From Andalucia godoyi And28 (Eukaryota > Protista > Jakobida), in contig VRVR01000051.1 in the NCBI GenBank assembly GCA_009859145.1, positions 64,549-128,548 on the forward strand: a stretch of DNA of 64,000 nt, read 5' to 3'. The first letter of the stretch is position 1. Each line of letters begins with the position of its first letter. Under the pieces are notes generated by a model that was not told the DNA's origin, ran no database searches, and saw only the letters and a program-made list of their open reading frames with translations. Below are positions 1 through 64,000 of the stretch, piece after piece. A program made the position numbers and the translations under genes.

Positions 1-819
1 CGTCTTCCCCAGTAATGGCTTGGAGGCACCCACGGAATCGGCCATGGAGCTTCTGAATCGCTGCGTCGTGTACGTTCCTCCGATGATGTACCCGTGTCGA
101 GGACTGCTGCAAGCGCTGTTGGTAGCGCTGTTGGTGGTGCTGTTGAAATTGCTCACTTCCGAGGCACATATGCTCACTCTGCTCTCCGCACGCGACGGAA
201 TCACAGATCCACCAGGCGCAGTACTTTGCAATCCGCCCGCCTTTGAATGCGACAGCGAGCAGTTCTTCAGCGGTGTTGGATCCAGCGGCTTGTGCTGCTG
301 CTGCTGCTGCTGCTGCGGGTTACTGTGATGAAACGACCTGTTCAAGTCTATTGGACTAGCGCTCGATGCTGTTGCAGATCTCGGAACAACAATCCTGGAC
401 GACAATGATGATGGCGGCTGCTGATACTGTGTCTTGCCCTTGTTGCTGTTATTGTCGTTGTTGCTCGAAGATCGGTCTTCAAGTAGCTTGCTGATGGCAG
501 CGTCCATGACATCTGGCTTTCGGTCATTCTCGTTTGCCGATCCAAACTTCCCGTTGCTCTTTGACGGCAACAGCGACGACGGCATGCTCAGTCCCGACAG
601 TGCCGCCGTGACGGAAAGAAACGCCGTGGCGGCTGTTAGCTGGGTCGTTGTTGAGGTCTCTGCCTTGTTTGCACTGGCATTCGTTGTAATTCGGAACGGT
701 GAATAGTCACTCGACACATTCGATCGATAAGGAGCCGATAACGGACGAGCAGTCGGCCGAAACGCTCGACGAGCCGCATCCGGCGGCACCATCTGTTCCT
801 CAAAGACTTGCTTCTTCAT
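1..819 (-). CDS. 5' part of a low-complexity Ser/Asn/Gln-rich hypothetical protein, running off the window edge
   Basis: Manual translation: ATG at 819 (MKKQVFEEQMVPPDAARR...) stays open to base 1 (about 273 aa, includes a poly-Q tract). The + strand ORFs 20..328 and 434..706 are its antisense shadows. Confidence 0.6.
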   Translation of the reverse strand, partial: MKKQVFEEQMVPPDAARRAFRPTARPLSAPYRSNVSSDYSPFRITTNASANKAETSTTTQLTAATAFLSVTAALSGLSMPSSLLPSKSNGKFGSANENDRKPDVMDAAISKLLEDRSSSNNDNNSNKGKTQYQQPPSSLSSRIVVPRSATASSASPIDLNRSFHHSNPQQQQQQQHKPLDPTPLKNCSLSHSKAGGLQSTAPGGSVIPSRAESRVSICASEVSNFNSTTNSATNSACSSPRHGYIIGGTYTTQRFRSSMADSVGASKPLLGKT

Positions 820-975
820 TAAACAAGCATTCACAGGGTGGACTGTGTTTATCCATACGCAATAAAGCAAGGATCGGGGTGACTGTACGTAGACACTATT
901 ACTTCAATCGTCTGTTCTTCCTTTGTCTTCAGGATATCCGTCTTCTCACTGCTGACTTTCCTGAGGGGAATGCGG

Positions 976-1585
976 AATAATAACACGTCATTGTCATGCA
1001 TACAAAAAGAATACATAAACCGACACGGTCAAAACTGGCCGACACTAGCACGTTTGTTTCACAGGGAATCCGTGCTTACGCACGCTCGGCCAGAATTCAT
1101 TAGGTAACACATTTTCGACATTATTTAAGGCAGCATCCGTAGCCATCTATTCTATCATTCGTTGGTTTCACTTTTTTATTCAAATATGGGCGTGAGTGCG
1201 CTGGGATGACGCATTCGCCTACGCCTACGCCGCCCGATGCAGGGCCTCCTAGGTCCCGCAGACCTCCTAAGAGACAACGTGTCACTACGCCTACCACCTC
1301 TTCCTACTCTCGTATCTCCAGTTGCATCAATCGCTGCAACTGAGGACACGAAAGCGCCTGCTGCTAGGGCCGTCAGAATCAAAAAAATGCACGCTTCTCA
1401 GGAACAACGTGTCACGCTGAGAAAGTGGCTCACCGATTGATCGAGATTGGGAACGGAGCGCGGAGCATTTATCTAAAGAGCGCCGTGAGGCGTGTTGGGG
1501 GCCGATCCCCTTCCCGGCAACGCGATGCAAGATTGAATATGCATGTCTATTCGTAGATATGCATGCTCAGTGTATAATGCAGGCG
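976..1585 (+). mobile_element. Non-autonomous Fanzor2/TnpB-derived element, copy A (internally deleted)
   Basis: Dispersed repeat of 61585-62321. Encodes RAVRIKKMHASQEQRVTLRKWL (1369-1431; TnpB/Fanzor N-terminal 'IRLYPT.EQ..L..W'-like) fused to IDRDW/NGARSIYLK (1436-1478; RuvC-III, frameshifted), followed by hairpins and the right end GTGTATAATGCAGGCG. Confidence 0.8.
1479..1585 (+). ncRNA. Putative omegaRNA scaffold of copy A
   Basis: Hairpin CGCC-GTGA-GGCG (1481-1492), GGGG/CCCC stem, and terminal hairpin GCATGTCTA-TTCG-TAGATATGC (1541-1562). Lies downstream of RuvC-III as expected for TnpB/Fanzor omegaRNA. Expression not shown. Confidence 0.5.
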
Positions 1586-1846
1586 TTGTACTGGATCGGC
1601 AGATCGTTCAGCTCATTTATCGTTCCAGTGTGGTGACGTTGATGGTCCGACCGAATCGACAACCTTCGACCAGAATGCACGATAAGCGTACATGCACGAT
1701 AACCGTTCTTTCGCTCTTGGGAAAGGATCCGTCCTATCGGTGTGTCCCGACCTATGATCATTTACTTTCTTCTTTGATGTGGCATTAATTATATTATTAG
1801 TGTATTTTAAATTCTCGGTGATTTGAGGTTGAGAGGTATAGAAGCC

Positions 1847-4270
1847 ATGGGCAAGCGAGACATGGCGCGTGAGAATGGGATTCGCGGAGATCGGAATTGG
1901 AAGAAGTCCAAGAAGATGCGCAAGGCGGAGCGTGCGAAGAGTGGCGGCGATGCGGAAGAGCCGCAGCCGTACGTGTCTCGTGTTGGGAATGGGTGGTCGC
2001 TGACGACAGCTGCGAACGAGCGTTTTGAGCGGTACTATCGCGAGCAGAAGTGGATGAGTGAGGAGGAGTTTGGAGTGTTTATGAGTACTCTGCGCACCCC
2101 GCTTCCTGTTTCGTGGAGGTTCCATGCGAATGCTGCCGGGTGTGCGCAGACCGTGCAGCTGATGAAGGAGCATTTTATCCGAAGAATGGGGGATGTGAAG
2201 GTTGACGGCCACGCGATTGCACAGCCTTATGCGCTGCCGTGGTATCCACAGGAAGATTATGCATGGCAATTTGCGATTTCTCGGACACAGCTCCGACAGA
2301 GCTTGCTGCTGAAGGAGTTCCACCAGTTTCTTGCGCATGAAACAAACTCGGGAATGCTCTCGAGGCAAGAACAGGTGTCCATGATCCCTGCACATTTTTT
2401 GACGATTGAACCGTCGCATAAGATTCTGGATGTATGTGCAGCTCCGGGATCCAAGACGGCGCAGCTGATGGAGCTTCTAGTGGAAAAGGCAACGCCGGAG
2501 AACCCGGTTACCGGGTTTGTGGTTGCGAATGACGCAAATGTGCAGAGATGCTACTTGCTGTCACACCAGACCCAGCGGCTTTCCAGGCTGTTTCCGTACC
2601 TGATCATCACGAACGAAGACGCTGCAAACATTCCGACCTTTACACAACTCGATGGATCTGAGCTGCGGTTTGATTCTATTTTGTGCGACGTTGTTTGTTC
2701 TGGAGACGGAACGCTGCGAAAGAGCCCCGACCTCTGGGCAAGATGGTCACCGGCAATGGCAAACGGCATTCACCTGGAGCAGGTTCGAATTGCTCGACGA
2801 GCTTTGCATCTGCTGAAGGTCGGAGGCGAGCTTGTCTACTCCACGTGCTCGATGAATCCAGTCGAAGACGAAGCCGTGCTTGCAGAGCTGCTCAGAGAGT
2901 ACAAGGGCGCCATTGAACTGGTGGATTGTTCCCACATGTTCCCTGCGCTGAAGCGATGGAAGGGCGTTTCCACGTGGGTGAACACGGACAGGGAAGCGAG
3001 ACGTACGTTTACCTCCTTCGAGACTCTTCCAGAGGATGTCAAGGTGTCGCAAAAGAGGTATCCTAGATCCGTCTTCCCGCCATCGGAAGAAGAGAGTTCG
3101 TGGATGCATTTGGACCGATGCATGAGGTTTCTGCCGCACTTCCAGGACACTGGTGGATTCTTTGTTGCAAAGTTGCGAAAGACTGCAGAACTCAACCCTT
3201 CGCGCGCGGAGCGCAAGATGAAGTATCTTGCTCACAGGAAGGTGGAAGAAGAATGTGGGGCTACCGCGGCTGATGCTGAGGTCGCCATGGAAGGCGGTCC
3301 CGATGGGGCTGACGCTGGACTTGAAGAGGAAGGTAGTGCCGGTGGTGCCGGTGTTGCGATTCCCAACGAAGGAGACGTCGATAATTATAACCGCGATGCT
3401 GATGATGATGATGATGATAATGATAATGATAATGACGGTGATGACGTAGTCGTTGAAGGTGTGGAAGGTGCTGGCGAGCCAAAGACCGGAGAACATATGG
3501 GAGAAGCAGATGTCGAAAAGTTGCATTGCCGTCAGCTGTGGTCGCTGATGTTCAGAGGTGTTCCTGATGATCGCTGGGCGGTACTGCAGAAGCGATTTGG
3601 ATTCCCGGATTCGCTGCGTGCGAACCTCTTGTTCCGTGGTAATTTCAAGGAACAAAAGCTTCGTGGAATCTGCTATGTCGCGTCCGCCGTTCGGTCGATT
3701 TTGGAAGCGAACGAGAAAATGAGACGGGACAACCAGAAGCATCGAGCAGGTCAGTGGGATGTTATTGCGGCTGGCCTCTTTTCTCTCGACAATCACAACT
3801 CGATGAAGTTTGAAGGCAACGAGCGATTCACGCATGACGCTGTCCCCATCTTCGCGCCGCAGATACGAAAGGAGTTTATCGTGCGCATTCCTTGGACCGA
3901 TTTTCTGCGCTTCGTCGACGAAGGAACGCTTCGTTTGGATAGCTGTCTCCCGCGATCCAAAGAAGCATTTGATGCACTTCCTCTCGGTGCGTTCATCGGA
4001 GTTCCCGAATCCACTGATGACGTGAATGCGAAGTTCCCTGCCGTCGAGGACTGGATTAAAATGGGTATGTACGTGTCCTTGGCGAAGAACGTCGGGGCTG
4101 TTCATGCGTATCTTTCTAAAGATGTGCGAGATGTGTTCAAGTACCGCATGGCAATGTTCACGGGCATTCCAGTTCCAAATCAAATCTCTGAAGAACGAGA
4201 GAAAATCGAGGCTCTTCTGCGACAAGAACAACAATCCCAAGATCCTGTTGCTGCCGCTCCTGCTCCGTAG
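1847..4270 (+). CDS. NSUN2: tRNA (cytosine-C5)-methyltransferase NSUN2/Trm4, with an acidic insertion
   Basis: Motifs ILDVCAAPGSKTAQL, ILCDVVCSGDGTLRK, LVYSTCSMNPVEDEAV and RFLPHFQDTGGFFVAKL. First ATG at 1847. Confidence 0.92.
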   Translation: MGKRDMARENGIRGDRNWKKSKKMRKAERAKSGGDAEEPQPYVSRVGNGWSLTTAANERFERYYREQKWMSEEEFGVFMSTLRTPLPVSWRFHANAAGCAQTVQLMKEHFIRRMGDVKVDGHAIAQPYALPWYPQEDYAWQFAISRTQLRQSLLLKEFHQFLAHETNSGMLSRQEQVSMIPAHFLTIEPSHKILDVCAAPGSKTAQLMELLVEKATPENPVTGFVVANDANVQRCYLLSHQTQRLSRLFPYLIITNEDAANIPTFTQLDGSELRFDSILCDVVCSGDGTLRKSPDLWARWSPAMANGIHLEQVRIARRALHLLKVGGELVYSTCSMNPVEDEAVLAELLREYKGAIELVDCSHMFPALKRWKGVSTWVNTDREARRTFTSFETLPEDVKVSQKRYPRSVFPPSEEESSWMHLDRCMRFLPHFQDTGGFFVAKLRKTAELNPSRAERKMKYLAHRKVEEECGATAADAEVAMEGGPDGADAGLEEEGSAGGAGVAIPNEGDVDNYNRDADDDDDDNDNDNDGDDVVVEGVEGAGEPKTGEHMGEADVEKLHCRQLWSLMFRGVPDDRWAVLQKRFGFPDSLRANLLFRGNFKEQKLRGICYVASAVRSILEANEKMRRDNQKHRAGQWDVIAAGLFSLDNHNSMKFEGNERFTHDAVPIFAPQIRKEFIVRIPWTDFLRFVDEGTLRLDSCLPRSKEAFDALPLGAFIGVPESTDDVNAKFPAVEDWIKMGMYVSLAKNVGAVHAYLSKDVRDVFKYRMAMFTGIPVPNQISEEREKIEALLRQEQQSQDPVAAAPAP

Positions 4271-4409
4271 CCTTCAGTTTCCCCAGTATTCGTTTTTCCC
4301 CCTTTCTTTAAAAAGAATAGTACACACCAGCATGCCTTGATTTCTGTTGCCGCTTGCCACAATCAACCTCCGAGTCCTGTTGGTCTCTCCGCGTTCTCGC
4401 CAATCACCA

Positions 4410-4657
4410 CGCCTACATTGTGCACTAATCCACGGATAATCATCGCTGATCACCCATAATCCATGTTGCAACCCAAACAACATGCATAATGCAACGCGGC
4501 TGCGTGTTTATATAGGGATTTCATGATCAAAATGGGGCGAAACGAATCGGGCATCGTGTGACGGAGCTGTAAAGATAGCAAACACATGCGCACGGCGCGT
4601 GGCAGTGTTTTTGTTTGCGTGCGCTTTAGATTGCTTCATCATATCGCAATAACTGGC
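4410..4657 (-). mobile_element. Minimal (about 250 bp) MITE-like derivative of the Fanzor-type element, copy C
   Basis: Both ends match copy D (25511-26110), including an identical 45-bp block (4522-4566 = 25973-26017). About 355 bp of D's interior is missing. Keeps hairpin ATGGGTGATCA-GCGA-TGATTATCCGT and right end GTGCACAATGTAGGCG. Confidence 0.75.
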
Positions 4658-5105
4658 AACGGCACAAATCATCACGGCAAAAAGGGCTCCCGATTGGAGA
4701 CAGAAATGTCGCAGCAGATTTTGTGAGTTTGATCTGCACTGAAATGACATTTTGATTGCACAGAACTGTTTTGTCGTTTTCTTCGACAGTGGATGACGGA
4801 GAATCGAGGTGCCATGAAAGCGTTGTCGTCGCCCACAAAGCTGTGTTTCACTTTTGTGTTGTTTCGAACAGGTAGTGAACCAGCGGACACGCATCTTCTT
4901 TTCAGTCGACAGCGGACATCCGACATAATTCGGGTGCACTGTAATGCACCGAAGTGCAGTGCACGCGTGATAGCCGAATACAATCACACCTCGGTGCTGC
5001 TGGAGATCAAAACCGAAAACATACTACTTCTCATTCTTGGGCCGTTGCAGCAACAACAAAACAAAAAACAAAAAAAACAGAGCGCTCGCAAATAGAAAGA
5101 AAGTC

Positions 5106-8100
5106 ATGTCAAACGGCAGACCACCAAATGAGCGCATGTCTGTTCCGGGGCTTCCTCCCTTACCGGCATTTCGGTTTTCAGATCTTAAAAGCACTCCTTC
5201 TGCGCCACCGCCACCATCATCACCCCTGCCATTGTCCGGTACTCTAGAAGCAGCTGCTCCCGGCCGTCCAAAGAACCCCTTGACAGAGGACATTGGTCCA
5301 TTGCTGCCTTTGAGTAGGTCTCCCTTTTCTAGAGATCCAATGCCGCAGCCTCTGGCAATGAAATCGCCGACGGCCAAATCGAGTGCGAGCCCCTTCGCTA
5401 CTTCTGGTGGTTCGTTTGTGGAGGATGGTAGTAGGAATGCTCCTGCGACGAATCCGGTGGCAGGAGCGAAGGGCCTCGAATCGATCGCCGGAAGTTCTCG
5501 TGCTCTTGAGCCGATCCATGTCTATTTCAAGATGAACAGGTTCCACAAAGTAGTTCTCGCGACGAATGCTGGTATTCTGCTGTTCTGCTTGATTTCCTCT
5601 TTCATTGTGCTGTACTATGTTGGAGCCAAGAGAGTCGATGGAGACGTTGTTTTCGAAAACTCGGTCAAGGTCCAAAATGACCTGGCAGTGTCGGGCGTTG
5701 CGTCGTTTTCCGAACTACATGTTAACGGCCCTCTCTTTCTAGATGATGCGTCGTTGGGAGCAAACCAACTCTTCTTGCAGAAAAACCTTACTGTATACGG
5801 GGGATCGCTGTTTTCGGGTCCTGTGGACATTCGCAGTGGAATGAACATTGCTTCTTCAGCAACGTCCACGTTTGAAGGTCCCGTTGCCGTTGAAGGATTG
5901 ATGTCTGCCACGTCTCTTATCGTTCCACATCAGCTAACCGTAGGGGCAAATTTAACAGTAGAGAAGGACGCGTCCGTAGGAATGCTTCATGCTGCGACCC
6001 TCGAGCTGGATGGCAGCTTGGCACTGAACGGATCCATGCACATATCGGCGAATCTGACGGTTGTCGGTGCGACCAACTTCTTTGGCGGCCTCGTTGCTTC
6101 TGGCCCCTCTTTTCTGGTGCTCTCAAACGAGACGCTGTTCCAAGGAAGCGTTAGAATTACGAGCTCAAACTTTTCTGTACGAGGATCCTCTACACTAAAC
6201 GGCTCTTTGGCAGTCAAGAACTCGGTAACGCTGTCAGACTCTTTGCTGATTGGAAATCAATGGGCTACGAGCCCGTCTCTGTCTGTGAATGCCTCGCAGT
6301 TCTTGTTCATTGCACCAAAGGCGACATTCCTGGTGAATGCATCGTCTGTTTTCGACGGCCGCGTTCGGCTGAGCGCCCCAGCTCTCTTTCAGTCCTCGAT
6401 ATCCATTGAGGGATCGCTCAATGTCAGCGGTTCCTCGTTTTTCGCAGATTCGGTTGTTGTGAACGGCTCCGTTTCTGCTTCTGGCTCGCTGGCTGTCAGC
6501 GGCGATGCAACGGTGGGCGGCTCCGTTGTCGTCAAAGGGTTCGCGTCCGTGAACGACGATTTGCGAGTCGGAGGAATGATGAAGTGCGAAGGACCCCTGA
6601 GTGTCGGGCGGAACTTGTCTGTTGCAAACACCGCACAAGTCGCGCAGGATGTGATCATTCTTGGAAATTTGATTGTGCGCCGAAATATGACTGTCGAAGG
6701 ATCCCAAGACGTGTATGACCAAGTTATTCGAAATCTGGGGTTTGGTCGGTTTTCAGGACTGCGTGTGGACGGAAGCTCGATCCTCAACGGCTCTGTCACA
6801 GTCAGTGGATCTTCCCTGTTTTCCGGGAACGTATCTGTTGCGGGTCCGTTTTCATCGACTGGAACAGCGTCATTTTCAGGGCCGGTGACCCTGCGATCCG
6901 GGCTGTTCATATCCTCCGGTTCGCTTTCTCTCCTCAAGAATTCGAAACTGCTCGTGTCTGGAAATATGAGTGTGTATGGAAACAGCCAATTTTCAGGGTC
7001 GCTGACTGTCAATAACACATTTTCTGTGGCCTCCGACGTGTCGGTGGATGGACAATTGACTGTCGGTCGTTCCGTGCTGGTTTCTGGAAGTGCGGTGATC
7101 ACAGGAACGCTTTCCGCAGAATCTGGGTTTTTCGTGAACAATGTCTCTGTTCACGGATACGTGAACGTTTCGAACGGGCTGACGGTGATGAACGACGTCA
7201 TCCTTGCGAATGGCAGTCTGCTAGTAGGTAAGAATTTGTCGGTCCAAGGAAACGCGACGTTTGTAGATACTGTCTTTCTTGATTCCAGACTGACAGTCCG
7301 AGGACCATCAACATTTTCGTCTGCCGTGGCAGTTCTTGGGCCTGTAGTCATTTCCAACAATTCGCTAACCGTCAATGGCGTGCTGTCTGTGAATGGCTCG
7401 GTGAACGTGGAAAGAGACGTCACTCTTCGCGGAGACTTTGTGTTCGTCGGGCACTCTCTTCTTGTCAGCGGGGTTACTGGGCTGAACAGCTCCACATCTG
7501 TGACCGGAAACCTCAGTGTCGCTGGTCTTGGTCGGTTTTCTGGAGGTGTAGAGGTGACTGGTGTTCTCAGTACCGTGCAATTGAATGTATCAGGCTCGTT
7601 GAGCGTTTCTGGGACAGTTGTGATCGGTGGGTCGACAACCATCTCTTCGTCGCTGTTTGTCCAGAATTCGTCCACCGTGGGTGGGCTCCTCACGGTGCTG
7701 GGCAGCTTAAATGTGACAGACCGTGCTGTTTTTGACAGCCAAGTGTTCATCAAAGGAGGACTGTTTGTGCACTCAAACACGACGTTTTATCGGAACGTCT
7801 CTGTGGCGGGGTCCTTGTCGATCTTCGCAGCTGCGTACTTTGGCGATCTAACAGTCGTCACCGGTACCATGATAGTTCCTCGGTTGAATGTCTCTTCCGT
7901 TGCGATCTTTCATGGCGCGTTGACCGTGGGAGGAGATGTGGTTTTGGACGGGCTCCTGCAAGCAGGAAGTGGCTGTGTGGTGTCAAATTCTCTGCAAACC
8001 CTCGGCCCCATGACTGTGAACGGGTCACAAACTGTGACGGGCAGCATTACTGTCGGCAACTCGCTTTTCGCGAATGTAGGAAATTTCTCGGGGAGCCTTT

Positions 8101-10229
8101 GGGTTGGAGGTGATTTAATAGCTGAAGGGGATACTACTCTGCGTCGGGGCCTGAATGTCAGTGGCGATGTTTTCTTCAATGGCAGTCTCGCTGTCCTGGG
8201 CCAAGTGTCCGTGGCTTCCACTGCAGTTTTTAATCAGAATCTGACTGTGTCTGGTGCCGTGGAGATTCGGGGGACCTCTCTTTTTCGTGGAGATGCGTAT
8301 GTTTCCGGCGTTTCCAATCTGGGCGGAAGACTGTTTGCATCACCGAGCGAAGTTAGTTTCAACGTGTCAAGAATCACTCTGAGTTCTTTTGACCAGAATC
8401 GGCAATTCTGGTTTTCATCGGCGCTGTCGACTTCCCTGGTAGTGGACGATCGGAAGTTTTTCGGCCTGCAAGTAGATGGCAACTATAATCCACAACAGAT
8501 TCTGTTCCGGCCTCGACTGGTGCCTGGGGGCATGTTTGTTGATGCCAACGGCTCGGTCGGTATAGGTCCTGGCGTGTCGTCTGCGCAGGGCGCTCTTCAT
8601 GTAGAAAACGACTTCATTCTTGGGCCTTCCCTCTTCGGAAGCCGCTTCAAGATATCGATCCAGTCTTTGCAGTCGACTGCGGACCACTTCTTCATTCAGT
8701 TCGACACGTTGTCCGGGACGTTTACGTCGTCAAACATGCTGAGTTTCCAGCGAGGGACGGGTAATTTTGGAATCTCGCAATCGGTTCCTGCCGCAAAACT
8801 GCATGTGAATGGAGATGTGAGGGTGGAGAAGGATGTGCAGTTTGCAGACTCTGGCCTTCTGTGGCATGTGAACAAGGATGTTCAGGGACTTGCAGTGCTG
8901 CGGCAGGAGGGATATTTCAATGTCTCTGGAGAAAATGGCGATGCGATAATTTTTCGGAAGACGGATCCTTTCAACAGCATTCCCGTTGGCGGAATTGCGT
9001 TCTCCAACTTGCAAAATTCATCCGATGTCATTGCGTTGTCGATCCGAGGAAACGGTTCGATTGGCATCAACACCTTGTATCCCACGCACTACTTGGACGT
9101 TGCTGGAAATGCTCGTTTCCGACGCGAGGTGTTGCTGAATGACTATCTGGAGTTTGACTATCAGTCTGGTAGCCGCTTGCTGTGGAAATCACATCCGTCG
9201 TCGACGAGCGAGTTCCTTGTTCGGACGATAGAGAATCTTGCTGGACTGAATGCGGATGCTGTTTTGTTTGACAAGACAAGCGCATCCAATGCGACTGCGG
9301 TGCCGGGCGCCATAATATTTTCGAGCACCCCGTCCACCGGAGTCACCTCTTATCAGGTGGTCATCCGGACGGATACCAAAAGAGTCGGAATCAACGAGCT
9401 GAATCCGATGGCAGATCTGGACACACCATCGTGTCACGTTCGGAATGTCATGCAACACAGCACGGCGATTGAATATCAGCAAGCGCCCTCTCTGACTTCG
9501 ACTCTGCTGTATGCCCAGGTAAGCCCCACAACAAACCCTCCAGACGGAGACGGCTTTCGAGTTCGCTATCTCAGCCAGGCATTCGGCGTCTCTGCAAGAT
9601 CTCTTGTGTTTGAGAAGACCGATGGAACGAATCTCGACCCCGTTGGTCTGATTGGGTTTGCGATGACCGGCTCGGACGGCGTGGTACATCCCGCGCTTGT
9701 CATCCGTGGCTCTGGAAATGTCGGGATCGGCACGTCCAGTCCATCGTCGTCATTGGAGGTTGTTGGCGACGTAACCGTATCGCAGAACGTAATCATATCT
9801 GGGCAGTACCAGCTAGCGGCCGGTACCGTTTCGTCGACGTCGGGCATCCAATCATCATCGCTGGTCCTCAATGCCGCCGCCCACTCGACAAGCACCGTTG
9901 GCTGGTCGGTGCTGTCGGCCACGTGGGATCCGGTCTTTTTGGTTCTCTCCGTTTCTGCTGGAGTGTATTCGTTCGAAGGAAACGGCAACTTTAACCTTGC
10001 GGGCGCGTCTGCCTCGGGGAGTGCGCTGTCCATTCCATTTACTACGCCGTACGCGCTGAATGCAGCCCCAATATGCCAAGGCGGTGTGCGGAACTACCCT
10101 GGGTTTTTGGACGTCACCGCAGCTTACTCTTCATTAACTCTCAGGATGTACTCCACCGTCGGAAGTCTCGTTGCTTGGTCGTCCCTTCCGTCTCTTGGCA
10201 TCCAGTTGACTTGCGTCGGCGTGTCCTGA
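5106..10229 (+). CDS. Giant type II membrane protein with beta-strand repeats and tail-fibre-like GNVGIGT..P modules (fibre-like protein 1)
   Basis: Pro/Ser-rich N-terminus, one hydrophobic helix (VVLATNAGILLFCLISSFIVLYYVG, about 5550-5625), about 950 aa of V-x-G-x-L-x-V repeats, then G.VGI.T..P...L.V.G modules and a compact C-terminal domain. First ATG at 5106. Confidence 0.85.
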   Translation: MSNGRPPNERMSVPGLPPLPAFRFSDLKSTPSAPPPPSSPLPLSGTLEAAAPGRPKNPLTEDIGPLLPLSRSPFSRDPMPQPLAMKSPTAKSSASPFATSGGSFVEDGSRNAPATNPVAGAKGLESIAGSSRALEPIHVYFKMNRFHKVVLATNAGILLFCLISSFIVLYYVGAKRVDGDVVFENSVKVQNDLAVSGVASFSELHVNGPLFLDDASLGANQLFLQKNLTVYGGSLFSGPVDIRSGMNIASSATSTFEGPVAVEGLMSATSLIVPHQLTVGANLTVEKDASVGMLHAATLELDGSLALNGSMHISANLTVVGATNFFGGLVASGPSFLVLSNETLFQGSVRITSSNFSVRGSSTLNGSLAVKNSVTLSDSLLIGNQWATSPSLSVNASQFLFIAPKATFLVNASSVFDGRVRLSAPALFQSSISIEGSLNVSGSSFFADSVVVNGSVSASGSLAVSGDATVGGSVVVKGFASVNDDLRVGGMMKCEGPLSVGRNLSVANTAQVAQDVIILGNLIVRRNMTVEGSQDVYDQVIRNLGFGRFSGLRVDGSSILNGSVTVSGSSLFSGNVSVAGPFSSTGTASFSGPVTLRSGLFISSGSLSLLKNSKLLVSGNMSVYGNSQFSGSLTVNNTFSVASDVSVDGQLTVGRSVLVSGSAVITGTLSAESGFFVNNVSVHGYVNVSNGLTVMNDVILANGSLLVGKNLSVQGNATFVDTVFLDSRLTVRGPSTFSSAVAVLGPVVISNNSLTVNGVLSVNGSVNVERDVTLRGDFVFVGHSLLVSGVTGLNSSTSVTGNLSVAGLGRFSGGVEVTGVLSTVQLNVSGSLSVSGTVVIGGSTTISSSLFVQNSSTVGGLLTVLGSLNVTDRAVFDSQVFIKGGLFVHSNTTFYRNVSVAGSLSIFAAAYFGDLTVVTGTMIVPRLNVSSVAIFHGALTVGGDVVLDGLLQAGSGCVVSNSLQTLGPMTVNGSQTVTGSITVGNSLFANVGNFSGSLWVGGDLIAEGDTTLRRGLNVSGDVFFNGSLAVLGQVSVASTAVFNQNLTVSGAVEIRGTSLFRGDAYVSGVSNLGGRLFASPSEVSFNVSRITLSSFDQNRQFWFSSALSTSLVVDDRKFFGLQVDGNYNPQQILFRPRLVPGGMFVDANGSVGIGPGVSSAQGALHVENDFILGPSLFGSRFKISIQSLQSTADHFFIQFDTLSGTFTSSNMLSFQRGTGNFGISQSVPAAKLHVNGDVRVEKDVQFADSGLLWHVNKDVQGLAVLRQEGYFNVSGENGDAIIFRKTDPFNSIPVGGIAFSNLQNSSDVIALSIRGNGSIGINTLYPTHYLDVAGNARFRREVLLNDYLEFDYQSGSRLLWKSHPSSTSEFLVRTIENLAGLNADAVLFDKTSASNATAVPGAIIFSSTPSTGVTSYQVVIRTDTKRVGINELNPMADLDTPSCHVRNVMQHSTAIEYQQAPSLTSTLLYAQVSPTTNPPDGDGFRVRYLSQAFGVSARSLVFEKTDGTNLDPVGLIGFAMTGSDGVVHPALVIRGSGNVGIGTSSPSSSLEVVGDVTVSQNVIISGQYQLAAGTVSSTSGIQSSSLVLNAAAHSTSTVGWSVLSATWDPVFLVLSVSAGVYSFEGNGNFNLAGASASGSALSIPFTTPYALNAAPICQGGVRNYPGFLDVTAAYSSLTLRMYSTVGSLVAWSSLPSLGIQLTCVGVS

Positions 10230-10257
10230 GCCACGGTTGTCCATTTTTTCGTACTTC

Positions 10258-10680
10258 GCCACTGCTGATTTTTTTTTAATGCAAATCGTGCGCTCTCCCT
10301 TCGAGAAAAAGAACTCGCCTCCTGGCTGCTTCAGACTGTCATTCGTCCAGGGCGTCTCTCGAAACCTCAAAAAGCCCTTCGTGCGCTCTTGTTCAATGCT
10401 GTCTTTTCCCGATGCTGTGAAAGCCAGCCAAGCCCCTTCCTGAAAGACGTGCGCGATGATGGGATTCGTGATTAATGAGAAGCGTAAGAAAAGTTCGTAC
10501 TTGGCAAGGAAGGAGGGTCGCTGTCTGGCACCTCTCCATCGAGATTGGAATGGTGCGCGCAACATCTATTTGAAGATTACTCCTTTTCTAAATCTGAATG
10601 CATATTCGGCTCCGATGCAGGACTGTATGTGAATTGTCAGCAATGATTCTTCAATGCGAAGTAAGTGTGCAATGCAAACG
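10258..10680 (+). mobile_element. Degenerate Fanzor-type remnant, copy E (left boundary uncertain)
   Basis: RDWNGARNIYLK at 10540-10575, a stop-riddled DVRDDGIRD**EA segment upstream, a GCAA-loop hairpin, and right end GTGTGCAATGCAAACG ending at 10680. Confidence 0.65.
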
Positions 10681-11147
10681 TCTTTGCTTTTGGCTCGTCT
10701 TTTGTCAAGTGTCTCTGTTGTCGAGTGATTGGCAACCAAATATAAAAACAAAAATCCCGTGCCGTCGTCGTCTCTGCCTTTTCCATGCTGGTCCGCTATT
10801 GCCGGGGTCTCCTGCATGCTTGTCGATGAGTGCTTACGGCACCCCACCGCCCAATCCTCTGGTGCACCACCCGGTGCGAACGGACGAACAGCATCTGCTG
10901 TAGTCCCGAGCAGACGTCGTTCGAGTCGACATGCTTCGACTGTGCTTCGAAATCGTCAGAAGCGCTTGCTCAACAGAAAGGAGCGTCTTTGCTTGTTGTA
11001 TCAGGTTTTTTCGTCTTCCCAGCAGCGATTTTTACGTACTGAAGCAGGTACGTAAGCAACACATCATTTATTTATTCTTGCATACTTTTTTCGCTTTCCT
11101 TTTTTTTTTTTAATTTTTCATTTTGATTGTGTACTGGGAAAAGAAAT

Positions 11148-11792
11148 ATGCTGCAGACAGCGCTTCGTAGAGGGGTGTATCGTCCAACGGCTGTACCAGC
11201 ATTTTCAAGAGCAATGTCGTTTTCGTATCCGGGTCCACGCAAGCTCGGGGATCTTGTGAAGCTTCCGTTGCTTGAGCGGGAGTCGCCTGAAAAGATCCGG
11301 CATATCTGGCGTGAGTACCACAATGACGAAGAGAGAAGAACGGATGGAAAGCGGCCTTCATTTGCGGAGGTTCTTGAGTCGTCGCAGTACTCGCAGCTTC
11401 GTTTACGGTCGAAGCAAAGTCCGATGTTTGTGTTTCCGGTGCTGAAGCCAAAGGGATATATCAACTTGGTGACGCAGTTTCAGGACACGTTTTGCCTGGC
11501 TACCTCGCTTGAAGAGTATCAGAAACGGAGGTCGTTTTCATTCCCGCATGTCACGATTACGTTCTTCGAAGAGCTAATGAAGGAAAAGAACATTGTGCTG
11601 ATGCGTGCCGACATGTTTTCGCCCGATTTGACAAGAGATGAAGGACAGCAAATGTTCCAGAGTTTGCTCCGGTTTTACTTGTCGGACAGGGAATATACAA
11701 GGTTTGTCGAGACGTTCAATTCAAGACCAAGAGAATTTAATTTCCAAGACCTGCTGAAGGAAATCCAGGTAACCCAATTAAATGGAAAATAA
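11148..11792 (+). CDS. ATP11: Mitochondrial F1-ATPase assembly factor ATP11/ATPAF1
   Basis: Arg-rich presequence-like N-terminus; PRKLGDLVKLPLL..ESPEKIRHIWREYH and SPMFVFPV motifs. Confidence 0.85.
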   Translation: MLQTALRRGVYRPTAVPAFSRAMSFSYPGPRKLGDLVKLPLLERESPEKIRHIWREYHNDEERRTDGKRPSFAEVLESSQYSQLRLRSKQSPMFVFPVLKPKGYINLVTQFQDTFCLATSLEEYQKRRSFSFPHVTITFFEELMKEKNIVLMRADMFSPDLTRDEGQQMFQSLLRFYLSDREYTRFVETFNSRPREFNFQDLLKEIQVTQLNGK

Positions 11793-11889
11793 GTACTTAA
11801 TTATATATCCACAGATAAGGAAAAGAGGAGAACGGCATTGCAACTCCGTACGTGAATGTGTGCAACCGTGCAAGGGTGGCTCTCTGGAG

Positions 11890-14800
11890 CTAGAGAGCCG
11901 CAATACAGTGAACGTTGATGTTGCCAGAATAGGCAGACCACGATGCAGCTGTGAACTGATAAGTGCGCAAGTAGAGATCCAAAGACGAAGTTCCGGGGTG
12001 CGGCTGTGCGAAGTAACCATGATCTAGAGATGTGGAGCAAACAGGAGGCCGCGCAAACGTTGTGCTGAAGGGCACGGTAAGACGAGCACCACTGCAAGAG
12101 TACGAGCCAGAGAAGCCCGCATAACCACCAAAACTGTAAGTGGAATCTGCGAGAGACCCGGATCCGCAGGCAGCAAACGGAGTTCCGATGATCAGAAATC
12201 GGACCGATGAAGCCCCGTCTGCGGCGATCGCAGATTCGACCATAGTCTGCGACGCGATGTTTACGCTCACCTTATCCAGCAGGTCTATCGACGAAGAGTC
12301 GAGGTATGTGTTGCCACCGACGACATGCAGGTTCTTGGACGGGCTTGCAGTGTTGACACCAACGCGGCCTGCTTGGTCATTGACCGACAGACTGACAACA
12401 TCAAAGTTTCGAAATTCGAAGCCGTTGCTGCCAGAGACCGTTTGGAACACAACGTTGGATGAGGCGTCTTTGGATGCGGAGAACCGTGTCGGGCACCTCA
12501 GAAATGTGAATGCACTGGATCCGGCGGAAAAATACGCATACGTCACAAGTTGTATGGAGGTTTGCGTTCGAAAGGTACCATCCACCAACACCATGTTGGA
12601 GGGGACGGCAGAAGAACCAAAGGTAACAGCGCCATTGGAGCGAACAACAATCGCTGAACTTCCAAATTCTATCCAGGAACTTGCGCCCGTGGTCTTCATG
12701 GTGTACGTATCCGACGCACTTTCATAGCTGAACAGGAAGTCCAACACGCTGGATGCGTGATGCTGCAGAATCACCGAGGGGGAATGGGAGATGAGCGAGC
12801 CGCGATGAATCGTTATGTTCTGCGTCCCTCGAACGTTGCCCACAACATGCAGAATATAGCCTGCATCCGGAGATGTGGTGCCCATCCCAATCCGACCATC
12901 TTGTCGGATGACCATGTGGCTCGTCGTGGAGTCATCCACAGCATACGTAGTCGCAAATACAAAACTCCCAGACGTCTGCTCATAGACTGTGATCGGAGCG
13001 ACCAAGGATCCAAAAGAACTCGCAAGTCTCGTTCGAAAAGACATGTCTTGCAGCAACTCGGATGTTCTGAACACTTTCAACATCTCCGACGTTCCTTCAA
13101 GATACGAAAACGCCTTCTCTCCAATAATTAACTGGTTTCGCACTCGCACGTCGCCGTTCACAACAAGAGGGTATCCCAGAGTCAATCCTGCGGTGTTGAT
13201 TCCAACATTTGCTGAAGGACCATCCAAGGAAAGGAGCTCCACAGTTCCGATCGTATTGGTAGCAATGAAAACAATGCGACCATCTGGAGCGCCTCCCGCA
13301 GCGTCTGTCTTTCGGATGACGCATGATCTATGCGTCGGGTCAGCAGATTCGATCCGAAACCCATCTTGGGAAGGAAATCCGTCGATCAGCGTCCCGACAC
13401 GGGAGTTCTTCAAAAATACTAAAGATCCATTCGTGACGACGTGTTCCCTAAGGACTGCTCCAGTTCCATAGACCTCAAACATATAGTCCGTGCTCGAAGT
13501 CGACAGGCCGTTGATCACAACTTGCTTTCCTTTGTGTATGGAAAGAACACTCCGAACAGGACTGCCGCTCGGAAACGGAACGGTCGAAAAGACCGCGACA
13601 TCGGCAGTATCTCCCAGGCGATAGGACGTCGTGTTCCGGTCTCCCCAAGGACTGTTCTTGTCAACCCAAATAGAGATCCCAGCAGCATCCACGAACTTGC
13701 CATACTCTCGATTATCAATTCGCAGGCCGCCCTCCACAGAAAGCCGGTTCCGTACCATCACATCGCCGTCCACATCCAGAGTATGCTCTGCAACGGCAGA
13801 GCCGTTTGGAGAAATCAGCAACCGGTAGTTTCCAGGAAACGTCGAAACCGCCAACAAAGACCCATAGGTCAAATCTAGCCGCGCTCCAGTACCAGTGGAA
13901 TCGGAGAGTGCTACGTTGCCAATTACAATCGGCTTTGCAACATCAAGATCCCCTCGTGGGACGTACGTGTCGGGAAACCCTATCGAAACTTGGGAGGAAT
14001 CCACATGCAGAGTCAATCCCTTGTTCTCAATGTTTGGATCAAAGTGGACGGAACGGTGGCCAGTGGTTAGCCGTATCTTGAGAAAATCGTCGAACAGGAT
14101 TGGTGTCATATTGTCGGAGCGAAATTCAAAGAATGGTGCATCAATGTACATGACACGCTGGTGAAGACGTAAAGCGGAAGACAAACTTGCAAACCCATCC
14201 TGCGAGTTTCCAGTCATTTCAAAGTTTGCAGACTCGACATGAAACGAATTACTAATTGAAACGTTATTTTGGAAAACGAGAGACGAAGATCCGACGGACA
14301 GGTTGCCCGCTACAAAGACGGAGCCATCCACGACCAGCGCACCCGCTACGGAAACTTGAGCGGTCGTGTGCAACGTTCCGTTCACGTGGACTTTCCCGGC
14401 CACGCGCAACGATGCTTCGAACGATCCATCACGTGCAGAAATGTCTCCGTAAACAGTAATTCCTGTCTTTGAAAATATACTGTTGTTGATTGCAAAAACA
14501 TCAGCAACAGATATTGCGTTTTCGGCAACGAAGGATCCAGCACTGAGAAAAGCGCCAAGGACTCGAAGAGACGACGCATAGACACCTCCGAAAACCTCGA
14601 CACCTTCCGACACATTCACGAACTGCGCCGTCAGGCTCCCCAGCACATTCACATTCTTGCCAACTTCCAGTCTGCCTCCGATGCGGGTTGATGAATTGAC
14701 AAGTAACTGATTGCGAACGAGCAGCGAGTCGCTGCACGTCATCGTAGAAACGGATGATGCAGATCCGTTCAAGAAGATGCCACCTAGGGACACAAGCCTT

Positions 14801-17800
14801 GAAACATTCAATGCTCCTCCTACAGTTACAGCTCCCAATGACGAAATATTCTTCGCAACAACACCTTTCCCTACGACGAGAGCTTGGTCCAAGGTGATCG
14901 AACTACTGGAATACATACTGGACGTGACGTTCCACGAGCCGCCGATGGCCAGCTCCCCCAACACCGTTGCATTGGTCCCGGCGTAAACAGCACCTTGGAT
15001 GAGAGAAGAGTTGTGCACCAGAATTTGAGGCGCAGAAGCAACGCCCAATGGATCGACCAAGATGTCAAAAGGTGTTGTCAAACCATAATTGGACAGGTAC
15101 AATGTGCCACGAACATCAAGGCATCCAGATACCCTAGTGGAGAATGATCGGAGAAGGCTTGTATTCGCCACAAGGTTACCAAGCAACAGAAACGGACTGG
15201 AAGAAGCGTTTAAAACGGAAGCCGTCAACGACAGGCTCTTCATTACTTGGAGAAGTCCCAGGACTTGTACTTGTGCTGCGCCCTGGACGTACATGGCACC
15301 ATTGACGAGCATATTGTTCTTCACTGTGAGACCGCCGTCAAGAAGGGACGTGCCAAACGGGAAATATGCATGCTGCGATACTGTCAGGCACGAATCGACA
15401 ACGAGAGAGGACGTGGACGTTACTGAAGTCACGTTCACCGGTGCATCAAAGACTGCATCCGACATTGCTGTCACCACAGAATCGACAGACATATTCCCAT
15501 TGACAGTGAGCATTCCAGATGCATTGATGGAAGAAGCGAACGCATCGCGCGATATATTAAGGAGACCAGTCGAGAATACGCCGTCAATAGATGCACTTCC
15601 GGTTACTTCCAGGCCTTGAAGCACAAAGGCTGATTTCAGAAACGCACCCCGATTGACAACGACACTCGCGCACTCTGCATGCAATACATTCGCGACATTG
15701 AGAACACTGTTTCCGGAATAAGTGGAAAACTGCAATGATTCGAGACTCAATAACTCCGACACGAAAATATCGCCCTTTACAAACACAGTGCCGTTGGCAT
15801 TCAGCGACTCTGTGATTTCCAGGTTCTGCGATACTTCAACGGCCTCTGCTACATCCACGGATGCTTGGAAAACCGCCCAATTCGACATCATTCGTCGACC
15901 AAAACTAAATGGGCCTTGAACATCTATGCTGCCTGACGAATGCAACGACTCGTTCACTTGGAGAACTCCAATAGACACTTCATTTCCCAAAATCGACAGC
16001 GATAACGGCGTGGCTTCCAGCACCATAGAGCCAACAGTTGCAGAAACACCATCAAGAATCCTAAGTCCGCTACCCGCAATAAAATCCTCATCTACAAGAA
16101 TCGTAGAGGACACGTGAATCGCTCCAGAGATCGTTGTCAGGTTGCCTACAACAACGTCTCCCAAAACATGCAGAGATCCATTGAACATAAACGAACGAGC
16201 ATTGATGGCGGTCGTTCGCAAAGTGTCTTGCACTCGCGCGGATCCAATGTAATGGGCACCAGATGAGCTTGTTAGCATATTCAAACCGCCGACCAAGTAC
16301 AAGTTCCCAAACGTCGCTAACCCTGATACAGTAATGGATCCACCAACACTTGCTGCGCTCGTGACCCTCGCGGATCCCGATAGTCGACAATTCCTGCAAG
16401 CCACACCTTCATTAACAATTAGTGATACATTGGATCCAAGAATCGAATCCGAGAACAACCATCCGTGAATAGAGAGATTTCCGGAAGGAAAGTCAAGGAA
16501 ACGCGATATACTAATGATCTCATTGTTGTCGGCAATGAGGCGCTTGGTTCGTAACGAAGAAAATGACGCTGTCCCGTTGATATCCAATCCATGCGTTAGC
16601 TTGCCCGTCGCGGCGATAAGGCCTACGAATGATAGAGGGTCCTGCGATCCCACCGTCTGCATATGCATCGACCCACGAAGGGAGACGGCTAAGCCAGCCG
16701 AAGACCGAACATCGCCTCGAATCTCAGACACCACATCAGAATACGACAACACAGACTCGACAGAGACACTTTCGCCAACAGAAAGCGTATCACCAACAAG
16801 CAATGTGTGGTTCACTTGGATGTTCCCAGCTTGGAATGCAGACGCATTCAGGACGGCAAGTCCTTCCACGTTTACGGACCCTTGAACTTGGATTGCTAAA
16901 TCAGTAAACTCTGACCGCTCAGCTCTGATGACTGCATCGCCGCCTACCGTCCACTCTCCAGTGACGGCAACGTGCGATTGATCCACTGTCGTTTGAGAGG
17001 AAACATTGGACACCGTTAACAGACTGGATATCTGCAATCCCTCGCTCGATTGGATGATAGCCATGCCCTCCACATCTACTTGTCCCAATACGGCAACCTT
17101 TTGTTCGGAAGCTGCAGAAGAGACCCCGGGATGTTGGGGATCGGCGTGCACTGATGTCGTCAAGGAAGGCCCGAGTCGGACAATCCCTGATGCCGCCGTA
17201 GCAGCTCCCACAACCGTAACATCTCCTTTGAACTCGCTCACTCCGCGAGAGACGAGCGTGTGGGACTCGGCGCCATCCGACGCTTCCAACGAGTCCATTT
17301 CAATTGTACCGTCAACGTCAATGTCGAACATCCATCTTCCCTCGCTCAGCACAACGATCGAAAACACAGATAGTCCAATGAGATACAATGTCATCAAGAC
17401 CAGCAACGCGTGGGCCCATGGAATCACTCGCTTCACAGACGACGATGATGCTGACGACGTTGAAGTCGAGGTCGAAGACGCGGAATCGGGACGAGGGCGA
17501 AATGGAGGAAATGGCGGAAATGGCGGAAATGGCGGAATAGCAGAATGCAAGATCTCGTGACGGCCATGATCGATAATGTTTTCAGACCCGTGTGGAAGCA
17601 GCGGATTTCTTATCGTAGACCCAAAAGGCGAAGTAGCAGATGCAGCCACGGAGCGAATATCGCGATCCACGTACTTTGGTGGCGCAGGTGGCGGGATAAA
17701 CGGCAGTGAGTAAAGATCGCCGGCTCGGTCAACATCGAGGGGGTCCGGTATTCTCCGCAAAGGCGGAAGCAGAGGAGGAGGCAGCCTTACTCGGTCCTCA

Positions 17801-17880
17801 CTCCGCTGGTTCGAACTGAACGGCGACTGGCCCGAATACCGAACCCCCGGCCGGACAGCCGAAGACGTCGAAAAATGCAT
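11890..17880 (-). CDS. Giant type II membrane fibre-like protein 2 (divergent paralog of 5106-10229)
   Basis: Pro-rich N-terminus, TM helix (HALLVLMTLYLIGLSVFSIVVL), long beta-repeat stalk, modules DGRIGMGTTSP, SANVGINT and AGRVGVNTASPSKNLHVVG, and C-terminal TVPFSTTFARPPVC domain. Confidence 0.85.
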   Translation of the reverse strand: MHFSTSSAVRPGVRYSGQSPFSSNQRSEDRVRLPPPLLPPLRRIPDPLDVDRAGDLYSLPFIPPPAPPKYVDRDIRSVAASATSPFGSTIRNPLLPHGSENIIDHGRHEILHSAIPPFPPFPPFPPFRPRPDSASSTSTSTSSASSSSVKRVIPWAHALLVLMTLYLIGLSVFSIVVLSEGRWMFDIDVDGTIEMDSLEASDGAESHTLVSRGVSEFKGDVTVVGAATAASGIVRLGPSLTTSVHADPQHPGVSSAASEQKVAVLGQVDVEGMAIIQSSEGLQISSLLTVSNVSSQTTVDQSHVAVTGEWTVGGDAVIRAERSEFTDLAIQVQGSVNVEGLAVLNASAFQAGNIQVNHTLLVGDTLSVGESVSVESVLSYSDVVSEIRGDVRSSAGLAVSLRGSMHMQTVGSQDPLSFVGLIAATGKLTHGLDINGTASFSSLRTKRLIADNNEIISISRFLDFPSGNLSIHGWLFSDSILGSNVSLIVNEGVACRNCRLSGSARVTSAASVGGSITVSGLATFGNLYLVGGLNMLTSSSGAHYIGSARVQDTLRTTAINARSFMFNGSLHVLGDVVVGNLTTISGAIHVSSTILVDEDFIAGSGLRILDGVSATVGSMVLEATPLSLSILGNEVSIGVLQVNESLHSSGSIDVQGPFSFGRRMMSNWAVFQASVDVAEAVEVSQNLEITESLNANGTVFVKGDIFVSELLSLESLQFSTYSGNSVLNVANVLHAECASVVVNRGAFLKSAFVLQGLEVTGSASIDGVFSTGLLNISRDAFASSINASGMLTVNGNMSVDSVVTAMSDAVFDAPVNVTSVTSTSSLVVDSCLTVSQHAYFPFGTSLLDGGLTVKNNMLVNGAMYVQGAAQVQVLGLLQVMKSLSLTASVLNASSSPFLLLGNLVANTSLLRSFSTRVSGCLDVRGTLYLSNYGLTTPFDILVDPLGVASAPQILVHNSSLIQGAVYAGTNATVLGELAIGGSWNVTSSMYSSSSITLDQALVVGKGVVAKNISSLGAVTVGGALNVSRLVSLGGIFLNGSASSVSTMTCSDSLLVRNQLLVNSSTRIGGRLEVGKNVNVLGSLTAQFVNVSEGVEVFGGVYASSLRVLGAFLSAGSFVAENAISVADVFAINNSIFSKTGITVYGDISARDGSFEASLRVAGKVHVNGTLHTTAQVSVAGALVVDGSVFVAGNLSVGSSSLVFQNNVSISNSFHVESANFEMTGNSQDGFASLSSALRLHQRVMYIDAPFFEFRSDNMTPILFDDFLKIRLTTGHRSVHFDPNIENKGLTLHVDSSQVSIGFPDTYVPRGDLDVAKPIVIGNVALSDSTGTGARLDLTYGSLLAVSTFPGNYRLLISPNGSAVAEHTLDVDGDVMVRNRLSVEGGLRIDNREYGKFVDAAGISIWVDKNSPWGDRNTTSYRLGDTADVAVFSTVPFPSGSPVRSVLSIHKGKQVVINGLSTSSTDYMFEVYGTGAVLREHVVTNGSLVFLKNSRVGTLIDGFPSQDGFRIESADPTHRSCVIRKTDAAGGAPDGRIVFIATNTIGTVELLSLDGPSANVGINTAGLTLGYPLVVNGDVRVRNQLIIGEKAFSYLEGTSEMLKVFRTSELLQDMSFRTRLASSFGSLVAPITVYEQTSGSFVFATTYAVDDSTTSHMVIRQDGRIGMGTTSPDAGYILHVVGNVRGTQNITIHRGSLISHSPSVILQHHASSVLDFLFSYESASDTYTMKTTGASSWIEFGSSAIVVRSNGAVTFGSSAVPSNMVLVDGTFRTQTSIQLVTYAYFSAGSSAFTFLRCPTRFSASKDASSNVVFQTVSGSNGFEFRNFDVVSLSVNDQAGRVGVNTASPSKNLHVVGGNTYLDSSSIDLLDKVSVNIASQTMVESAIAADGASSVRFLIIGTPFAACGSGSLADSTYSFGGYAGFSGSYSCSGARLTVPFSTTFARPPVCSTSLDHGYFAQPHPGTSSLDLYLRTYQFTAASWSAYSGNINVHCIAAL

Positions 17881-18689
17881 GCACTGGAAAATGGCCGCAG
17901 TGCAGAAAAGGCAGCTTTTCTTTGTCTATCGGATGTTGTTGATATGAAACAAGCTACGCATGCAGAGCTGGAGAACAGCCATTCGGATTGTCGATATTGC
18001 TGCTTCTTCCTTTCGTTTTCTTTTTCTGCTCGGCAGGATCGGCAAATTTCTCTGGTGTTTCCCGAACCGATAACGATTGACAGCTTTTTGTATATCAACA
18101 TCGAACGTCAAACAAGCAAAACGTCATGCCAGTGGAGACGCGATGTTCCTACCGTAGTCAAGCCTAGTATTTCTTCATTCTCCAGTTCATTTTCTGTTTA
18201 ATTGTGTTTTTCATAATCGAACCCTCAAGCAGCACCTTTCATCAGAGAGACAAAACATGTCGTGGCTCCAAAGAGGGATCTTCCCGACAAACTCAATCCG
18301 ACCATGCCCGAAGATGCCGAGAACCAAGAAACCCGTTGATTCCCTTCTCGTCGCAACTTGCTGAGCAAGCGGATGATCATCAAATCACGAAGATGTGATC
18401 GACGCAACCCTTGAACTGTCATCCCCGTGTTTTAAATCCGTTTTTCGTCATCGCAACAAGATGTTCTGAAACACTTACGTAGGGCGATTTTTCCCCACCC
18501 GATTTGCACGAGTGATCCGAAAAGAAGTACGGTGCTCCAAAGCCAGGTGCTTTGGAAAGGGGCGGCGTGCGCAAAGCTGCATTGTATCTGCACTTCTTTT
18601 TTACTAATGTCTCTACAAGAATGCCAAGACGATTGATCCGTAGGATGGATTGTCATGCAACACTGCGATAGTCTCAATGAGAACTAATT

Positions 18690-18722
18690 GGTGTGGATGC
18701 GGTGTGGATGCGGTGTGGATGC
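18690..18722 (+). repeat. 11-bp tandem repeat (GGTGTGGATGC) x3
   Basis: Directly visible in the intergenic sequence. Confidence 0.8.
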
Positions 18723-18791
18723 AGTGTATCGCAGGCGGAATGTAAAATTTAAGAAATATGCAAACACATAACAATACAAAATGAAGATACT

Positions 18792-20862
18792 CTAATTGTT
18801 TTGCAGTTGCCCAGTCTTCTTCAGAAGAACCGCGGAGAGATCCATGGTTGACACCGCAGATCCCATCGAGCGCATGTTCTTTGCCCTGCGAAACCCGGCA
18901 CCAGACAGAAGATCGCCCATCATGTTATCCATTACTCCAAGATCCGACTTCGCGGGAGAAACGACACTCGGAGAGACGACGGAAGGTGACACCACGGCGG
19001 GAGACGGCTTCGGTCCATCCGAGTCCGCCGCAGCATGGACACCGGCATCCCCCGTCTTTCTGTCCTGATCCCCATCCTCTGTCTTTGCAGATCCTTTCGC
19101 CACTGTCACGGACATCAGAGACACACTCTTCTCTTTTTCTTTTTCCTTTTCCTTTTCTTTTTCCTTTTCCTTTTCCTTTTCCTTTTCCTTTTCCTTTTCC
19201 TTTTCTTTTTCCAGCCTTGGCTTTTCCTTCTCATACTTGACGACACTGCGATCCCAGAGGCTGATGAACTCGGAAAACGAAGCGAAAAACTGCTCTGGAA
19301 TCAACGATTTGGGATCCTCAGCAAAAAAGTTCGCAACATCTGCAATCCTGGAGGTCATCAACGCATTCATTTCCTTCACTTCTTCAATTTCTGTTCTCGC
19401 ACGAACCTCAAAGTCACGCATGACAGACTTAAAGGAATCATCTTCACCATCGTAAGCACTCTGCTCAAGTTCTGTTTGCAACATTCGCAGTCCTTTGTCG
19501 AGCTCGGCGATCTCCGTCGCAATATTGGAAACCACAATACGCTTTGCCTCTGGAACTGCTTCCAAAGAGGAGGCCAGTTTTAGAGCACCGGGGCGCGACT
19601 TTGCAGACTGAACAACCATATAGTCTAGGAGCGACAGTTTTCCATCTGCCGATTTGGTATCCGGAAGTTTTGCAAGAGACTCGATCTTAAAACCGTAAGC
19701 ATTGGCTCTGGCAGAGCCCCCATTCAAATAGTTTCCAACTGCCAATGCGATAGTCAGGAAATCGACCAATGGCTGAGAATCAAGGAGGGAAGAGCAGGCC
19801 TTGGACACTGCTAGGATCTGCGGTTTGATGTCGTCGAGCGCTGAATCCAAACGACGCTTAAAGCTCCAGCATTTCAGCCGTTGTTCCAATCTTGGGATTT
19901 CTCCTACGGCACGCATAAACACGTCTGCTTTGCCCAAGTTCGGAATATCTTCCGATGACACTCCAAAAACCAGCTCGCGCTCCTCGGGTGTTGGTACAGC
20001 TGGGATCAAGGATGTCACGTCGGCGGCGGACAATGCATTCTCATCCATTTTCAAAATCGCTGCACGAATGCCTTCAACAGACAGGTTCCTAAATTTCGAC
20101 TGCAACAAGATCGATACGTTCTGAGATCGCTTGCCATCTAAAACACTGATAACCTGTGGTTGCTTTGGCCCAGCTGATGCAGCTCCGGCTGCAGAAGCAG
20201 CTGCTTTCTTAACCGCAAACAACTGCATGGCAAGATCAAAATCGAGAGAGACCTCTGAAAGCGCGGCAACAACCTTCTTCTCAGTCCAGATTGTCTTTTG
20301 TATTTTCGTGTTTGGAACTTTCGACCAAAATACTCCCTTCACCTCTGAAGTCGGCTTATGCTGTGGCAAAGTGGGAAGGACTGGTCCAAATGCAGGTGCC
20401 ATCATTCCAGGTGGTGGTGGAGGCATCCCCGGCATCCCAGGAGGTGGAGGAGGCATCCCCGGCATCCCAGGAGGTGGAGGAGGCATCCCCGGCATCCCAG
20501 GAGGTGGTGGTGGTGGTGGTGGCATCCCCGGCATCCCAGGTGGCGGTGGTGGTGGTGGTGGCATCCCCGGCATCCCAGGAGGTGGTGGCGGTGGTGGTGG
20601 CATCCCCGGCATCCCAGGAGGTGGTGGTGGTGGTGGTGGCATCCCCGGCATCCCAGGTGGCGGTGGTGGTGGTGGTGGCATTCCAGGCATCCCAGGTGGC
20701 GGTGGCGGTGGCGGTGGCGGAGGCATCCCCGGCATCCCAGGAGGTGGTGGTGGTGGTGGTGGTGGAGGCATCCCCGGCATCCCAGGAGGCGGTGGTGGTG
20801 GTGGTGGCATCCCCGGCATCCCAGGTGGCGGTGGTGGTGGTGGTGGCATTCCAGGCATCCCA

Positions 20863-20894
<32 letters not shown>

Positions 20895-23033
20895 AGGCAT
20901 TCCAGGTATCCCAGGTGGCGGTGGCGGTGGTGGTGGCATTCCAGGTATCCCAGGTGGCGGTGGCGGCGGTGGCGGCGGTGGCGGAGCAGCAGCACTAGCA
21001 CCAGAGACATTTGGCAGTCTTGAAGGCGACGGATGAGGATCTGCGGCAGTCGCTGGTGTAACACTCAACATCGCTGGAACCGCTGAAGCTACAACAACAG
21101 GACGAGAACGAGCTTCTGCAAGTTCTTTTCGGAGACTGTCAAGATCTACGGAAAGCTTTTCCTCTCGATTCTTGCTGTCTGCGAGGGTCTTCTGCAACCG
21201 CTCGACACTCTGCTGCAAGCCGTCGACTTGCTCTTGTAACAACCTGACCTTTTCAGCTGCAATCTCCGCATCTCGTCTCGACTTTTCCAGTTCTTCCTCA
21301 AACCGCTTCTTGCTTACTTCCAGAGTCTTGCAAAGCGACTCCGCATCGCTCAACTTTTGCTGCGTTCGCGTCAAATGTTGATCAACTTCTACTAACCGGT
21401 CTGCATCGGAAACCTGCCTTTGGTGATGCTCTTTTGGCTTGACAATTTGCGACGCATACAAATCAATACGAAGCCAATCGTCGGCAGAAGAGGAATCAAA
21501 GTTAACCAAGGTGCGCAAGAGTGTACGCAGATAAGAGGCGCTATCCGTTCCTGCCGTCCGAGTCCTAAGCCGATTAAAGAGCTCCTGCTCGTCGACAGCA
21601 TCATCCGCAGAAACCGCGCCACTTCCCAAAGCAGCTGCGAGGACGCTGCCGTGCGACAAGTAGTCAGGATCGCCCTCGTGAGACATGAGCGCATTGGACA
21701 TTTCAAATTCATGCAGCAAATTAAGACCAGTGTAAAGCTGGAAATACTCAATCTGCGTGACAATGCGTTCGGTCAGTTCGACATTCTCACAATAGCTGCT
21801 CAGAAGAGACGGGAGATCGGTTTGTAAGAGCTCTCGAACCAGTTCAAAACGGCTTCCATCGTCCGGAGCATGATCCACAAGCAAGTTGAAGAATGCGAGA
21901 CACATCACAAGATACTCCTCTGGCGCAGCATGGCCACTACTCGAAACTCGAAAGGGAGAAATGAGCAATGTGAAGCGAGATGGCAACCTCTTCAATAGCC
22001 TGAAATGCGAGAGAGCCGCCAAAACTGTCCAATATCCGTCCTGCATTACATTCAGAAACGCACAAAGAAGTTCCAACATCACTCGCTTTGCGCCGAATTC
22101 ACGAGACTCAAAAACGAGCACCAGGTTCATGACAACGTCCGGAATCATGGTTACCGCTTGCAGTCCAGCATTGGTGTTCATAACGTTTCTTATACAGTGT
22201 AAAACATTTTCAAGGTCTTTTCCTAGTTGCTGCAGGGGGGTTGGCACTGCGGCTGCGGCGTTGCTGCTTCCCGCCATGCCAGACTGTGCAGGACTTGAGC
22301 CCGAACCTGCAGATCCTGCTGCAGGCCCAGACGCCGTCCCAGAAGCAGACGCTGAACTCTGTGTGTGATTTCCTTGATGGCTTTGGGCAGCAGATGCTCC
22401 CTCTGCAACTCCAGTCGGCAATCGAAATGACCCCGTTTGGCCACCTGTTGCGGAATGCATGAGATCCGACGTGCGGGACCGCAGATTCTCCGATGTCTTG
22501 CCAACGAGATCTGGAATCAAACTGAACAGAATGTCGAGTCCGCCGCACTCGATGAACCCCATCAGCCACGTAACCGACTGTGTTCGGAGCAGCACAGTCA
22601 GTGTTTCCAAGATCTTACCTGACGGGTTCGACCGCAGTTCGTGGACTGAAAATTCTGGAGCCGGAACCTTCTTTTCTCTTTGAAGATGCATCTTGATCAG
22701 CTTCCACTTTTCCTCGGGCGACTTCAGCATCATTGCCTCGCGAGCCTTTGAATTAATCGACAACTGAACCATCAGTTCCAAGTACATTTCATCGACTTGC
22801 TCAATCGCAGGCATAGGCTCGTCACTCCCACCTGACCCTGATCCTGGCCCCGAGCCTGATCCTGATCCTGAACTTGATCCTGATCCTGATCCTGGCCCAG
22901 ACCCTGGCCCTGAACCTGCTGATCCCCCGCTGCCATGTGCAGACGACCCATGAACCGAGTTCCCGCTTCCGTCCTTCTCGGGAGTCGACACCGACTCTTT
23001 GTCATCCTTCTTCTTCTTTGAGAAGATACCCAT
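18792..23033 (-). CDS. Diaphanous-related formin (GBD/FH3-FH1-FH2)
   Basis: FH3-like region (LHCIRNVMNTNAGL), about 15 polyproline tracts, FH2 motifs (VFWSKV, LDGKRSQNVSILL, LAVGNYLNGG, GFKIESLAKLPDTKS) and a KE-repeat tail. Confidence 0.92.
19130..19212 (-). repeat. Coding hexamer repeat (TTTTCC)n encoding a KEKEKE tract in the formin
   Basis: Directly visible. Confidence 0.85.
20409..20985 (-). repeat. Coding tandem repeat of the formin FH1 domain (P5-12-G[M/I]PGM)n
   Basis: Recurring GGCATCCCCGGCATCCCAGG units with (GGT/GGC)n tracts on the + strand. Confidence 0.9.
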
Positions 23034-23473
23034 GCCAAGAACTGTAACTTGTGATAACGTACAATATAAAAAAGTATCAAAAATAAAAGAAGAGACGAAG
23101 GATATTTATACCTTTTGTTAATTAAAATTTAAAATATATAAAGGAAAACATTCAAAGTGGAATCACGCTGGAAATTTGGATTTTTTTTGAAAAGAGGTGG
23201 AATCCAATGCTCATCTGATCAATAGACTATTTACGTGTTGAATTGATCCTGCGTATCTGCTTAAGGCCTCGGGTTTTGCTTTTCTTTTTTACAGTAGGCC
23301 GGAGCAGGGGAAAATGGAAGAAGAAGGGGGGCGCGCGGAAAGGGTTGTTTTTGGTTGAATACAGACGGACAACGATGAAGACTGCTCCAAATGGCAATTC
23401 ACACAAACACCTGACGCTGACATTCGGAGGGAAAGGAGAGGATGAGGAAGGAAGCAAGAAAAGACAAAAACAA

Positions 23474-23478
<5 letters not shown>

Positions 23479-23516
<38 letters not shown>
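23479..23516 (+). repeat. (AAT)n microsatellite
   Basis: Directly visible in the intergenic sequence. Confidence 0.9.
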
Positions 23517-23562
23517 GGAAATTCGAGAGCAGCGAAAGCGGCGAGGGTGAATCGTGGTTTGC

Positions 23563-25167
23563 TCACCTTCCAGGAAGTCCCTTTGGACGCGAGATACGGG
23601 AAGACAAATCTCTGACGTTTCCCACTACTTGATGCACAGCTGCGATCCACGCATGCAGCTCCTCTTCAGACTGGGCCCACAGCACAAAGCCCGTTTGCTT
23701 GTCCCCAATCACAAATCCGTATGCCGCCGCTGCGGAAATCTTGGGATTGCCGTCGCTTGCGGTGCTTGAAACCGGGGATGGCAACGGAGAGTTCAGAGAG
23801 AGTGCCGAACTTTGGTCACTTGTTGATGATGACGATGCCGATGGTGGTGGTGACGGTAGCGGTGGTGATGATGATGCAGTTGTTGCATGGATAGGAGTGG
23901 CAGTGGGAGTGGACAATTCCGCAAGTGAATACGCATCAAAATAGTCATCGGCATTGTCCATGAGCATGTACACGTGACTTGTGGCCCTCTTCTTGATCTT
24001 TGCAATGACAACCATGTCTGAAAACAGCAATATGTCGCGAGTCTTGCGTTTTCCCACAGATGCAGTGTGCAGACTCGGACGAGACGCACGCAAAACACTC
24101 GGCCAGTCGCTTGCGGAGATTCCGCAGGCCATCTCCCCAGACATGTGCGGAGTAGAAGCAGCAGACGTTCGATACGACATCTTCGTGCAATCCAGTTCTG
24201 CACGCTTCACAAGTCTCCGGGAGGGCTGGAAATGTCGAATGAGCTTTAGCGATTTGAAGAGCTGCATTACGGACGTCGCATTTTCATAATCGCGCTGCTT
24301 CTCATTACAGTACGATGCAATGTCCTTAATCTTTTTCAACACGACGTTCAATCGCTGAAGAACCGGAGCAAAGGACTTGCCGTGAGGAAACTTCTTTTGC
24401 AACTCAGAAAACAGCAACAGATAGCGCGGAATCCTTTGCACCGGAGTAATTAGCAAGCTTTCCAATTCTCCAGAAGCCGCGTCGTCGCCCTTTGACGAGT
24501 TATTTGAAGATGCCTGCAACTGGTACGCGTGATATCGCTGAATGTACGCAATGGTCAAGCGAAGCGAGTCCACATTGCGTTCAAAAATCGCCACAATTTG
24601 CTCCAGAGCATTCCGTTGGTCATCGAGCGAGATCTTTTGAACGGACTCCAAGAGCGGTCGATGAATGCTTACGAGCGTCATGAGATCGCCGTTCAGCGGA
24701 TGCGGAGACGCGCACTTTAGCAACGCCGCAGAAAGACACGACACATATGTTGTCTCTGTGCTTTTCATTTCCTTGACGATATGCATGCAATAGTCCAGTC
24801 TGCGTGCATCCTCGGTTGGATCAACAATGCTCTTCTGAAGCTCATGAATCACTGCACGTTGGTTTTGCCGATGCATCTGATGCTGATAATCATGATCCTG
24901 ATGCTGATGCTGATGCTGATGCACTCTTGATTTGTCCGCAGCATCCATCACCACGACGTCCAGATGATCCTGTTCATCCGCCGCAGACTCGCCGTTTTCT
25001 TCGTGCTGTTGCAGCTGCTGCTTGGCCTCCTGATCATCGGATCCATCCGGCTCGGAATTCGTGAATGCAGAAAATAGAAAATCTTTGACAGTCGTGCCGA
25101 ATAGCCACTGTCTGCAGTACCATGCAGAGGCAAAGAGGACCACAGCAGTCACTGCTAGTGTAAGCAT
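23563..25167 (-). CDS. Dbl-family RhoGEF (DH-PH) with an N-terminal hydrophobic anchor
   Basis: DH motifs EMKSTETTYVSCL and LESLLITPVQRIPRYLLLFSEL; PH motifs ILLFSDMVVIAK and LWAQSEEELHAWIAAV; N-terminus MLTLAVTAVVLFASAWY. First ATG at 25167. Confidence 0.85.
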   Translation of the reverse strand: MLTLAVTAVVLFASAWYCRQWLFGTTVKDFLFSAFTNSEPDGSDDQEAKQQLQQHEENGESAADEQDHLDVVVMDAADKSRVHQHQHQHQDHDYQHQMHRQNQRAVIHELQKSIVDPTEDARRLDYCMHIVKEMKSTETTYVSCLSAALLKCASPHPLNGDLMTLVSIHRPLLESVQKISLDDQRNALEQIVAIFERNVDSLRLTIAYIQRYHAYQLQASSNNSSKGDDAASGELESLLITPVQRIPRYLLLFSELQKKFPHGKSFAPVLQRLNVVLKKIKDIASYCNEKQRDYENATSVMQLFKSLKLIRHFQPSRRLVKRAELDCTKMSYRTSAASTPHMSGEMACGISASDWPSVLRASRPSLHTASVGKRKTRDILLFSDMVVIAKIKKRATSHVYMLMDNADDYFDAYSLAELSTPTATPIHATTASSSPPLPSPPPSASSSSTSDQSSALSLNSPLPSPVSSTASDGNPKISAAAAYGFVIGDKQTGFVLWAQSEEELHAWIAAVHQVVGNVRDLSSRISRPKGLPGR

Positions 25168-25510
25168 CGGAGGCGGAGGTGCAATTTTCAGTTCGTCGAA
25201 GAGGGAGCGCACTGCCAAAAAGGAAAAGGGAGGGATGATTCGGACCAGCAATTAATAACACTTAAAGAAACAGAAGAACGAATGAACGAATGAATGAACG
25301 AACGAACGAATGAACAAGGCTGCAAAGATTGTTTATCAGCAAATTGACTCGCGACGAGTTTACTATTGCTTTCGTTCGTCAATCGGGTCTGGAAATCGAG
25401 GAGTCGGAGGGAGTCGGAGAATTTCATTCATCAAAGTACTCAACTGGGGATTGGAGAGAGGGGAAGTCGCGTACAGCAGGTGATAAGGAAAGAAAACGAA
25501 CATAGAGCGG

Positions 25511-26110
25511 CTCTTGCATTGTACACGAACCACGGACAATCGTCGCTGATCACCCATAATCAATGCTGCAACCCAACATGCATAGCATGATTTGGAAGGG
25601 GGCAGGCCCCAACACGCCCTTCGGCATGAGAGACGTTTCGAAAATAGATGTTGCGCGCGCCGTTCCAGTCGCGGTCGATCGTGCATTTGCACGATGGGCA
25701 ACAAAACACCACCTTGTTTCCATACAACTTGCGATGGATTTCCCGGCAACGGCCGCACGTTTCAGACGTGCACTCCTCCGTCACAAGTCACAATCGACAC
25801 CTGCCGCGCCGTTTTGCTTCAGATCCAGCGCCGGAAGGTGGCGGTGGAGATTGACATGGGTCTTGCGCAGCGTTGCGGGCGTGACGGACATGGTGCGTTG
25901 CATGGACAGTCGAAATAAGAAATGAGCGTCGCTGTGCGAGAATGCAACGCGGTGGCGTGTTTACAGGGATTCCATGATCAAAATGGGGCGAAACGAATCG
26001 GGCATCGTGTGACGGAGTTGCTTAAGATAACAAACGCATGCGGCATGGTGCGTGGCAGTGGTTTTCTTTGCGTGCGCTTTAGATTGCTTCATCATTTCGC
26101 AATAAGTGGC
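25511..26110 (-). mobile_element. Non-autonomous Fanzor2/TnpB-derived element, copy D, retaining zinc finger and RuvC-III
   Basis: Minus-strand ORF 25560-25784 reads VTEECTSETCGRC...CPSCKCTIDRDWNGARNIY, followed by hairpins and right end GTGTACAATGCAAG. The left end is shared with copy C. Confidence 0.88.
25560..25784 (-). pseudogene. Fanzor2/TnpB C-terminal fragment (CxxC..CxxC zinc finger and RuvC-III Asp)
   Basis: E-x-x-T-S-x-x-C-x-x-C ... C-x-x-C ... D-R-D-x-N-G-A-R-N-I. Upstream sequence contains stops and frameshifts. Confidence 0.85.
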
Positions 26111-26172
26111 GGCGATGCGCGGGGCAGAGAGTGCAGAGTATTTTATTGCTATGAAAACAGAAGCAGCAAAAG

Positions 26173-29100
26173 TCAAGCCATGCTCAACATACCCAATCCA
26201 CGCGCACACGAAGATCGGACTTCTGCAGCAGCATCCTTTGCGACACCCTTTACAAGGTTGTCGACTACCGCATCGACATCGCAGTCGTTGGAGATCTGCA
26301 ATGACGCCGCAGCCACACCAGCAGCGACAATGGCAGAAGAACCGCGGATAGAAGGCCACTTGCTCTTTTGCAAATACGCAAGAAGACCATTCGTCATTCT
26401 CGTAACACGGTCAGGCAGATCTTGGACAAAGATCGTGGCGAATCTCGTCGCAAACACAGTCATGTCAAGTCGGTACTCCGGGTCGAGGAACCTTTCCTTT
26501 GCCAGTTCCACCAAAGAAGCAGAACGCATGGCAGGAGACAGGTTGCGGAAGACAGACTTTGCAATGGAGCGAACAGTAGGAGCAGGATCGTCAAAATGGA
26601 CCAGCACCGCAGGCATGTTCACAAGCACTTGCTCCTCGAAGGACTCGTTGTGCTGGATCACGTCGATGAATCTGTGCAGAATGGCAAACACTTGGAATGC
26701 GCCTTCCCGGATTCGGTGATCATCCGCATCGAATGAGGATCGGATCCGCAAGCAGACATTCACAATGACGGCAGCAATGCGCTTGCCATCGACTTTGCGG
26801 AAGATGCGGAGCATGGAATTGAGGGCAGTGAGCTGCACTTCAAGCAGCTTGTTCATCGTTGCAGATGCTGCAGGAGATGTGGCACTAGGCTGCGCAGGTT
26901 GCCCTCCAGCAACACTCAAAGTATCCGCGTGAGACAACAGTGCAGACAGCACTGGAGTGGCGTGCGTGTTGCACCCCTCTTCATTTTCAGAAATGTGGCC
27001 GAGCCCGTGAAGGGCAATAACCTTCACCGGAAGCGATTCATCCATGCCCGTCTTCAACAGCAAAGCGTTCACGAGGGAGGTGATCATATCCAGAGAAGCA
27101 TGCAACTGAGTCTTGTTCGCAGACCTGCAGAAGAAACGCAGCAACGCAGCCATGCAGCCAGTGGCAACAACAACAATACCAGTATTCTCCAAACGAGACA
27201 AAGACGAAAACGTCTGCTCATATACAGACTCTGCATCGTCCGGGAATCGCTCCAGGTACAGCTCGCTGATCGTTTCCATATTCTCCGCACCACCAGCGCA
27301 AGGGTTTTCCACGCCATACAATCCTAGGCAATGAAGAAAGGACACCAACGCATCTCGCGCATCGTTCTTAGCCTGAGGGCCAGCAGCAGCAGGAGTAGCA
27401 GGAGTAGCCGCAGCGGCCGCAAACTCAATAATTCCTAAACGAAGCGACAGCGCAATGAACAGCGAAATTCGATGATCCTGCACAAGCGGTCTCATTTGCG
27501 TTTGGCGGTCTCCTGCAAACATGTGCTTGCACGCACGAGTCATGGCAACCGCAATATCTTCTCGTGTCACAGAAACCAGATGCTTGCAAATATCCCCCAT
27601 GATGCGATCCGACAACCCACTGTCCGCAGCAATCGCCTGGATAGCTTTGCACACGTGCACGGTGTCCGGAATTTCCAGCAGCATTCGGAAAATCCGTAAA
27701 GGATCAAACTTCGCAAGAGCACGAACAATATGCAGAATCCCGGGCAACGCCTGTTCCGAACAACTATTCAGCGTCTGCACGACAACATGTCTCGCAAACA
27801 AGTCAAAATCGGCAGGACTCAACAAATCACCACGAGCCTTGATGAACTGATTTGTGAACATAAGAGCGAGGGGTGCTTCAAGAGGCATGTTCGTCAAAAG
27901 GTTCATCCATTCCTCTTGATGCGACAGCAAGGCAAACGCAAGAATGGATGTGACTTCCTGCGCGATATCCAAAGCAGACTCGGCAGAGGTGTCCGAAACG
28001 TTGGCAGACGCAAGCAGCTTTTGCAGCGCATCGGGAACCTGTTCTTCGCTGCGCAAGAAAAGATCCATCCGCAACAACAGGTACATTGCTTCCACAACTC
28101 TGGGATCTCCGCAAAATGGCATCAGAATCGCAATTCTGACTCCGTAATCCTTCAACCATTCTTCCGGAATAACGTTGGGATCCTCGACTACTCTGGCCGC
28201 AAAATGCTTCAACAGAGCAACGAGGAAACGCCCGCCATACTCTACAGTACTCTTCTTGAGCAGACTCTGTTCGACCTGTCCAAGCAGCTTGTACAAATGA
28301 GCAATTGAAATTTCACAAGAAAGCATCTCCACAAGAACTGATTCTACTTGTGCAGTGGCCACCGGCACGAACGGAAGCAGCTGCTGAAAAATGTCAATCT
28401 TCATGTTCTTCGTGGACGGCTTAGGGATCGAAACAAGTGCACGGATGGCTGACACTCCTTCAGAGATAATAGGGATGTTTTGGTTGGACGAAGACCCATC
28501 CCTGTCTCTATCCTTGTCCTTTTCTTTTTCTTTTTCCTTTTCCTTCTCCTTGAGAGTCTCTTTCAAACACGAAAGAATCTGCACCAAAACATCCTCCTTC
28601 ATATGCATGTCGGGCAGATGCGCAAAGACCGTTTCAAGAGCCCGAAACGCTTCGATACGCTCGAGTTCGTTCGACACCTTTGTCGTACGAAGCATATTCA
28701 GCAGCGACGACATCACGTGCGAATCGCACCGGGACTTGAACAGAACTGGATCGGCGTGCTTGGGAATGCTTCCAAAGATTGAACAGCATCGCATGCGGGC
28801 CACCTCGTCTTCTCGCTTCTTTCCCCATTTCGGCTGCTTCATAAATCCGTTGACCTTCTCCAGCACCACATCAAGATGATTCGCAGCACACTGTCCAAAA
28901 CACTCAGCGAAATCGTGCACGGAAACAGCACCAGAATACGGAGCATTCGCAATCGCAGCAGCGGCTTGAATAAGCGCCTTGTCGCCTGTGTATTCTTCGA
29001 ATCCCACAAGGTAGTACTGTATGAAAACGCTTTCCAGCAACAGGGCCACTGTTTGTCGATGCTCAATCAAATTCAAGGCCCTCCCGGCGTCTGACAGCAT

Positions 29101-30816
29101 TCGCTGTTCAATGAAAGCGCGAGCAATCCCTGGAATTGTCCAGATAGGTTCAGAGATCTGTTTCTCTGGGGAATGGAAGATGGCCAGAAAATCTGCATTC
29201 TTGAAACGAAGAGCTCTCGCAATCAGCGCTTCTTTAGGCGGCGTGTTCGGTGTCTTCACATACTCGGTCTGCCCCGAATGATTAAATGCGTGTATTGCAC
29301 ATTTCATCATCAAGGGAACGCAATGTTCCAGCGATGAATCCATGATGGGATCAAGGATCCAAGGCCAGAGCACAGTAGACGACGACTCCACCGTGGAAGT
29401 GTACAGCCACAAGGACTGGTGGCCCTTTCTCAACACAAAGTGTCGAAGCAAATCTTGGCCGCCCTCAAGAAGCAACGCCCCTGTGCCTCCAAGCTGCAAA
29501 ATTGTCAGGATGATGGCGTTTTCAACATCCGGATGCGTTTCATTTTTGCAGGCAAGCAGCAGCGAAATGATACGGGATGGTTCAATATTCCGTGTGCTCA
29601 AATGTCGAAGAACGGACAGAGTAGCCAGACGCACCGGAGCTTCCTTATCTTTTGGATTCTCCATGTTCTTCTGCAGCTGGAACAAGACTGGATCCGAAAA
29701 CATGCGGACACACAGCGTTTCGAACACCCGCAGTACATCGTAGTGAATGCGCAGAAGTTCCATGTCTGCCTGATCAAACGTCTGCTTGGCCATTTGATTC
29801 AACATTGGGATCAACTCCTTCAACTGCGGCTCGATAACAAGGATTGGAGCAGCGCTCAACGCATCAGAGAAGCCGCGCATGACATTTGGATCCACGTCTT
29901 TCTTGCAGTCCTTCTTCAGCAGCGTCATGAACGCCAAGATCAGCCGTTGAGCGTTTGCTTCGACTTCAGTCGGAGACAGCTGCCGGAAGATCTTTCCACA
30001 CGCCGCTGCAGCCGTTGCACGCACGGATGCCTCTTTGTGGCCCGTCATCCACTTTCCAACCAGCAAATCGAAGACTGCAGAGAAGTCCTGCTCGCCGAAA
30101 CCAGTCGAATGATCCAGTGCTGCATCCGCAAATGCCCTGAGTGTGTCGCAAATGACAATGAAAACACGGTCCATTTTCACCTGCCCAAGACATGGGGTAA
30201 GTCGGATCAAGACATCGCGGATAAACTTCGGGTTTCGAATCACCTGTGCAGCTTCAAGCACTGCCAGGTTTGGCAGCTGTCCAGGAACAATGTATGGTGT
30301 CAAAAGCTCGATAATCACCACTTCTGGGAGTGTTTGCAGCAACTTCATGGCTGTAGAAACGATAATCTCGTCGCTCGAACTGGTCATTTCTTCGATGCAA
30401 AGTCCGCCCAACGCAACAATCGAAGCGCCAGACAGCTGCCTCTTGATCTCCGGCGCTGGCGTTGGAGTTGGCGTTGGCGTTGCCGCCGAGGCGTCACCTT
30501 CGGCTGTTGATGACGAGCACAGTTGATAAATCTGGTCGACGGCAGTGTACAACAAGAGCTTTGCAGTAATTTTGAGGGATTTCCGATTGGACTGGAGAAA
30601 CGCGACTGCCCGATTCATGAATTCCTGTGACTGGTTTCTTCCAAGCGAAAGCAGCGCGTCGGATACATACGATCGAACCACTGCATCCGAGTCACTGGCT
30701 GCCTCAAACAGCGACTGGAAGATCTGAGAGAGTCTCTGGATCTCAAATGATCGCGGAGGATTGCCGGAAGCTGCCGGACTCGTCGAGTTCCTCGATGCCT
30801 GGTACGACACTGACAT
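26173..30816 (-). CDS. Maestro HEAT-like repeat protein (MROH1/SGR6-like)
   Basis: 1547-aa all-alpha ORF; N-terminal D.D..VR..V..AL..LG and C-terminal LVHFDDP..TVR..AK signatures recalled for the MROH family. Confidence 0.65.
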   Translation of the reverse strand: MSVSYQASRNSTSPAASGNPPRSFEIQRLSQIFQSLFEAASDSDAVVRSYVSDALLSLGRNQSQEFMNRAVAFLQSNRKSLKITAKLLLYTAVDQIYQLCSSSTAEGDASAATPTPTPTPAPEIKRQLSGASIVALGGLCIEEMTSSSDEIIVSTAMKLLQTLPEVVIIELLTPYIVPGQLPNLAVLEAAQVIRNPKFIRDVLIRLTPCLGQVKMDRVFIVICDTLRAFADAALDHSTGFGEQDFSAVFDLLVGKWMTGHKEASVRATAAAACGKIFRQLSPTEVEANAQRLILAFMTLLKKDCKKDVDPNVMRGFSDALSAAPILVIEPQLKELIPMLNQMAKQTFDQADMELLRIHYDVLRVFETLCVRMFSDPVLFQLQKNMENPKDKEAPVRLATLSVLRHLSTRNIEPSRIISLLLACKNETHPDVENAIILTILQLGGTGALLLEGGQDLLRHFVLRKGHQSLWLYTSTVESSSTVLWPWILDPIMDSSLEHCVPLMMKCAIHAFNHSGQTEYVKTPNTPPKEALIARALRFKNADFLAIFHSPEKQISEPIWTIPGIARAFIEQRMLSDAGRALNLIEHRQTVALLLESVFIQYYLVGFEEYTGDKALIQAAAAIANAPYSGAVSVHDFAECFGQCAANHLDVVLEKVNGFMKQPKWGKKREDEVARMRCCSIFGSIPKHADPVLFKSRCDSHVMSSLLNMLRTTKVSNELERIEAFRALETVFAHLPDMHMKEDVLVQILSCLKETLKEKEKEKEKEKDKDRDRDGSSSNQNIPIISEGVSAIRALVSIPKPSTKNMKIDIFQQLLPFVPVATAQVESVLVEMLSCEISIAHLYKLLGQVEQSLLKKSTVEYGGRFLVALLKHFAARVVEDPNVIPEEWLKDYGVRIAILMPFCGDPRVVEAMYLLLRMDLFLRSEEQVPDALQKLLASANVSDTSAESALDIAQEVTSILAFALLSHQEEWMNLLTNMPLEAPLALMFTNQFIKARGDLLSPADFDLFARHVVVQTLNSCSEQALPGILHIVRALAKFDPLRIFRMLLEIPDTVHVCKAIQAIAADSGLSDRIMGDICKHLVSVTREDIAVAMTRACKHMFAGDRQTQMRPLVQDHRISLFIALSLRLGIIEFAAAAATPATPAAAGPQAKNDARDALVSFLHCLGLYGVENPCAGGAENMETISELYLERFPDDAESVYEQTFSSLSRLENTGIVVVATGCMAALLRFFCRSANKTQLHASLDMITSLVNALLLKTGMDESLPVKVIALHGLGHISENEEGCNTHATPVLSALLSHADTLSVAGGQPAQPSATSPAASATMNKLLEVQLTALNSMLRIFRKVDGKRIAAVIVNVCLRIRSSFDADDHRIREGAFQVFAILHRFIDVIQHNESFEEQVLVNMPAVLVHFDDPAPTVRSIAKSVFRNLSPAMRSASLVELAKERFLDPEYRLDMTVFATRFATIFVQDLPDRVTRMTNGLLAYLQKSKWPSIRGSSAIVAAGVAAASLQISNDCDVDAVVDNLVKGVAKDAAAEVRSSCARGLGMLSMA

Positions 30817-31194
30817 TGTCTCCAGAACAAAACAAAAACAGAGAAATATAAAATATTATAAAAGAAATCACGTGTCAAAGGGAGGATAAGACGTGAGAGA
30901 ACGAGCCTCCTCTGAATAGCTAAATGAAAGACGGAAAGGCAAAGGAGACGATTCGCGAAACTTTTAGAGAAAACAAGAGAGAGAAGGAGGTTGAAGAACG
31001 TCGGAGGCTGCACGACGCGTGTTTTGAAAGCTTTTCAAATAGACCCTCTTTTGACGACTTCCCAAGGCTCCTAGCATCACTCTCGCAACAACCAGAAAAG
31101 CGTCCAGAAGGGTTTGTGCTTTGTTTGGGTTTTTTATTTGGAGAGGGGAAAGGTATTACGACAGATCAAGAACACGGGACAGGCTGCAGCTGCG

Positions 31195-33000
31195 TCAACA
31201 GCAAGGAAGTTTTCGCTCCTTTGCAGCCTGCTTGAGAAATGCAAACTTGTCTGCGAGAGAATCGTCAACAACGGAAACATTCATGGCTTCTGCCATTGCT
31301 ATTCTGACATTCGCAGCATACAACTCTGCATTATCCAATTCTTCCTTGGACGGCACGTACACCGGCAAATACGTGACCTCGAGTCGTGAATACGGCGACC
31401 AGAGAATGCGCATCGCGAGTTTGTGAGCCGGAATATCCGTAAAGGATGGATCTGCATTCCAGAACTTGTACTTGAGAACCACAGGCTGCACGGGAATCTT
31501 GCACAAGAACGCGCCTCTGTGGAACTTGACCAGCTGTGCACCATTGGATGTTGTGCCTTCCGGAAAGATCACGACAGGAGCCATCTTGTGCGCATCTTGG
31601 TGCAGCACTCTGGAGATCAGAGCATGGGTCGCGCCACCTGTGTGTCTATTCTTCTTGGAGGGCGACGGGCTGCTGGATTCGCCGCCGTTCGTTAACGGCA
31701 TGTTCGAAAACTTGGTGTCCTGATGTGCACAATCGTTGTTGCTGTTGTGGTGGTGGTGGTGTTGGTGACCGCTGACGGATTCCGGAGATTGCGGCTCCGG
31801 AGAAGGTGTCGGAGTCGATTGCGGCACGTCGGGATACGTCGGAGCAAGCATTGCAGACACTGGAGACGGCGAAAGAGGACCGCTTGTGTGAGAGCCAGCC
31901 CCTGTGGCAGGTGCCGTGCGTGCATGAACATGCGTGGTAGGAGTAGAAGGTGGCATTGTTGCGCTCGCATGACCTGCATGACCACCGCCGGTAGCACTGG
32001 CCTCAATGTCACGCTCCACAAAAATGCACTGAAGACCACGAGCGATCACTCCGACAAGCGGCACATCGCGAACACCAGCTTTTGACACAAACGACGGCAT
32101 GCAGTTTCCCATCAGATAGACGATGTCAAAGAATGTCACGTGGTTCGCCACAATCAACTGAGTCTTTCTGGAGTCGGCGTCGGCATCGGCGTCGGCGTCG
32201 GCGTCGGCATCGGCAGCTGCACTGACATCAGTAGCATCACTGGTTGTCGCTGCTGGGTCTCTCTGTTTTGCATTCTTCTCACGCCGAGCTTGCTGTCGCT
32301 CATGATGTGCCTTATACGTTGACGCAAACTGCGACGCCATGTTCTTTCCCTTGACAGAAACCCACAGGAATCCGTAAAGCCAAAGAACAGTCCTCGGCAT
32401 AACCCAGCACGCATCGATCCACTTCCGCCGAGAAGCAGGCATTGGTTGTGTGGTATCGACCCCAAGCGTCACCAACTTGATGATACCAATGAAGGTGAAC
32501 GTAAGAAGCAAAATCAGAACAATGCGCACAATCGCAATCGGCGTCATCAAAATGAAAAGAATAATGTCGTAAACACCAACCGGCCGTGACCGCGTGTGCC
32601 AGGGATTTCGCTTTGGATCTTCAAAATACTTTGCAATCAGCTCCGACCGTGGAGGAGGAACATTCACCGGAGCCAGTGTTCTAGGAACCCCCGAAGCTGG
32701 ACTCGCGGTTGTGGCTGCGGCTGTGGGTTCTTGTTGTTCCTGTTGATGGGAGCCTTCCGGTTCATCTCCAAGATGCTCTTGCTGTGGAGGCAGCGCCGAG
32801 GCGGAGAATGCTGATTGTGATGCTGATTGTGATGGACGAGTCGATTCCTCAGTGACCGCAGAATCGCGCTCAACGTGCACCGACTCTTCACTTACCGGTT
32901 GCTGTTCCTGTGCAGAAGAAGCATGAAGAGCCCCATCTTGCAGCCCCTCCTCCGCATGCGATGCACCAGTCACAGTACCAACCTGCGATTCACCAGACAT
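31195..33000 (-). CDS. Lysophospholipid acyltransferase (LPCAT/LPEAT type)
   Basis: IVANHVTFFD (HX4D), FVSKAGVRDVPLVG, VIFPEGTTSNG, FHRGAF and IPVQPVVLKY motifs plus a TM segment. Confidence 0.88.
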   Translation of the reverse strand: MSGESQVGTVTGASHAEEGLQDGALHASSAQEQQPVSEESVHVERDSAVTEESTRPSQSASQSAFSASALPPQQEHLGDEPEGSHQQEQQEPTAAATTASPASGVPRTLAPVNVPPPRSELIAKYFEDPKRNPWHTRSRPVGVYDIILFILMTPIAIVRIVLILLLTFTFIGIIKLVTLGVDTTQPMPASRRKWIDACWVMPRTVLWLYGFLWVSVKGKNMASQFASTYKAHHERQQARREKNAKQRDPAATTSDATDVSAAADADADADADADADSRKTQLIVANHVTFFDIVYLMGNCMPSFVSKAGVRDVPLVGVIARGLQCIFVERDIEASATGGGHAGHASATMPPSTPTTHVHARTAPATGAGSHTSGPLSPSPVSAMLAPTYPDVPQSTPTPSPEPQSPESVSGHQHHHHHNSNNDCAHQDTKFSNMPLTNGGESSSPSPSKKNRHTGGATHALISRVLHQDAHKMAPVVIFPEGTTSNGAQLVKFHRGAFLCKIPVQPVVLKYKFWNADPSFTDIPAHKLAMRILWSPYSRLEVTYLPVYVPSKEELDNAELYAANVRIAMAEAMNVSVVDDSLADKFAFLKQAAKERKLPCC

Positions 33001-33583
33001 TGTTTTTTTTTCCTTCTCTCCGCCCCGTGTATTCTATTAAACCTGCAAGCACTTGGATGACGGTGTGCGAGAAGGATGCACAAAAAGAAAAGAGAGGGAA
33101 AAGGACAGTCTACACGAGGTTAGAAAACAAACACAAGTACCAACTGTTAGAATGCAAAGAGCAAGATTACGAGGAAAGCAAAAGCAAAAAAAAAAAAAAA
33201 ATGAATGAATGAATGAAAGAGAAACCCAACGGGAAACAGACACGCGCAGACTGTTCATGCGTTTATTCTGCACGTCAAAACCAGGGGAAACCGACCCTGG
33301 AACAATAAGCCATGCCGAGAAAAGGCCGGCAACTCTCAAGTGAGTCAAAGTCGCGTAGAGTCGAGTTTTCCAGAAAGGTCGCAGTACGACCGACGATCAT
33401 CGGTGTGGCAAACCGTGTTGGCAGACTGGCCTGCATTCATTCCCTTTTTCCTGCTTTCCTTTTCATTTGGAGTTTTGTTTTATTTGTTGCTGTTGTTTTT
33501 AGTTGCTGTTTTTTTTTTAAATAAAAAATTCATTTGTGATTTTGTTCTTTGTTCTTTTTTATCAGCGAGTGCTTGTCAAAGAG

Positions 33584-33979
33584 ATGCTAGACTTTCTGTA
33601 TGGTCTTCCTCCGCTGTCTGGGTGGTTGTTGTTCGTGGCGGCGATGGGCGGCTACGGCTGTTTGCAGGCGATGTTCACCTCCCAGCTGCGGACGAAGCAG
33701 TTCTCGCTGAAGCAGTCCCAAGTGACGCCGCTTGTGCACCACTCATTTGCAGCGTGGACGGCCGCCTCGACCGTTACGCGTCTGTCCTGTGCACTCGACA
33801 CGTACAACCGCTCGCTCTATCGCGCGACAATGGTCACGTTTGGCATCGCGTCTGCGTACTACATCTACCAGGTCTTCGTCCACAAGTCTGTTCCATTCAA
33901 ATTTGGTCTCCCCGCGTTTCTCATTGCAAACATCTCCCTTGTCTGGATGACCCACTCCTATGCCCACTACACTCAATAG
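33584..33979 (+). CDS. ERG28: Erg28-like sterol biosynthesis scaffold protein
   Basis: 131-aa multi-TM protein; LSGWLLFVA, VTPL...FAAWT...VTRL and YRATMVTF motifs. Confidence 0.8.
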   Translation: MLDFLYGLPPLSGWLLFVAAMGGYGCLQAMFTSQLRTKQFSLKQSQVTPLVHHSFAAWTAASTVTRLSCALDTYNRSLYRATMVTFGIASAYYIYQVFVHKSVPFKFGLPAFLIANISLVWMTHSYAHYTQ

Positions 33980-34229
33980 CCAGTGCGACGGTGCGATGAG
34001 CACTGCTTTATTCGTCCCGCCCACCAGACGTGCCGGGTTTTGGATCCGCTTTTTTCATTTCTCGCATCCAGTACTTGTATGCACCAAAGAAGAAGAAAAA
34101 TAATAATATGCAGTAATACTTGCGCAATGACCGGTGGAATAGTGCAGTCATTTATTCTTCCAATAATAATAACAACAACACCACCGCCACCACAACGTTA
34201 AAATACCGTTGAAGGAAGTCCAGGGCGTT

Positions 34230-34710
34230 CTTTGCACGGTAACGTCCCTGCTGAACCAGATCTTGGCGCTTCTTCCACTTCAAGACCTGCGACCCGGATG
34301 CAGAAAAGCGTTGTGAAATGCTGTCTGTCTTCTCCCGTTCGCAAGCGACAGACGAGTTTTCGTGCGCCCTTTCTGCTTGACGGACGTTACCGTACGTCAC
34401 AAAGGCGAAAACAAGCAACATGCATGCACATATGTGAACAACAAGCAAATGAAATAAGAATCCGGATTTTTGTTCGCTGAGCAACCCAAGGCTCGAGGCT
34501 GTTTAGGTGGAATGCCCCAAATTGTTCAGGCGCTATGCCGGATTGATCACGATTGGGATGATGCGCGCAACTTTTTTATGTCTTAAAAACGCCGGCAAGG
34601 CGTGTTGAAGCCTACCCTCTTCCCGTCCATGGCGACATGGCCTGGGTTGCAACATTTGATTACGGCATGACTAGCGATGGTCATGCATACGCAGTGTAAG
34701 ATTGTCGGCG
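34230..34710 (+). mobile_element. Degenerate Fanzor-type remnant, copy F (left boundary uncertain)
   Basis: IDHDWDDARNF at 34542-34574, decayed zinc-finger traces (TCMHIC; GSRLFR..PNC), hairpins ACGCC-GGCAA-GGCGT and GCATGACTA-GCGA-TGGTCATGC, and end CAGTGTAAGATTGTCGGCG. Confidence 0.7.
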
Positions 34711-34985
34711 TACGTCATCTCCCGGTGGGTGTCGGACTCGGTTATATTACGACAGACGGAATATTTTTGTCAAAAAATGGGAAGCTGGAGCATCAATGCA
34801 TCAAGCCTGCCAAGTCAACGGAAACCGCCTCTCCTCCAGTTCCTTCTCAAAGCTATTTGTCTTTTGCTTGTTGTGGCTGGCTGCTGCCTAGTTTTTGGTT
34901 CCAGGTTTTCGAAAAGAACCGAAAGAAAAAGAAAATAGAGTAAATAGGTAGGTTGGAAGAAAAAGAGAGGTAAACGAGGTGAAAA

Positions 34986-35240
34986 ATGTCTGACGACTAT
35001 TCTGGATCGACAGCTGCGCCGACGGGCTTTGAAGATACTCCGGAAGGAATTGCTGCTGAAAAGGCCGCAATGGCCGCACAGAACAAGCTTAATGTCCAGG
35101 CGCTGCCGACCCGATCGTATCTCGAACAAACAGTGGTACCCATTCTACTCCAGGGGCTCGCTGCAATCAACCGTGAACGACCAGAAAATCCAATCGAATT
35201 TCTTGCGCAGTTCCTTTTGAAGAATAACCCAAAGAAGTAG
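34986..35240 (+). CDS. DPY30: DPY-30 (COMPASS subunit)
   Basis: [41 protein letters not shown]. Confidence 0.92.
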
Positions 35241-35448
35241 GCTAGCTTATCGTGTAAATAATCAAGTTGTCACAACAAGAATCACAGACAGGCAGACGGA
35301 AAAAAGAAGAACAACAACAACAATAACACCACCACCACCACCAATAGCCTTGAAAAAACGAAAAAATGTTCGTTTTACCTGCTTCATAAATTACAGAATG
35401 CTCACGATGCCAGTGACGGTAATGGTTGATAGCTGATAGCTGACATCT

Positions 35449-38400
35449 CTAGGAATCCAACGTGCGACAAACTCGACGAAGGTGTGCGGATACCAAACGA
35501 AGGAAAAGACACGCGCTCAAGAAAGGATGAGAAGTATGGTCCGGAGACAACCGAGAAGGACGAGAAAGATCGATCCAGCCGTCTCTCCGAGCACGTTCTT
35601 CAATCTGCTGTCGCTCCATGTGCTGGAAAGCGGACAGGTAGACGTAGAAAAGGACGCGAGTCGCCACCGACCCAAGACAAGACGAGCTGAAGAGACAGTT
35701 GTGCGCAAGGAGACGGACCGCGTGAAGAGCAAATGGAATCAGACTGCCCTTTCGGTCCATGAGTTTCAAAAGAACAAAACTGTGCGAATCCAGATAGTGT
35801 CGCTGTCCTTGGGAACGGTACAACGGAAGCGCCGCAGACGAAATAATGTACAAGTCGTGGAAAAACATGATGTGACGGTCGAGCCCGAGGGCGATATCCA
35901 GGGAAGTAAGGTATCGAATTCCAACAGACGAAAACTGCGATGCGTAGAATGAGACCGCAGTTTGAAACGCGACAGCAACATCTGGAAAGCTACGAACAGA
36001 CAGGGAAATGGTAAAGGGAAGTAGAGGCACGGGAAGTTCGTAGATGGAAAGCAAGGGAGACCATATGCGGAACGAAAAGAAGCGAGACGGATCATACCAA
36101 GAGAGACGGACATCGACAGGCTCAATGGAAAACGAAAACGTAAGAGGACCAGGCAATCCAGAAAGTGGCCAACGAGAAACGGAAGACTGTGTGCTTGGAA
36201 ACAAGAGAAACGAGTCGATTTCTGCGTTGATCAGTCCAACTGATCGTCTCAGTACGTGCAATGCGGACTCATCCAAACGCACATGGACAACGGCGTCTGT
36301 CTGCACTTCAGCCTCGAGAAAACCCGCCACTACATTCGTCACATCCTCACCTTCAGAAGAGGAACGTCGATCAAATCGCAGTCGACAACACACAAAGCCA
36401 GTTTCAAGGACCACAGGGTACGAGACAGCGGTCGAACAAGATGATGGAACCTCACACTTCAGTTGCTGCATCTCCACGCGGAAATCGTGAGGCGACAACA
36501 ATGAAATGACTAGACGATCAGCGCGAACCACCAGCAAATCGCCAATCCCCATTTGAAACTCCGTCACCACATATTGCGAAACGCTCTCGAACAGCACCGC
36601 GGCTGAAAACGCAAAAACACTCGGGCCAACCTCAATGCGAAGCGAAATCCAACACGATGACGGCATCGTAGGGGCACCTTGAGTCACGTGCTCAACGTCA
36701 GATCGCATGGGAACGAGGATAGTCCATGGAAACGATGCTACCAACGGGATAATCGGACGAAGTACTGCCAAACTGCCAACCACCTGCAGCGAACGGTCGT
36801 TCAAGGAGAGTTGAAAAGCCTTGCCATCAGCGCTCAAGTCGTGGATCAATACTGCTACGGATTCCCATCCATTGCTGACATCCCATCGAAGCCGTCGAAC
36901 TTGACCATCCACAGTTACTACCAGTTCGGCTGCACAAGCAGCTGTCCAAACACAGCGGTCGACATGGAAGGAGTCACCCAGTGAGATGGTGCGACCCTCC
37001 ACTGAAAGAACAAGGCGTCTTGACTCTATAATGACTACCCATGCTTCATATTCCATAAATGCATCCCACAGAACAATCAGAGACGCAGATGGCTGGCGCA
37101 GAATTGAAATTTGCAACATAAGACGTTGATCCAGTGCATAATCCTCGGATACCTTTGCAAGTTGGTGCGCAGTGGCAACCCCAACGCACGGGACAAGAAC
37201 GTCAGCTATTTTGCACATCGCAAACAACGACGCGGCATAGGAGCCCTCTAAATGTTGAAAATACGATCCCAATTTCAGCAGCACATCCCCTTCTCTGGAA
37301 GAACAATGCAACCCGCCGCAGGCGACAGAAACCGTGTACCACCCCAAACTGTCCCATCTGGAACCGCGAATCACCAAGTATTCAAGACTGAAATGACGCA
37401 ACGCTGCCTCGACATCACCTCCAGTGGCATTGATGGATGCCAAACGGACAGAAATCACCGACGAAACGGAATTTGGCTTAGCAACAGACACTTGAATGTC
37501 TGAACAATGCACGACATTGGTGATCACCCCGTTCTCGACGAGAATTTGAAACGGTGCTGGAACTAGCGCCGGATCTTCCGAACTGGAAGAATCGCGTTGA
37601 GGAGCTTGGCTGCCAATGCGGAACAACGCCCAATCACTCATGATTGCAAATTCCTGCACAATCGAAGAAAGGACATGAAGCACTTCGCAAGTATCAAACA
37701 AGCCCATCCAAAATTCATCAGAGGTGAAGTTGACCGCCGCATGACGTAGCGAAAAGCGCTGTGAGCTCCCTTCCCCGTGCGAAAGACAGAGGAAATGGGG
37801 GACATGCCGGTGATTGTGCTCAACAGATGCATGAAGTGCCTCAATCTTGCAATCTGAAATTTTCAGTGGACTGGAAACATGGGACGTGCACAGGCAGCAA
37901 GCGTTCACAAGGCGAATGCGAAGGACATTCTGATCATCCTGCTTCAGAATGTCTGAACTGTGAAGATCGAATTCTGCATTGCATATCCTTAGCAGAACAG
38001 ATCGGACAAAACGCGGAGTATTTCCTTCAGTCCTGGCTGTTCCTTTTCGCAACAATTCTTCTAAACAGAGAGTGTCTGTATGAACACGGACAACGTCACA
38101 AGACATTTCTAGGCCCCTGTCCACGACTAGAGAAGCAAGCACCTGCCGCTTGAGACTGTTCTGACGCAGTAACAGTAATGCGGAAAAGAACGAGGGCTGA
38201 ACGGAATGTCCATCTCTGACACCTATGGATGATATGAAGTTGGCGGTCCCGATGGAAATATGGCAAATGCGGCCTGTTAGCGAAAATCCAATCCAGACAT
38301 TATCCAATGAAATGTCAAATCTACGCGGTTGCAATCCAAGACTTGTGAAGGAGTCCGAGGGGATGTGAAAAAAGTGACGTCTGAAACCATCCCCGTCGAC

Positions 38401-38604
38401 AAGCAAATCGAGCACAGCTGACGGGATCTTGATCCAAATACATGGCTTTGACTTGCCTCTGAGAGCCAATCCGACAATCACGAGAACACTGAACGCAGCG
38501 AAAAACCACACGGCTACTGCGAAGGGAGACAGAGAAAAGAAGGGGAAGTCGCAGCAACCGACACCAAGCAACAACCAGAAAAACACAATCACAGCAACCA
38601 ACAT
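35449..38604 (-). CDS. Hypothetical protein with N-terminal TM helices and a beta-rich body; possibly a divergent VPS13/ATG2-like lipid-transfer protein
   Basis: Open ORF of about 1050 aa; hydrophobic N-terminus; FYASQF...YLTSLDIALG resembles the VPS13 C-terminal HY..Q...LGSLD.LG. Function call is weak. Confidence 0.6.
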   Translation of the reverse strand: MLVAVIVFFWLLLGVGCCDFPFFSLSPFAVAVWFFAAFSVLVIVGLALRGKSKPCIWIKIPSAVLDLLVDGDGFRRHFFHIPSDSFTSLGLQPRRFDISLDNVWIGFSLTGRICHISIGTANFISSIGVRDGHSVQPSFFSALLLLRQNSLKRQVLASLVVDRGLEMSCDVVRVHTDTLCLEELLRKGTARTEGNTPRFVRSVLLRICNAEFDLHSSDILKQDDQNVLRIRLVNACCLCTSHVSSPLKISDCKIEALHASVEHNHRHVPHFLCLSHGEGSSQRFSLRHAAVNFTSDEFWMGLFDTCEVLHVLSSIVQEFAIMSDWALFRIGSQAPQRDSSSSEDPALVPAPFQILVENGVITNVVHCSDIQVSVAKPNSVSSVISVRLASINATGGDVEAALRHFSLEYLVIRGSRWDSLGWYTVSVACGGLHCSSREGDVLLKLGSYFQHLEGSYAASLFAMCKIADVLVPCVGVATAHQLAKVSEDYALDQRLMLQISILRQPSASLIVLWDAFMEYEAWVVIIESRRLVLSVEGRTISLGDSFHVDRCVWTAACAAELVVTVDGQVRRLRWDVSNGWESVAVLIHDLSADGKAFQLSLNDRSLQVVGSLAVLRPIIPLVASFPWTILVPMRSDVEHVTQGAPTMPSSCWISLRIEVGPSVFAFSAAVLFESVSQYVVTEFQMGIGDLLVVRADRLVISLLSPHDFRVEMQQLKCEVPSSCSTAVSYPVVLETGFVCCRLRFDRRSSSEGEDVTNVVAGFLEAEVQTDAVVHVRLDESALHVLRRSVGLINAEIDSFLLFPSTQSSVSRWPLSGLPGPLTFSFSIEPVDVRLSWYDPSRFFSFRIWSPLLSIYELPVPLLPFTISLSVRSFPDVAVAFQTAVSFYASQFSSVGIRYLTSLDIALGLDRHIMFFHDLYIISSAALPLYRSQGQRHYLDSHSFVLLKLMDRKGSLIPFALHAVRLLAHNCLFSSSCLGSVATRVLFYVYLSAFQHMERQQIEERARRDGWIDLSRPSRLSPDHTSHPFLSACLFLRLVSAHLRRVCRTLDS

Positions 38605-39180
38605 CTCGGAATTCACCCAGCAAGTAAACTACTGCTGTTTGAAGAAGAAGAAGAACAAACAACAATACAACTCTATATGCATATATAGGTGTGTATGTAA
38701 ATACGAGATCCGATCCAAAGCGATTATTGCACGTGCATTTCTAAAAACAAAGGATTACGCTCCCGACATGAAGGATCGCAAGCAGAATGCAGGACCTGGC
38801 AAAACAACAAACGAAACGCATGCACAGTGGCTGACAGCAATTTTTCACAAAAACGCAGACGTAGAAAACACGCGCAGCACCAATAATACTACGCGGGAAA
38901 AGAAAATGGCAAGACTAGGGTTTTCTCGCCTCATTCTCCGGGAAAATTCGGGAATTCGAAAAGGGAAAAAAACACTTTGGAGAAAACCCTAAGAGTGACT
39001 CAACTTGAGAGAGAGGTGATGATCTCGCGCTGGGGCGGTCTGCAGTCCTTCTTTTGTTTTCTATATCTTCTTCTTGATCTTTGTTCTTGTTCTTAAGCTT
39101 TGATACTGGCTCATTTGGTTGTGAGATATTTTTTTGTGCTTGTTTCACGATTGAGCACCCTTTCGCTTGGTTGAGATTAG

Positions 39181-42100
39181 ATGTCGGCTTCGTACACTCG
39201 CGAGCAGATTCTGGCGCTCTTTCGGCCCAACGAAGAGATTCCCAGCGAAATGAAGACTCTCAATTCGGCTGCGGTTTGCTTGGAGACGCAGTTCCCGGTT
39301 GCGTTTTCTGCACGGCCGAATTACGGTGAGCTCCTCAGCTCGTCCAGCTCAAGTACCTCTAGGCCAGATCGTGAGAAAAAGAATGAATGGAGAAGCAGTG
39401 CACCGTCTGCATTTTCTTCTTCTTCTTCTTCTTCTTCTTCTTCTTCTTCTTCGTCTTCTTCTGCTGCTGCTGCTGCCGCTGGCTCTGGCCCTCTCTCTTA
39501 CGGACGTGGTGATCGAAGTTCTCTGTTCGATGGCCGCGAAAGATCGTCTCGCGAGCGTTCTGCAGGGCCTTCCAGCTTTGGCCGAGGAGCCCGAATTGAG
39601 CGTGCGCAACAACCTTCTCACACTAGCACTGGACCGTCGAACGTGTCTGTTCCTACTGGAAATGGGCAGGACCCCGTGGCAGTTCTGGGTGGAAAGCAAT
39701 CGTCTCCATCTGCACCTGTCGCACCTGCTGCACCTGCTCCCGACTCTGCTTTGTCTGGCAATTTGCGGAATGCGTTGAATGTTGGCGAAGATCCGTTGAT
39801 GACTGCAGCAATGGCCCCAGCCTCTGGGACGGTAAATGCTGATGATCGTGTGTGGCTGTACGTTGTCCGAGAAGGAGAAGAATGTGGTCCTGCAACGTTA
39901 ACGGAACTGCGGAGCTGGGTTGATCTCGGTGTTGTGGATGAAAATATGCCTGTTGCGCATGTGGATGAAGATCCAAAGAACTGGATAAAGGCTCGTCTTT
40001 TGCTGGATGGTTTTGGAAGAGTTCCTGCAAAAAGCAGTGGTGATGATGTCTTGGTCGCTGCCCAAGAACCTGTCGTGTCCTCTGTGTCACATCTCCAAAT
40101 GAGCGGTCATGGAGGCCCGAGTGGTTTACAGCACACAGGATATGGTCCTGCCTTTGGTTTTGGACATCCGTCTTCTTACGGGATGCATATGCATCCACAG
40201 CAGCTCAGTCATTTGTCGCACCAGACGCCGCAACAGCAGCCGCCTTTGCTTGCTGGACATCCGCTCTCCATGCAGGCACCCAGTGGTGTGCCGTCCGGAT
40301 TGATGCCGTGGTCGCAAATGCCACATCTGCATCGCCAGTTTCCGCAGCAGCACCATCAACAGCACCATCAACAGCATGCTCCAATGCATGGGCAACATCC
40401 AATGTACATGTATCAACAAGACATGTACATGTCAGGTTTGGGATCCCCAGTGGTCCAATCGCCTCACTTGCTCCAACAACCTCCGATGCAGATGTCCCGA
40501 ATTCCCCAGCCGGTTCCTGAGCGCTTTGCATCCGCCACGACCTCCTCTCCGATTTCTATTCCGTTTTCTTCTGCTTCGTCGGAATCTTCCTTTTTTGGGC
40601 CCCCTCCCACGGCGAACCAGATGGTGGTTCTTGAGGAATTTTCTTCTTCTCAAGTCTTTGACACGGAAGACCTCTCTACAGAGGATTCTGCCCAGTATGC
40701 CTCTGTTTGTGCTGGCCGCAGTGCTTCAGCTTCACATGCGGCGAATGTTTCTACTGAGCCCGTTTCCACGCAACTGTCGGGTTCGGATGCGAGCATCAAA
40801 TCTGCAAAACCAGAAGAGAAGGCTGTTGACAAGTTTGAAAAGAGTGAAAAGAAAGCCGCAAAAGCGGACAGGAAAAGAAAAGAAGAAGTCGCTGTTGTTT
40901 CTTCATCTGGTCTGCCAGTTGCTGCTTTGAAGAGTGCGCCTCAGACAACTCCTGTCCCCCGCGCGTCGACACAGGGAATGCAAGAGAACCCAAAGGACGT
41001 TGTGTCTGTTCCTGCCCCGTCTTCCCACTTTTCCTTGCCAATCACTGTCATTGCTCCTACTATCCGTCCTGAGAAGGATCTGGAGCAGATCATGAAAGAA
41101 CAACAGTCTGACCGTGAAAAGTCGAAGAAGATCGCAAGCGTTGAGTCGGCTACTTCGGCTTCTTCAAAGGATGAACTTTTGGCGAAGAAGTGGTCTGTGG
41201 ACAAGAATGTCTCGCAGTCCAAATCATTCGCAGAAATTCAGGCCGAGGAGGCTCAGAAAACGTCCGCTACTCAGCAACCGCCGTCTTCTGGTTCTTTGAA
41301 AAACGTTCGTGGAAAGTCAAAGAATGCGACGAACGTTACTGCACAGATTTTCTCTGCGCCGGTTGATGAGAAGTCGAAGCCCGTTTGGAGCTCACCTGTT
41401 CCTGCATCAAGCTCCGCTGCGTCGTCATCACGGGTTGAAGGAGATGATTTCTGGGCTTCAGTCGACGAGGCTCCAGAGGCTGCAGTTGAGGCGGAGGTTG
41501 CTGGAGACTTCCCGAGTCTTAATGCGGCGATGCGAGCCCCCAAGCCCACGATCTCTTTCGCCTCTCTAGCACAAGCATTATCAACTGCAGAGAAACGCCC
41601 TGATGGAAAGACGGATCTTCCGAAATCAACGTCGCATGTTGTTTCTGTCACGTCGGTTGCCCCACTTGCGACTTTGACCGCTGTCGGAAACCCTGCTCCT
41701 CCTCGTGTGCCAGTCGCGATGACTTCAGCGCCCGCATCTACTGCTGTCCCTCCAGTTCCTGTTTCTGCTCCTGTCTCTGCTCCTGTCTCTGCGTCAACAA
41801 GCATTCCGCAACCTACGTCCATTCCGGCTCCTGTATCGGCGACTTCTCAGCCAAAGCCATCCCAGCAAGGTAATGCGAAAGGATCTGTTTCTCAGAAGAT
41901 CATCAAATCTGAACTTTCGCAGTGGATTCGTGGGCAGTATAATAAGCTGTACAAGTCGTACGGAAATCAGCTTCCTGCCTTTGACGAAGTCTTCCAGATG
42001 TGCGAGTTTATTGCGTCTTCTGTCGAGGACGCTTCTTCTATGGCCGACTTGATTGTCGATTCTCTTGGTATCGCGGGTTCGCAAACCCGGTCGTTTGCAG

Positions 42101-42273
42101 ACGAGTTCGTTGATCAGATTTTAATGGAGCGGGAAGCAGTTGTTGTGCCTGGAAATGCCAGCGCAGGCGGCGTGGGGAGCGTGGATGTTAAAGGGCTTTC
42201 GAAGTCTGCACGCAAACGTGCTCGCCGAAAGTTTCGCGTCGCTGGTGAAGGCAGCGATGATGACGGGAATTGA
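39181..42273 (+). CDS. GYF-domain protein, GIGYF/Smy2-like
   Basis: N-terminal YTREQILALF; GYF-type WLYVVREGEECGPATLTELRSWVDLG; Q/H-rich tract; KSFAEIQAEE; C-terminal SFADEF. Confidence 0.7.
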   Translation: MSASYTREQILALFRPNEEIPSEMKTLNSAAVCLETQFPVAFSARPNYGELLSSSSSSTSRPDREKKNEWRSSAPSAFSSSSSSSSSSSSSSSSAAAAAAGSGPLSYGRGDRSSLFDGRERSSRERSAGPSSFGRGARIERAQQPSHTSTGPSNVSVPTGNGQDPVAVLGGKQSSPSAPVAPAAPAPDSALSGNLRNALNVGEDPLMTAAMAPASGTVNADDRVWLYVVREGEECGPATLTELRSWVDLGVVDENMPVAHVDEDPKNWIKARLLLDGFGRVPAKSSGDDVLVAAQEPVVSSVSHLQMSGHGGPSGLQHTGYGPAFGFGHPSSYGMHMHPQQLSHLSHQTPQQQPPLLAGHPLSMQAPSGVPSGLMPWSQMPHLHRQFPQQHHQQHHQQHAPMHGQHPMYMYQQDMYMSGLGSPVVQSPHLLQQPPMQMSRIPQPVPERFASATTSSPISIPFSSASSESSFFGPPPTANQMVVLEEFSSSQVFDTEDLSTEDSAQYASVCAGRSASASHAANVSTEPVSTQLSGSDASIKSAKPEEKAVDKFEKSEKKAAKADRKRKEEVAVVSSSGLPVAALKSAPQTTPVPRASTQGMQENPKDVVSVPAPSSHFSLPITVIAPTIRPEKDLEQIMKEQQSDREKSKKIASVESATSASSKDELLAKKWSVDKNVSQSKSFAEIQAEEAQKTSATQQPPSSGSLKNVRGKSKNATNVTAQIFSAPVDEKSKPVWSSPVPASSSAASSSRVEGDDFWASVDEAPEAAVEAEVAGDFPSLNAAMRAPKPTISFASLAQALSTAEKRPDGKTDLPKSTSHVVSVTSVAPLATLTAVGNPAPPRVPVAMTSAPASTAVPPVPVSAPVSAPVSASTSIPQPTSIPAPVSATSQPKPSQQGNAKGSVSQKIIKSELSQWIRGQYNKLYKSYGNQLPAFDEVFQMCEFIASSVEDASSMADLIVDSLGIAGSQTRSFADEFVDQILMEREAVVVPGNASAGGVGSVDVKGLSKSARKRARRKFRVAGEGSDDDGN

Positions 42274-42374
42274 TCAATGCCTCGTTGATGCACATAAAAG
42301 CTTTTCATGTTGCATGTTCTTTTTTTTATTATTTTTTTAATTAGTATAAAATTTGCCTTGATTATTTACACACA

Positions 42375-45300
42375 TCACACACCAGATCTATTTCTTTGGG
42401 GCGACGCAGGAGTGCTTGACTGCTGCGCACGCGCTGCTGCTGCAACGCGGAAAAGGTCGCCCTGCTGCATCCTCCTTTGGACAATATTTTGCAGTCGGCT
42501 TGGAGGAGGTGGAACAGCGCCAGACTCGTCCGCCGACTCTGAACTACTCGTTCCTTGTTGGACAGCGGACACTGATCCCGTAGAAGAAGAGGACGACGTG
42601 CGCTGTGAAGATGGCAAGGACGAACTTGGATTCAAATTAGTTGTAGAGGAGGAGCGTTGCAGAAGCTGTTGTTGAAGCTGTCGAGACTTCTGCATCACTT
42701 GTTCCTCGACGACTCTCTGGCCCTGGGCATTCGATCGAGAGTTCGATGCAGACGTAGAACTGCTATTCGAATTCACCGAATCCGATCGGTTGTTTCCTTC
42801 AGAAAGCATCTGCGCAGCTTCTGCGCGAGCATGAGCTTGTTTCTGTTCAAATTCGAGCTCTCGAATACGATCCTGCATGCCCTGGCGCGCGACTTCGTTC
42901 TGTCGGATCTGCTCTTCAAGGCGCTCCTTGGCATTCTGAAGTTCTTTGAACTTCTCACGAGTTTGCGCTGTTTCCTCTTCAGCAGATCGACGTAAATCTT
43001 CTTCCTTGCGCACAAATTCGTCCGTTTCCTGTCGAAGTTGGTTGAATTGACTGGACAGTTGCTCATGTGCTTCTCTCATTTGCAACACCATATTTTGCAG
43101 TCTCGACACTTCCTTTTTCAGTTTTGACGTCTCATCTGCAACTGCTATGGTTTCTGCATCGATTGCATCTCTCACCCGCTCAACATTCGCAAGTGATCTC
43201 TCGAAAGCTTCGTTCTTTGTCTGCGATACACGAAGCATTTCATCCATTTCCGATTCTAATTCAATAACATATGATTTTGTGACCCGGTTACTCTCTTGCT
43301 CGCTCAGCTGCTGAACACGCACAACGACTCCATCAACTTGCGAATCGAGCATTTCATACTTCTTGTGCAACGACGTGACATTGACTGTCATGGTTTTCAC
43401 AGAAGCACTCACTTCCAATTGCTGATGTGCGCATTGATCATGGTAGTCCTGAATGGCTGCCATCACTTCGTTCACAAGGGATCGCTCCACTTGCACGTAT
43501 TCTGAAGACACGTTCCTGAGTTCCGTCTTCAGATTGTCAACTTCGTTTTCTAAACGAGCAATCTCCTGTGAAAATTCATGGACTACTCTGTCCTGGAATC
43601 GCGTTGCTGCAGCTTTGAGAATCCTTACATCTTCATCAGCTCTTCTACGCTTGTCCTTCTCCGTCTCCACAAGGCGTTGCGACTCCTGATATTGATCTCT
43701 TGTAACATACAGTTCGTCCTCAGCTTTTTTGAGCTCGATTCTCGATGTGGCTTGCACTTCTTCCAGCTTATGAACGAAAACAGTTTCCAAACTGGCACTC
43801 TCAGACTTGAGAGAAAACAGTTGCTCTTCAATTTGGATGAGTTTCTGGGAAACTGAACCAAAACTGTCAACAAGCGCTTGATGCGCATGATGTATGATTT
43901 CTTGCTTACTTTGCAATTGCTCAAGCATTGTAATTGCTCGCAAGCCAAATTCATGAACCCATGACGCATGATCCGCTTGATGACGCTGGACGGCGTCAGC
44001 ACATTCTCTCTCAAGAACGGCGCACTGCTTCAAAAGACTCTGTTCTCGTTCGCGGAAAGTTTTCTCTCTTTGCAGCATTTCCTCGTTCAAGGCATTCAGC
44101 GAACGCTCGAGCTCCTGGGTTCGACCACTCAAGTCTCGCGCAGTATCCGAAGTATCTTCAAATCTTGAGAGAATGCTGCGATTTTCTTCTTCCTGCTTTC
44201 GCAGAGCCTCTCCTAAAGTTCTCCGCTCATTTTCATAATCTCGTAACTTGATGCGTGTCTCATCAAGTGCAACCTTTGACCGAGAAAGCTCGTCTTGAAG
44301 ATCCCGCACCTCTGACTTGAGCTTGACAGAACCCTCTTCCGAGGCAGACAACCTAGCAAAAAGCGACTCATTCCGCTGCAGTGTCTCCTTGGATGAACTG
44401 TGCATGATTGACAGTGTTTGCACGATGTGCGATTCCAGCCAAGAGATCATCCCGGAGACTGGGGCGGCGCCAGAATTCGCTGGAACGCCGGAAGAATGCG
44501 AGAGCGCTTGGATCTCTCGCAACAAGGAATCTTCTTGGCCTTTAAACTGATCCATGCCCTCTGCAACCGAGAAATACGGATTCTGCAGAATTCGTTCCAC
44601 GCACATCATCCCGCGGCACAGCTGCATCACAAAACGTCTGCTTTGCTCGTAGTGCAACACTGTTTGTCGTTGAGTAGCTTCCAGCGCGTCAAATTCTCTT
44701 TTCAGATCGAGATATTCTCGAGAATACCGATTCAATTCTGTTTCCACCTTCTTTTGCTGCGCTTCTGCACGGGATTTCAAGAATACGGTGTCTCCGGCTT
44801 TGGAAGCAACTTCCGACATGTCCTTTTCCAACGCAGCGATGCGAGAATGCGTCCCCAGATCCAACTCCATTGTCCTCGTCTGCAGATCGGCATTGGCACG
44901 CTGCAGGCGGACAACTTCGTTTTGCCAGGCATCCAGCTCCGCACGATACTCTTGAACAAGCACTGCAGACTTCTCGAGAGAAGACACCAGCTTGGCATTA
45001 GAATCCGTGAATGACGATCGCTGCGCGGCAACTAAGTTTTCAATCGTGGGAAACAGCGGATGGAACTCTGCAGATGCTGTGGTGTCCATTGGCACCGCAG
45101 AAGGATGGAAAAGAGAGAATACCTGTGAGATCAACCAATCTTCCTGTTTTCTAATGAGATCAACATAATCTGAAAGCCTGCTTAGCTCGCTCTCCAGTGA
45201 TTCGATGTGCCTTTCTCTGTCTTTCATCTCATTATGTAATTCGGATGTCTTTCTCGACAGCTTCAAAAAGGACTGTTCTGACTCTTCTTTTCGTTTCTGA

Positions 45301-46031
45301 ACAGGAATCATTTTTGCCATTTCTGCATTCTCGGACTCTAGCACCTCGCACCGAGATTTCAGCTTGTCCACGTCCCCCGACAGTCGCGAATTTTCCCCTT
45401 GCGTGACAAGCAACTCCGCGGTTAATTCGTTCTGAATTGACTCTAGCTCACCGATCCTATTCTTCAACCTCTTCATGCTCGCTTCTGCATCATCCATCCT
45501 CCTAGCTGCTTCATGATCTACAATCGGATGGTGCACTGGTGCAACGGGTGAAGCAAGAGGAACGGCATTCACCAGACGATCGTGATAGGACTGCAAATCA
45601 GACTGATGTTCCATCTTGTCCAAACGCTTACGTAGCTGATGCAGCATATCACGAATAAGCAACAATGATTTTTCATTTTCGGTGCGCTTGTCGCCGTTTG
45701 AAACGCCACGATTCTCTTCATCAAGAACATCAACTTCTCGTTCGAGGTCAACAAGCAGCACAGGAATCTCCTTTTGAGGATCGTGAATGGAGAAATAAGA
45801 TTTCAAATCCAATTTTTCATCTTGGTTGAGTTCAAATGACGAGTTCTGCAGTAGGGTTGACTGAGTGCCACTCGAAGACTTTGCCGGGTGCTTCTCCCGA
45901 TCGGAATCTGGAACGGCGAGCAAAGACACGAGAGACGATAGTATAAACAGAATGCGAGAGGACGAAGACTGAATACGATCTCCGTCGCTTTCAGCAAGCA
46001 TTGCTAGGTCAGAAGGCCCCACACCGTTCAT
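42375..46031 (-). CDS. Large coiled-coil protein of unknown function
   Basis: About 1218 aa with E/K/L/R heptad-rich sequence. First ATG at 46031. Confidence 0.8.
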   Translation of the reverse strand: MNGVGPSDLAMLAESDGDRIQSSSSRILFILSSLVSLLAVPDSDREKHPAKSSSGTQSTLLQNSSFELNQDEKLDLKSYFSIHDPQKEIPVLLVDLEREVDVLDEENRGVSNGDKRTENEKSLLLIRDMLHQLRKRLDKMEHQSDLQSYHDRLVNAVPLASPVAPVHHPIVDHEAARRMDDAEASMKRLKNRIGELESIQNELTAELLVTQGENSRLSGDVDKLKSRCEVLESENAEMAKMIPVQKRKEESEQSFLKLSRKTSELHNEMKDRERHIESLESELSRLSDYVDLIRKQEDWLISQVFSLFHPSAVPMDTTASAEFHPLFPTIENLVAAQRSSFTDSNAKLVSSLEKSAVLVQEYRAELDAWQNEVVRLQRANADLQTRTMELDLGTHSRIAALEKDMSEVASKAGDTVFLKSRAEAQQKKVETELNRYSREYLDLKREFDALEATQRQTVLHYEQSRRFVMQLCRGMMCVERILQNPYFSVAEGMDQFKGQEDSLLREIQALSHSSGVPANSGAAPVSGMISWLESHIVQTLSIMHSSSKETLQRNESLFARLSASEEGSVKLKSEVRDLQDELSRSKVALDETRIKLRDYENERRTLGEALRKQEEENRSILSRFEDTSDTARDLSGRTQELERSLNALNEEMLQREKTFREREQSLLKQCAVLERECADAVQRHQADHASWVHEFGLRAITMLEQLQSKQEIIHHAHQALVDSFGSVSQKLIQIEEQLFSLKSESASLETVFVHKLEEVQATSRIELKKAEDELYVTRDQYQESQRLVETEKDKRRRADEDVRILKAAATRFQDRVVHEFSQEIARLENEVDNLKTELRNVSSEYVQVERSLVNEVMAAIQDYHDQCAHQQLEVSASVKTMTVNVTSLHKKYEMLDSQVDGVVVRVQQLSEQESNRVTKSYVIELESEMDEMLRVSQTKNEAFERSLANVERVRDAIDAETIAVADETSKLKKEVSRLQNMVLQMREAHEQLSSQFNQLRQETDEFVRKEEDLRRSAEEETAQTREKFKELQNAKERLEEQIRQNEVARQGMQDRIRELEFEQKQAHARAEAAQMLSEGNNRSDSVNSNSSSTSASNSRSNAQGQRVVEEQVMQKSRQLQQQLLQRSSSTTNLNPSSSLPSSQRTSSSSSTGSVSAVQQGTSSSESADESGAVPPPPSRLQNIVQRRMQQGDLFRVAAAARAQQSSTPASPQRNRSGV

Positions 46032-46380
46032 GGGACGTCGTCGAACACAAAACTGCAACGACAAGAAAAATTGGCTTTTTGAGTTATCTTCAGACGCAAA
46101 TTAACGTACCACCAACCCAGACCACCCTCCTGTCGGTTTTTGATTACTGCAAATTGCAGTGTCGTCGGGTACTCCTAGCATCACATCTCTCTAATACAGT
46201 CCGATGTTGCATCAAGCTGTATCAACAGGCTGGACAAGGCTGGATTGAGGACGCTTTGAGTCACAAAGGTTTTTTTTTTGCGGTCCGGGGTCCGCGTTTC
46301 AAAGCACATCCTGTTTTTTTCCGTTACGCCCCCCGATCGTGCACGTGTGTGTATCGTGGAGCATAACTCGTGGACCGAAA

Positions 46381-47694
46381 ATGCCCAGTGATCCTTTCGT
46401 CTTGGTTGGTGGTTTCTTGAGAAAGCTGACCGATCACCAGCAACCGATTTCACTGGTGTTTCTGCAGATCATTTCCATTACTCGAATTCGAGGAGTATAT
46501 GTTGCAGAGGTTTCCGATTCTGACGTCTCGATTCTGGTGGCCGTTGCCCCAAAGTGGGACAACTGGATTGCTTCGAATCAGCTGCATTCAGGACAAATTA
46601 TTCTTGTTAGCAAACTGTCTCCGAATCCTGGGGAGGATGGGATCCCTGTATTGGTGGATTTTGATGTTGTGCATCCTCGTTGCAACACCATCGGAGAGTA
46701 TTGCAGGAACTTCACAAAAACCATGTACAGCTTGTTGGAGAGTGTGACTAACCCAGCCGCTGCGGAGTCAGCGCCAGGGACACTTCCTGGTCAGCCAAGA
46801 ACACCAGCTGCATCGAGTCGGTGGAAGAGAAACATTCAAGCCGAGGAATCTCCGTTCCTCACTGCCGTCCCGTCGCCGATTCGCGCGCCTCCTCGTGTTC
46901 AAGAAGCCCCGCTACAGAGGCTCGTATTTTCTGACGAACGACTAGCAACACCCGGACCTCGGTTTCATCCCGACGAGCTCGAGAATGTTAAGAGCCCCGA
47001 TCCTGTTGTTTTCCCGAATGCACTAAGTTCGCTTTTGGTTGATTTAAAACAGGAAAAGGACACAAACAACAACAAGATCCGGGATCTTGCTGTCCGTAAT
47101 CAGTCTCTTGAGCATTTAACTGATATTCTGGAACAGTTATCACACGTTGTTACAGTCTGCAAACAAGTTCAATTTGCAAGAGGATGTGAAACATATCTCA
47201 CTTGGCACTCGACGTTCGTCGGCGGCGTCCACGACACAAGAGCAGGTCCTCATTTGAAGTCGGCAAGCGAAAACGTCCTGCCAAGCAAAGCCAAGTTGCG
47301 TTCGATTTCTGTTAACTTTACATCTACTCCAAAGAAGAATATTGGAGGAGCTGTCGGCGGCTCGCAGTCCACATCTCCGATGCAGCCGTCATCTTCTCCC
47401 AAGGTTCTCTTGTCAATACCAATGTCTTCGACAGGATTCTTGACGGAAGACGTTATCTCGCAGAGGAATATGATCCGCTGTGTTGCAGAAGAGTGGTTTG
47501 TAGAATTTTTGCGTTCGGGGTTTCTCCGATACGAAAAACAGCCAATGCCTATTTTCTTGGAGAAAACAAGATGGAACTCGCACATGGATATGACCCACGA
47601 GCTCGTTGCTTGGCTGCGACATTCCGTATGTGGGGAGGCGGAAGATGTCATACGAATGCTCCTTGCAAATCAAGACGCATCCGCCCACTCGTAA
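46381..47694 (+). CDS. DUF936/CORD-like protein (N-terminal OB-fold-like domain and C-terminal helical domain)
   Basis: GGFLRKL...FLQIISI...VSDSDVSILV...DNWIASNQLHSGQIILVSKL...IPVL and C-terminal WFVEFL..GF...WL resemble plant DUF936 proteins as recalled. The CDS is solid; the family call is moderate. Confidence 0.55.
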   Translation: MPSDPFVLVGGFLRKLTDHQQPISLVFLQIISITRIRGVYVAEVSDSDVSILVAVAPKWDNWIASNQLHSGQIILVSKLSPNPGEDGIPVLVDFDVVHPRCNTIGEYCRNFTKTMYSLLESVTNPAAAESAPGTLPGQPRTPAASSRWKRNIQAEESPFLTAVPSPIRAPPRVQEAPLQRLVFSDERLATPGPRFHPDELENVKSPDPVVFPNALSSLLVDLKQEKDTNNNKIRDLAVRNQSLEHLTDILEQLSHVVTVCKQVQFARGCETYLTWHSTFVGGVHDTRAGPHLKSASENVLPSKAKLRSISVNFTSTPKKNIGGAVGGSQSTSPMQPSSSPKVLLSIPMSSTGFLTEDVISQRNMIRCVAEEWFVEFLRSGFLRYEKQPMPIFLEKTRWNSHMDMTHELVAWLRHSVCGEAEDVIRMLLANQDASAHS

Positions 47695-47775
47695 AAATTA
47701 CTACAGCATGGAGGAAGATGAAAGAATCAAAGAATTCCAGGAATAGGCCGTGAAAATAATTTAAAAAGGGGAAAA

Positions 47776-50031
47776 CTAAACGGCAGCTCCCGCAGACATG
47801 AACATGACCCTGGGGCGCGGTGCGAATTCCAAACAATGACCAGACTTATGGGGTCTACCTTCGGCTTGCATGCGCTTCTCAAATCGGAAATCAGAAACTA
47901 AATCCATGTACATGTGGCGATCAAATTTGGAATGAAGGATTGCATTGGAAGGATGTAATTGTGGAATGCGTGTTGTGGAGTCAACCTGAAACAATGACGC
48001 AAGGGGAGAAACGTCTTGAAGATCCATCTCAGTCGAAGAAGACGAAGTCGTCACCATGGAGGCGGGAGGATTCAGAATTGCCACAGGAGCATGGATGTTC
48101 GTTTCATGGCTCACAAGTTCGTCAGCTTGTATTTTCTTGGCAAAATCCAGGCTCAGTCGCGGAATCATGACGGGTGGAGGTTCTGCAGAAGAAGTAGCCC
48201 TCGGGGCAGCGGCAGAGCTAGAAACATTTTCTGCTGCGGGCCGCGTTTCAGAGTTTGACAGGCTGCGATTGCGAGACACCCTTGCATTTGTGGGCGTGTC
48301 AGAAAAACTGGAGGAACGAATCAGGGGAGCAATCTTCGACGGGACTTCAGCAAATCGCTTTGTATCATCCTTTGGTATGATGGAACGCTGAGTTCTTCGC
48401 TTTAAGAATTCGCGCTTTGTTGATACCAGCGGGCCACCACCCTGAGTAGATGCAGCAGCAGAACCGGACGGGCCGCTTCCTTCATCGGCAGGAGCGGAGA
48501 ACGCTTCGGCAGCCGGAACTGCAGTTGGGATTGCGGAACTGGAACGCGAAGGCTTTTGAGAAGGCGTGGAAGTGCCATTCTTACCTCCAACAGGCAAAGC
48601 TTCGACAGGCTCAGATGCTGTCGCTCGAGCGGAAGACTCTGAATCAGACCGCTTCTTCCGAGATGTCCACTCTACCCCAGGACGCTTCTCTACTTTTTTC
48701 TTGATTCGAATGTCCACAGGTCCCAGCACAATTCTAGATCGCGGATCGTCAATGTACAATACTAGCTCTGCTTTTTTCGAAAGAACTTGGTTTTGAATTC
48801 TTGAAAGTAATGGATCCGACAAAGGTTCTGCTGCCATTTGCAGTGCCATCTGCGTCAAGTCCGTAATTTCTCGGCGAAGACTCTCACCCTTGCCGCGGTA
48901 GATAAGTTTTCGGACACGCCAGCCACGGCACGCCGCACGGAGTATCGCCTTCGACCTTCCTATTGCACTTTGCATGTCGTCCATAACCACAGCAACGTCT
49001 TGCTGATCGACAACAGATCGGTCATCCAACTCCCCGCGTCTCTGCGAGCTGTCGGAAAGTTGAGACGGACCTGGACTTGCAGGAGAAGCAACTGCACTTA
49101 CACTGCTACTACTTTCAAATGGAAAAGGACCAGCAGAAACACGATGTGAAGATTGAAAGGCATTGGATACCAAGGATGGGCCAGCCGCCCTGAAAACCGG
49201 TTGGTCATCAGTATTTTTTCCGGGTGTTCGAAGATAGAACACAGGGACAGCGGTAGTGTCCCCGGCGTCAGATCCTTTCAACCGGGAATCCCGGAAACTG
49301 TTCCTGGAGACACTTGAGTGGTTGGTGATGACAGGATTTGCAGAGCGACCAGCCTGCTCGGTGACGTGACGAGGCTCCGAGCCTCGTTGCGCCTGCAAGC
49401 GAAAGTCTGCTGCATGCTGGGGGCGCTGCTGGTGCTGGAGAGGTGAAGGATGCTGAGAAGAATGAACTGGTTGTTGCTGCAGAACATCTCCTGGACTCGA
49501 ACCACGGCTCTCCAGGTTGCTGCTGCCAGTCCCATTCTTCTTCTTTGCAGCTACAAAATCATCGTACGACTGAAATGGAAGATCTGAATTCAGCGGTCTA
49601 AGGCACGAGAATTCTGGTTTCTCGGTTGGCATTGATCGCATCTGGGCATGACCCGGGTTTTTGGTGGGCTTTGCCGAGCGCTTCGGCGACAACTTCCTTG
49701 ACTGCTGCTGTTCAAATTTCAATTGCCGAAGCCGTTGTCGGAGTTCTTGTTCAGACGGGATAACGAAGAACTTTTTGATAATGCTCGTTTCTGTCAGTTT
49801 TGGATCTGAATCGCAATTGACAGGAGGCAGTACTGGTGATGACGATGCAGCCGACGATATTCTGGATTCTGTTATTTTGGCAGAAGCTTTATCCACTGGA
49901 AGGGTCGGCGCTGGGCGAGTGGGAGGCAAAACTGTGGGAGATAAAAGAGGAGGATCCGACGCCGCGGACAGCATCGCCTTGCGCGCAGCTCGTAGCGACT
50001 CGAGGCGTGCATACAGTTCTTGCTGAGACAT
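47776..50031 (-). CDS. Low-complexity hypothetical protein with an IQ-like motif
   Basis: ILRAACRGWRVRK (IQ-like); remainder Ser/Pro-rich. First ATG at 50031. Confidence 0.7.
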   Translation of the reverse strand: MSQQELYARLESLRAARKAMLSAASDPPLLSPTVLPPTRPAPTLPVDKASAKITESRISSAASSSPVLPPVNCDSDPKLTETSIIKKFFVIPSEQELRQRLRQLKFEQQQSRKLSPKRSAKPTKNPGHAQMRSMPTEKPEFSCLRPLNSDLPFQSYDDFVAAKKKNGTGSSNLESRGSSPGDVLQQQPVHSSQHPSPLQHQQRPQHAADFRLQAQRGSEPRHVTEQAGRSANPVITNHSSVSRNSFRDSRLKGSDAGDTTAVPVFYLRTPGKNTDDQPVFRAAGPSLVSNAFQSSHRVSAGPFPFESSSSVSAVASPASPGPSQLSDSSQRRGELDDRSVVDQQDVAVVMDDMQSAIGRSKAILRAACRGWRVRKLIYRGKGESLRREITDLTQMALQMAAEPLSDPLLSRIQNQVLSKKAELVLYIDDPRSRIVLGPVDIRIKKKVEKRPGVEWTSRKKRSDSESSARATASEPVEALPVGGKNGTSTPSQKPSRSSSAIPTAVPAAEAFSAPADEGSGPSGSAAASTQGGGPLVSTKREFLKRRTQRSIIPKDDTKRFAEVPSKIAPLIRSSSFSDTPTNARVSRNRSLSNSETRPAAENVSSSAAAPRATSSAEPPPVMIPRLSLDFAKKIQADELVSHETNIHAPVAILNPPASMVTTSSSSTEMDLQDVSPLASLFQVDSTTRIPQLHPSNAILHSKFDRHMYMDLVSDFRFEKRMQAEGRPHKSGHCLEFAPRPRVMFMSAGAAV

Positions 50032-50703
50032 GGTTTTGCGGTTCCTGTCAGATTTGTGTTCGTTACTTGTCCGAGTCAAAAAGCCAACACGGCAACGATA
50101 GATTTTTTCCGGACTCCCTTTTCTCCACTCCCCGATTGCTTACAGCAGGCAGAAGAAGAAGGAGAGAAAGACTCATGTTTTATTGCTTTTGGACGTGTAT
50201 CCATATTTAGAGAACGCAGCAGCGCATCCTGGAACACGGCGTTCACGAACTGCGTTCCTATAATGGAGTAATGCAACAGCTGCATGCCAACCATCGACAA
50301 TATTTGCAACTGACTGTCTTCGTTTGCGACACGTCGTTACAGCTGTGTGACAACAAGCAACATTCACATAGTGTGTTTAGGGGGGACACTCGGTTCAACG
50401 ATGCAACACAGAGTAAAGGATCGCAGTTTCTTACAACCCGCCGTTATGGCTTCTTACAGAAGTCAACAAACTTCAGAAGAAAGGAATTCGTGAGTGTGAT
50501 TTGCAGCAATCAAACGAAGTTCTTGGATATCGAAAGATTTTCCATCCGATCGTTTTCGAAGAACCTGAGATACGACGACATTCACAATGAAAAAAAAAAG
50601 CCAAAGATTCTTCACCATCATGAAAGCGAGACGAAAAAACGGTGAAAAATACTTTCGCACAGGGCAAGTAAAATGCAAAGACATCACTGCATCGGACCAA
50701 GGA

Positions 50704-51516
50704 TCACTTCAGAGATTTGACAATACGCAACCAAGCGTCGCTCTGGATTGGCGACGCAGCCGACGACGCCATCATCCGATCATCTCCGGTTCTCCTTCTT
50801 GGCAGCTGCCAACTAGATGCTGCAACCGCCTGGTCCGAGGATATTACCTCGTTTTTCTGTTTCAAGAGGTGCAAATCTGGGTGCTGTTGCATGTCGACAC
50901 GGACGTCATTGTCCTCGTCGCTATACACAATGCTCTCCTCTGCGACATCATCTGGTAAAATAGCAATGTCCATTTCACACTGGATTCCCTCTTCCATTTT
51001 AGGAACTGGAGGCCTTACGGACGGTCTACCAGGGGAGCCGAATCGTGGTGCTGAATATTGGGCAGGGAATCTTGATGATCCCGAGGTTGAGGAAGAAACG
51101 AGGCCGTGGTAAGCACTCTTCTGATGTTCGATCTCCTCTCGTTCTCTGTCAATTTCAATCTTGCGCTCCTTCAGTACGCGAGCGTTCTCTAATTGTGCAA
51201 CTCGGTCGTCAGATTCCTGAAGACGAGCGACTCGATCGGCGGACTGTTCCTTTTCGTCAGAAAACTGTCGAAGAATCTCAAAGAAGACAAAGAGGCGGTC
51301 TGGCGGCAGTCTGTGGCGGCACCATTCACAAAGAGCGTCAAGTTCAGAATCATTTCCATAGAACAAACGCAGGTCGCGAATGTCCTGAAGCACAGTCTCT
51401 GAAGCTGCAACTGTTTGCTTGAAAGGAGGGACCAGCAGAGACTTGGCAACAGGATCCTGCACAGAATGAATTGCCGATGCTAGCGCAGCCAATGATGCGC
51501 GCAAATCCGTGGACAT
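50704..51516 (-). CDS. Hypothetical protein with a central coiled coil
   Basis: 270-aa ATG-started ORF filling an otherwise empty interval. Confidence 0.65.
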   Translation of the reverse strand: MSTDLRASLAALASAIHSVQDPVAKSLLVPPFKQTVAASETVLQDIRDLRLFYGNDSELDALCEWCRHRLPPDRLFVFFEILRQFSDEKEQSADRVARLQESDDRVAQLENARVLKERKIEIDREREEIEHQKSAYHGLVSSSTSGSSRFPAQYSAPRFGSPGRPSVRPPVPKMEEGIQCEMDIAILPDDVAEESIVYSDEDNDVRVDMQQHPDLHLLKQKNEVISSDQAVAASSWQLPRRRTGDDRMMASSAASPIQSDAWLRIVKSLK

Positions 51517-51747
51517 CGTTTCTCGAACGTGTTACGAGATTTGATTTGGAAACTATTGTTTGTTGGTCTGCTTGTTGGGTATTGTCGGTGTCGGTGTCGG
51601 TGCTGGAGTTGAGTTGTCACACAGCATGTCAACGGACGAAGGAGAAACGTGTCTCGACTGGCATCAATTGATGCCCACCAGGGTTGGTGCAAGTTTCCCC
51701 AGTTCTGACGCCCAGGAATTGCTTTTACTGGGCAGAAAGGAAAAGTC

Positions 51748-54090
51748 ATGAGGTTGCAGATCTCTTTTGGGGCTGTTCGGATTTGCCTGTCCTTATCGTC
51801 CAGAGCACTGCGAAAAACCTGTGAAATGACAGATATCGTTTCCGTGTTGGGAGTTCGTGGTCGATTGGCGGTTGATCTTCCATCAACAAAGCTGGTGATC
51901 GATTCTTCCTGTATCGGTTGGATTATTCTTGATTCAACGACTGTTCGATCAGCGAATGTGATCGATCTTTCCTTTCTCACTGAATTCAACCAGGTTTTGT
52001 CCACCATTGAAAGCCTTTCTACTACAACCCCTCGTCAAGTCAAGGCTGTTGTTGTCTGGTCTGCAAAGTCGCGTTCATTCATTGTGGGGGCGGACATCCG
52101 CTCGATCTATCCAGTCACTGATATTTCCACCGCGACTGATGCCGCCCGAGCAGGGCAGACTCTGTGCTCCAGACTTGCCTCTTTGAAGATTCCTACAATT
52201 GCTGCTATCAACGGAGCATGTCTTGGAGGGGGGCTTGAAGTGGCGCTCGCGTGTTCTATCCGTGTCGCAGCAGACGACGACTACCGAATCGGTCTCCCTG
52301 AAACACAGCTGGGACTCATTCCCGGAGCCGGAGGCACGGTGAGGCTTCCGAAGCTGATTGGCATTCAAGCAGCACTGCCGCTGATTCTTGGAGGCAAACA
52401 GGTGACTCCGTCAGCGGCCAAGAGACTTGGAATTGTAGACAGGGTTTTGCAGGCAAAAGACAGATTTGAAGGTGAGCAATGCTTCTTCAACGAAGTTAGA
52501 AAGGTTGCTGCAAGAGCCGTTGATCGTCCTCTCTCTTCCAAGGGTGGAAAATCCTGGATGAAGTGGCTGACGGAAGAAAACCAGGTTGCTCAATCGGTTT
52601 TGCGCTGGGCTACCACAAAACAGCTGGATAAAACGACAAAGGGAAGGTATCCCGCACCGTACGCTGCCATGGAATCCGTGCTCCGGGGATCTTTTACTTT
52701 TGAAGCTCAGCAGTTTGGAAGACTGGCGGTTTCTCCGGAAGCAAAGAACCTTATGTCCCTCTTTCTGATGACAGATGGCATCAAACGGGATTCTGCCACT
52801 GCTGCCGCCCAGTTTGATGTGAAAGGAATGAAAATCGGCGTTGTTGGAGCAGGTGTGATGGGTTCCGCAATTGCTCAATTATGTGCTACATGTGGATTCC
52901 GCGTATACATGCGTGACATTTCTCAGGAACTGGTCGCCAAGGGATTGAAGAATGTTGCATCGTTATTTGCCGAGATTGTCAAAAAGAAACGGATGACTGC
53001 GGCGGCGGCGGCGGAAAAGCGTGCGCTGATCAGCAGTGGAACCGCTGTTGATGGATTTGCAGACTGCGATATCGTCATTGAAGCTGCCGTGGAACGCATG
53101 GATCTGAAGAAGAAGATTCTCGCTGAAGTGGAGCGTGTCACCAAGGAATCTTCCATCTTTGCAACGAATACCTCGTCGCTTTCAATCGCAGAACTTGCAG
53201 AAGCTTCCACTCGACCCTCTCGCGTTGTAGGCATGCACTTTTTCAACCCTGTGTCGAAGATGCCGCTGGTGGAAGTTATTCGCGGCCCACGGACAGATGC
53301 TGTCGTCGCCCAAATCGTAACTGCTCTGACCCTTTCTCTGAAAAAGACCCCTGTGCAGTGTCACGACGGTCCGGGATTTATTGTGAATCGAGTTCTGGGA
53401 ATTTACATGGGAGAAGCGACCCATTTGCTTGCTCAAGGGGGCTCTGTGGCGGCAATCGATTCCGCAATTCGAGACGGATTTGGAATGCCCATGGGACCAT
53501 TCCGGCTCATGGATGAGGTCGGTTTGGATGTCGCATTTCATGTGGCACCGATTCTCCACAAGGGCCTTGGGGAACGATTCCAGATGAATCCTGCGTTCAA
53601 ACGCATGCTGGATGCTGGTTTGCTCGGGAAAAAGAATGGACGAGGTTTTTATTTGTATGACCCCAAGACCGAACGCTCAACTGGTGTTAATCCTCAACTT
53701 AAGAGCATACTTGGAAATGTCATTCCGTCTGTCCCTGCAGAAATTGCCACCCAGGAAATCATCGATCGTTGTGTTCTGTTGATGGTCAATGAGGCATCTC
53801 ACATTCTTGGAGATGGAGTGGCGGACAGGCCGGAAGATATCGACATCGGAATGATCTTTGGAACCGGGTTCGCACCATTCCGGGGCGGTCTTCTTGCCTA
53901 TGCTGAACAAAGGGGTATCGGAAACGTTGTGGATGCTCTCAGACGTCTGGAGAAAAAGTATGGCGCACGGTTTGCTCCAGCCCCTTATCTGGTCAACATG
54001 GTTGCAGAAAAACGCACTCGCTTTTTCCCGGATAGACCCCTTGTGCCGTACGTTGAACGAACTCCTCGGTTTTTTCGTGCCAAACTGTGA
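51748..54090 (+). CDS. Multifunctional beta-oxidation enzyme (enoyl-CoA hydratase / 3-hydroxyacyl-CoA dehydrogenase, FadB/FadJ/HADHA type) with C-terminal PTS1
   Basis: AAINGACLGGGLEVALAC, GLPETQLGLIPGAGGT, GVVGAGVMG, IEAAVE, ATNTSSLSI, GMHFFNPV and PGFIVNRVL motifs; ends AKL*. Alternative ATG at 51826. Confidence 0.92.
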   Translation: MRLQISFGAVRICLSLSSRALRKTCEMTDIVSVLGVRGRLAVDLPSTKLVIDSSCIGWIILDSTTVRSANVIDLSFLTEFNQVLSTIESLSTTTPRQVKAVVVWSAKSRSFIVGADIRSIYPVTDISTATDAARAGQTLCSRLASLKIPTIAAINGACLGGGLEVALACSIRVAADDDYRIGLPETQLGLIPGAGGTVRLPKLIGIQAALPLILGGKQVTPSAAKRLGIVDRVLQAKDRFEGEQCFFNEVRKVAARAVDRPLSSKGGKSWMKWLTEENQVAQSVLRWATTKQLDKTTKGRYPAPYAAMESVLRGSFTFEAQQFGRLAVSPEAKNLMSLFLMTDGIKRDSATAAAQFDVKGMKIGVVGAGVMGSAIAQLCATCGFRVYMRDISQELVAKGLKNVASLFAEIVKKKRMTAAAAAEKRALISSGTAVDGFADCDIVIEAAVERMDLKKKILAEVERVTKESSIFATNTSSLSIAELAEASTRPSRVVGMHFFNPVSKMPLVEVIRGPRTDAVVAQIVTALTLSLKKTPVQCHDGPGFIVNRVLGIYMGEATHLLAQGGSVAAIDSAIRDGFGMPMGPFRLMDEVGLDVAFHVAPILHKGLGERFQMNPAFKRMLDAGLLGKKNGRGFYLYDPKTERSTGVNPQLKSILGNVIPSVPAEIATQEIIDRCVLLMVNEASHILGDGVADRPEDIDIGMIFGTGFAPFRGGLLAYAEQRGIGNVVDALRRLEKKYGARFAPAPYLVNMVAEKRTRFFPDRPLVPYVERTPRFFRAKL

Positions 54091-57000
54091 ACACGATGAG
54101 ATTGAAGCCGATGAGAATGCTACTATCTGGTCAGAATATCTTCCTCCCGCGTGGGTTCTAGTCATCGTTTTTGCTCTCTTCGCAAGCATGGCTGCTCGCA
54201 TTATGTTCTTGAACCATTGACTCCCTTTACTTTCAGTGTGACTTTATTCGTATGTGTGTTGACATTCGTGAATGTGTGTCTGTGTGTGCGTGTGTGTATG
54301 TGGTTTCGTGTACGGTGTTTTTGTGTCTGCACATGGCCGAGTAAAAACAGTAGTCCAATTTGCAAATATTTTCAACCGCACAGTGTTACCTCTCTGAGGA
54401 AATCCAAAAACCGACCACTGTGCCTGACCCGGAAGCCGGATAACATCATTTTGCAGTCCGGAAGAAGAGGAAAAAGATACTCGTGAAAAAGCCGTCCCTA
54501 CTGTAACATATTGTAATGCCAACTGCGCCAAAAGGTTTGTTAGCTGCCCCTGGAAAGCGGAACATGCATTTCCAACATAACACACAGGGGTTCGCCCAAC
54601 CAGTTCCAGCGGCGGTGTGATCGATGGAGAGGTTTATAGGCGGACTAAAAAACAAACGTGCGTGTCAAAGGCACTTCAAAAAACTGTGCAGATAATGATC
54701 AGGAGAGCAGTGTGGAAATTCCCCGTAACCACCAGCCCGAAAACCTACTTTTTGGGCTTACAATGGCGAAAGTTACGAAATACCTCCATTGTTGTTCTCG
54801 AAAACCGGCAGAGTGCATTTCCAATATGCAAAGGCTAGCAGTGAGAAATATGAGTTTTGAAAACATGACAAATGAAGAGAAAGTTGGGAAAAGGCACAAA
54901 CACTAGCATATGCAACAGGTACACGCTGGAATCAAAAGAAAGTTCCCACAAGACAACAGTCAGCCGAATGTTATCGGATACAAAGCCCTATTACCACTAA
55001 CATTTCACGTAAGCGTTTGTCGGAGAAGGAGCGGAAGTATCTTTAGAGGAACATTTGGAGAAGTTTCACATGCGTCTGACTTCATTGGACGCATCTACTA
55101 CATGGTAGCGACGCTTTCCGTGCGTAGTAATGAACCCATGGGATAACCAAGAGGCGACCGTTGCCTCCTTGCTTCAAACTGTTGATAAACAGTGTCTCAA
55201 CGGATTGTAATCAACTCCGGCTGGGTACGATATCACAGTGATTCGTTGCCAGGTATGGCGTGGCGTACGTACATTATGACGCATATCATGACGAACGGAA
55301 TGGCATCTTTTAAGAGGTATGAGTTACAGAGGAAGAATACTCCGTCTTCATATATATAAGAAGATTTTTGTTAATCTGCCTATTTGTTTGTTTTGTATTC
55401 TCCATAAGAAATCTTATCGACACAAACTATCTTTCGTTATCCGTGTCAATATCATACACTAGATACATTACAATACAAACAGCCATGTTTTGCGCAAAAA
55501 AACAGGAAAAACACTGATCTAGTATTCTGATGTTGCCCCTCATTCCATGAACATGTGGCATTCTTGCAGCAGAAAAAAAGTGACAAAAAATAGAACCAAA
55601 TCAAGTGCAGTGCACACATCATCACCTGGTCTTCGTCACAGTTTCCTGTAGTTCGGGAGACGTCCTCGGAAAGATGTGCTTAGTCAGCCAGCATGATGAT
55701 CCACACGAAAGTCGCAAGGCGATAAATTACCACGGGACTTCAAGGATGTTACTGTGTACCCCGGAGCATCCGTTTTCAGCGCGTTCGGGTTCTGGAATGC
55801 GCCAAAACAATTCTTGATGGAATTCTACAGTCCTTTGGACGGAGTGTTATTTGTCTACCGAAATTCTGGACGACAAAATCTGATGACGTCATGCTGGAAG
55901 TTGCTCTGACTGATGTCTCTACGACTTGGTAAGACATCGTGCAAAACATCATTCCTCCTCAGCGTCTGGAATACTTGCTCTGAGTCTCTTCTTCCGTGTC
56001 TTTCAGACTGCACCCATCGTGATGTTTGCTGTTGCATATCGTCTGTCTGTGACGTTTTTGATTATCGCATGTTGTCGGGGAGACGTTTGCCAGATTGCAC
56101 CAGCTGGTTCAACAGCTTGATTCCACCTTTCAAAGTGGGAATTCTGAGCTGAATATTCTTACACATCGCTTTGCGTTACTGCGGTCTAACGGTTGGGAAT
56201 CAATTTGTGGAATCCTCAACGAACGTTTCGAAAATGCATCACTGCCGAGGATTCTTGAATTCTTGTCTTCACACTCCGTTGTCATGAGACGTTTTTTTGA
56301 CACAATGGTCGTTTCTTTGGATTTCGATACATTCTGCCCCGGTTTCTAGTCACCTCGGCCTTTTGGTACGGTTATTGGCTTTCAGTGGATTTTCATTTCT
56401 GCCAGTTCTTGTAAATGGCGCACTAAGACACAACCCGGAGTTCCTTATTGCGGGATTCAGGAGAAGTTTTGCCTTCCTTCTGTAATTATCTGTGTTGCAT
56501 TGCGCTTTTTCAATCTGTGTCGTCATGCGAAAACCCGGCATTCTATCACTGGCTATAGTTCCTTCTGGCTGTTTTATTCCCCGTTATGTTTTGCGGTCGA
56601 TGATTAACGTGGTTTGGGGAATTTTCCGTGGCCGCGGAGGTGGGCCGCATTTAGCTTTTGACTGCTTTTTGTGAAGCAGATTTTTTCTGAAGGTTACATG
56701 AGAGTTTGAGATCCTGCTGGAACTGCGCTTTTCCCACAGATCAGCGGTTTCACAGCCGCCCTTAATTGCGAATGGTGAGACTTTCATGCGTTAACATATC
56801 TCTTGGTAACATTTTTACAAATCGCTGTTTTGAATTGGCTTGCAAGCGATGACGAGAACCGGGTCACCAAATCCCTGTGAGCGATTTTCTCTCAAAACTC
56901 AGGTCTGCTACCGCTTCGGAGATGTCACCGGAGAATTTCTTTTGAGGTTTACTTGAGCCTCATTGGAACTCGAAGTCTCCGACCCCGGACTTTTTCTTTC

Positions 57001-57131
57001 TTCGTGATAGGTTGTTCCCCACCCTCCATTTTTTCTGATAAACACACGCAACACACAGCACAAGCTTTCCGAGATTGAGTGTTTCCAAACAACGAAAGTG
57101 TTTTTATATTAGGTTTTCTTTCTTCTGGCAA

Positions 57132-57872
57132 ATGAAGATAGATGCAGTGATCTTTGATCTAGCGGGTACAGTTGTTGACTGGGGTTCGACAGCACCTCTC
57201 GCTTCCTTGTCGGAGGCCTTTTCAAAGTCGTTGTCCTTGAACGTTCCCGACGATATTCTGCGGAAACCTATGGGAAAAGCAAAGCGCGTCCACATCTCCG
57301 ACGTTCTCTCAGACTCAGATGTTCAAGCGCAGTTTGAGCGACTTCACGGCCATGCTTCCAGTGATGCAGACGTCGATGCCGCTTACCAAGCATTCCTTGC
57401 AATCCAGCTGCAGACTCTTCAGCTGCACTGTGAGTTGATTCCTGGAGCGTCACATTGCATCAATACTTTGAAATCGCGAGGAGTGAAAGTTGGTTGCACG
57501 ACAGGGTATTCCAGAGATGAGACGGACATTGTGCTGCAGCACGTGCAAGAAAGTGGTGTCGAATTTGATGTTTCCGTGTCCTCTTCCGAGATCGATCCAC
57601 AACGCGGCCGCCCCTTTCCGGATATGGTTCTGCTGTGCGCACAAGGGCTCCAACTTAGCGAGATGTCGCACATTGTTGTAGTGGACGATACCGTTGTAGG
57701 TTTAAAGGCGGGAAAAGCTGCTGGCTGCACTACCGTTGGAGTCGTTGATTCTTCCATCGACCCGCACAAGATGAAAACGGAAGGAGCTTCGTTTGCTGAC
57801 CATTTGATCAGAGATGTGTCTCAGCTCATCGAGCTGCTTGATTTAATGTCCAGTCAAACGGGCGAAACTTAA
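57132..57872 (+). CDS. phnX: Phosphonoacetaldehyde hydrolase (phosphonatase, HAD family)
   Basis: AVIFDLAGTVVDWGSTAP, PMGKAKRVHI (Schiff-base Lys position), GCTTGYS, GRPFPDM and VVDDTVVGLKAGKAAG motifs. First ATG at 57132. Confidence 0.8.
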   Translation: MKIDAVIFDLAGTVVDWGSTAPLASLSEAFSKSLSLNVPDDILRKPMGKAKRVHISDVLSDSDVQAQFERLHGHASSDADVDAAYQAFLAIQLQTLQLHCELIPGASHCINTLKSRGVKVGCTTGYSRDETDIVLQHVQESGVEFDVSVSSSEIDPQRGRPFPDMVLLCAQGLQLSEMSHIVVVDDTVVGLKAGKAAGCTTVGVVDSSIDPHKMKTEGASFADHLIRDVSQLIELLDLMSSQTGET

Positions 57873-58800
57873 TTTTGAAAAGTCCCAGAGGTTGTCCTCG
57901 AAATGGATCCGGAGTGCACTGCTTGGTAATGGTTCCATCCGTCTCAATGATCGGAGAAGCGTGATGCCGTCGAATGAACGACAGGATGCCTTCCGGAGCA
58001 AAATCACTGCTGTACCATTTGAAGATTGAAGAGATGAGTACAGTTCGAGACTTCCAGTTGATTTCTAGGTCTTTTTGGACAAACTCTCTCGTGCAACGAT
58101 CCAGCACGCAGTCAATGTTCTTGTCGTCAACGGGGAAGGATACCCATTTTGGACTGGATTTTGCGCACCAATGAAGAGTAAAAAGAACTCGCGGATCATA
58201 ATTGATGTGTCTTCGAATCAGACTGTTCACAAGAGTACTGAGGGGCATCCGCAAATGCGAGGCATCCACAAAAAACAAGATTGATCGAAATGCTACTGAC
58301 TGATGGCCACTCCAGTGACGAGTGAACGGGTGAGCAGGTGTTGTAGAATCCAGCAGATCATCCTCGACCGTCTGCAGGGCACAAGATGGCGGGCTTTTGG
58401 GAGAGCTTCCTGGAGAGGAAATGATGTTTGAGTATCCCCCACGGGATGTTTTCGTTTGGCTTACGGGATCCTCGTTTCGGAGACTGCGAAAGAGCCCTAA
58501 CAGGCCACAAGCACCACTTCTTATTGAATGCTCCGCACGGCATTCGTCAATCCACTTCTTTGTTAGTATGGATGACAACGTCCTGTGCAAGAGAATGATG
58601 TTGAAACAATTGATGTAGTACGCCAAGGAGCGCGTGACATGGTCTTTTCCAAGATCCATCCTCAGATTGGTTTTGAGTAAGATGTCCAAATTTGCACGAA
58701 GCGTTGTCTTCACGTCCTCACTCAGCAAGAATGCATCATAGTCAAACGCGCCGTCGGATGTGACAAAATCTGGCAGCGGATAGAGCGTCGATGTCTTCAT
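57826..58800 (-). CDS. DUF547-domain protein
   Basis: LAYYINCFNIILLH, DPRVLFTLHWCAKSSP, ISSIFKWYSSDF and C-terminal FRPFDWTLN motifs. Confidence 0.8.
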   Translation of the reverse strand: MKTSTLYPLPDFVTSDGAFDYDAFLLSEDVKTTLRANLDILLKTNLRMDLGKDHVTRSLAYYINCFNIILLHRTLSSILTKKWIDECRAEHSIRSGACGLLGLFRSLRNEDPVSQTKTSRGGYSNIISSPGSSPKSPPSCALQTVEDDLLDSTTPAHPFTRHWSGHQSVAFRSILFFVDASHLRMPLSTLVNSLIRRHINYDPRVLFTLHWCAKSSPKWVSFPVDDKNIDCVLDRCTREFVQKDLEINWKSRTVLISSIFKWYSSDFAPEGILSFIRRHHASPIIETDGTITKQCTPDPFRGQPLGLFKIKFRPFDWTLNQAAR

Positions 58801-59131
58801 TTCAACTTCGTCATATATCTGATTTGATGAGGAGGAGGGGGTGGTGGGGGAACACAAACCAACAGCAGCAAAAAAACAGACTAAACGGGAGCACTGAACT
58901 CATCTTCAAAGAAAGGTTTATTGCAACTGGGAGTTTGAATTTCAGAAATAGTCGGAAAGTGCAACAAAAAGCATGTTGATGTTCATCAACTGCAACCAGA
59001 ATTATTGATATTGGCGCGGGAACTTCAACTAATGTTCAAGTACGGGTCTCCGCAGGCATGCTTTGGTTTCCCTCGGCGACTGGGTTGTGCGAGTCAAGGA
59101 AAAGGGAACGCTTTTCACGAACGTTCGTAGA

Positions 59132-60997
59132 TTAAGCAGAAGGAGAGGCAGGGGTCGCCATGCCTTGCAGACGGATGTCAGAAGGAGTGCGAGGGGGCGT
59201 GGAAAGCACCGTGGAATCGTCAAGCGACCTGTTCGGTTTCTTCTGTGGTGTTTGCGGCTCTTCCGAATCATTTTTCGAGCCAGTCCTCTCCGTCGGCTGA
59301 TCGTGCTGCGGGTTGAAATTGAGCACGTCTGACAGTGGATACACACCAGGAGAGGTCTCGGAAGAAGACGCCGTCACGCACTCGACAGGAAGATACTCCG
59401 CAGCAACACCCGGTTTCACCCAAAAATGTAATTTTGCATCCATACACTGCACGACCAAAAAGTCGGAATAAACAGCCAAACCGCAGATTGGAGCATCTGC
59501 AACCTGACCGCTAAAAAGTGGTTCAAGATGAAATAGAAGTCCTGCTGCAGTGGATTGAAACATGCTTGTGTGAACAGACGAAGCTAGGGACTGAACAGAA
59601 GACGATGAGCGCCGCATTTGAGACGCTGCAACTCCAGGCGAGCGGGGGTCAGGAAAATCCGATGGCGAAAATTCCCACCCAAACAGTTGGCCATCTTGCC
59701 CCACTGACAAGAGCCTGTACATCGATCTATTCGCTGAGTCTGGCGCCTGCGGTGATGCCAGGGCGTCGAAGGACAGATTCGACACAAATGCAGAGTGTGC
59801 TTGGCCTTGGGCTACGAGGGTGCATGCGGATGGCCCATTATCAAACACGCAAACGAGATCATCCTGTCCTCCGGTTGCCAAATACTTTGAATCGGCAGAC
59901 CAAGCACAGCACAGGAAGCCACCATAGTATGAATGACAAACACGTTCTTGCGCACAAACAGCAGTCACTGAGCCGGAAGACTGTTGGGACTGTGCCACAA
60001 TGGACTTGAAGTCCAGAGGGTGAACGTACAGAAGACCAGAAGAACAGCAAACCGCCAGGTACTTTGCGTTCGGCGAGACCGCCATTGCAGAAATTCTCGA
60101 GTGGACAGACCATCTCCACATCGGATTTGTCCTGGTGGAGTGCTTTTGCAAAGTGATCTGCGATTTTCTGCGGGTATGCCGAATGTGAGCCGGGACCGAA
60201 GATCCAATGGATCCAGGTGAAGACGTAGAAAAAGTCGACGATGAGGGGCTTGGACTTGGAATCTGCAGGCCGCCGTCTGAGTGAACAGCATCATTCATGA
60301 CGGATTCTGATGTTGATCTTGAAACTGAGCTGCCGGAAGACCGCATTGCCATCTGTACATCTTCTGGTCTCGCACGATCGTACATATATACATTTCCAGA
60401 TTCATGAGCAACAACAAACAATGACGGAGAAATCCACGAGACAGCCACAACTTTTGACGAATCAACATTTCCCTCCTGATTGAAACATCGGGTATAGGCA
60501 TGCGGCGATGCAATAGGATTATGAATGACCACGTCTCCAGATTCGAAGCCAATCAGCAGCTCCAGAGGACGAGCAGGATTTGGGGCATGGCACGTCGGAG
60601 CAACCGTGAACTTGACGTCATGCTGAGCGTCTTCGTTTGAAATATTAAAAATGGAGAATATAGAATCATGAAAGCAAGAGATCAGGATATGGGTCGAAGC
60701 ACTGGCAGGAGCAGCCTCTCCAGATGTGGAGGAGCACAAAGATGAAAAAGATGACTGCGACAAATCTATATCTTTGAACGTTTTGGATAGTTTTCTCTTC
60801 GGATCATGATCCAGGTCGTGTTCCGACGGCGCTGCAGGGACCGAAATTGCAGAGCAAGAAACCGTACCTCCTCTGAAAATCGCCCCTCCTCTCTTTCGAT
60901 AGTTTTGCGAAGCAGGAAGCGTGAGTTCGTGTCGGAGAACAAATGTCCCTTCTGGAGAGACAATGCGATCACTTGACTTCGAACCAGCAGCATTCAT
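59132..60997 (-). CDS. WD40 protein, WDR20/DMWD/CreC-like (deubiquitinase cofactor family)
   Basis: LLIGFESGDV, SYYGGFLCCAWSADSKYLATGGQDDLV, GQAHSAFVSNLSF and YRLLSVGQDGQL motifs. Confidence 0.8.
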   Translation of the reverse strand: MNAAGSKSSDRIVSPEGTFVLRHELTLPASQNYRKRGGAIFRGGTVSCSAISVPAAPSEHDLDHDPKRKLSKTFKDIDLSQSSFSSLCSSTSGEAAPASASTHILISCFHDSIFSIFNISNEDAQHDVKFTVAPTCHAPNPARPLELLIGFESGDVVIHNPIASPHAYTRCFNQEGNVDSSKVVAVSWISPSLFVVAHESGNVYMYDRARPEDVQMAMRSSGSSVSRSTSESVMNDAVHSDGGLQIPSPSPSSSTFSTSSPGSIGSSVPAHIRHTRRKSQITLQKHSTRTNPMWRWSVHSRISAMAVSPNAKYLAVCCSSGLLYVHPLDFKSIVAQSQQSSGSVTAVCAQERVCHSYYGGFLCCAWSADSKYLATGGQDDLVCVFDNGPSACTLVAQGQAHSAFVSNLSFDALASPQAPDSANRSMYRLLSVGQDGQLFGWEFSPSDFPDPRSPGVAASQMRRSSSSVQSLASSVHTSMFQSTAAGLLFHLEPLFSGQVADAPICGLAVYSDFLVVQCMDAKLHFWVKPGVAAEYLPVECVTASSSETSPGVYPLSDVLNFNPQHDQPTERTGSKNDSEEPQTPQKKPNRSLDDSTVLSTPPRTPSDIRLQGMATPASPSA

Positions 60998-61584
60998 TGT
61001 GTTTTCCAAACTCTATTCTATGCGACCAAGTCTTGGCAGACGATCGAGACTAATTGATGATTGTATTACGGGTGAGAACAACAAAACCCCAGCAAGGTTT
61101 CCAACACAGAAAAGTCGAACATCATTCGATGTCAAAGAAGGCACTTGGTCGCCAATCTTCGACATGGGAATTTTCTTCTTTCCTCAAACAAGGAATCGTC
61201 AGCACATTTTTTCCCTTGCCACAACCGGGAAGCGTGTTTTTTGTGCTTTGTGCTCTTTGGGCGTACGCTGATAGCTTCCACGGAGTTGTCGGACAGCACG
61301 CTCTTTCAATAAAAGCCCACACTGGGATTTGAAGGACACCTCTCAGCCGTCAAGGACTATGGTGGCTTGAGAACGATGGGAAAAAACGTGGGCTGTTTGC
61401 ACATCGAATCCGCACCCGCTGAGTACTCGCTTGCCGAAAGCACATGGCGTCTGAGTTGTGATAAACGACAGTCCAAGCGTTTTTTTCCAAGTTGCTTCTT
61501 TTCCCCCTCCTCTAGCGCCCTCCTCCCCTTCTTCTCCGTGGCCCCCTCACACCGCCTGTGAGCCTTCATGGCCTCATGCCGCAC

Positions 61585-62321
61585 AATAGTAACATGTCAT
61601 TGTCATGCATACGGAAGGAAGTACACATAAACAGACATGGTCAATACTGGCCGACAGTAGCACGTTTGCTTCACAGGAATCCGTGCTTACGCACGCTCGG
61701 CCAGAATTCAGCCGGTGACACAGGCTCCGCATTTTCGACACTCTTTAACGCAGCATCCGTAGCCATCTATTCTACCATTCGTTGGTTTCACTTTTTTTGG
61801 TTTCACTCTTTTATTCAAATATGGGCGTGAGTGCGCTGGGATGACACATTCGCCTACCGCCGAGTCGCAGCGCACTGCCAAGAGGCGAACTTCCAAGACA
61901 CGATCTCTAATCCCCAGCACGCAGGGCAGCCAACCCAAGCAGAAGCCTCAGGCACTGTCTCTTGCAGAAACTCTTGGTTTTCTGCTACGATGCACCAGGC
62001 GCAGGCGCAGTTGCAAAAGCCCCACCGTCTTCCTGCCGCCTCTTCCTCTCGCATCTCCAGGTGCATCAATCGCTGCAACTGAGGACACGAAAGAGCGCCT
62101 GCTGCTAGGACCGTCAGCATCAAAATGCACCCTTCTCAGGAACCACGTGTCATGCTGAGAAAGTGGCTCACCGATTGATCGAGATTGGGAACGGAGCGCG
62201 GAGCATCTATCTGAAGAACGCCGTGAGACGTGTTGGAGCCGATCCCCTTCCCGGCAGCGGGATGCAAGATTGAATATGCATGTCTATTCGTAGATATGCA
62301 TGTTACTGTATAATGTAGGCG
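61585..62321 (+). mobile_element. Non-autonomous Fanzor2/TnpB-derived element, copy B
   Basis: Matches copy A at the left end, at RTVSIKMHPSQEPRVMLRKWL, at the identical deletion junction and at the 3' hairpins. Right end CTGTATAATGTAGGCG. Confidence 0.8.
62217..62321 (+). ncRNA. Putative omegaRNA scaffold of copy B
   Basis: Terminal hairpin identical to copy A (62278-62299) plus the upstream stems. Expression not shown. Confidence 0.5.
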
Positions 62322-62533
62322 CACGAGTGCTGCAACGCATATTTCCAAATTCGGAAAATTGCCGCTTCAATGTATTTTTGGAACCACTCGAACAACGTTT
62401 CAAAAAAGAATCTCGAGCAACACATCTTCCGGAGCGCCGTCTCCTGGACAACGCGTTTTCTGCACAACTCCTTTCTTTTTCCTCCTCCCACTTTTCCTTC
62501 GTCCTTGCTCCAAATCCAAGTAAGTACTGTCAA

Positions 62534-63565
62534 ATGCCGCATTACGTTCCAATCAGTCGAAGCTTCCACCTGAGCCGCGGCGAAGCCTACGCGCATGCAG
62601 ATCGAGCGGTTTGTTCCTCCAGCGTCCAAGAACGACTTGAACCGCATCACATCCAAGTTACGGTGATGGGGACGATTCTGTTTCGGCCTTCAGGTTACTC
62701 TGCAGAATCACATTTCGACGTTTCAAGTCGCCGTCGCCGCAGCACTGCCAACTCGCATGATCACTCTCTCGAAATGTTCACCAGCGTTGGATATCCACGC
62801 AGTTTCCTTGAGCACCAAGTCTGCCGGCTTCTCATGTTTGTGGACTGTGTCGACGCGAAGCTCCAGCTGCTGACTGCCCCATGTTCTGCGGACCACTTGC
62901 AGAGCCCGCATGAATCAATGCAAACTGCATTCAAGAATCAAGCTGGAATGAACGTCGGATTTTCAGAGGAGGACCACGTGTTTTCTGTTGTTGAGCGAGC
63001 ATCCCTCGTATCTAGTCACATTGGGGGCCTGCATATGGATGCTGAGCAGCCTTCTTCGTACAAGGAAGGCGTCGAAATCATCCATGTGTATGTGAAGGTC
63101 AGCGACAAACCGCTGGATTCATTTTTGCCGCTTTCTACAGAAGTTCATTCGTATGGGTCCTCTCTGTTGAGGAAGATCATCGGGACTTCTGGCGTCCTAG
63201 AGGAATCCGACAACGTGCAAGAAATTGTCCGAGTATATGGAAATGCGCAGATTCCACTTTTTCTTGATCGAACTTCCGGTCTCCCTTCCTATTTGAATGG
63301 ATTTACGTCCTCAAGAGCCCATGTTACAAGGCAAATTGTGCAACTGGTGCTGACTAGGTGCTCTGTGGCTTCGGTTGCGCAACTGCGGATGCTCCTTGCG
63401 TATGCCGGTGCAGCAGAAAAGGCGATTCTCGATCTCGAGTCGACACCGGAACAGAAGAAGAAGATCGACGAAGATGCTGAAGAGTGGGACGCGTGGTGTG
63501 CCCTAGAGGGAGTCGAAGACGTCATGCATGCGCCTGTCATCAGCGGTGCCAAGATTCTGCTTTAG
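62534..63565 (+). CDS. Hypothetical protein
   Basis: 343-aa ORF from ATG 62534 with globular composition; no motif recognised. Confidence 0.7.
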   Translation: MPHYVPISRSFHLSRGEAYAHADRAVCSSSVQERLEPHHIQVTVMGTILFRPSGYSAESHFDVSSRRRRSTANSHDHSLEMFTSVGYPRSFLEHQVCRLLMFVDCVDAKLQLLTAPCSADHLQSPHESMQTAFKNQAGMNVGFSEEDHVFSVVERASLVSSHIGGLHMDAEQPSSYKEGVEIIHVYVKVSDKPLDSFLPLSTEVHSYGSSLLRKIIGTSGVLEESDNVQEIVRVYGNAQIPLFLDRTSGLPSYLNGFTSSRAHVTRQIVQLVLTRCSVASVAQLRMLLAYAGAAEKAILDLESTPEQKKKIDEDAEEWDAWCALEGVEDVMHAPVISGAKILL

Positions 63566-63785
63566 GGAGTTTATGTTTGTAAATTCTCGATTTTTTCCAG
63601 TTCGTGCATGCCTTTCATTTCGTGCAGTTTTCCGTTTCCTTTTGACTTGGAATACCTTGATGGTACAGTATTTGTCCTGTTTATTTCACTTGTACGCTGC
63701 ATTCTTTGGAAGTTCGGACATGGAGGAAGAGGGGAGCAGCAGGAGCAGGAGCAGGAGCAGGAGCCGGAGCAGGATGTTGGGTTCT

Positions 63786-63998
63786 TCAGTGCTCCTCTGT
63801 GCATCCTTCTCGAAAGATCGTCGTTTTCGGAGTCGATATAGCGGACACTAGAATGTCAACAGCAGAGCCACCAGGATAATGCTGCGTCACCACCTGCAAT
63901 CCAGAAATTAGAAATGCAAGATTGGTATCGATTACGCCGTCCACTGAAAAGTCTGCTGGATAACTGGACGTGCTGCTGCTATTCCAACAAGAAAGAGA
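63786..63998 (-). CDS. Possible 3' end of a gene entering from the right edge
   Basis: Open minus-strand frame from the window edge to TGA at 63786-63788 (...VDILVSAISTPKTTIFREGCTEEH*). Confidence 0.3.
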   Translation of the reverse strand, partial: SLSCWNSSSTSSYPADFSVDGVIDTNLAFLISGLQVVTQHYPGGSAVDILVSAISTPKTTIFREGCTEEH

Positions 63999-64000
63999 GG

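What the first reader, a model, noticed from the sequence alone, without database searches (positions are those of the whole stretch)
5106..10229. Membrane-anchored phage/giant-virus tail-fibre-like giant protein in a eukaryote
Seen: cytoplasmic Pro-rich head, single TM helix, about 950 aa of short beta-strand repeats, five G.(V/I)GI..P...L.V.G-type modules (e.g. GSGNVGIGTSSPSSSLEVVGDV) and a small terminal domain (SIPFTTPYALNAAPIC...LTCVG). Established: GNVGIGT..P modules are typical of trimeric beta-rich fibre proteins of phages, giant viruses and some bacteria, including adhesive fibres of predatory bacteria. Inference: a long trimeric surface fibre with a distal receptor-binding tip, possibly a prey-capture adhesin, hair/scale or extrusome component acquired by HGT. 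I know of no characterised eukaryotic family like this.
Basis: partly seen in the sequence, partly recalled or inferred. Interest (0 to 1): 0.78.

Follow-up and report, generated by a model that had tools for sequence, protein, structure and literature searches.

The report
Phage-fibre-like membrane protein family, jakobid
A bacteria-eating flagellate (Andalucia godoyi) encodes at least three large membrane-anchored proteins whose outer part is built from the same modules as phage tail fibres and the prey-binding fibres of predatory bacteria, which makes them candidates for a protist prey-recognition or adhesion receptor.

Summary
Window 5106-10229 (+) is one intron-less gene of Andalucia godoyi. 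It encodes 1707 aa in five parts:
- a Pro-rich N-terminal tail;
- one signal-anchor TM helix;
- about 900 aa with a strict 6-residue period;
- five V/I/F-G-I…P…L-V loops;
- a C-terminal ~110-aa beta-sandwich with two conserved Cys.

A profile of the C-terminal region hits crystal structures of Bdellovibrio MAT fibres (Bd2133, E 7.7e-18). Foldseek ranks the same fibres first, then phage fibres. The last module is 62% identical to a cyanobacterial one.

The stalk matches Pfam Bactofilin and left-handed beta-helix (LβH) hexapeptide proteins. It is also enriched 2.6-fold in NxS/T sequons. That enrichment is seen only in the Andalucia copies, which argues for an extracellular, glycosylated stalk rather than a cytosolic bactofilin.

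The gene is native by codon use and by its eukaryotic neighbours. It belongs to a family:
- a 1996-aa paralogue lies 1.7 kb downstream (11890-17880, -);
- ANDGO_01795 is a third copy;
- fragments occur on an environmental eukaryotic contig.

The tip has no relatives outside this set. Trimer state, surface location and ligand are inferred, not shown. I rate it a new variant of a known kind.

The parts
5106..10229 (+). Whole gene, 1707 codons plus stop; no intron
   Evidence: ORF. The exact product is in EukProt. GC, GC3 and codon use match the neighbouring genes.
5106..5549 (+). Cytosolic N-terminal tail, aa 1-148; 18% Pro, net charge +6, no signal peptide
   Evidence: It contains LPPLP, PPPP and KSTPSAP motifs, but these are not conserved between the paralogues.
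5550..5627 (+). Single TM helix (signal anchor), aa 149-174
   Evidence: Kyte-Doolittle 2.24, the only such segment. Flank charges are +2 on the N side and 0 on the C side.
5661..8360 (+). Hexapeptide beta-solenoid stalk, aa 186-1085. All 38 NxS/T sequons counted in aa 186-1100 lie at or before aa 1086.
   Evidence: Period 6.0. Pfam Bactofilin hit, 54.2 bits against a cut-off of 27.9. The stalk profile hits LβH proteins in the PDB, best LpxD at E 5.4e-8. PHROG tail-fibre and structural families also match. Sequon excess z=7.4.
8544..9773 (+). Fibre-module region with five capping-loop motifs (aa 1149-1166, 1217-1238, 1315-1336, 1423-1442, 1535-1556). Three full ~80-aa modules lie at aa 1259-1336, 1363-1445 and 1476-1556.
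   Evidence: PDB profile hits: 8OND Bd2133 at E 7.7e-18, then 8OJN, 8OML, 8ON4, 8OL4 and MYRF 7DC3. 47% identity over 117 aa to Okeania. 62% identity over 82 columns to Pleurocapsa.
9900..10226 (+). C-terminal tip domain, aa 1599-1707; eight-strand beta-sandwich with conserved C1657 and C1703
   Evidence: AF2 pLDDT 85-96. Invariant residues. No PDB or Pfam relatives. Found only in the jakobid-type set.
11890..17880 (-). Paralogue, 1996 aa, with the same architecture: Pro-rich tail, TM at aa 157-180, degenerate hexapeptide stalk with 28 sequons, three loop motifs, and a tip with the same Cys pair. It is convergent with the first gene, and ATP11 (11127-11792, +) lies between them.
   Evidence: tblastn gives 24.6% identity over 1427 aa (E 2e-16) plus a separate tip match. 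Anatomy. Sequon excess z=5.0.

Best explanation
The gene encodes a type II (N-in, C-out) single-pass membrane glycoprotein that projects a long beta-rich fibre from the cell surface of the bacterivorous flagellate Andalucia godoyi.

**Parts, from the membrane outwards**
1. A hexapeptide beta-solenoid stalk of about 900 aa, densely N-glycosylated.
2. About 450 aa of modules homologous to the intertwined trimeric beta-helix segments of phage tail fibres and Bdellovibrio MAT adhesins. These carry the same V-G-x-G…P…L 'capping loop'.
3. An independently folding, disulfide-containing beta-sandwich tip that is specific to this lineage. Such a tip is the usual ligand-binding end of fibres of this kind.

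**Likely working**
- Three chains assemble into one fibre roughly 50-110 nm long.
- The tip binds a surface component, most plausibly of prey bacteria.
- The Pro-rich cytosolic tail links the fibre to cortical or endocytic proteins.
- Divergent paralogues with different stalks and tips would widen the range of ligands.

**Shown:** domain anatomy, homology of the modules, a confident tip fold, native eukaryotic context, and the existence of a family.

**Inferred:** topology and glycosylation (from sequence statistics), trimer state (from homologues), and ligand and cellular role (from analogy and the organism's way of life).
For: - **Host and context.** The window is A. godoyi contig VRVR01000051.1. 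The genome is intron-poor. The neighbours are eukaryotic genes: an NSUN methyltransferase, ATP11, a formin and a RhoGEF. Codon use is the same as theirs.
- **Topology.** There is no signal peptide and only one TM helix, and the flank charges favour N-in. The stalk holds 38 NxS/T sequons against 14.4±3.2 expected (z 7.4). The two paralogues also show an excess (z 5.0 and 3.8). The reversed motif is not enriched, and bacterial, NCLDV-like and Balamuthia homologues show no comparable one-sided excess. There are no sequons in the cytosolic tails. Two Cys are invariant in the tip.
- **Fibre homology.** The profile hits crystal structures of MAT fibres at E 7.7e-18 to 2e-4 and MYRF at 0.017. The ten best Foldseek PDB matches are all MAT fibres, followed by endosialidase NF, the LKA1 tailspike and T4 gp34. 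Sixty viral matches have E<1e-3, mostly cyanophage fibres and S74 proteins. PHROG tail-fibre families also match.
- **What the homologues are.** In the solved MAT fibres these modules are intertwined trimers, and the non-S74 tips fold independently (PMC10769870). This fits the AF2 monomer model here, where the modules score pLDDT 50-80 and the tip 85-96.
- **Stalk.** It has period 6, a Pfam Bactofilin hit and LβH profile hits.
- **Family.**
Against: - No experiment or expression data were available.
- Trimerisation was not modelled, because no multimer prediction was on hand.
- It is unresolved whether the stalk is a single-chain solenoid or part of an intertwined helix. The lag profile was inconclusive, and the only solved relatives by sequence are enzymes with LβH folds.
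- The Foldseek TM-scores are low (0.15-0.2), as expected when a monomer model is compared with an intertwined chain. The structural match therefore rests on ranking and E-value rather than on superposition.
- The tip has no detectable relative with a known ligand.
- The cytosolic motifs are not conserved between paralogues.
- The two paralogues have no Pfam hit at all.
Confidence: 0.6

Rival explanations
1. The same surface fibre, but as a structural or protective coat (glycocalyx, cyst wall or flagellar surface layer), or as a means of attachment to substrate or other cells, with no specific recognition of prey.
For: The stalk is heavily sequon-rich and repetitive, as coat proteins often are. 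The tip has no known ligand-binding relatives. Balamuthia has a secreted giant protein with the solenoid repeats alone, so such stalks can exist without a fibre tip.
Against: All five relatives keep a well-folded tip with invariant residues, which points to a specific interaction. The closest solved relatives are adhesins with exchangeable binding tips.
Confidence: 0.25
2. An intracellular, membrane-tethered bactofilin-like cytoskeletal polymer, as the Pfam name would suggest.
For: The Pfam Bactofilin hit scores 54 bits, above the curated cut-off.
Against: - The match covers about 100 of 900 repeat residues, and the paralogues have no such hit.
- The stalk profile finds LβH enzymes in the PDB, not bactofilins.
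- The repeat region lies on the sequon-enriched side of the TM helix.
- It is followed by fibre modules and a Cys-paired tip.
- Bacterial relatives with the same repeats carry S74 chaperones and are annotated as tail-fibre proteins.
Confidence: 0.04
3. Not a working host gene: bacterial or viral contamination, or a decaying insertion of viral origin.
For: The best relatives of both regions are bacterial or lie on giant-virus-like contigs.
Against: - The gene lies inside a 235-kb contig between eukaryotic genes.
- GC3 and codon use are the same as in the neighbours.
- The 5.1-kb frame is intact.
- Three diverged paralogues share eukaryote-type additions: a signal anchor, a Pro-rich tail and a sequon excess.
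- No viral hallmark gene was found among the ten ORFs of 250 aa or more within about 30 kb (1823-38616).
Confidence: 0.03

Closest known systems
Bdellovibrio bacteriovorus MAT (mosaic adhesive trimer) fibres, non-S74 type (Bd2133, Bd1334, Bd2439; PDB 8OND, 8OML/8ON4, 8OL4/8ONF)
   Same: Both have repeated beta-helix modules closed by the V-G-x-x…P…L capping loop (E down to 7.7e-18). Both end in an independently folding beta-sandwich tip instead of an S74 chaperone; one MAT tip also has a single disulfide. Both belong to organisms that feed on bacteria.
   Different: MATs have a signal peptide and a conserved ~130-aa N-terminal domain for attachment to the predator surface. This protein instead has a eukaryotic signal-anchor TM helix, a Pro-rich cytosolic tail and a 900-aa sequon-rich hexapeptide stalk. 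Its tip is unrelated by sequence.
Cyanobacterial 'tail fiber domain-containing proteins' (Moorena, Okeania, Pleurocapsa) and cyanophage tail fibres
   Same: They share the ~80-100-aa module GDGFR…EKTDG…PDGGI…ALVIRG-GNVGIGT, at 47-62% identity. Some also carry short bactofilin-like hexapeptide segments upstream. They are the best Foldseek viral matches.
   Different: They are shorter, have one to a few modules, often end in Peptidase_S74, and have no TM anchor or sequon excess.
Giant-virus-like (NCLDV-type contig) proteins with long bactofilin-type repeats plus Peptidase_S74 (P0002), or with collagen plus two modules (P0012)
   Same: They have the same two building blocks in the same order: a long hexapeptide repeat region, then a GNVGIGT module. 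They are the best whole-protein match (E 3e-32) and the best word-search match for the C-terminal region.
   Different: They carry an S74 chaperone or collagen, have no TM anchor and no sequon excess, and lack the jakobid tip.
Bactofilins (PF04519) and left-handed beta-helix hexapeptide proteins (LpxA/LpxD, gamma-carbonic anhydrase)
   Same: All are 6-residue-period, three-sided beta-solenoids. LβH proteins usually pack as parallel trimers (my knowledge).
   Different: Those are ~100-200-aa cytosolic domains, either polymer-forming or catalytic. Here the solenoid is a 900-aa extracytosolic stalk. Its handedness and oligomeric state were not determined.
MYRF (myelin regulatory factor), the known eukaryotic membrane protein with a phage-derived trimerising fibre segment
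   Same: It is a eukaryotic single-pass membrane protein containing the phage capping-loop segment (PDB 7DC3, E 0.017; the motif link is noted in PMC10769870).
   Different: MYRF uses the S74 chaperone for self-cleavage of a transcription factor on the cytosolic side. The jakobid protein has no S74 domain, and its fibre modules are on the extracytosolic side.
Balamuthia mandrillaris QOT17_005424 (hypothetical protein, 2555 aa)
   Same: It is a eukaryotic giant secreted protein with the same kind of bactofilin-type repeats (24% identity over 53% of the query; Pfam hit).
   Different: It has an N-terminal signal-like sequence rather than a signal anchor. Its gene is spliced. It has no fibre modules, no jakobid tip, and fewer sequons than expected.

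Membership tests
MAT / phage S74-type tail-fibre beta-helix superfamily | Beta-helix modules bearing the capping-loop motif (published consensus V-G-G/N-π-x-x-P-x-x-x-L) | tested here: met
   Five motifs were found. The profile hits 8OND, 8OJN, 8OML, 8ON4 and 8OL4 at E 7.7e-18 to 2e-4. The spacing between V-G and P is one residue longer than the printed consensus, as it is in the bacterial GNVGIGT proteins.
MAT / phage S74-type tail-fibre beta-helix superfamily | Intertwined homotrimer along the fibre | not testable with these tools
   Only monomer AF2 was available. In the monomer model the modules score pLDDT 50-80, which is compatible with a trimer but does not prove one.
MAT / phage S74-type tail-fibre beta-helix superfamily | C-terminal S74 intramolecular chaperone, or an alternative independently folding tip (NS74 type) | tested here: met
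   There is no Peptidase_S74 hit. A confident stand-alone beta-sandwich tip is predicted. This corresponds to the NS74 type.
Bdellovibrio MAT family in the narrow sense | Signal peptide followed by the conserved ~130-aa N-terminal beta-rich domain | tested here: not met
   The N-terminus is a Pro-rich tail plus a signal-anchor TM helix. The whole-protein search found no relative matching this part.
Bactofilin (PF04519) | Pfam domain match above the gathering score | tested here: met
   54.2 bits against 27.9, at aa 434-533. The two paralogues do not match.
Bactofilin (PF04519) | A small cytosolic protein with one ~100-aa beta-helical domain that polymerises end to end | tested here: not met
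   The protein has 1707 aa. The repeats span 900 aa on the sequon-enriched side of a TM helix and are followed by fibre modules.
Left-handed beta-helix hexapeptide transferases | Hexapeptide periodicity and profile similarity | tested here: met
   Period 6.0. LpxD E 5.4e-8, LpxA E 3e-5.
Left-handed beta-helix hexapeptide transferases | Family-level match to an acyl- or acetyltransferase or carbonic anhydrase model | tested here: not met
   There is no Pfam Hexapep hit. All NCBIfam hits fall far below their cut-offs, for example YdcK at 31 bits against 350.
Peptidase_S74 (PF13884) proteins | S74 chaperone/protease domain | tested here: not met
   Absent from this protein and from both paralogues. 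Present in many bacterial and viral relatives.

The most novel reading that the evidence does not exclude
A free-living bacterivorous eukaryote took up the receptor-binding fibre of phages and predatory bacteria. It fused the fibre to a eukaryotic signal anchor, a glycosylated stalk and a cytosolic adaptor tail. It now uses a small, diversifying family of these fibres as prey-recognition (phagocytic) receptors, with a tip domain invented in the jakobid lineage.
Probability: 0.25. Interest if true: 0.85.

Novelty: new variant of a known kind. Interest (0 to 1): 0.62.

Why it matters
How heterotrophic flagellates recognise and hold bacterial prey is largely unknown at the molecular level. This family offers named candidate genes in a small, intron-poor genome. 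Its nearest solved relatives are the prey-binding fibres of a bacterial predator. It would also be a second, independent case, after MYRF, of phage fibre modules built into a eukaryotic membrane protein, and here they would sit on the outside of the cell. It further shows that Pfam 'Bactofilin' hits in eukaryotes and giant viruses can mark extracellular fibre stalks rather than cytoskeleton.

Tried and rejected
- **Tip homologue search.** The third word-index search, using the tip alignment A1, returned nothing, not even the query. That search was wasted.
- **Single-sequence AF2.** The model of aa 1469-1707 was unusable, with pLDDT 33.
- **Metagenome scan.** I did not try a single-protein scan, because the shared words are too short for it to find anything.
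- **Single-chain versus intertwined stalk.** I tested this by looking for an 18-residue superperiod. P0001 shows only a weak one and the paralogues show none, so the result is inconclusive.
- **Apparent tip match to P0198.** I judged this spurious. The alignment is gappy and is carried by the preceding module.
- **Cytosolic linear motifs.** EVH1-, SH3- and WW-like motifs are present but are not conserved among the paralogues, so I make no claim from them.
- **Module tree.** It does not resolve the donor or the number of acquisitions. Jakobid modules are closer to the conserved prokaryotic form (0.38) than to each other (0.31).
- **RNA genes.** Rfam and tRNA scans of the window found nothing.
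- **Literature.** I found no paper describing these proteins. The MAT paper does not mention eukaryotes.
Full report
**1. What is there**

The window is a compact, intron-poor eukaryotic sequence. A neighbouring gene product (780 aa, fatty-acid oxidation enzyme) is encoded on NCBI contig VRVR01000051.1 of assembly GCA_009859145.1. Accession VRVR00000000 is the Andalucia godoyi genome (PMC7050145). That paper describes a ~20-Mb genome in which most genes lack introns.

The genes around the finding are ordinary eukaryotic genes:
- an RsmB/NSUN-type methyltransferase;
- ATP11;
- a Diaphanous-type formin;
- a RhoGEF;
- a HEAT-repeat protein.

The finding itself is one open frame with its first ATG at 5106 and its stop at 10227-10229, giving 1707 aa. 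This exact protein is in EukProt. Its GC (0.527), GC3 (0.557) and codon preferences (r = 0.72 to the other genes) are like those of its neighbours. It is therefore a resident gene, not a contaminant.

**2. Anatomy**

- **Cytosolic tail.** Residues 1-148 are 18% proline and carry no signal peptide.
- **TM helix.** Residues 149-174 are the only strongly hydrophobic segment.
- **Stalk.** Residues 186-1085 have a strict six-residue period. Hydrophobic autocorrelation peaks at every multiple of 6 up to 36, and the Fourier peak at 5.96 is 29 times the mean.
- **Stalk matches.** Pfam sees the stalk as Bactofilin (54 bits, aa 434-533). PHROGs sees phage tail-fibre and structural families. A profile built from this region and its relatives finds only left-handed beta-helix (LβH) hexapeptide proteins among solved structures (LpxD E 5.4e-8).
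- **Loop motifs.** Five V/I/F-G-I…P…L-V motifs follow, at aa 1149, 1217, 1315, 1423 and 1535. The last three each close a full module of about 80 aa.
- **Tip.** The last 109 residues are predicted, from a 16-sequence alignment, as an eight-strand beta domain with pLDDT 85-96. The modules in front of it reach only 50-80.

**3. Which side of the membrane**

The stalk holds 38 N-x-S/T sequons, against 14.4 ± 3.2 in shuffles (z = 7.4). The reversed pattern S/T-x-N is not enriched (17). The cytosolic tail has no sequons.

The same is true of the two Andalucia paralogues (z = 5.0 and 3.8). Homologous repeat regions from cyanobacteria, giant-virus-like contigs and Balamuthia show no such one-sided excess. 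The excess is therefore not a by-product of the repeat.

Three further points agree with this: the missing signal peptide, the charge distribution around the helix, and two invariant cysteines in the tip. Together they argue for a type II membrane protein whose 1530-aa C-terminal part is extracytosolic and N-glycosylated. This is an inference from sequence, not an observation.

**4. Relatives**

Whole-protein search found only distant relatives of the stalk (24-26% identity):
- a 2424-aa protein with Peptidase_S74 on a contig with giant-virus-like gene content (ELO, PIF1, NUDIX);
- a secreted 2555-aa hypothetical protein of Balamuthia mandrillaris.

The exhaustive HMMER search with aa 1101-1707 gave 5081 hits, 440 of them below 1e-10. 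The named ones are cyanobacterial 'tail fiber domain-containing' or hypothetical proteins (Moorena, Okeania, Pleurocapsa, Microcystis), a Bacteroidota protein and an archaeal MAG protein. Many of them end in Peptidase_S74.

The shared unit is a well-defined module (GDGFR…EKTDG…PDGGI…ALVIRG-GNVGIGT). It is 47% identical over 117 aa to Okeania and 62% identical over 82 columns to Pleurocapsa. It is absent from Pfam.

A profile of the region hits crystal structures of Bdellovibrio MAT fibres:
- 8OND Bd2133, E 7.7e-18;
- 8OJN/8ONB/8ONC, E 2.5e-8;
- 8OML and 8ON4;
- 8OL4/8ONF;
- more weakly, MYRF.

Foldseek with the AF2 model ranks the same MAT fibres 1-10. Endosialidase NF, the LKA1 gp49 tailspike and T4 gp34 follow. 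In the viral library it ranks cyanophage tail fibres and S74 proteins first.

In the MAT paper these modules are intertwined trimeric beta-helices whose edges are closed by the loop motif. Non-S74 tips fold on their own. One MAT binds prey O-antigen glycans (PMC10769870).

**5. A family, and a lineage-specific tip**

The 1996-aa ORF on the opposite strand at 11890-17880 is a paralogue. It shows 24.6% identity over 1427 aa and a separate match of the tips. It has the same layout:
- a Pro-rich tail (PPFPPFPPFPPF);
- a TM helix at aa 157-180;
- a degenerate hexapeptide stalk;
- three loop motifs;
- a tip with the same Cys pair.

ATP11 lies between the two convergent genes.

ANDGO_01795 (1635 aa) is a third member, 35% identical over the last 560 aa. 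Two metagenomic fragments carry the same tip. One of them lies at the end of a contig whose other genes are eukaryotic (L51_S25_CI-B8, ATG16, Q_salvage).

Outside these five sequences the tip has no relative in 1.84 billion representative proteins, in the PDB or in Pfam.

**6. How it most likely works**

Three chains are anchored by their signal-anchor helices and assemble into a fibre. The stalk is probably three parallel single-chain solenoids. Both sequence families that it matches are single-chain, and LβH proteins usually form parallel trimers (my knowledge). That would make it about 24 nm long (50 turns of 4.8 Å). An intertwined stalk, about three times longer, is not excluded.

The module region would form the intertwined beta-helix seen in MAT fibres, and the three tips would form the distal end. 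Scaling from the published fibres (370 aa per 15 nm for Bd2133; ~780 aa per 55 nm for Bd3182) puts the ectodomain between about 50 and 110 nm.

A. godoyi is grown on live bacteria as food. Its closest solved relatives are prey-binding adhesins. Binding of bacterial surface components is therefore the most economical function, but it is only an analogy. A general coat or attachment role is the main rival.

**7. Origin**

The modules and the repeat type are abundant in bacteria, phages and giant-virus-like contigs. Apart from this family, the stalk-only Balamuthia protein and a weak profile match to MYRF (E 0.017), I found none in eukaryotes. Transfer into the jakobid lineage is therefore likely.

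The module tree does not identify a donor. Jakobid modules resemble the conserved prokaryotic form (0.38) more than each other (0.31), while prokaryotic modules are 0.61 identical among themselves.

A single acquisition followed by duplication is favoured by four things the paralogues share: the tip, the anchor and the sequon pattern, together with host-like codon use (measured only for the two paralogues in this window). The same features argue that the event is not recent.

**8. Limits**

- Only the best 150 of the 5081 hits could be inspected, and few carry names, so weaker eukaryotic relatives may exist.
- There are no expression, localisation or oligomer data.
- The Foldseek TM-scores are low because a monomer model of an intertwined chain cannot be superposed.

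Noticed in passing
window 11890-17880 (-): A second, 1996-aa member of the same family, convergent with the finding's gene. The exact ORF translation is not in the protein collection, so the public gene model may differ.
   Followed up: yes
window 11127-11792 (+): The ATP11 (mitochondrial F1-ATPase assembly) gene sits in the 1.7-kb gap between the two convergent fibre genes. Its stop is 98 bp from the stop of the downstream paralogue.
   Followed up: partly
window 54600-57070: A stretch of about 2.5 kb has no ORF of 90 aa or more on either strand. It has the lowest GC of the window (0.444 in 54001-56000). No Rfam or tRNA hit was found there. It could hold an intron-rich gene, a non-coding RNA or a long regulatory region.
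   Followed up: no
window 20403-20986 (- strand gene 18792-23033): Tandem repeats of 30-168 bp (GGTGGTGGC ATCCCCGGC…) lie inside the formin gene. On the coding strand they encode the Pro/Gly-rich FH1 region.
   Followed up: partly
window 6389-7141 and 7151-7780 (-), and other antisense ORFs inside 5106-10229: Long antisense ORFs (up to 250 aa) overlap the fibre gene. They are most likely by-products of the biased, repetitive codon content of the stalk and have no support of their own.
   Followed up: no
window 35449-38616 (-), 42375-46064 (-), 47776-50079 (-), 62300-63565 (+): Four sizeable ORFs (1055, 1229, 767 and 421 aa) have no Pfam family at E<=1e-3.
   Followed up: no
locus L005 10001-17275 (protein P0002) and L006 3771-6518 (P0012): Contigs with giant-virus-like gene content encode a 2424-aa protein (hexapeptide repeats, GNVGIGT, S74) and a protein with collagen plus two modules. 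The P0002 repeats show a 30-residue superperiod (five hexapeptides), unlike the jakobid stalk.
   Followed up: partly
locus L004 6001-13875 (Balamuthia mandrillaris QOT17_005424): An amoebozoan has a spliced gene for a secreted 2555-aa protein made of acidic bactofilin-type repeats. It has fewer sequons than expected (4 against 15.8). It is a second, different eukaryotic use of this repeat.
   Followed up: partly
window 1823-4270 (+): The NSUN-type methyltransferase carries an Asp/Asn-rich low-complexity insert (DADDDDDDNDNDNDGDD). Its ORF starts at TTG in the mechanical list, so the true start is probably a downstream ATG.
   Followed up: no
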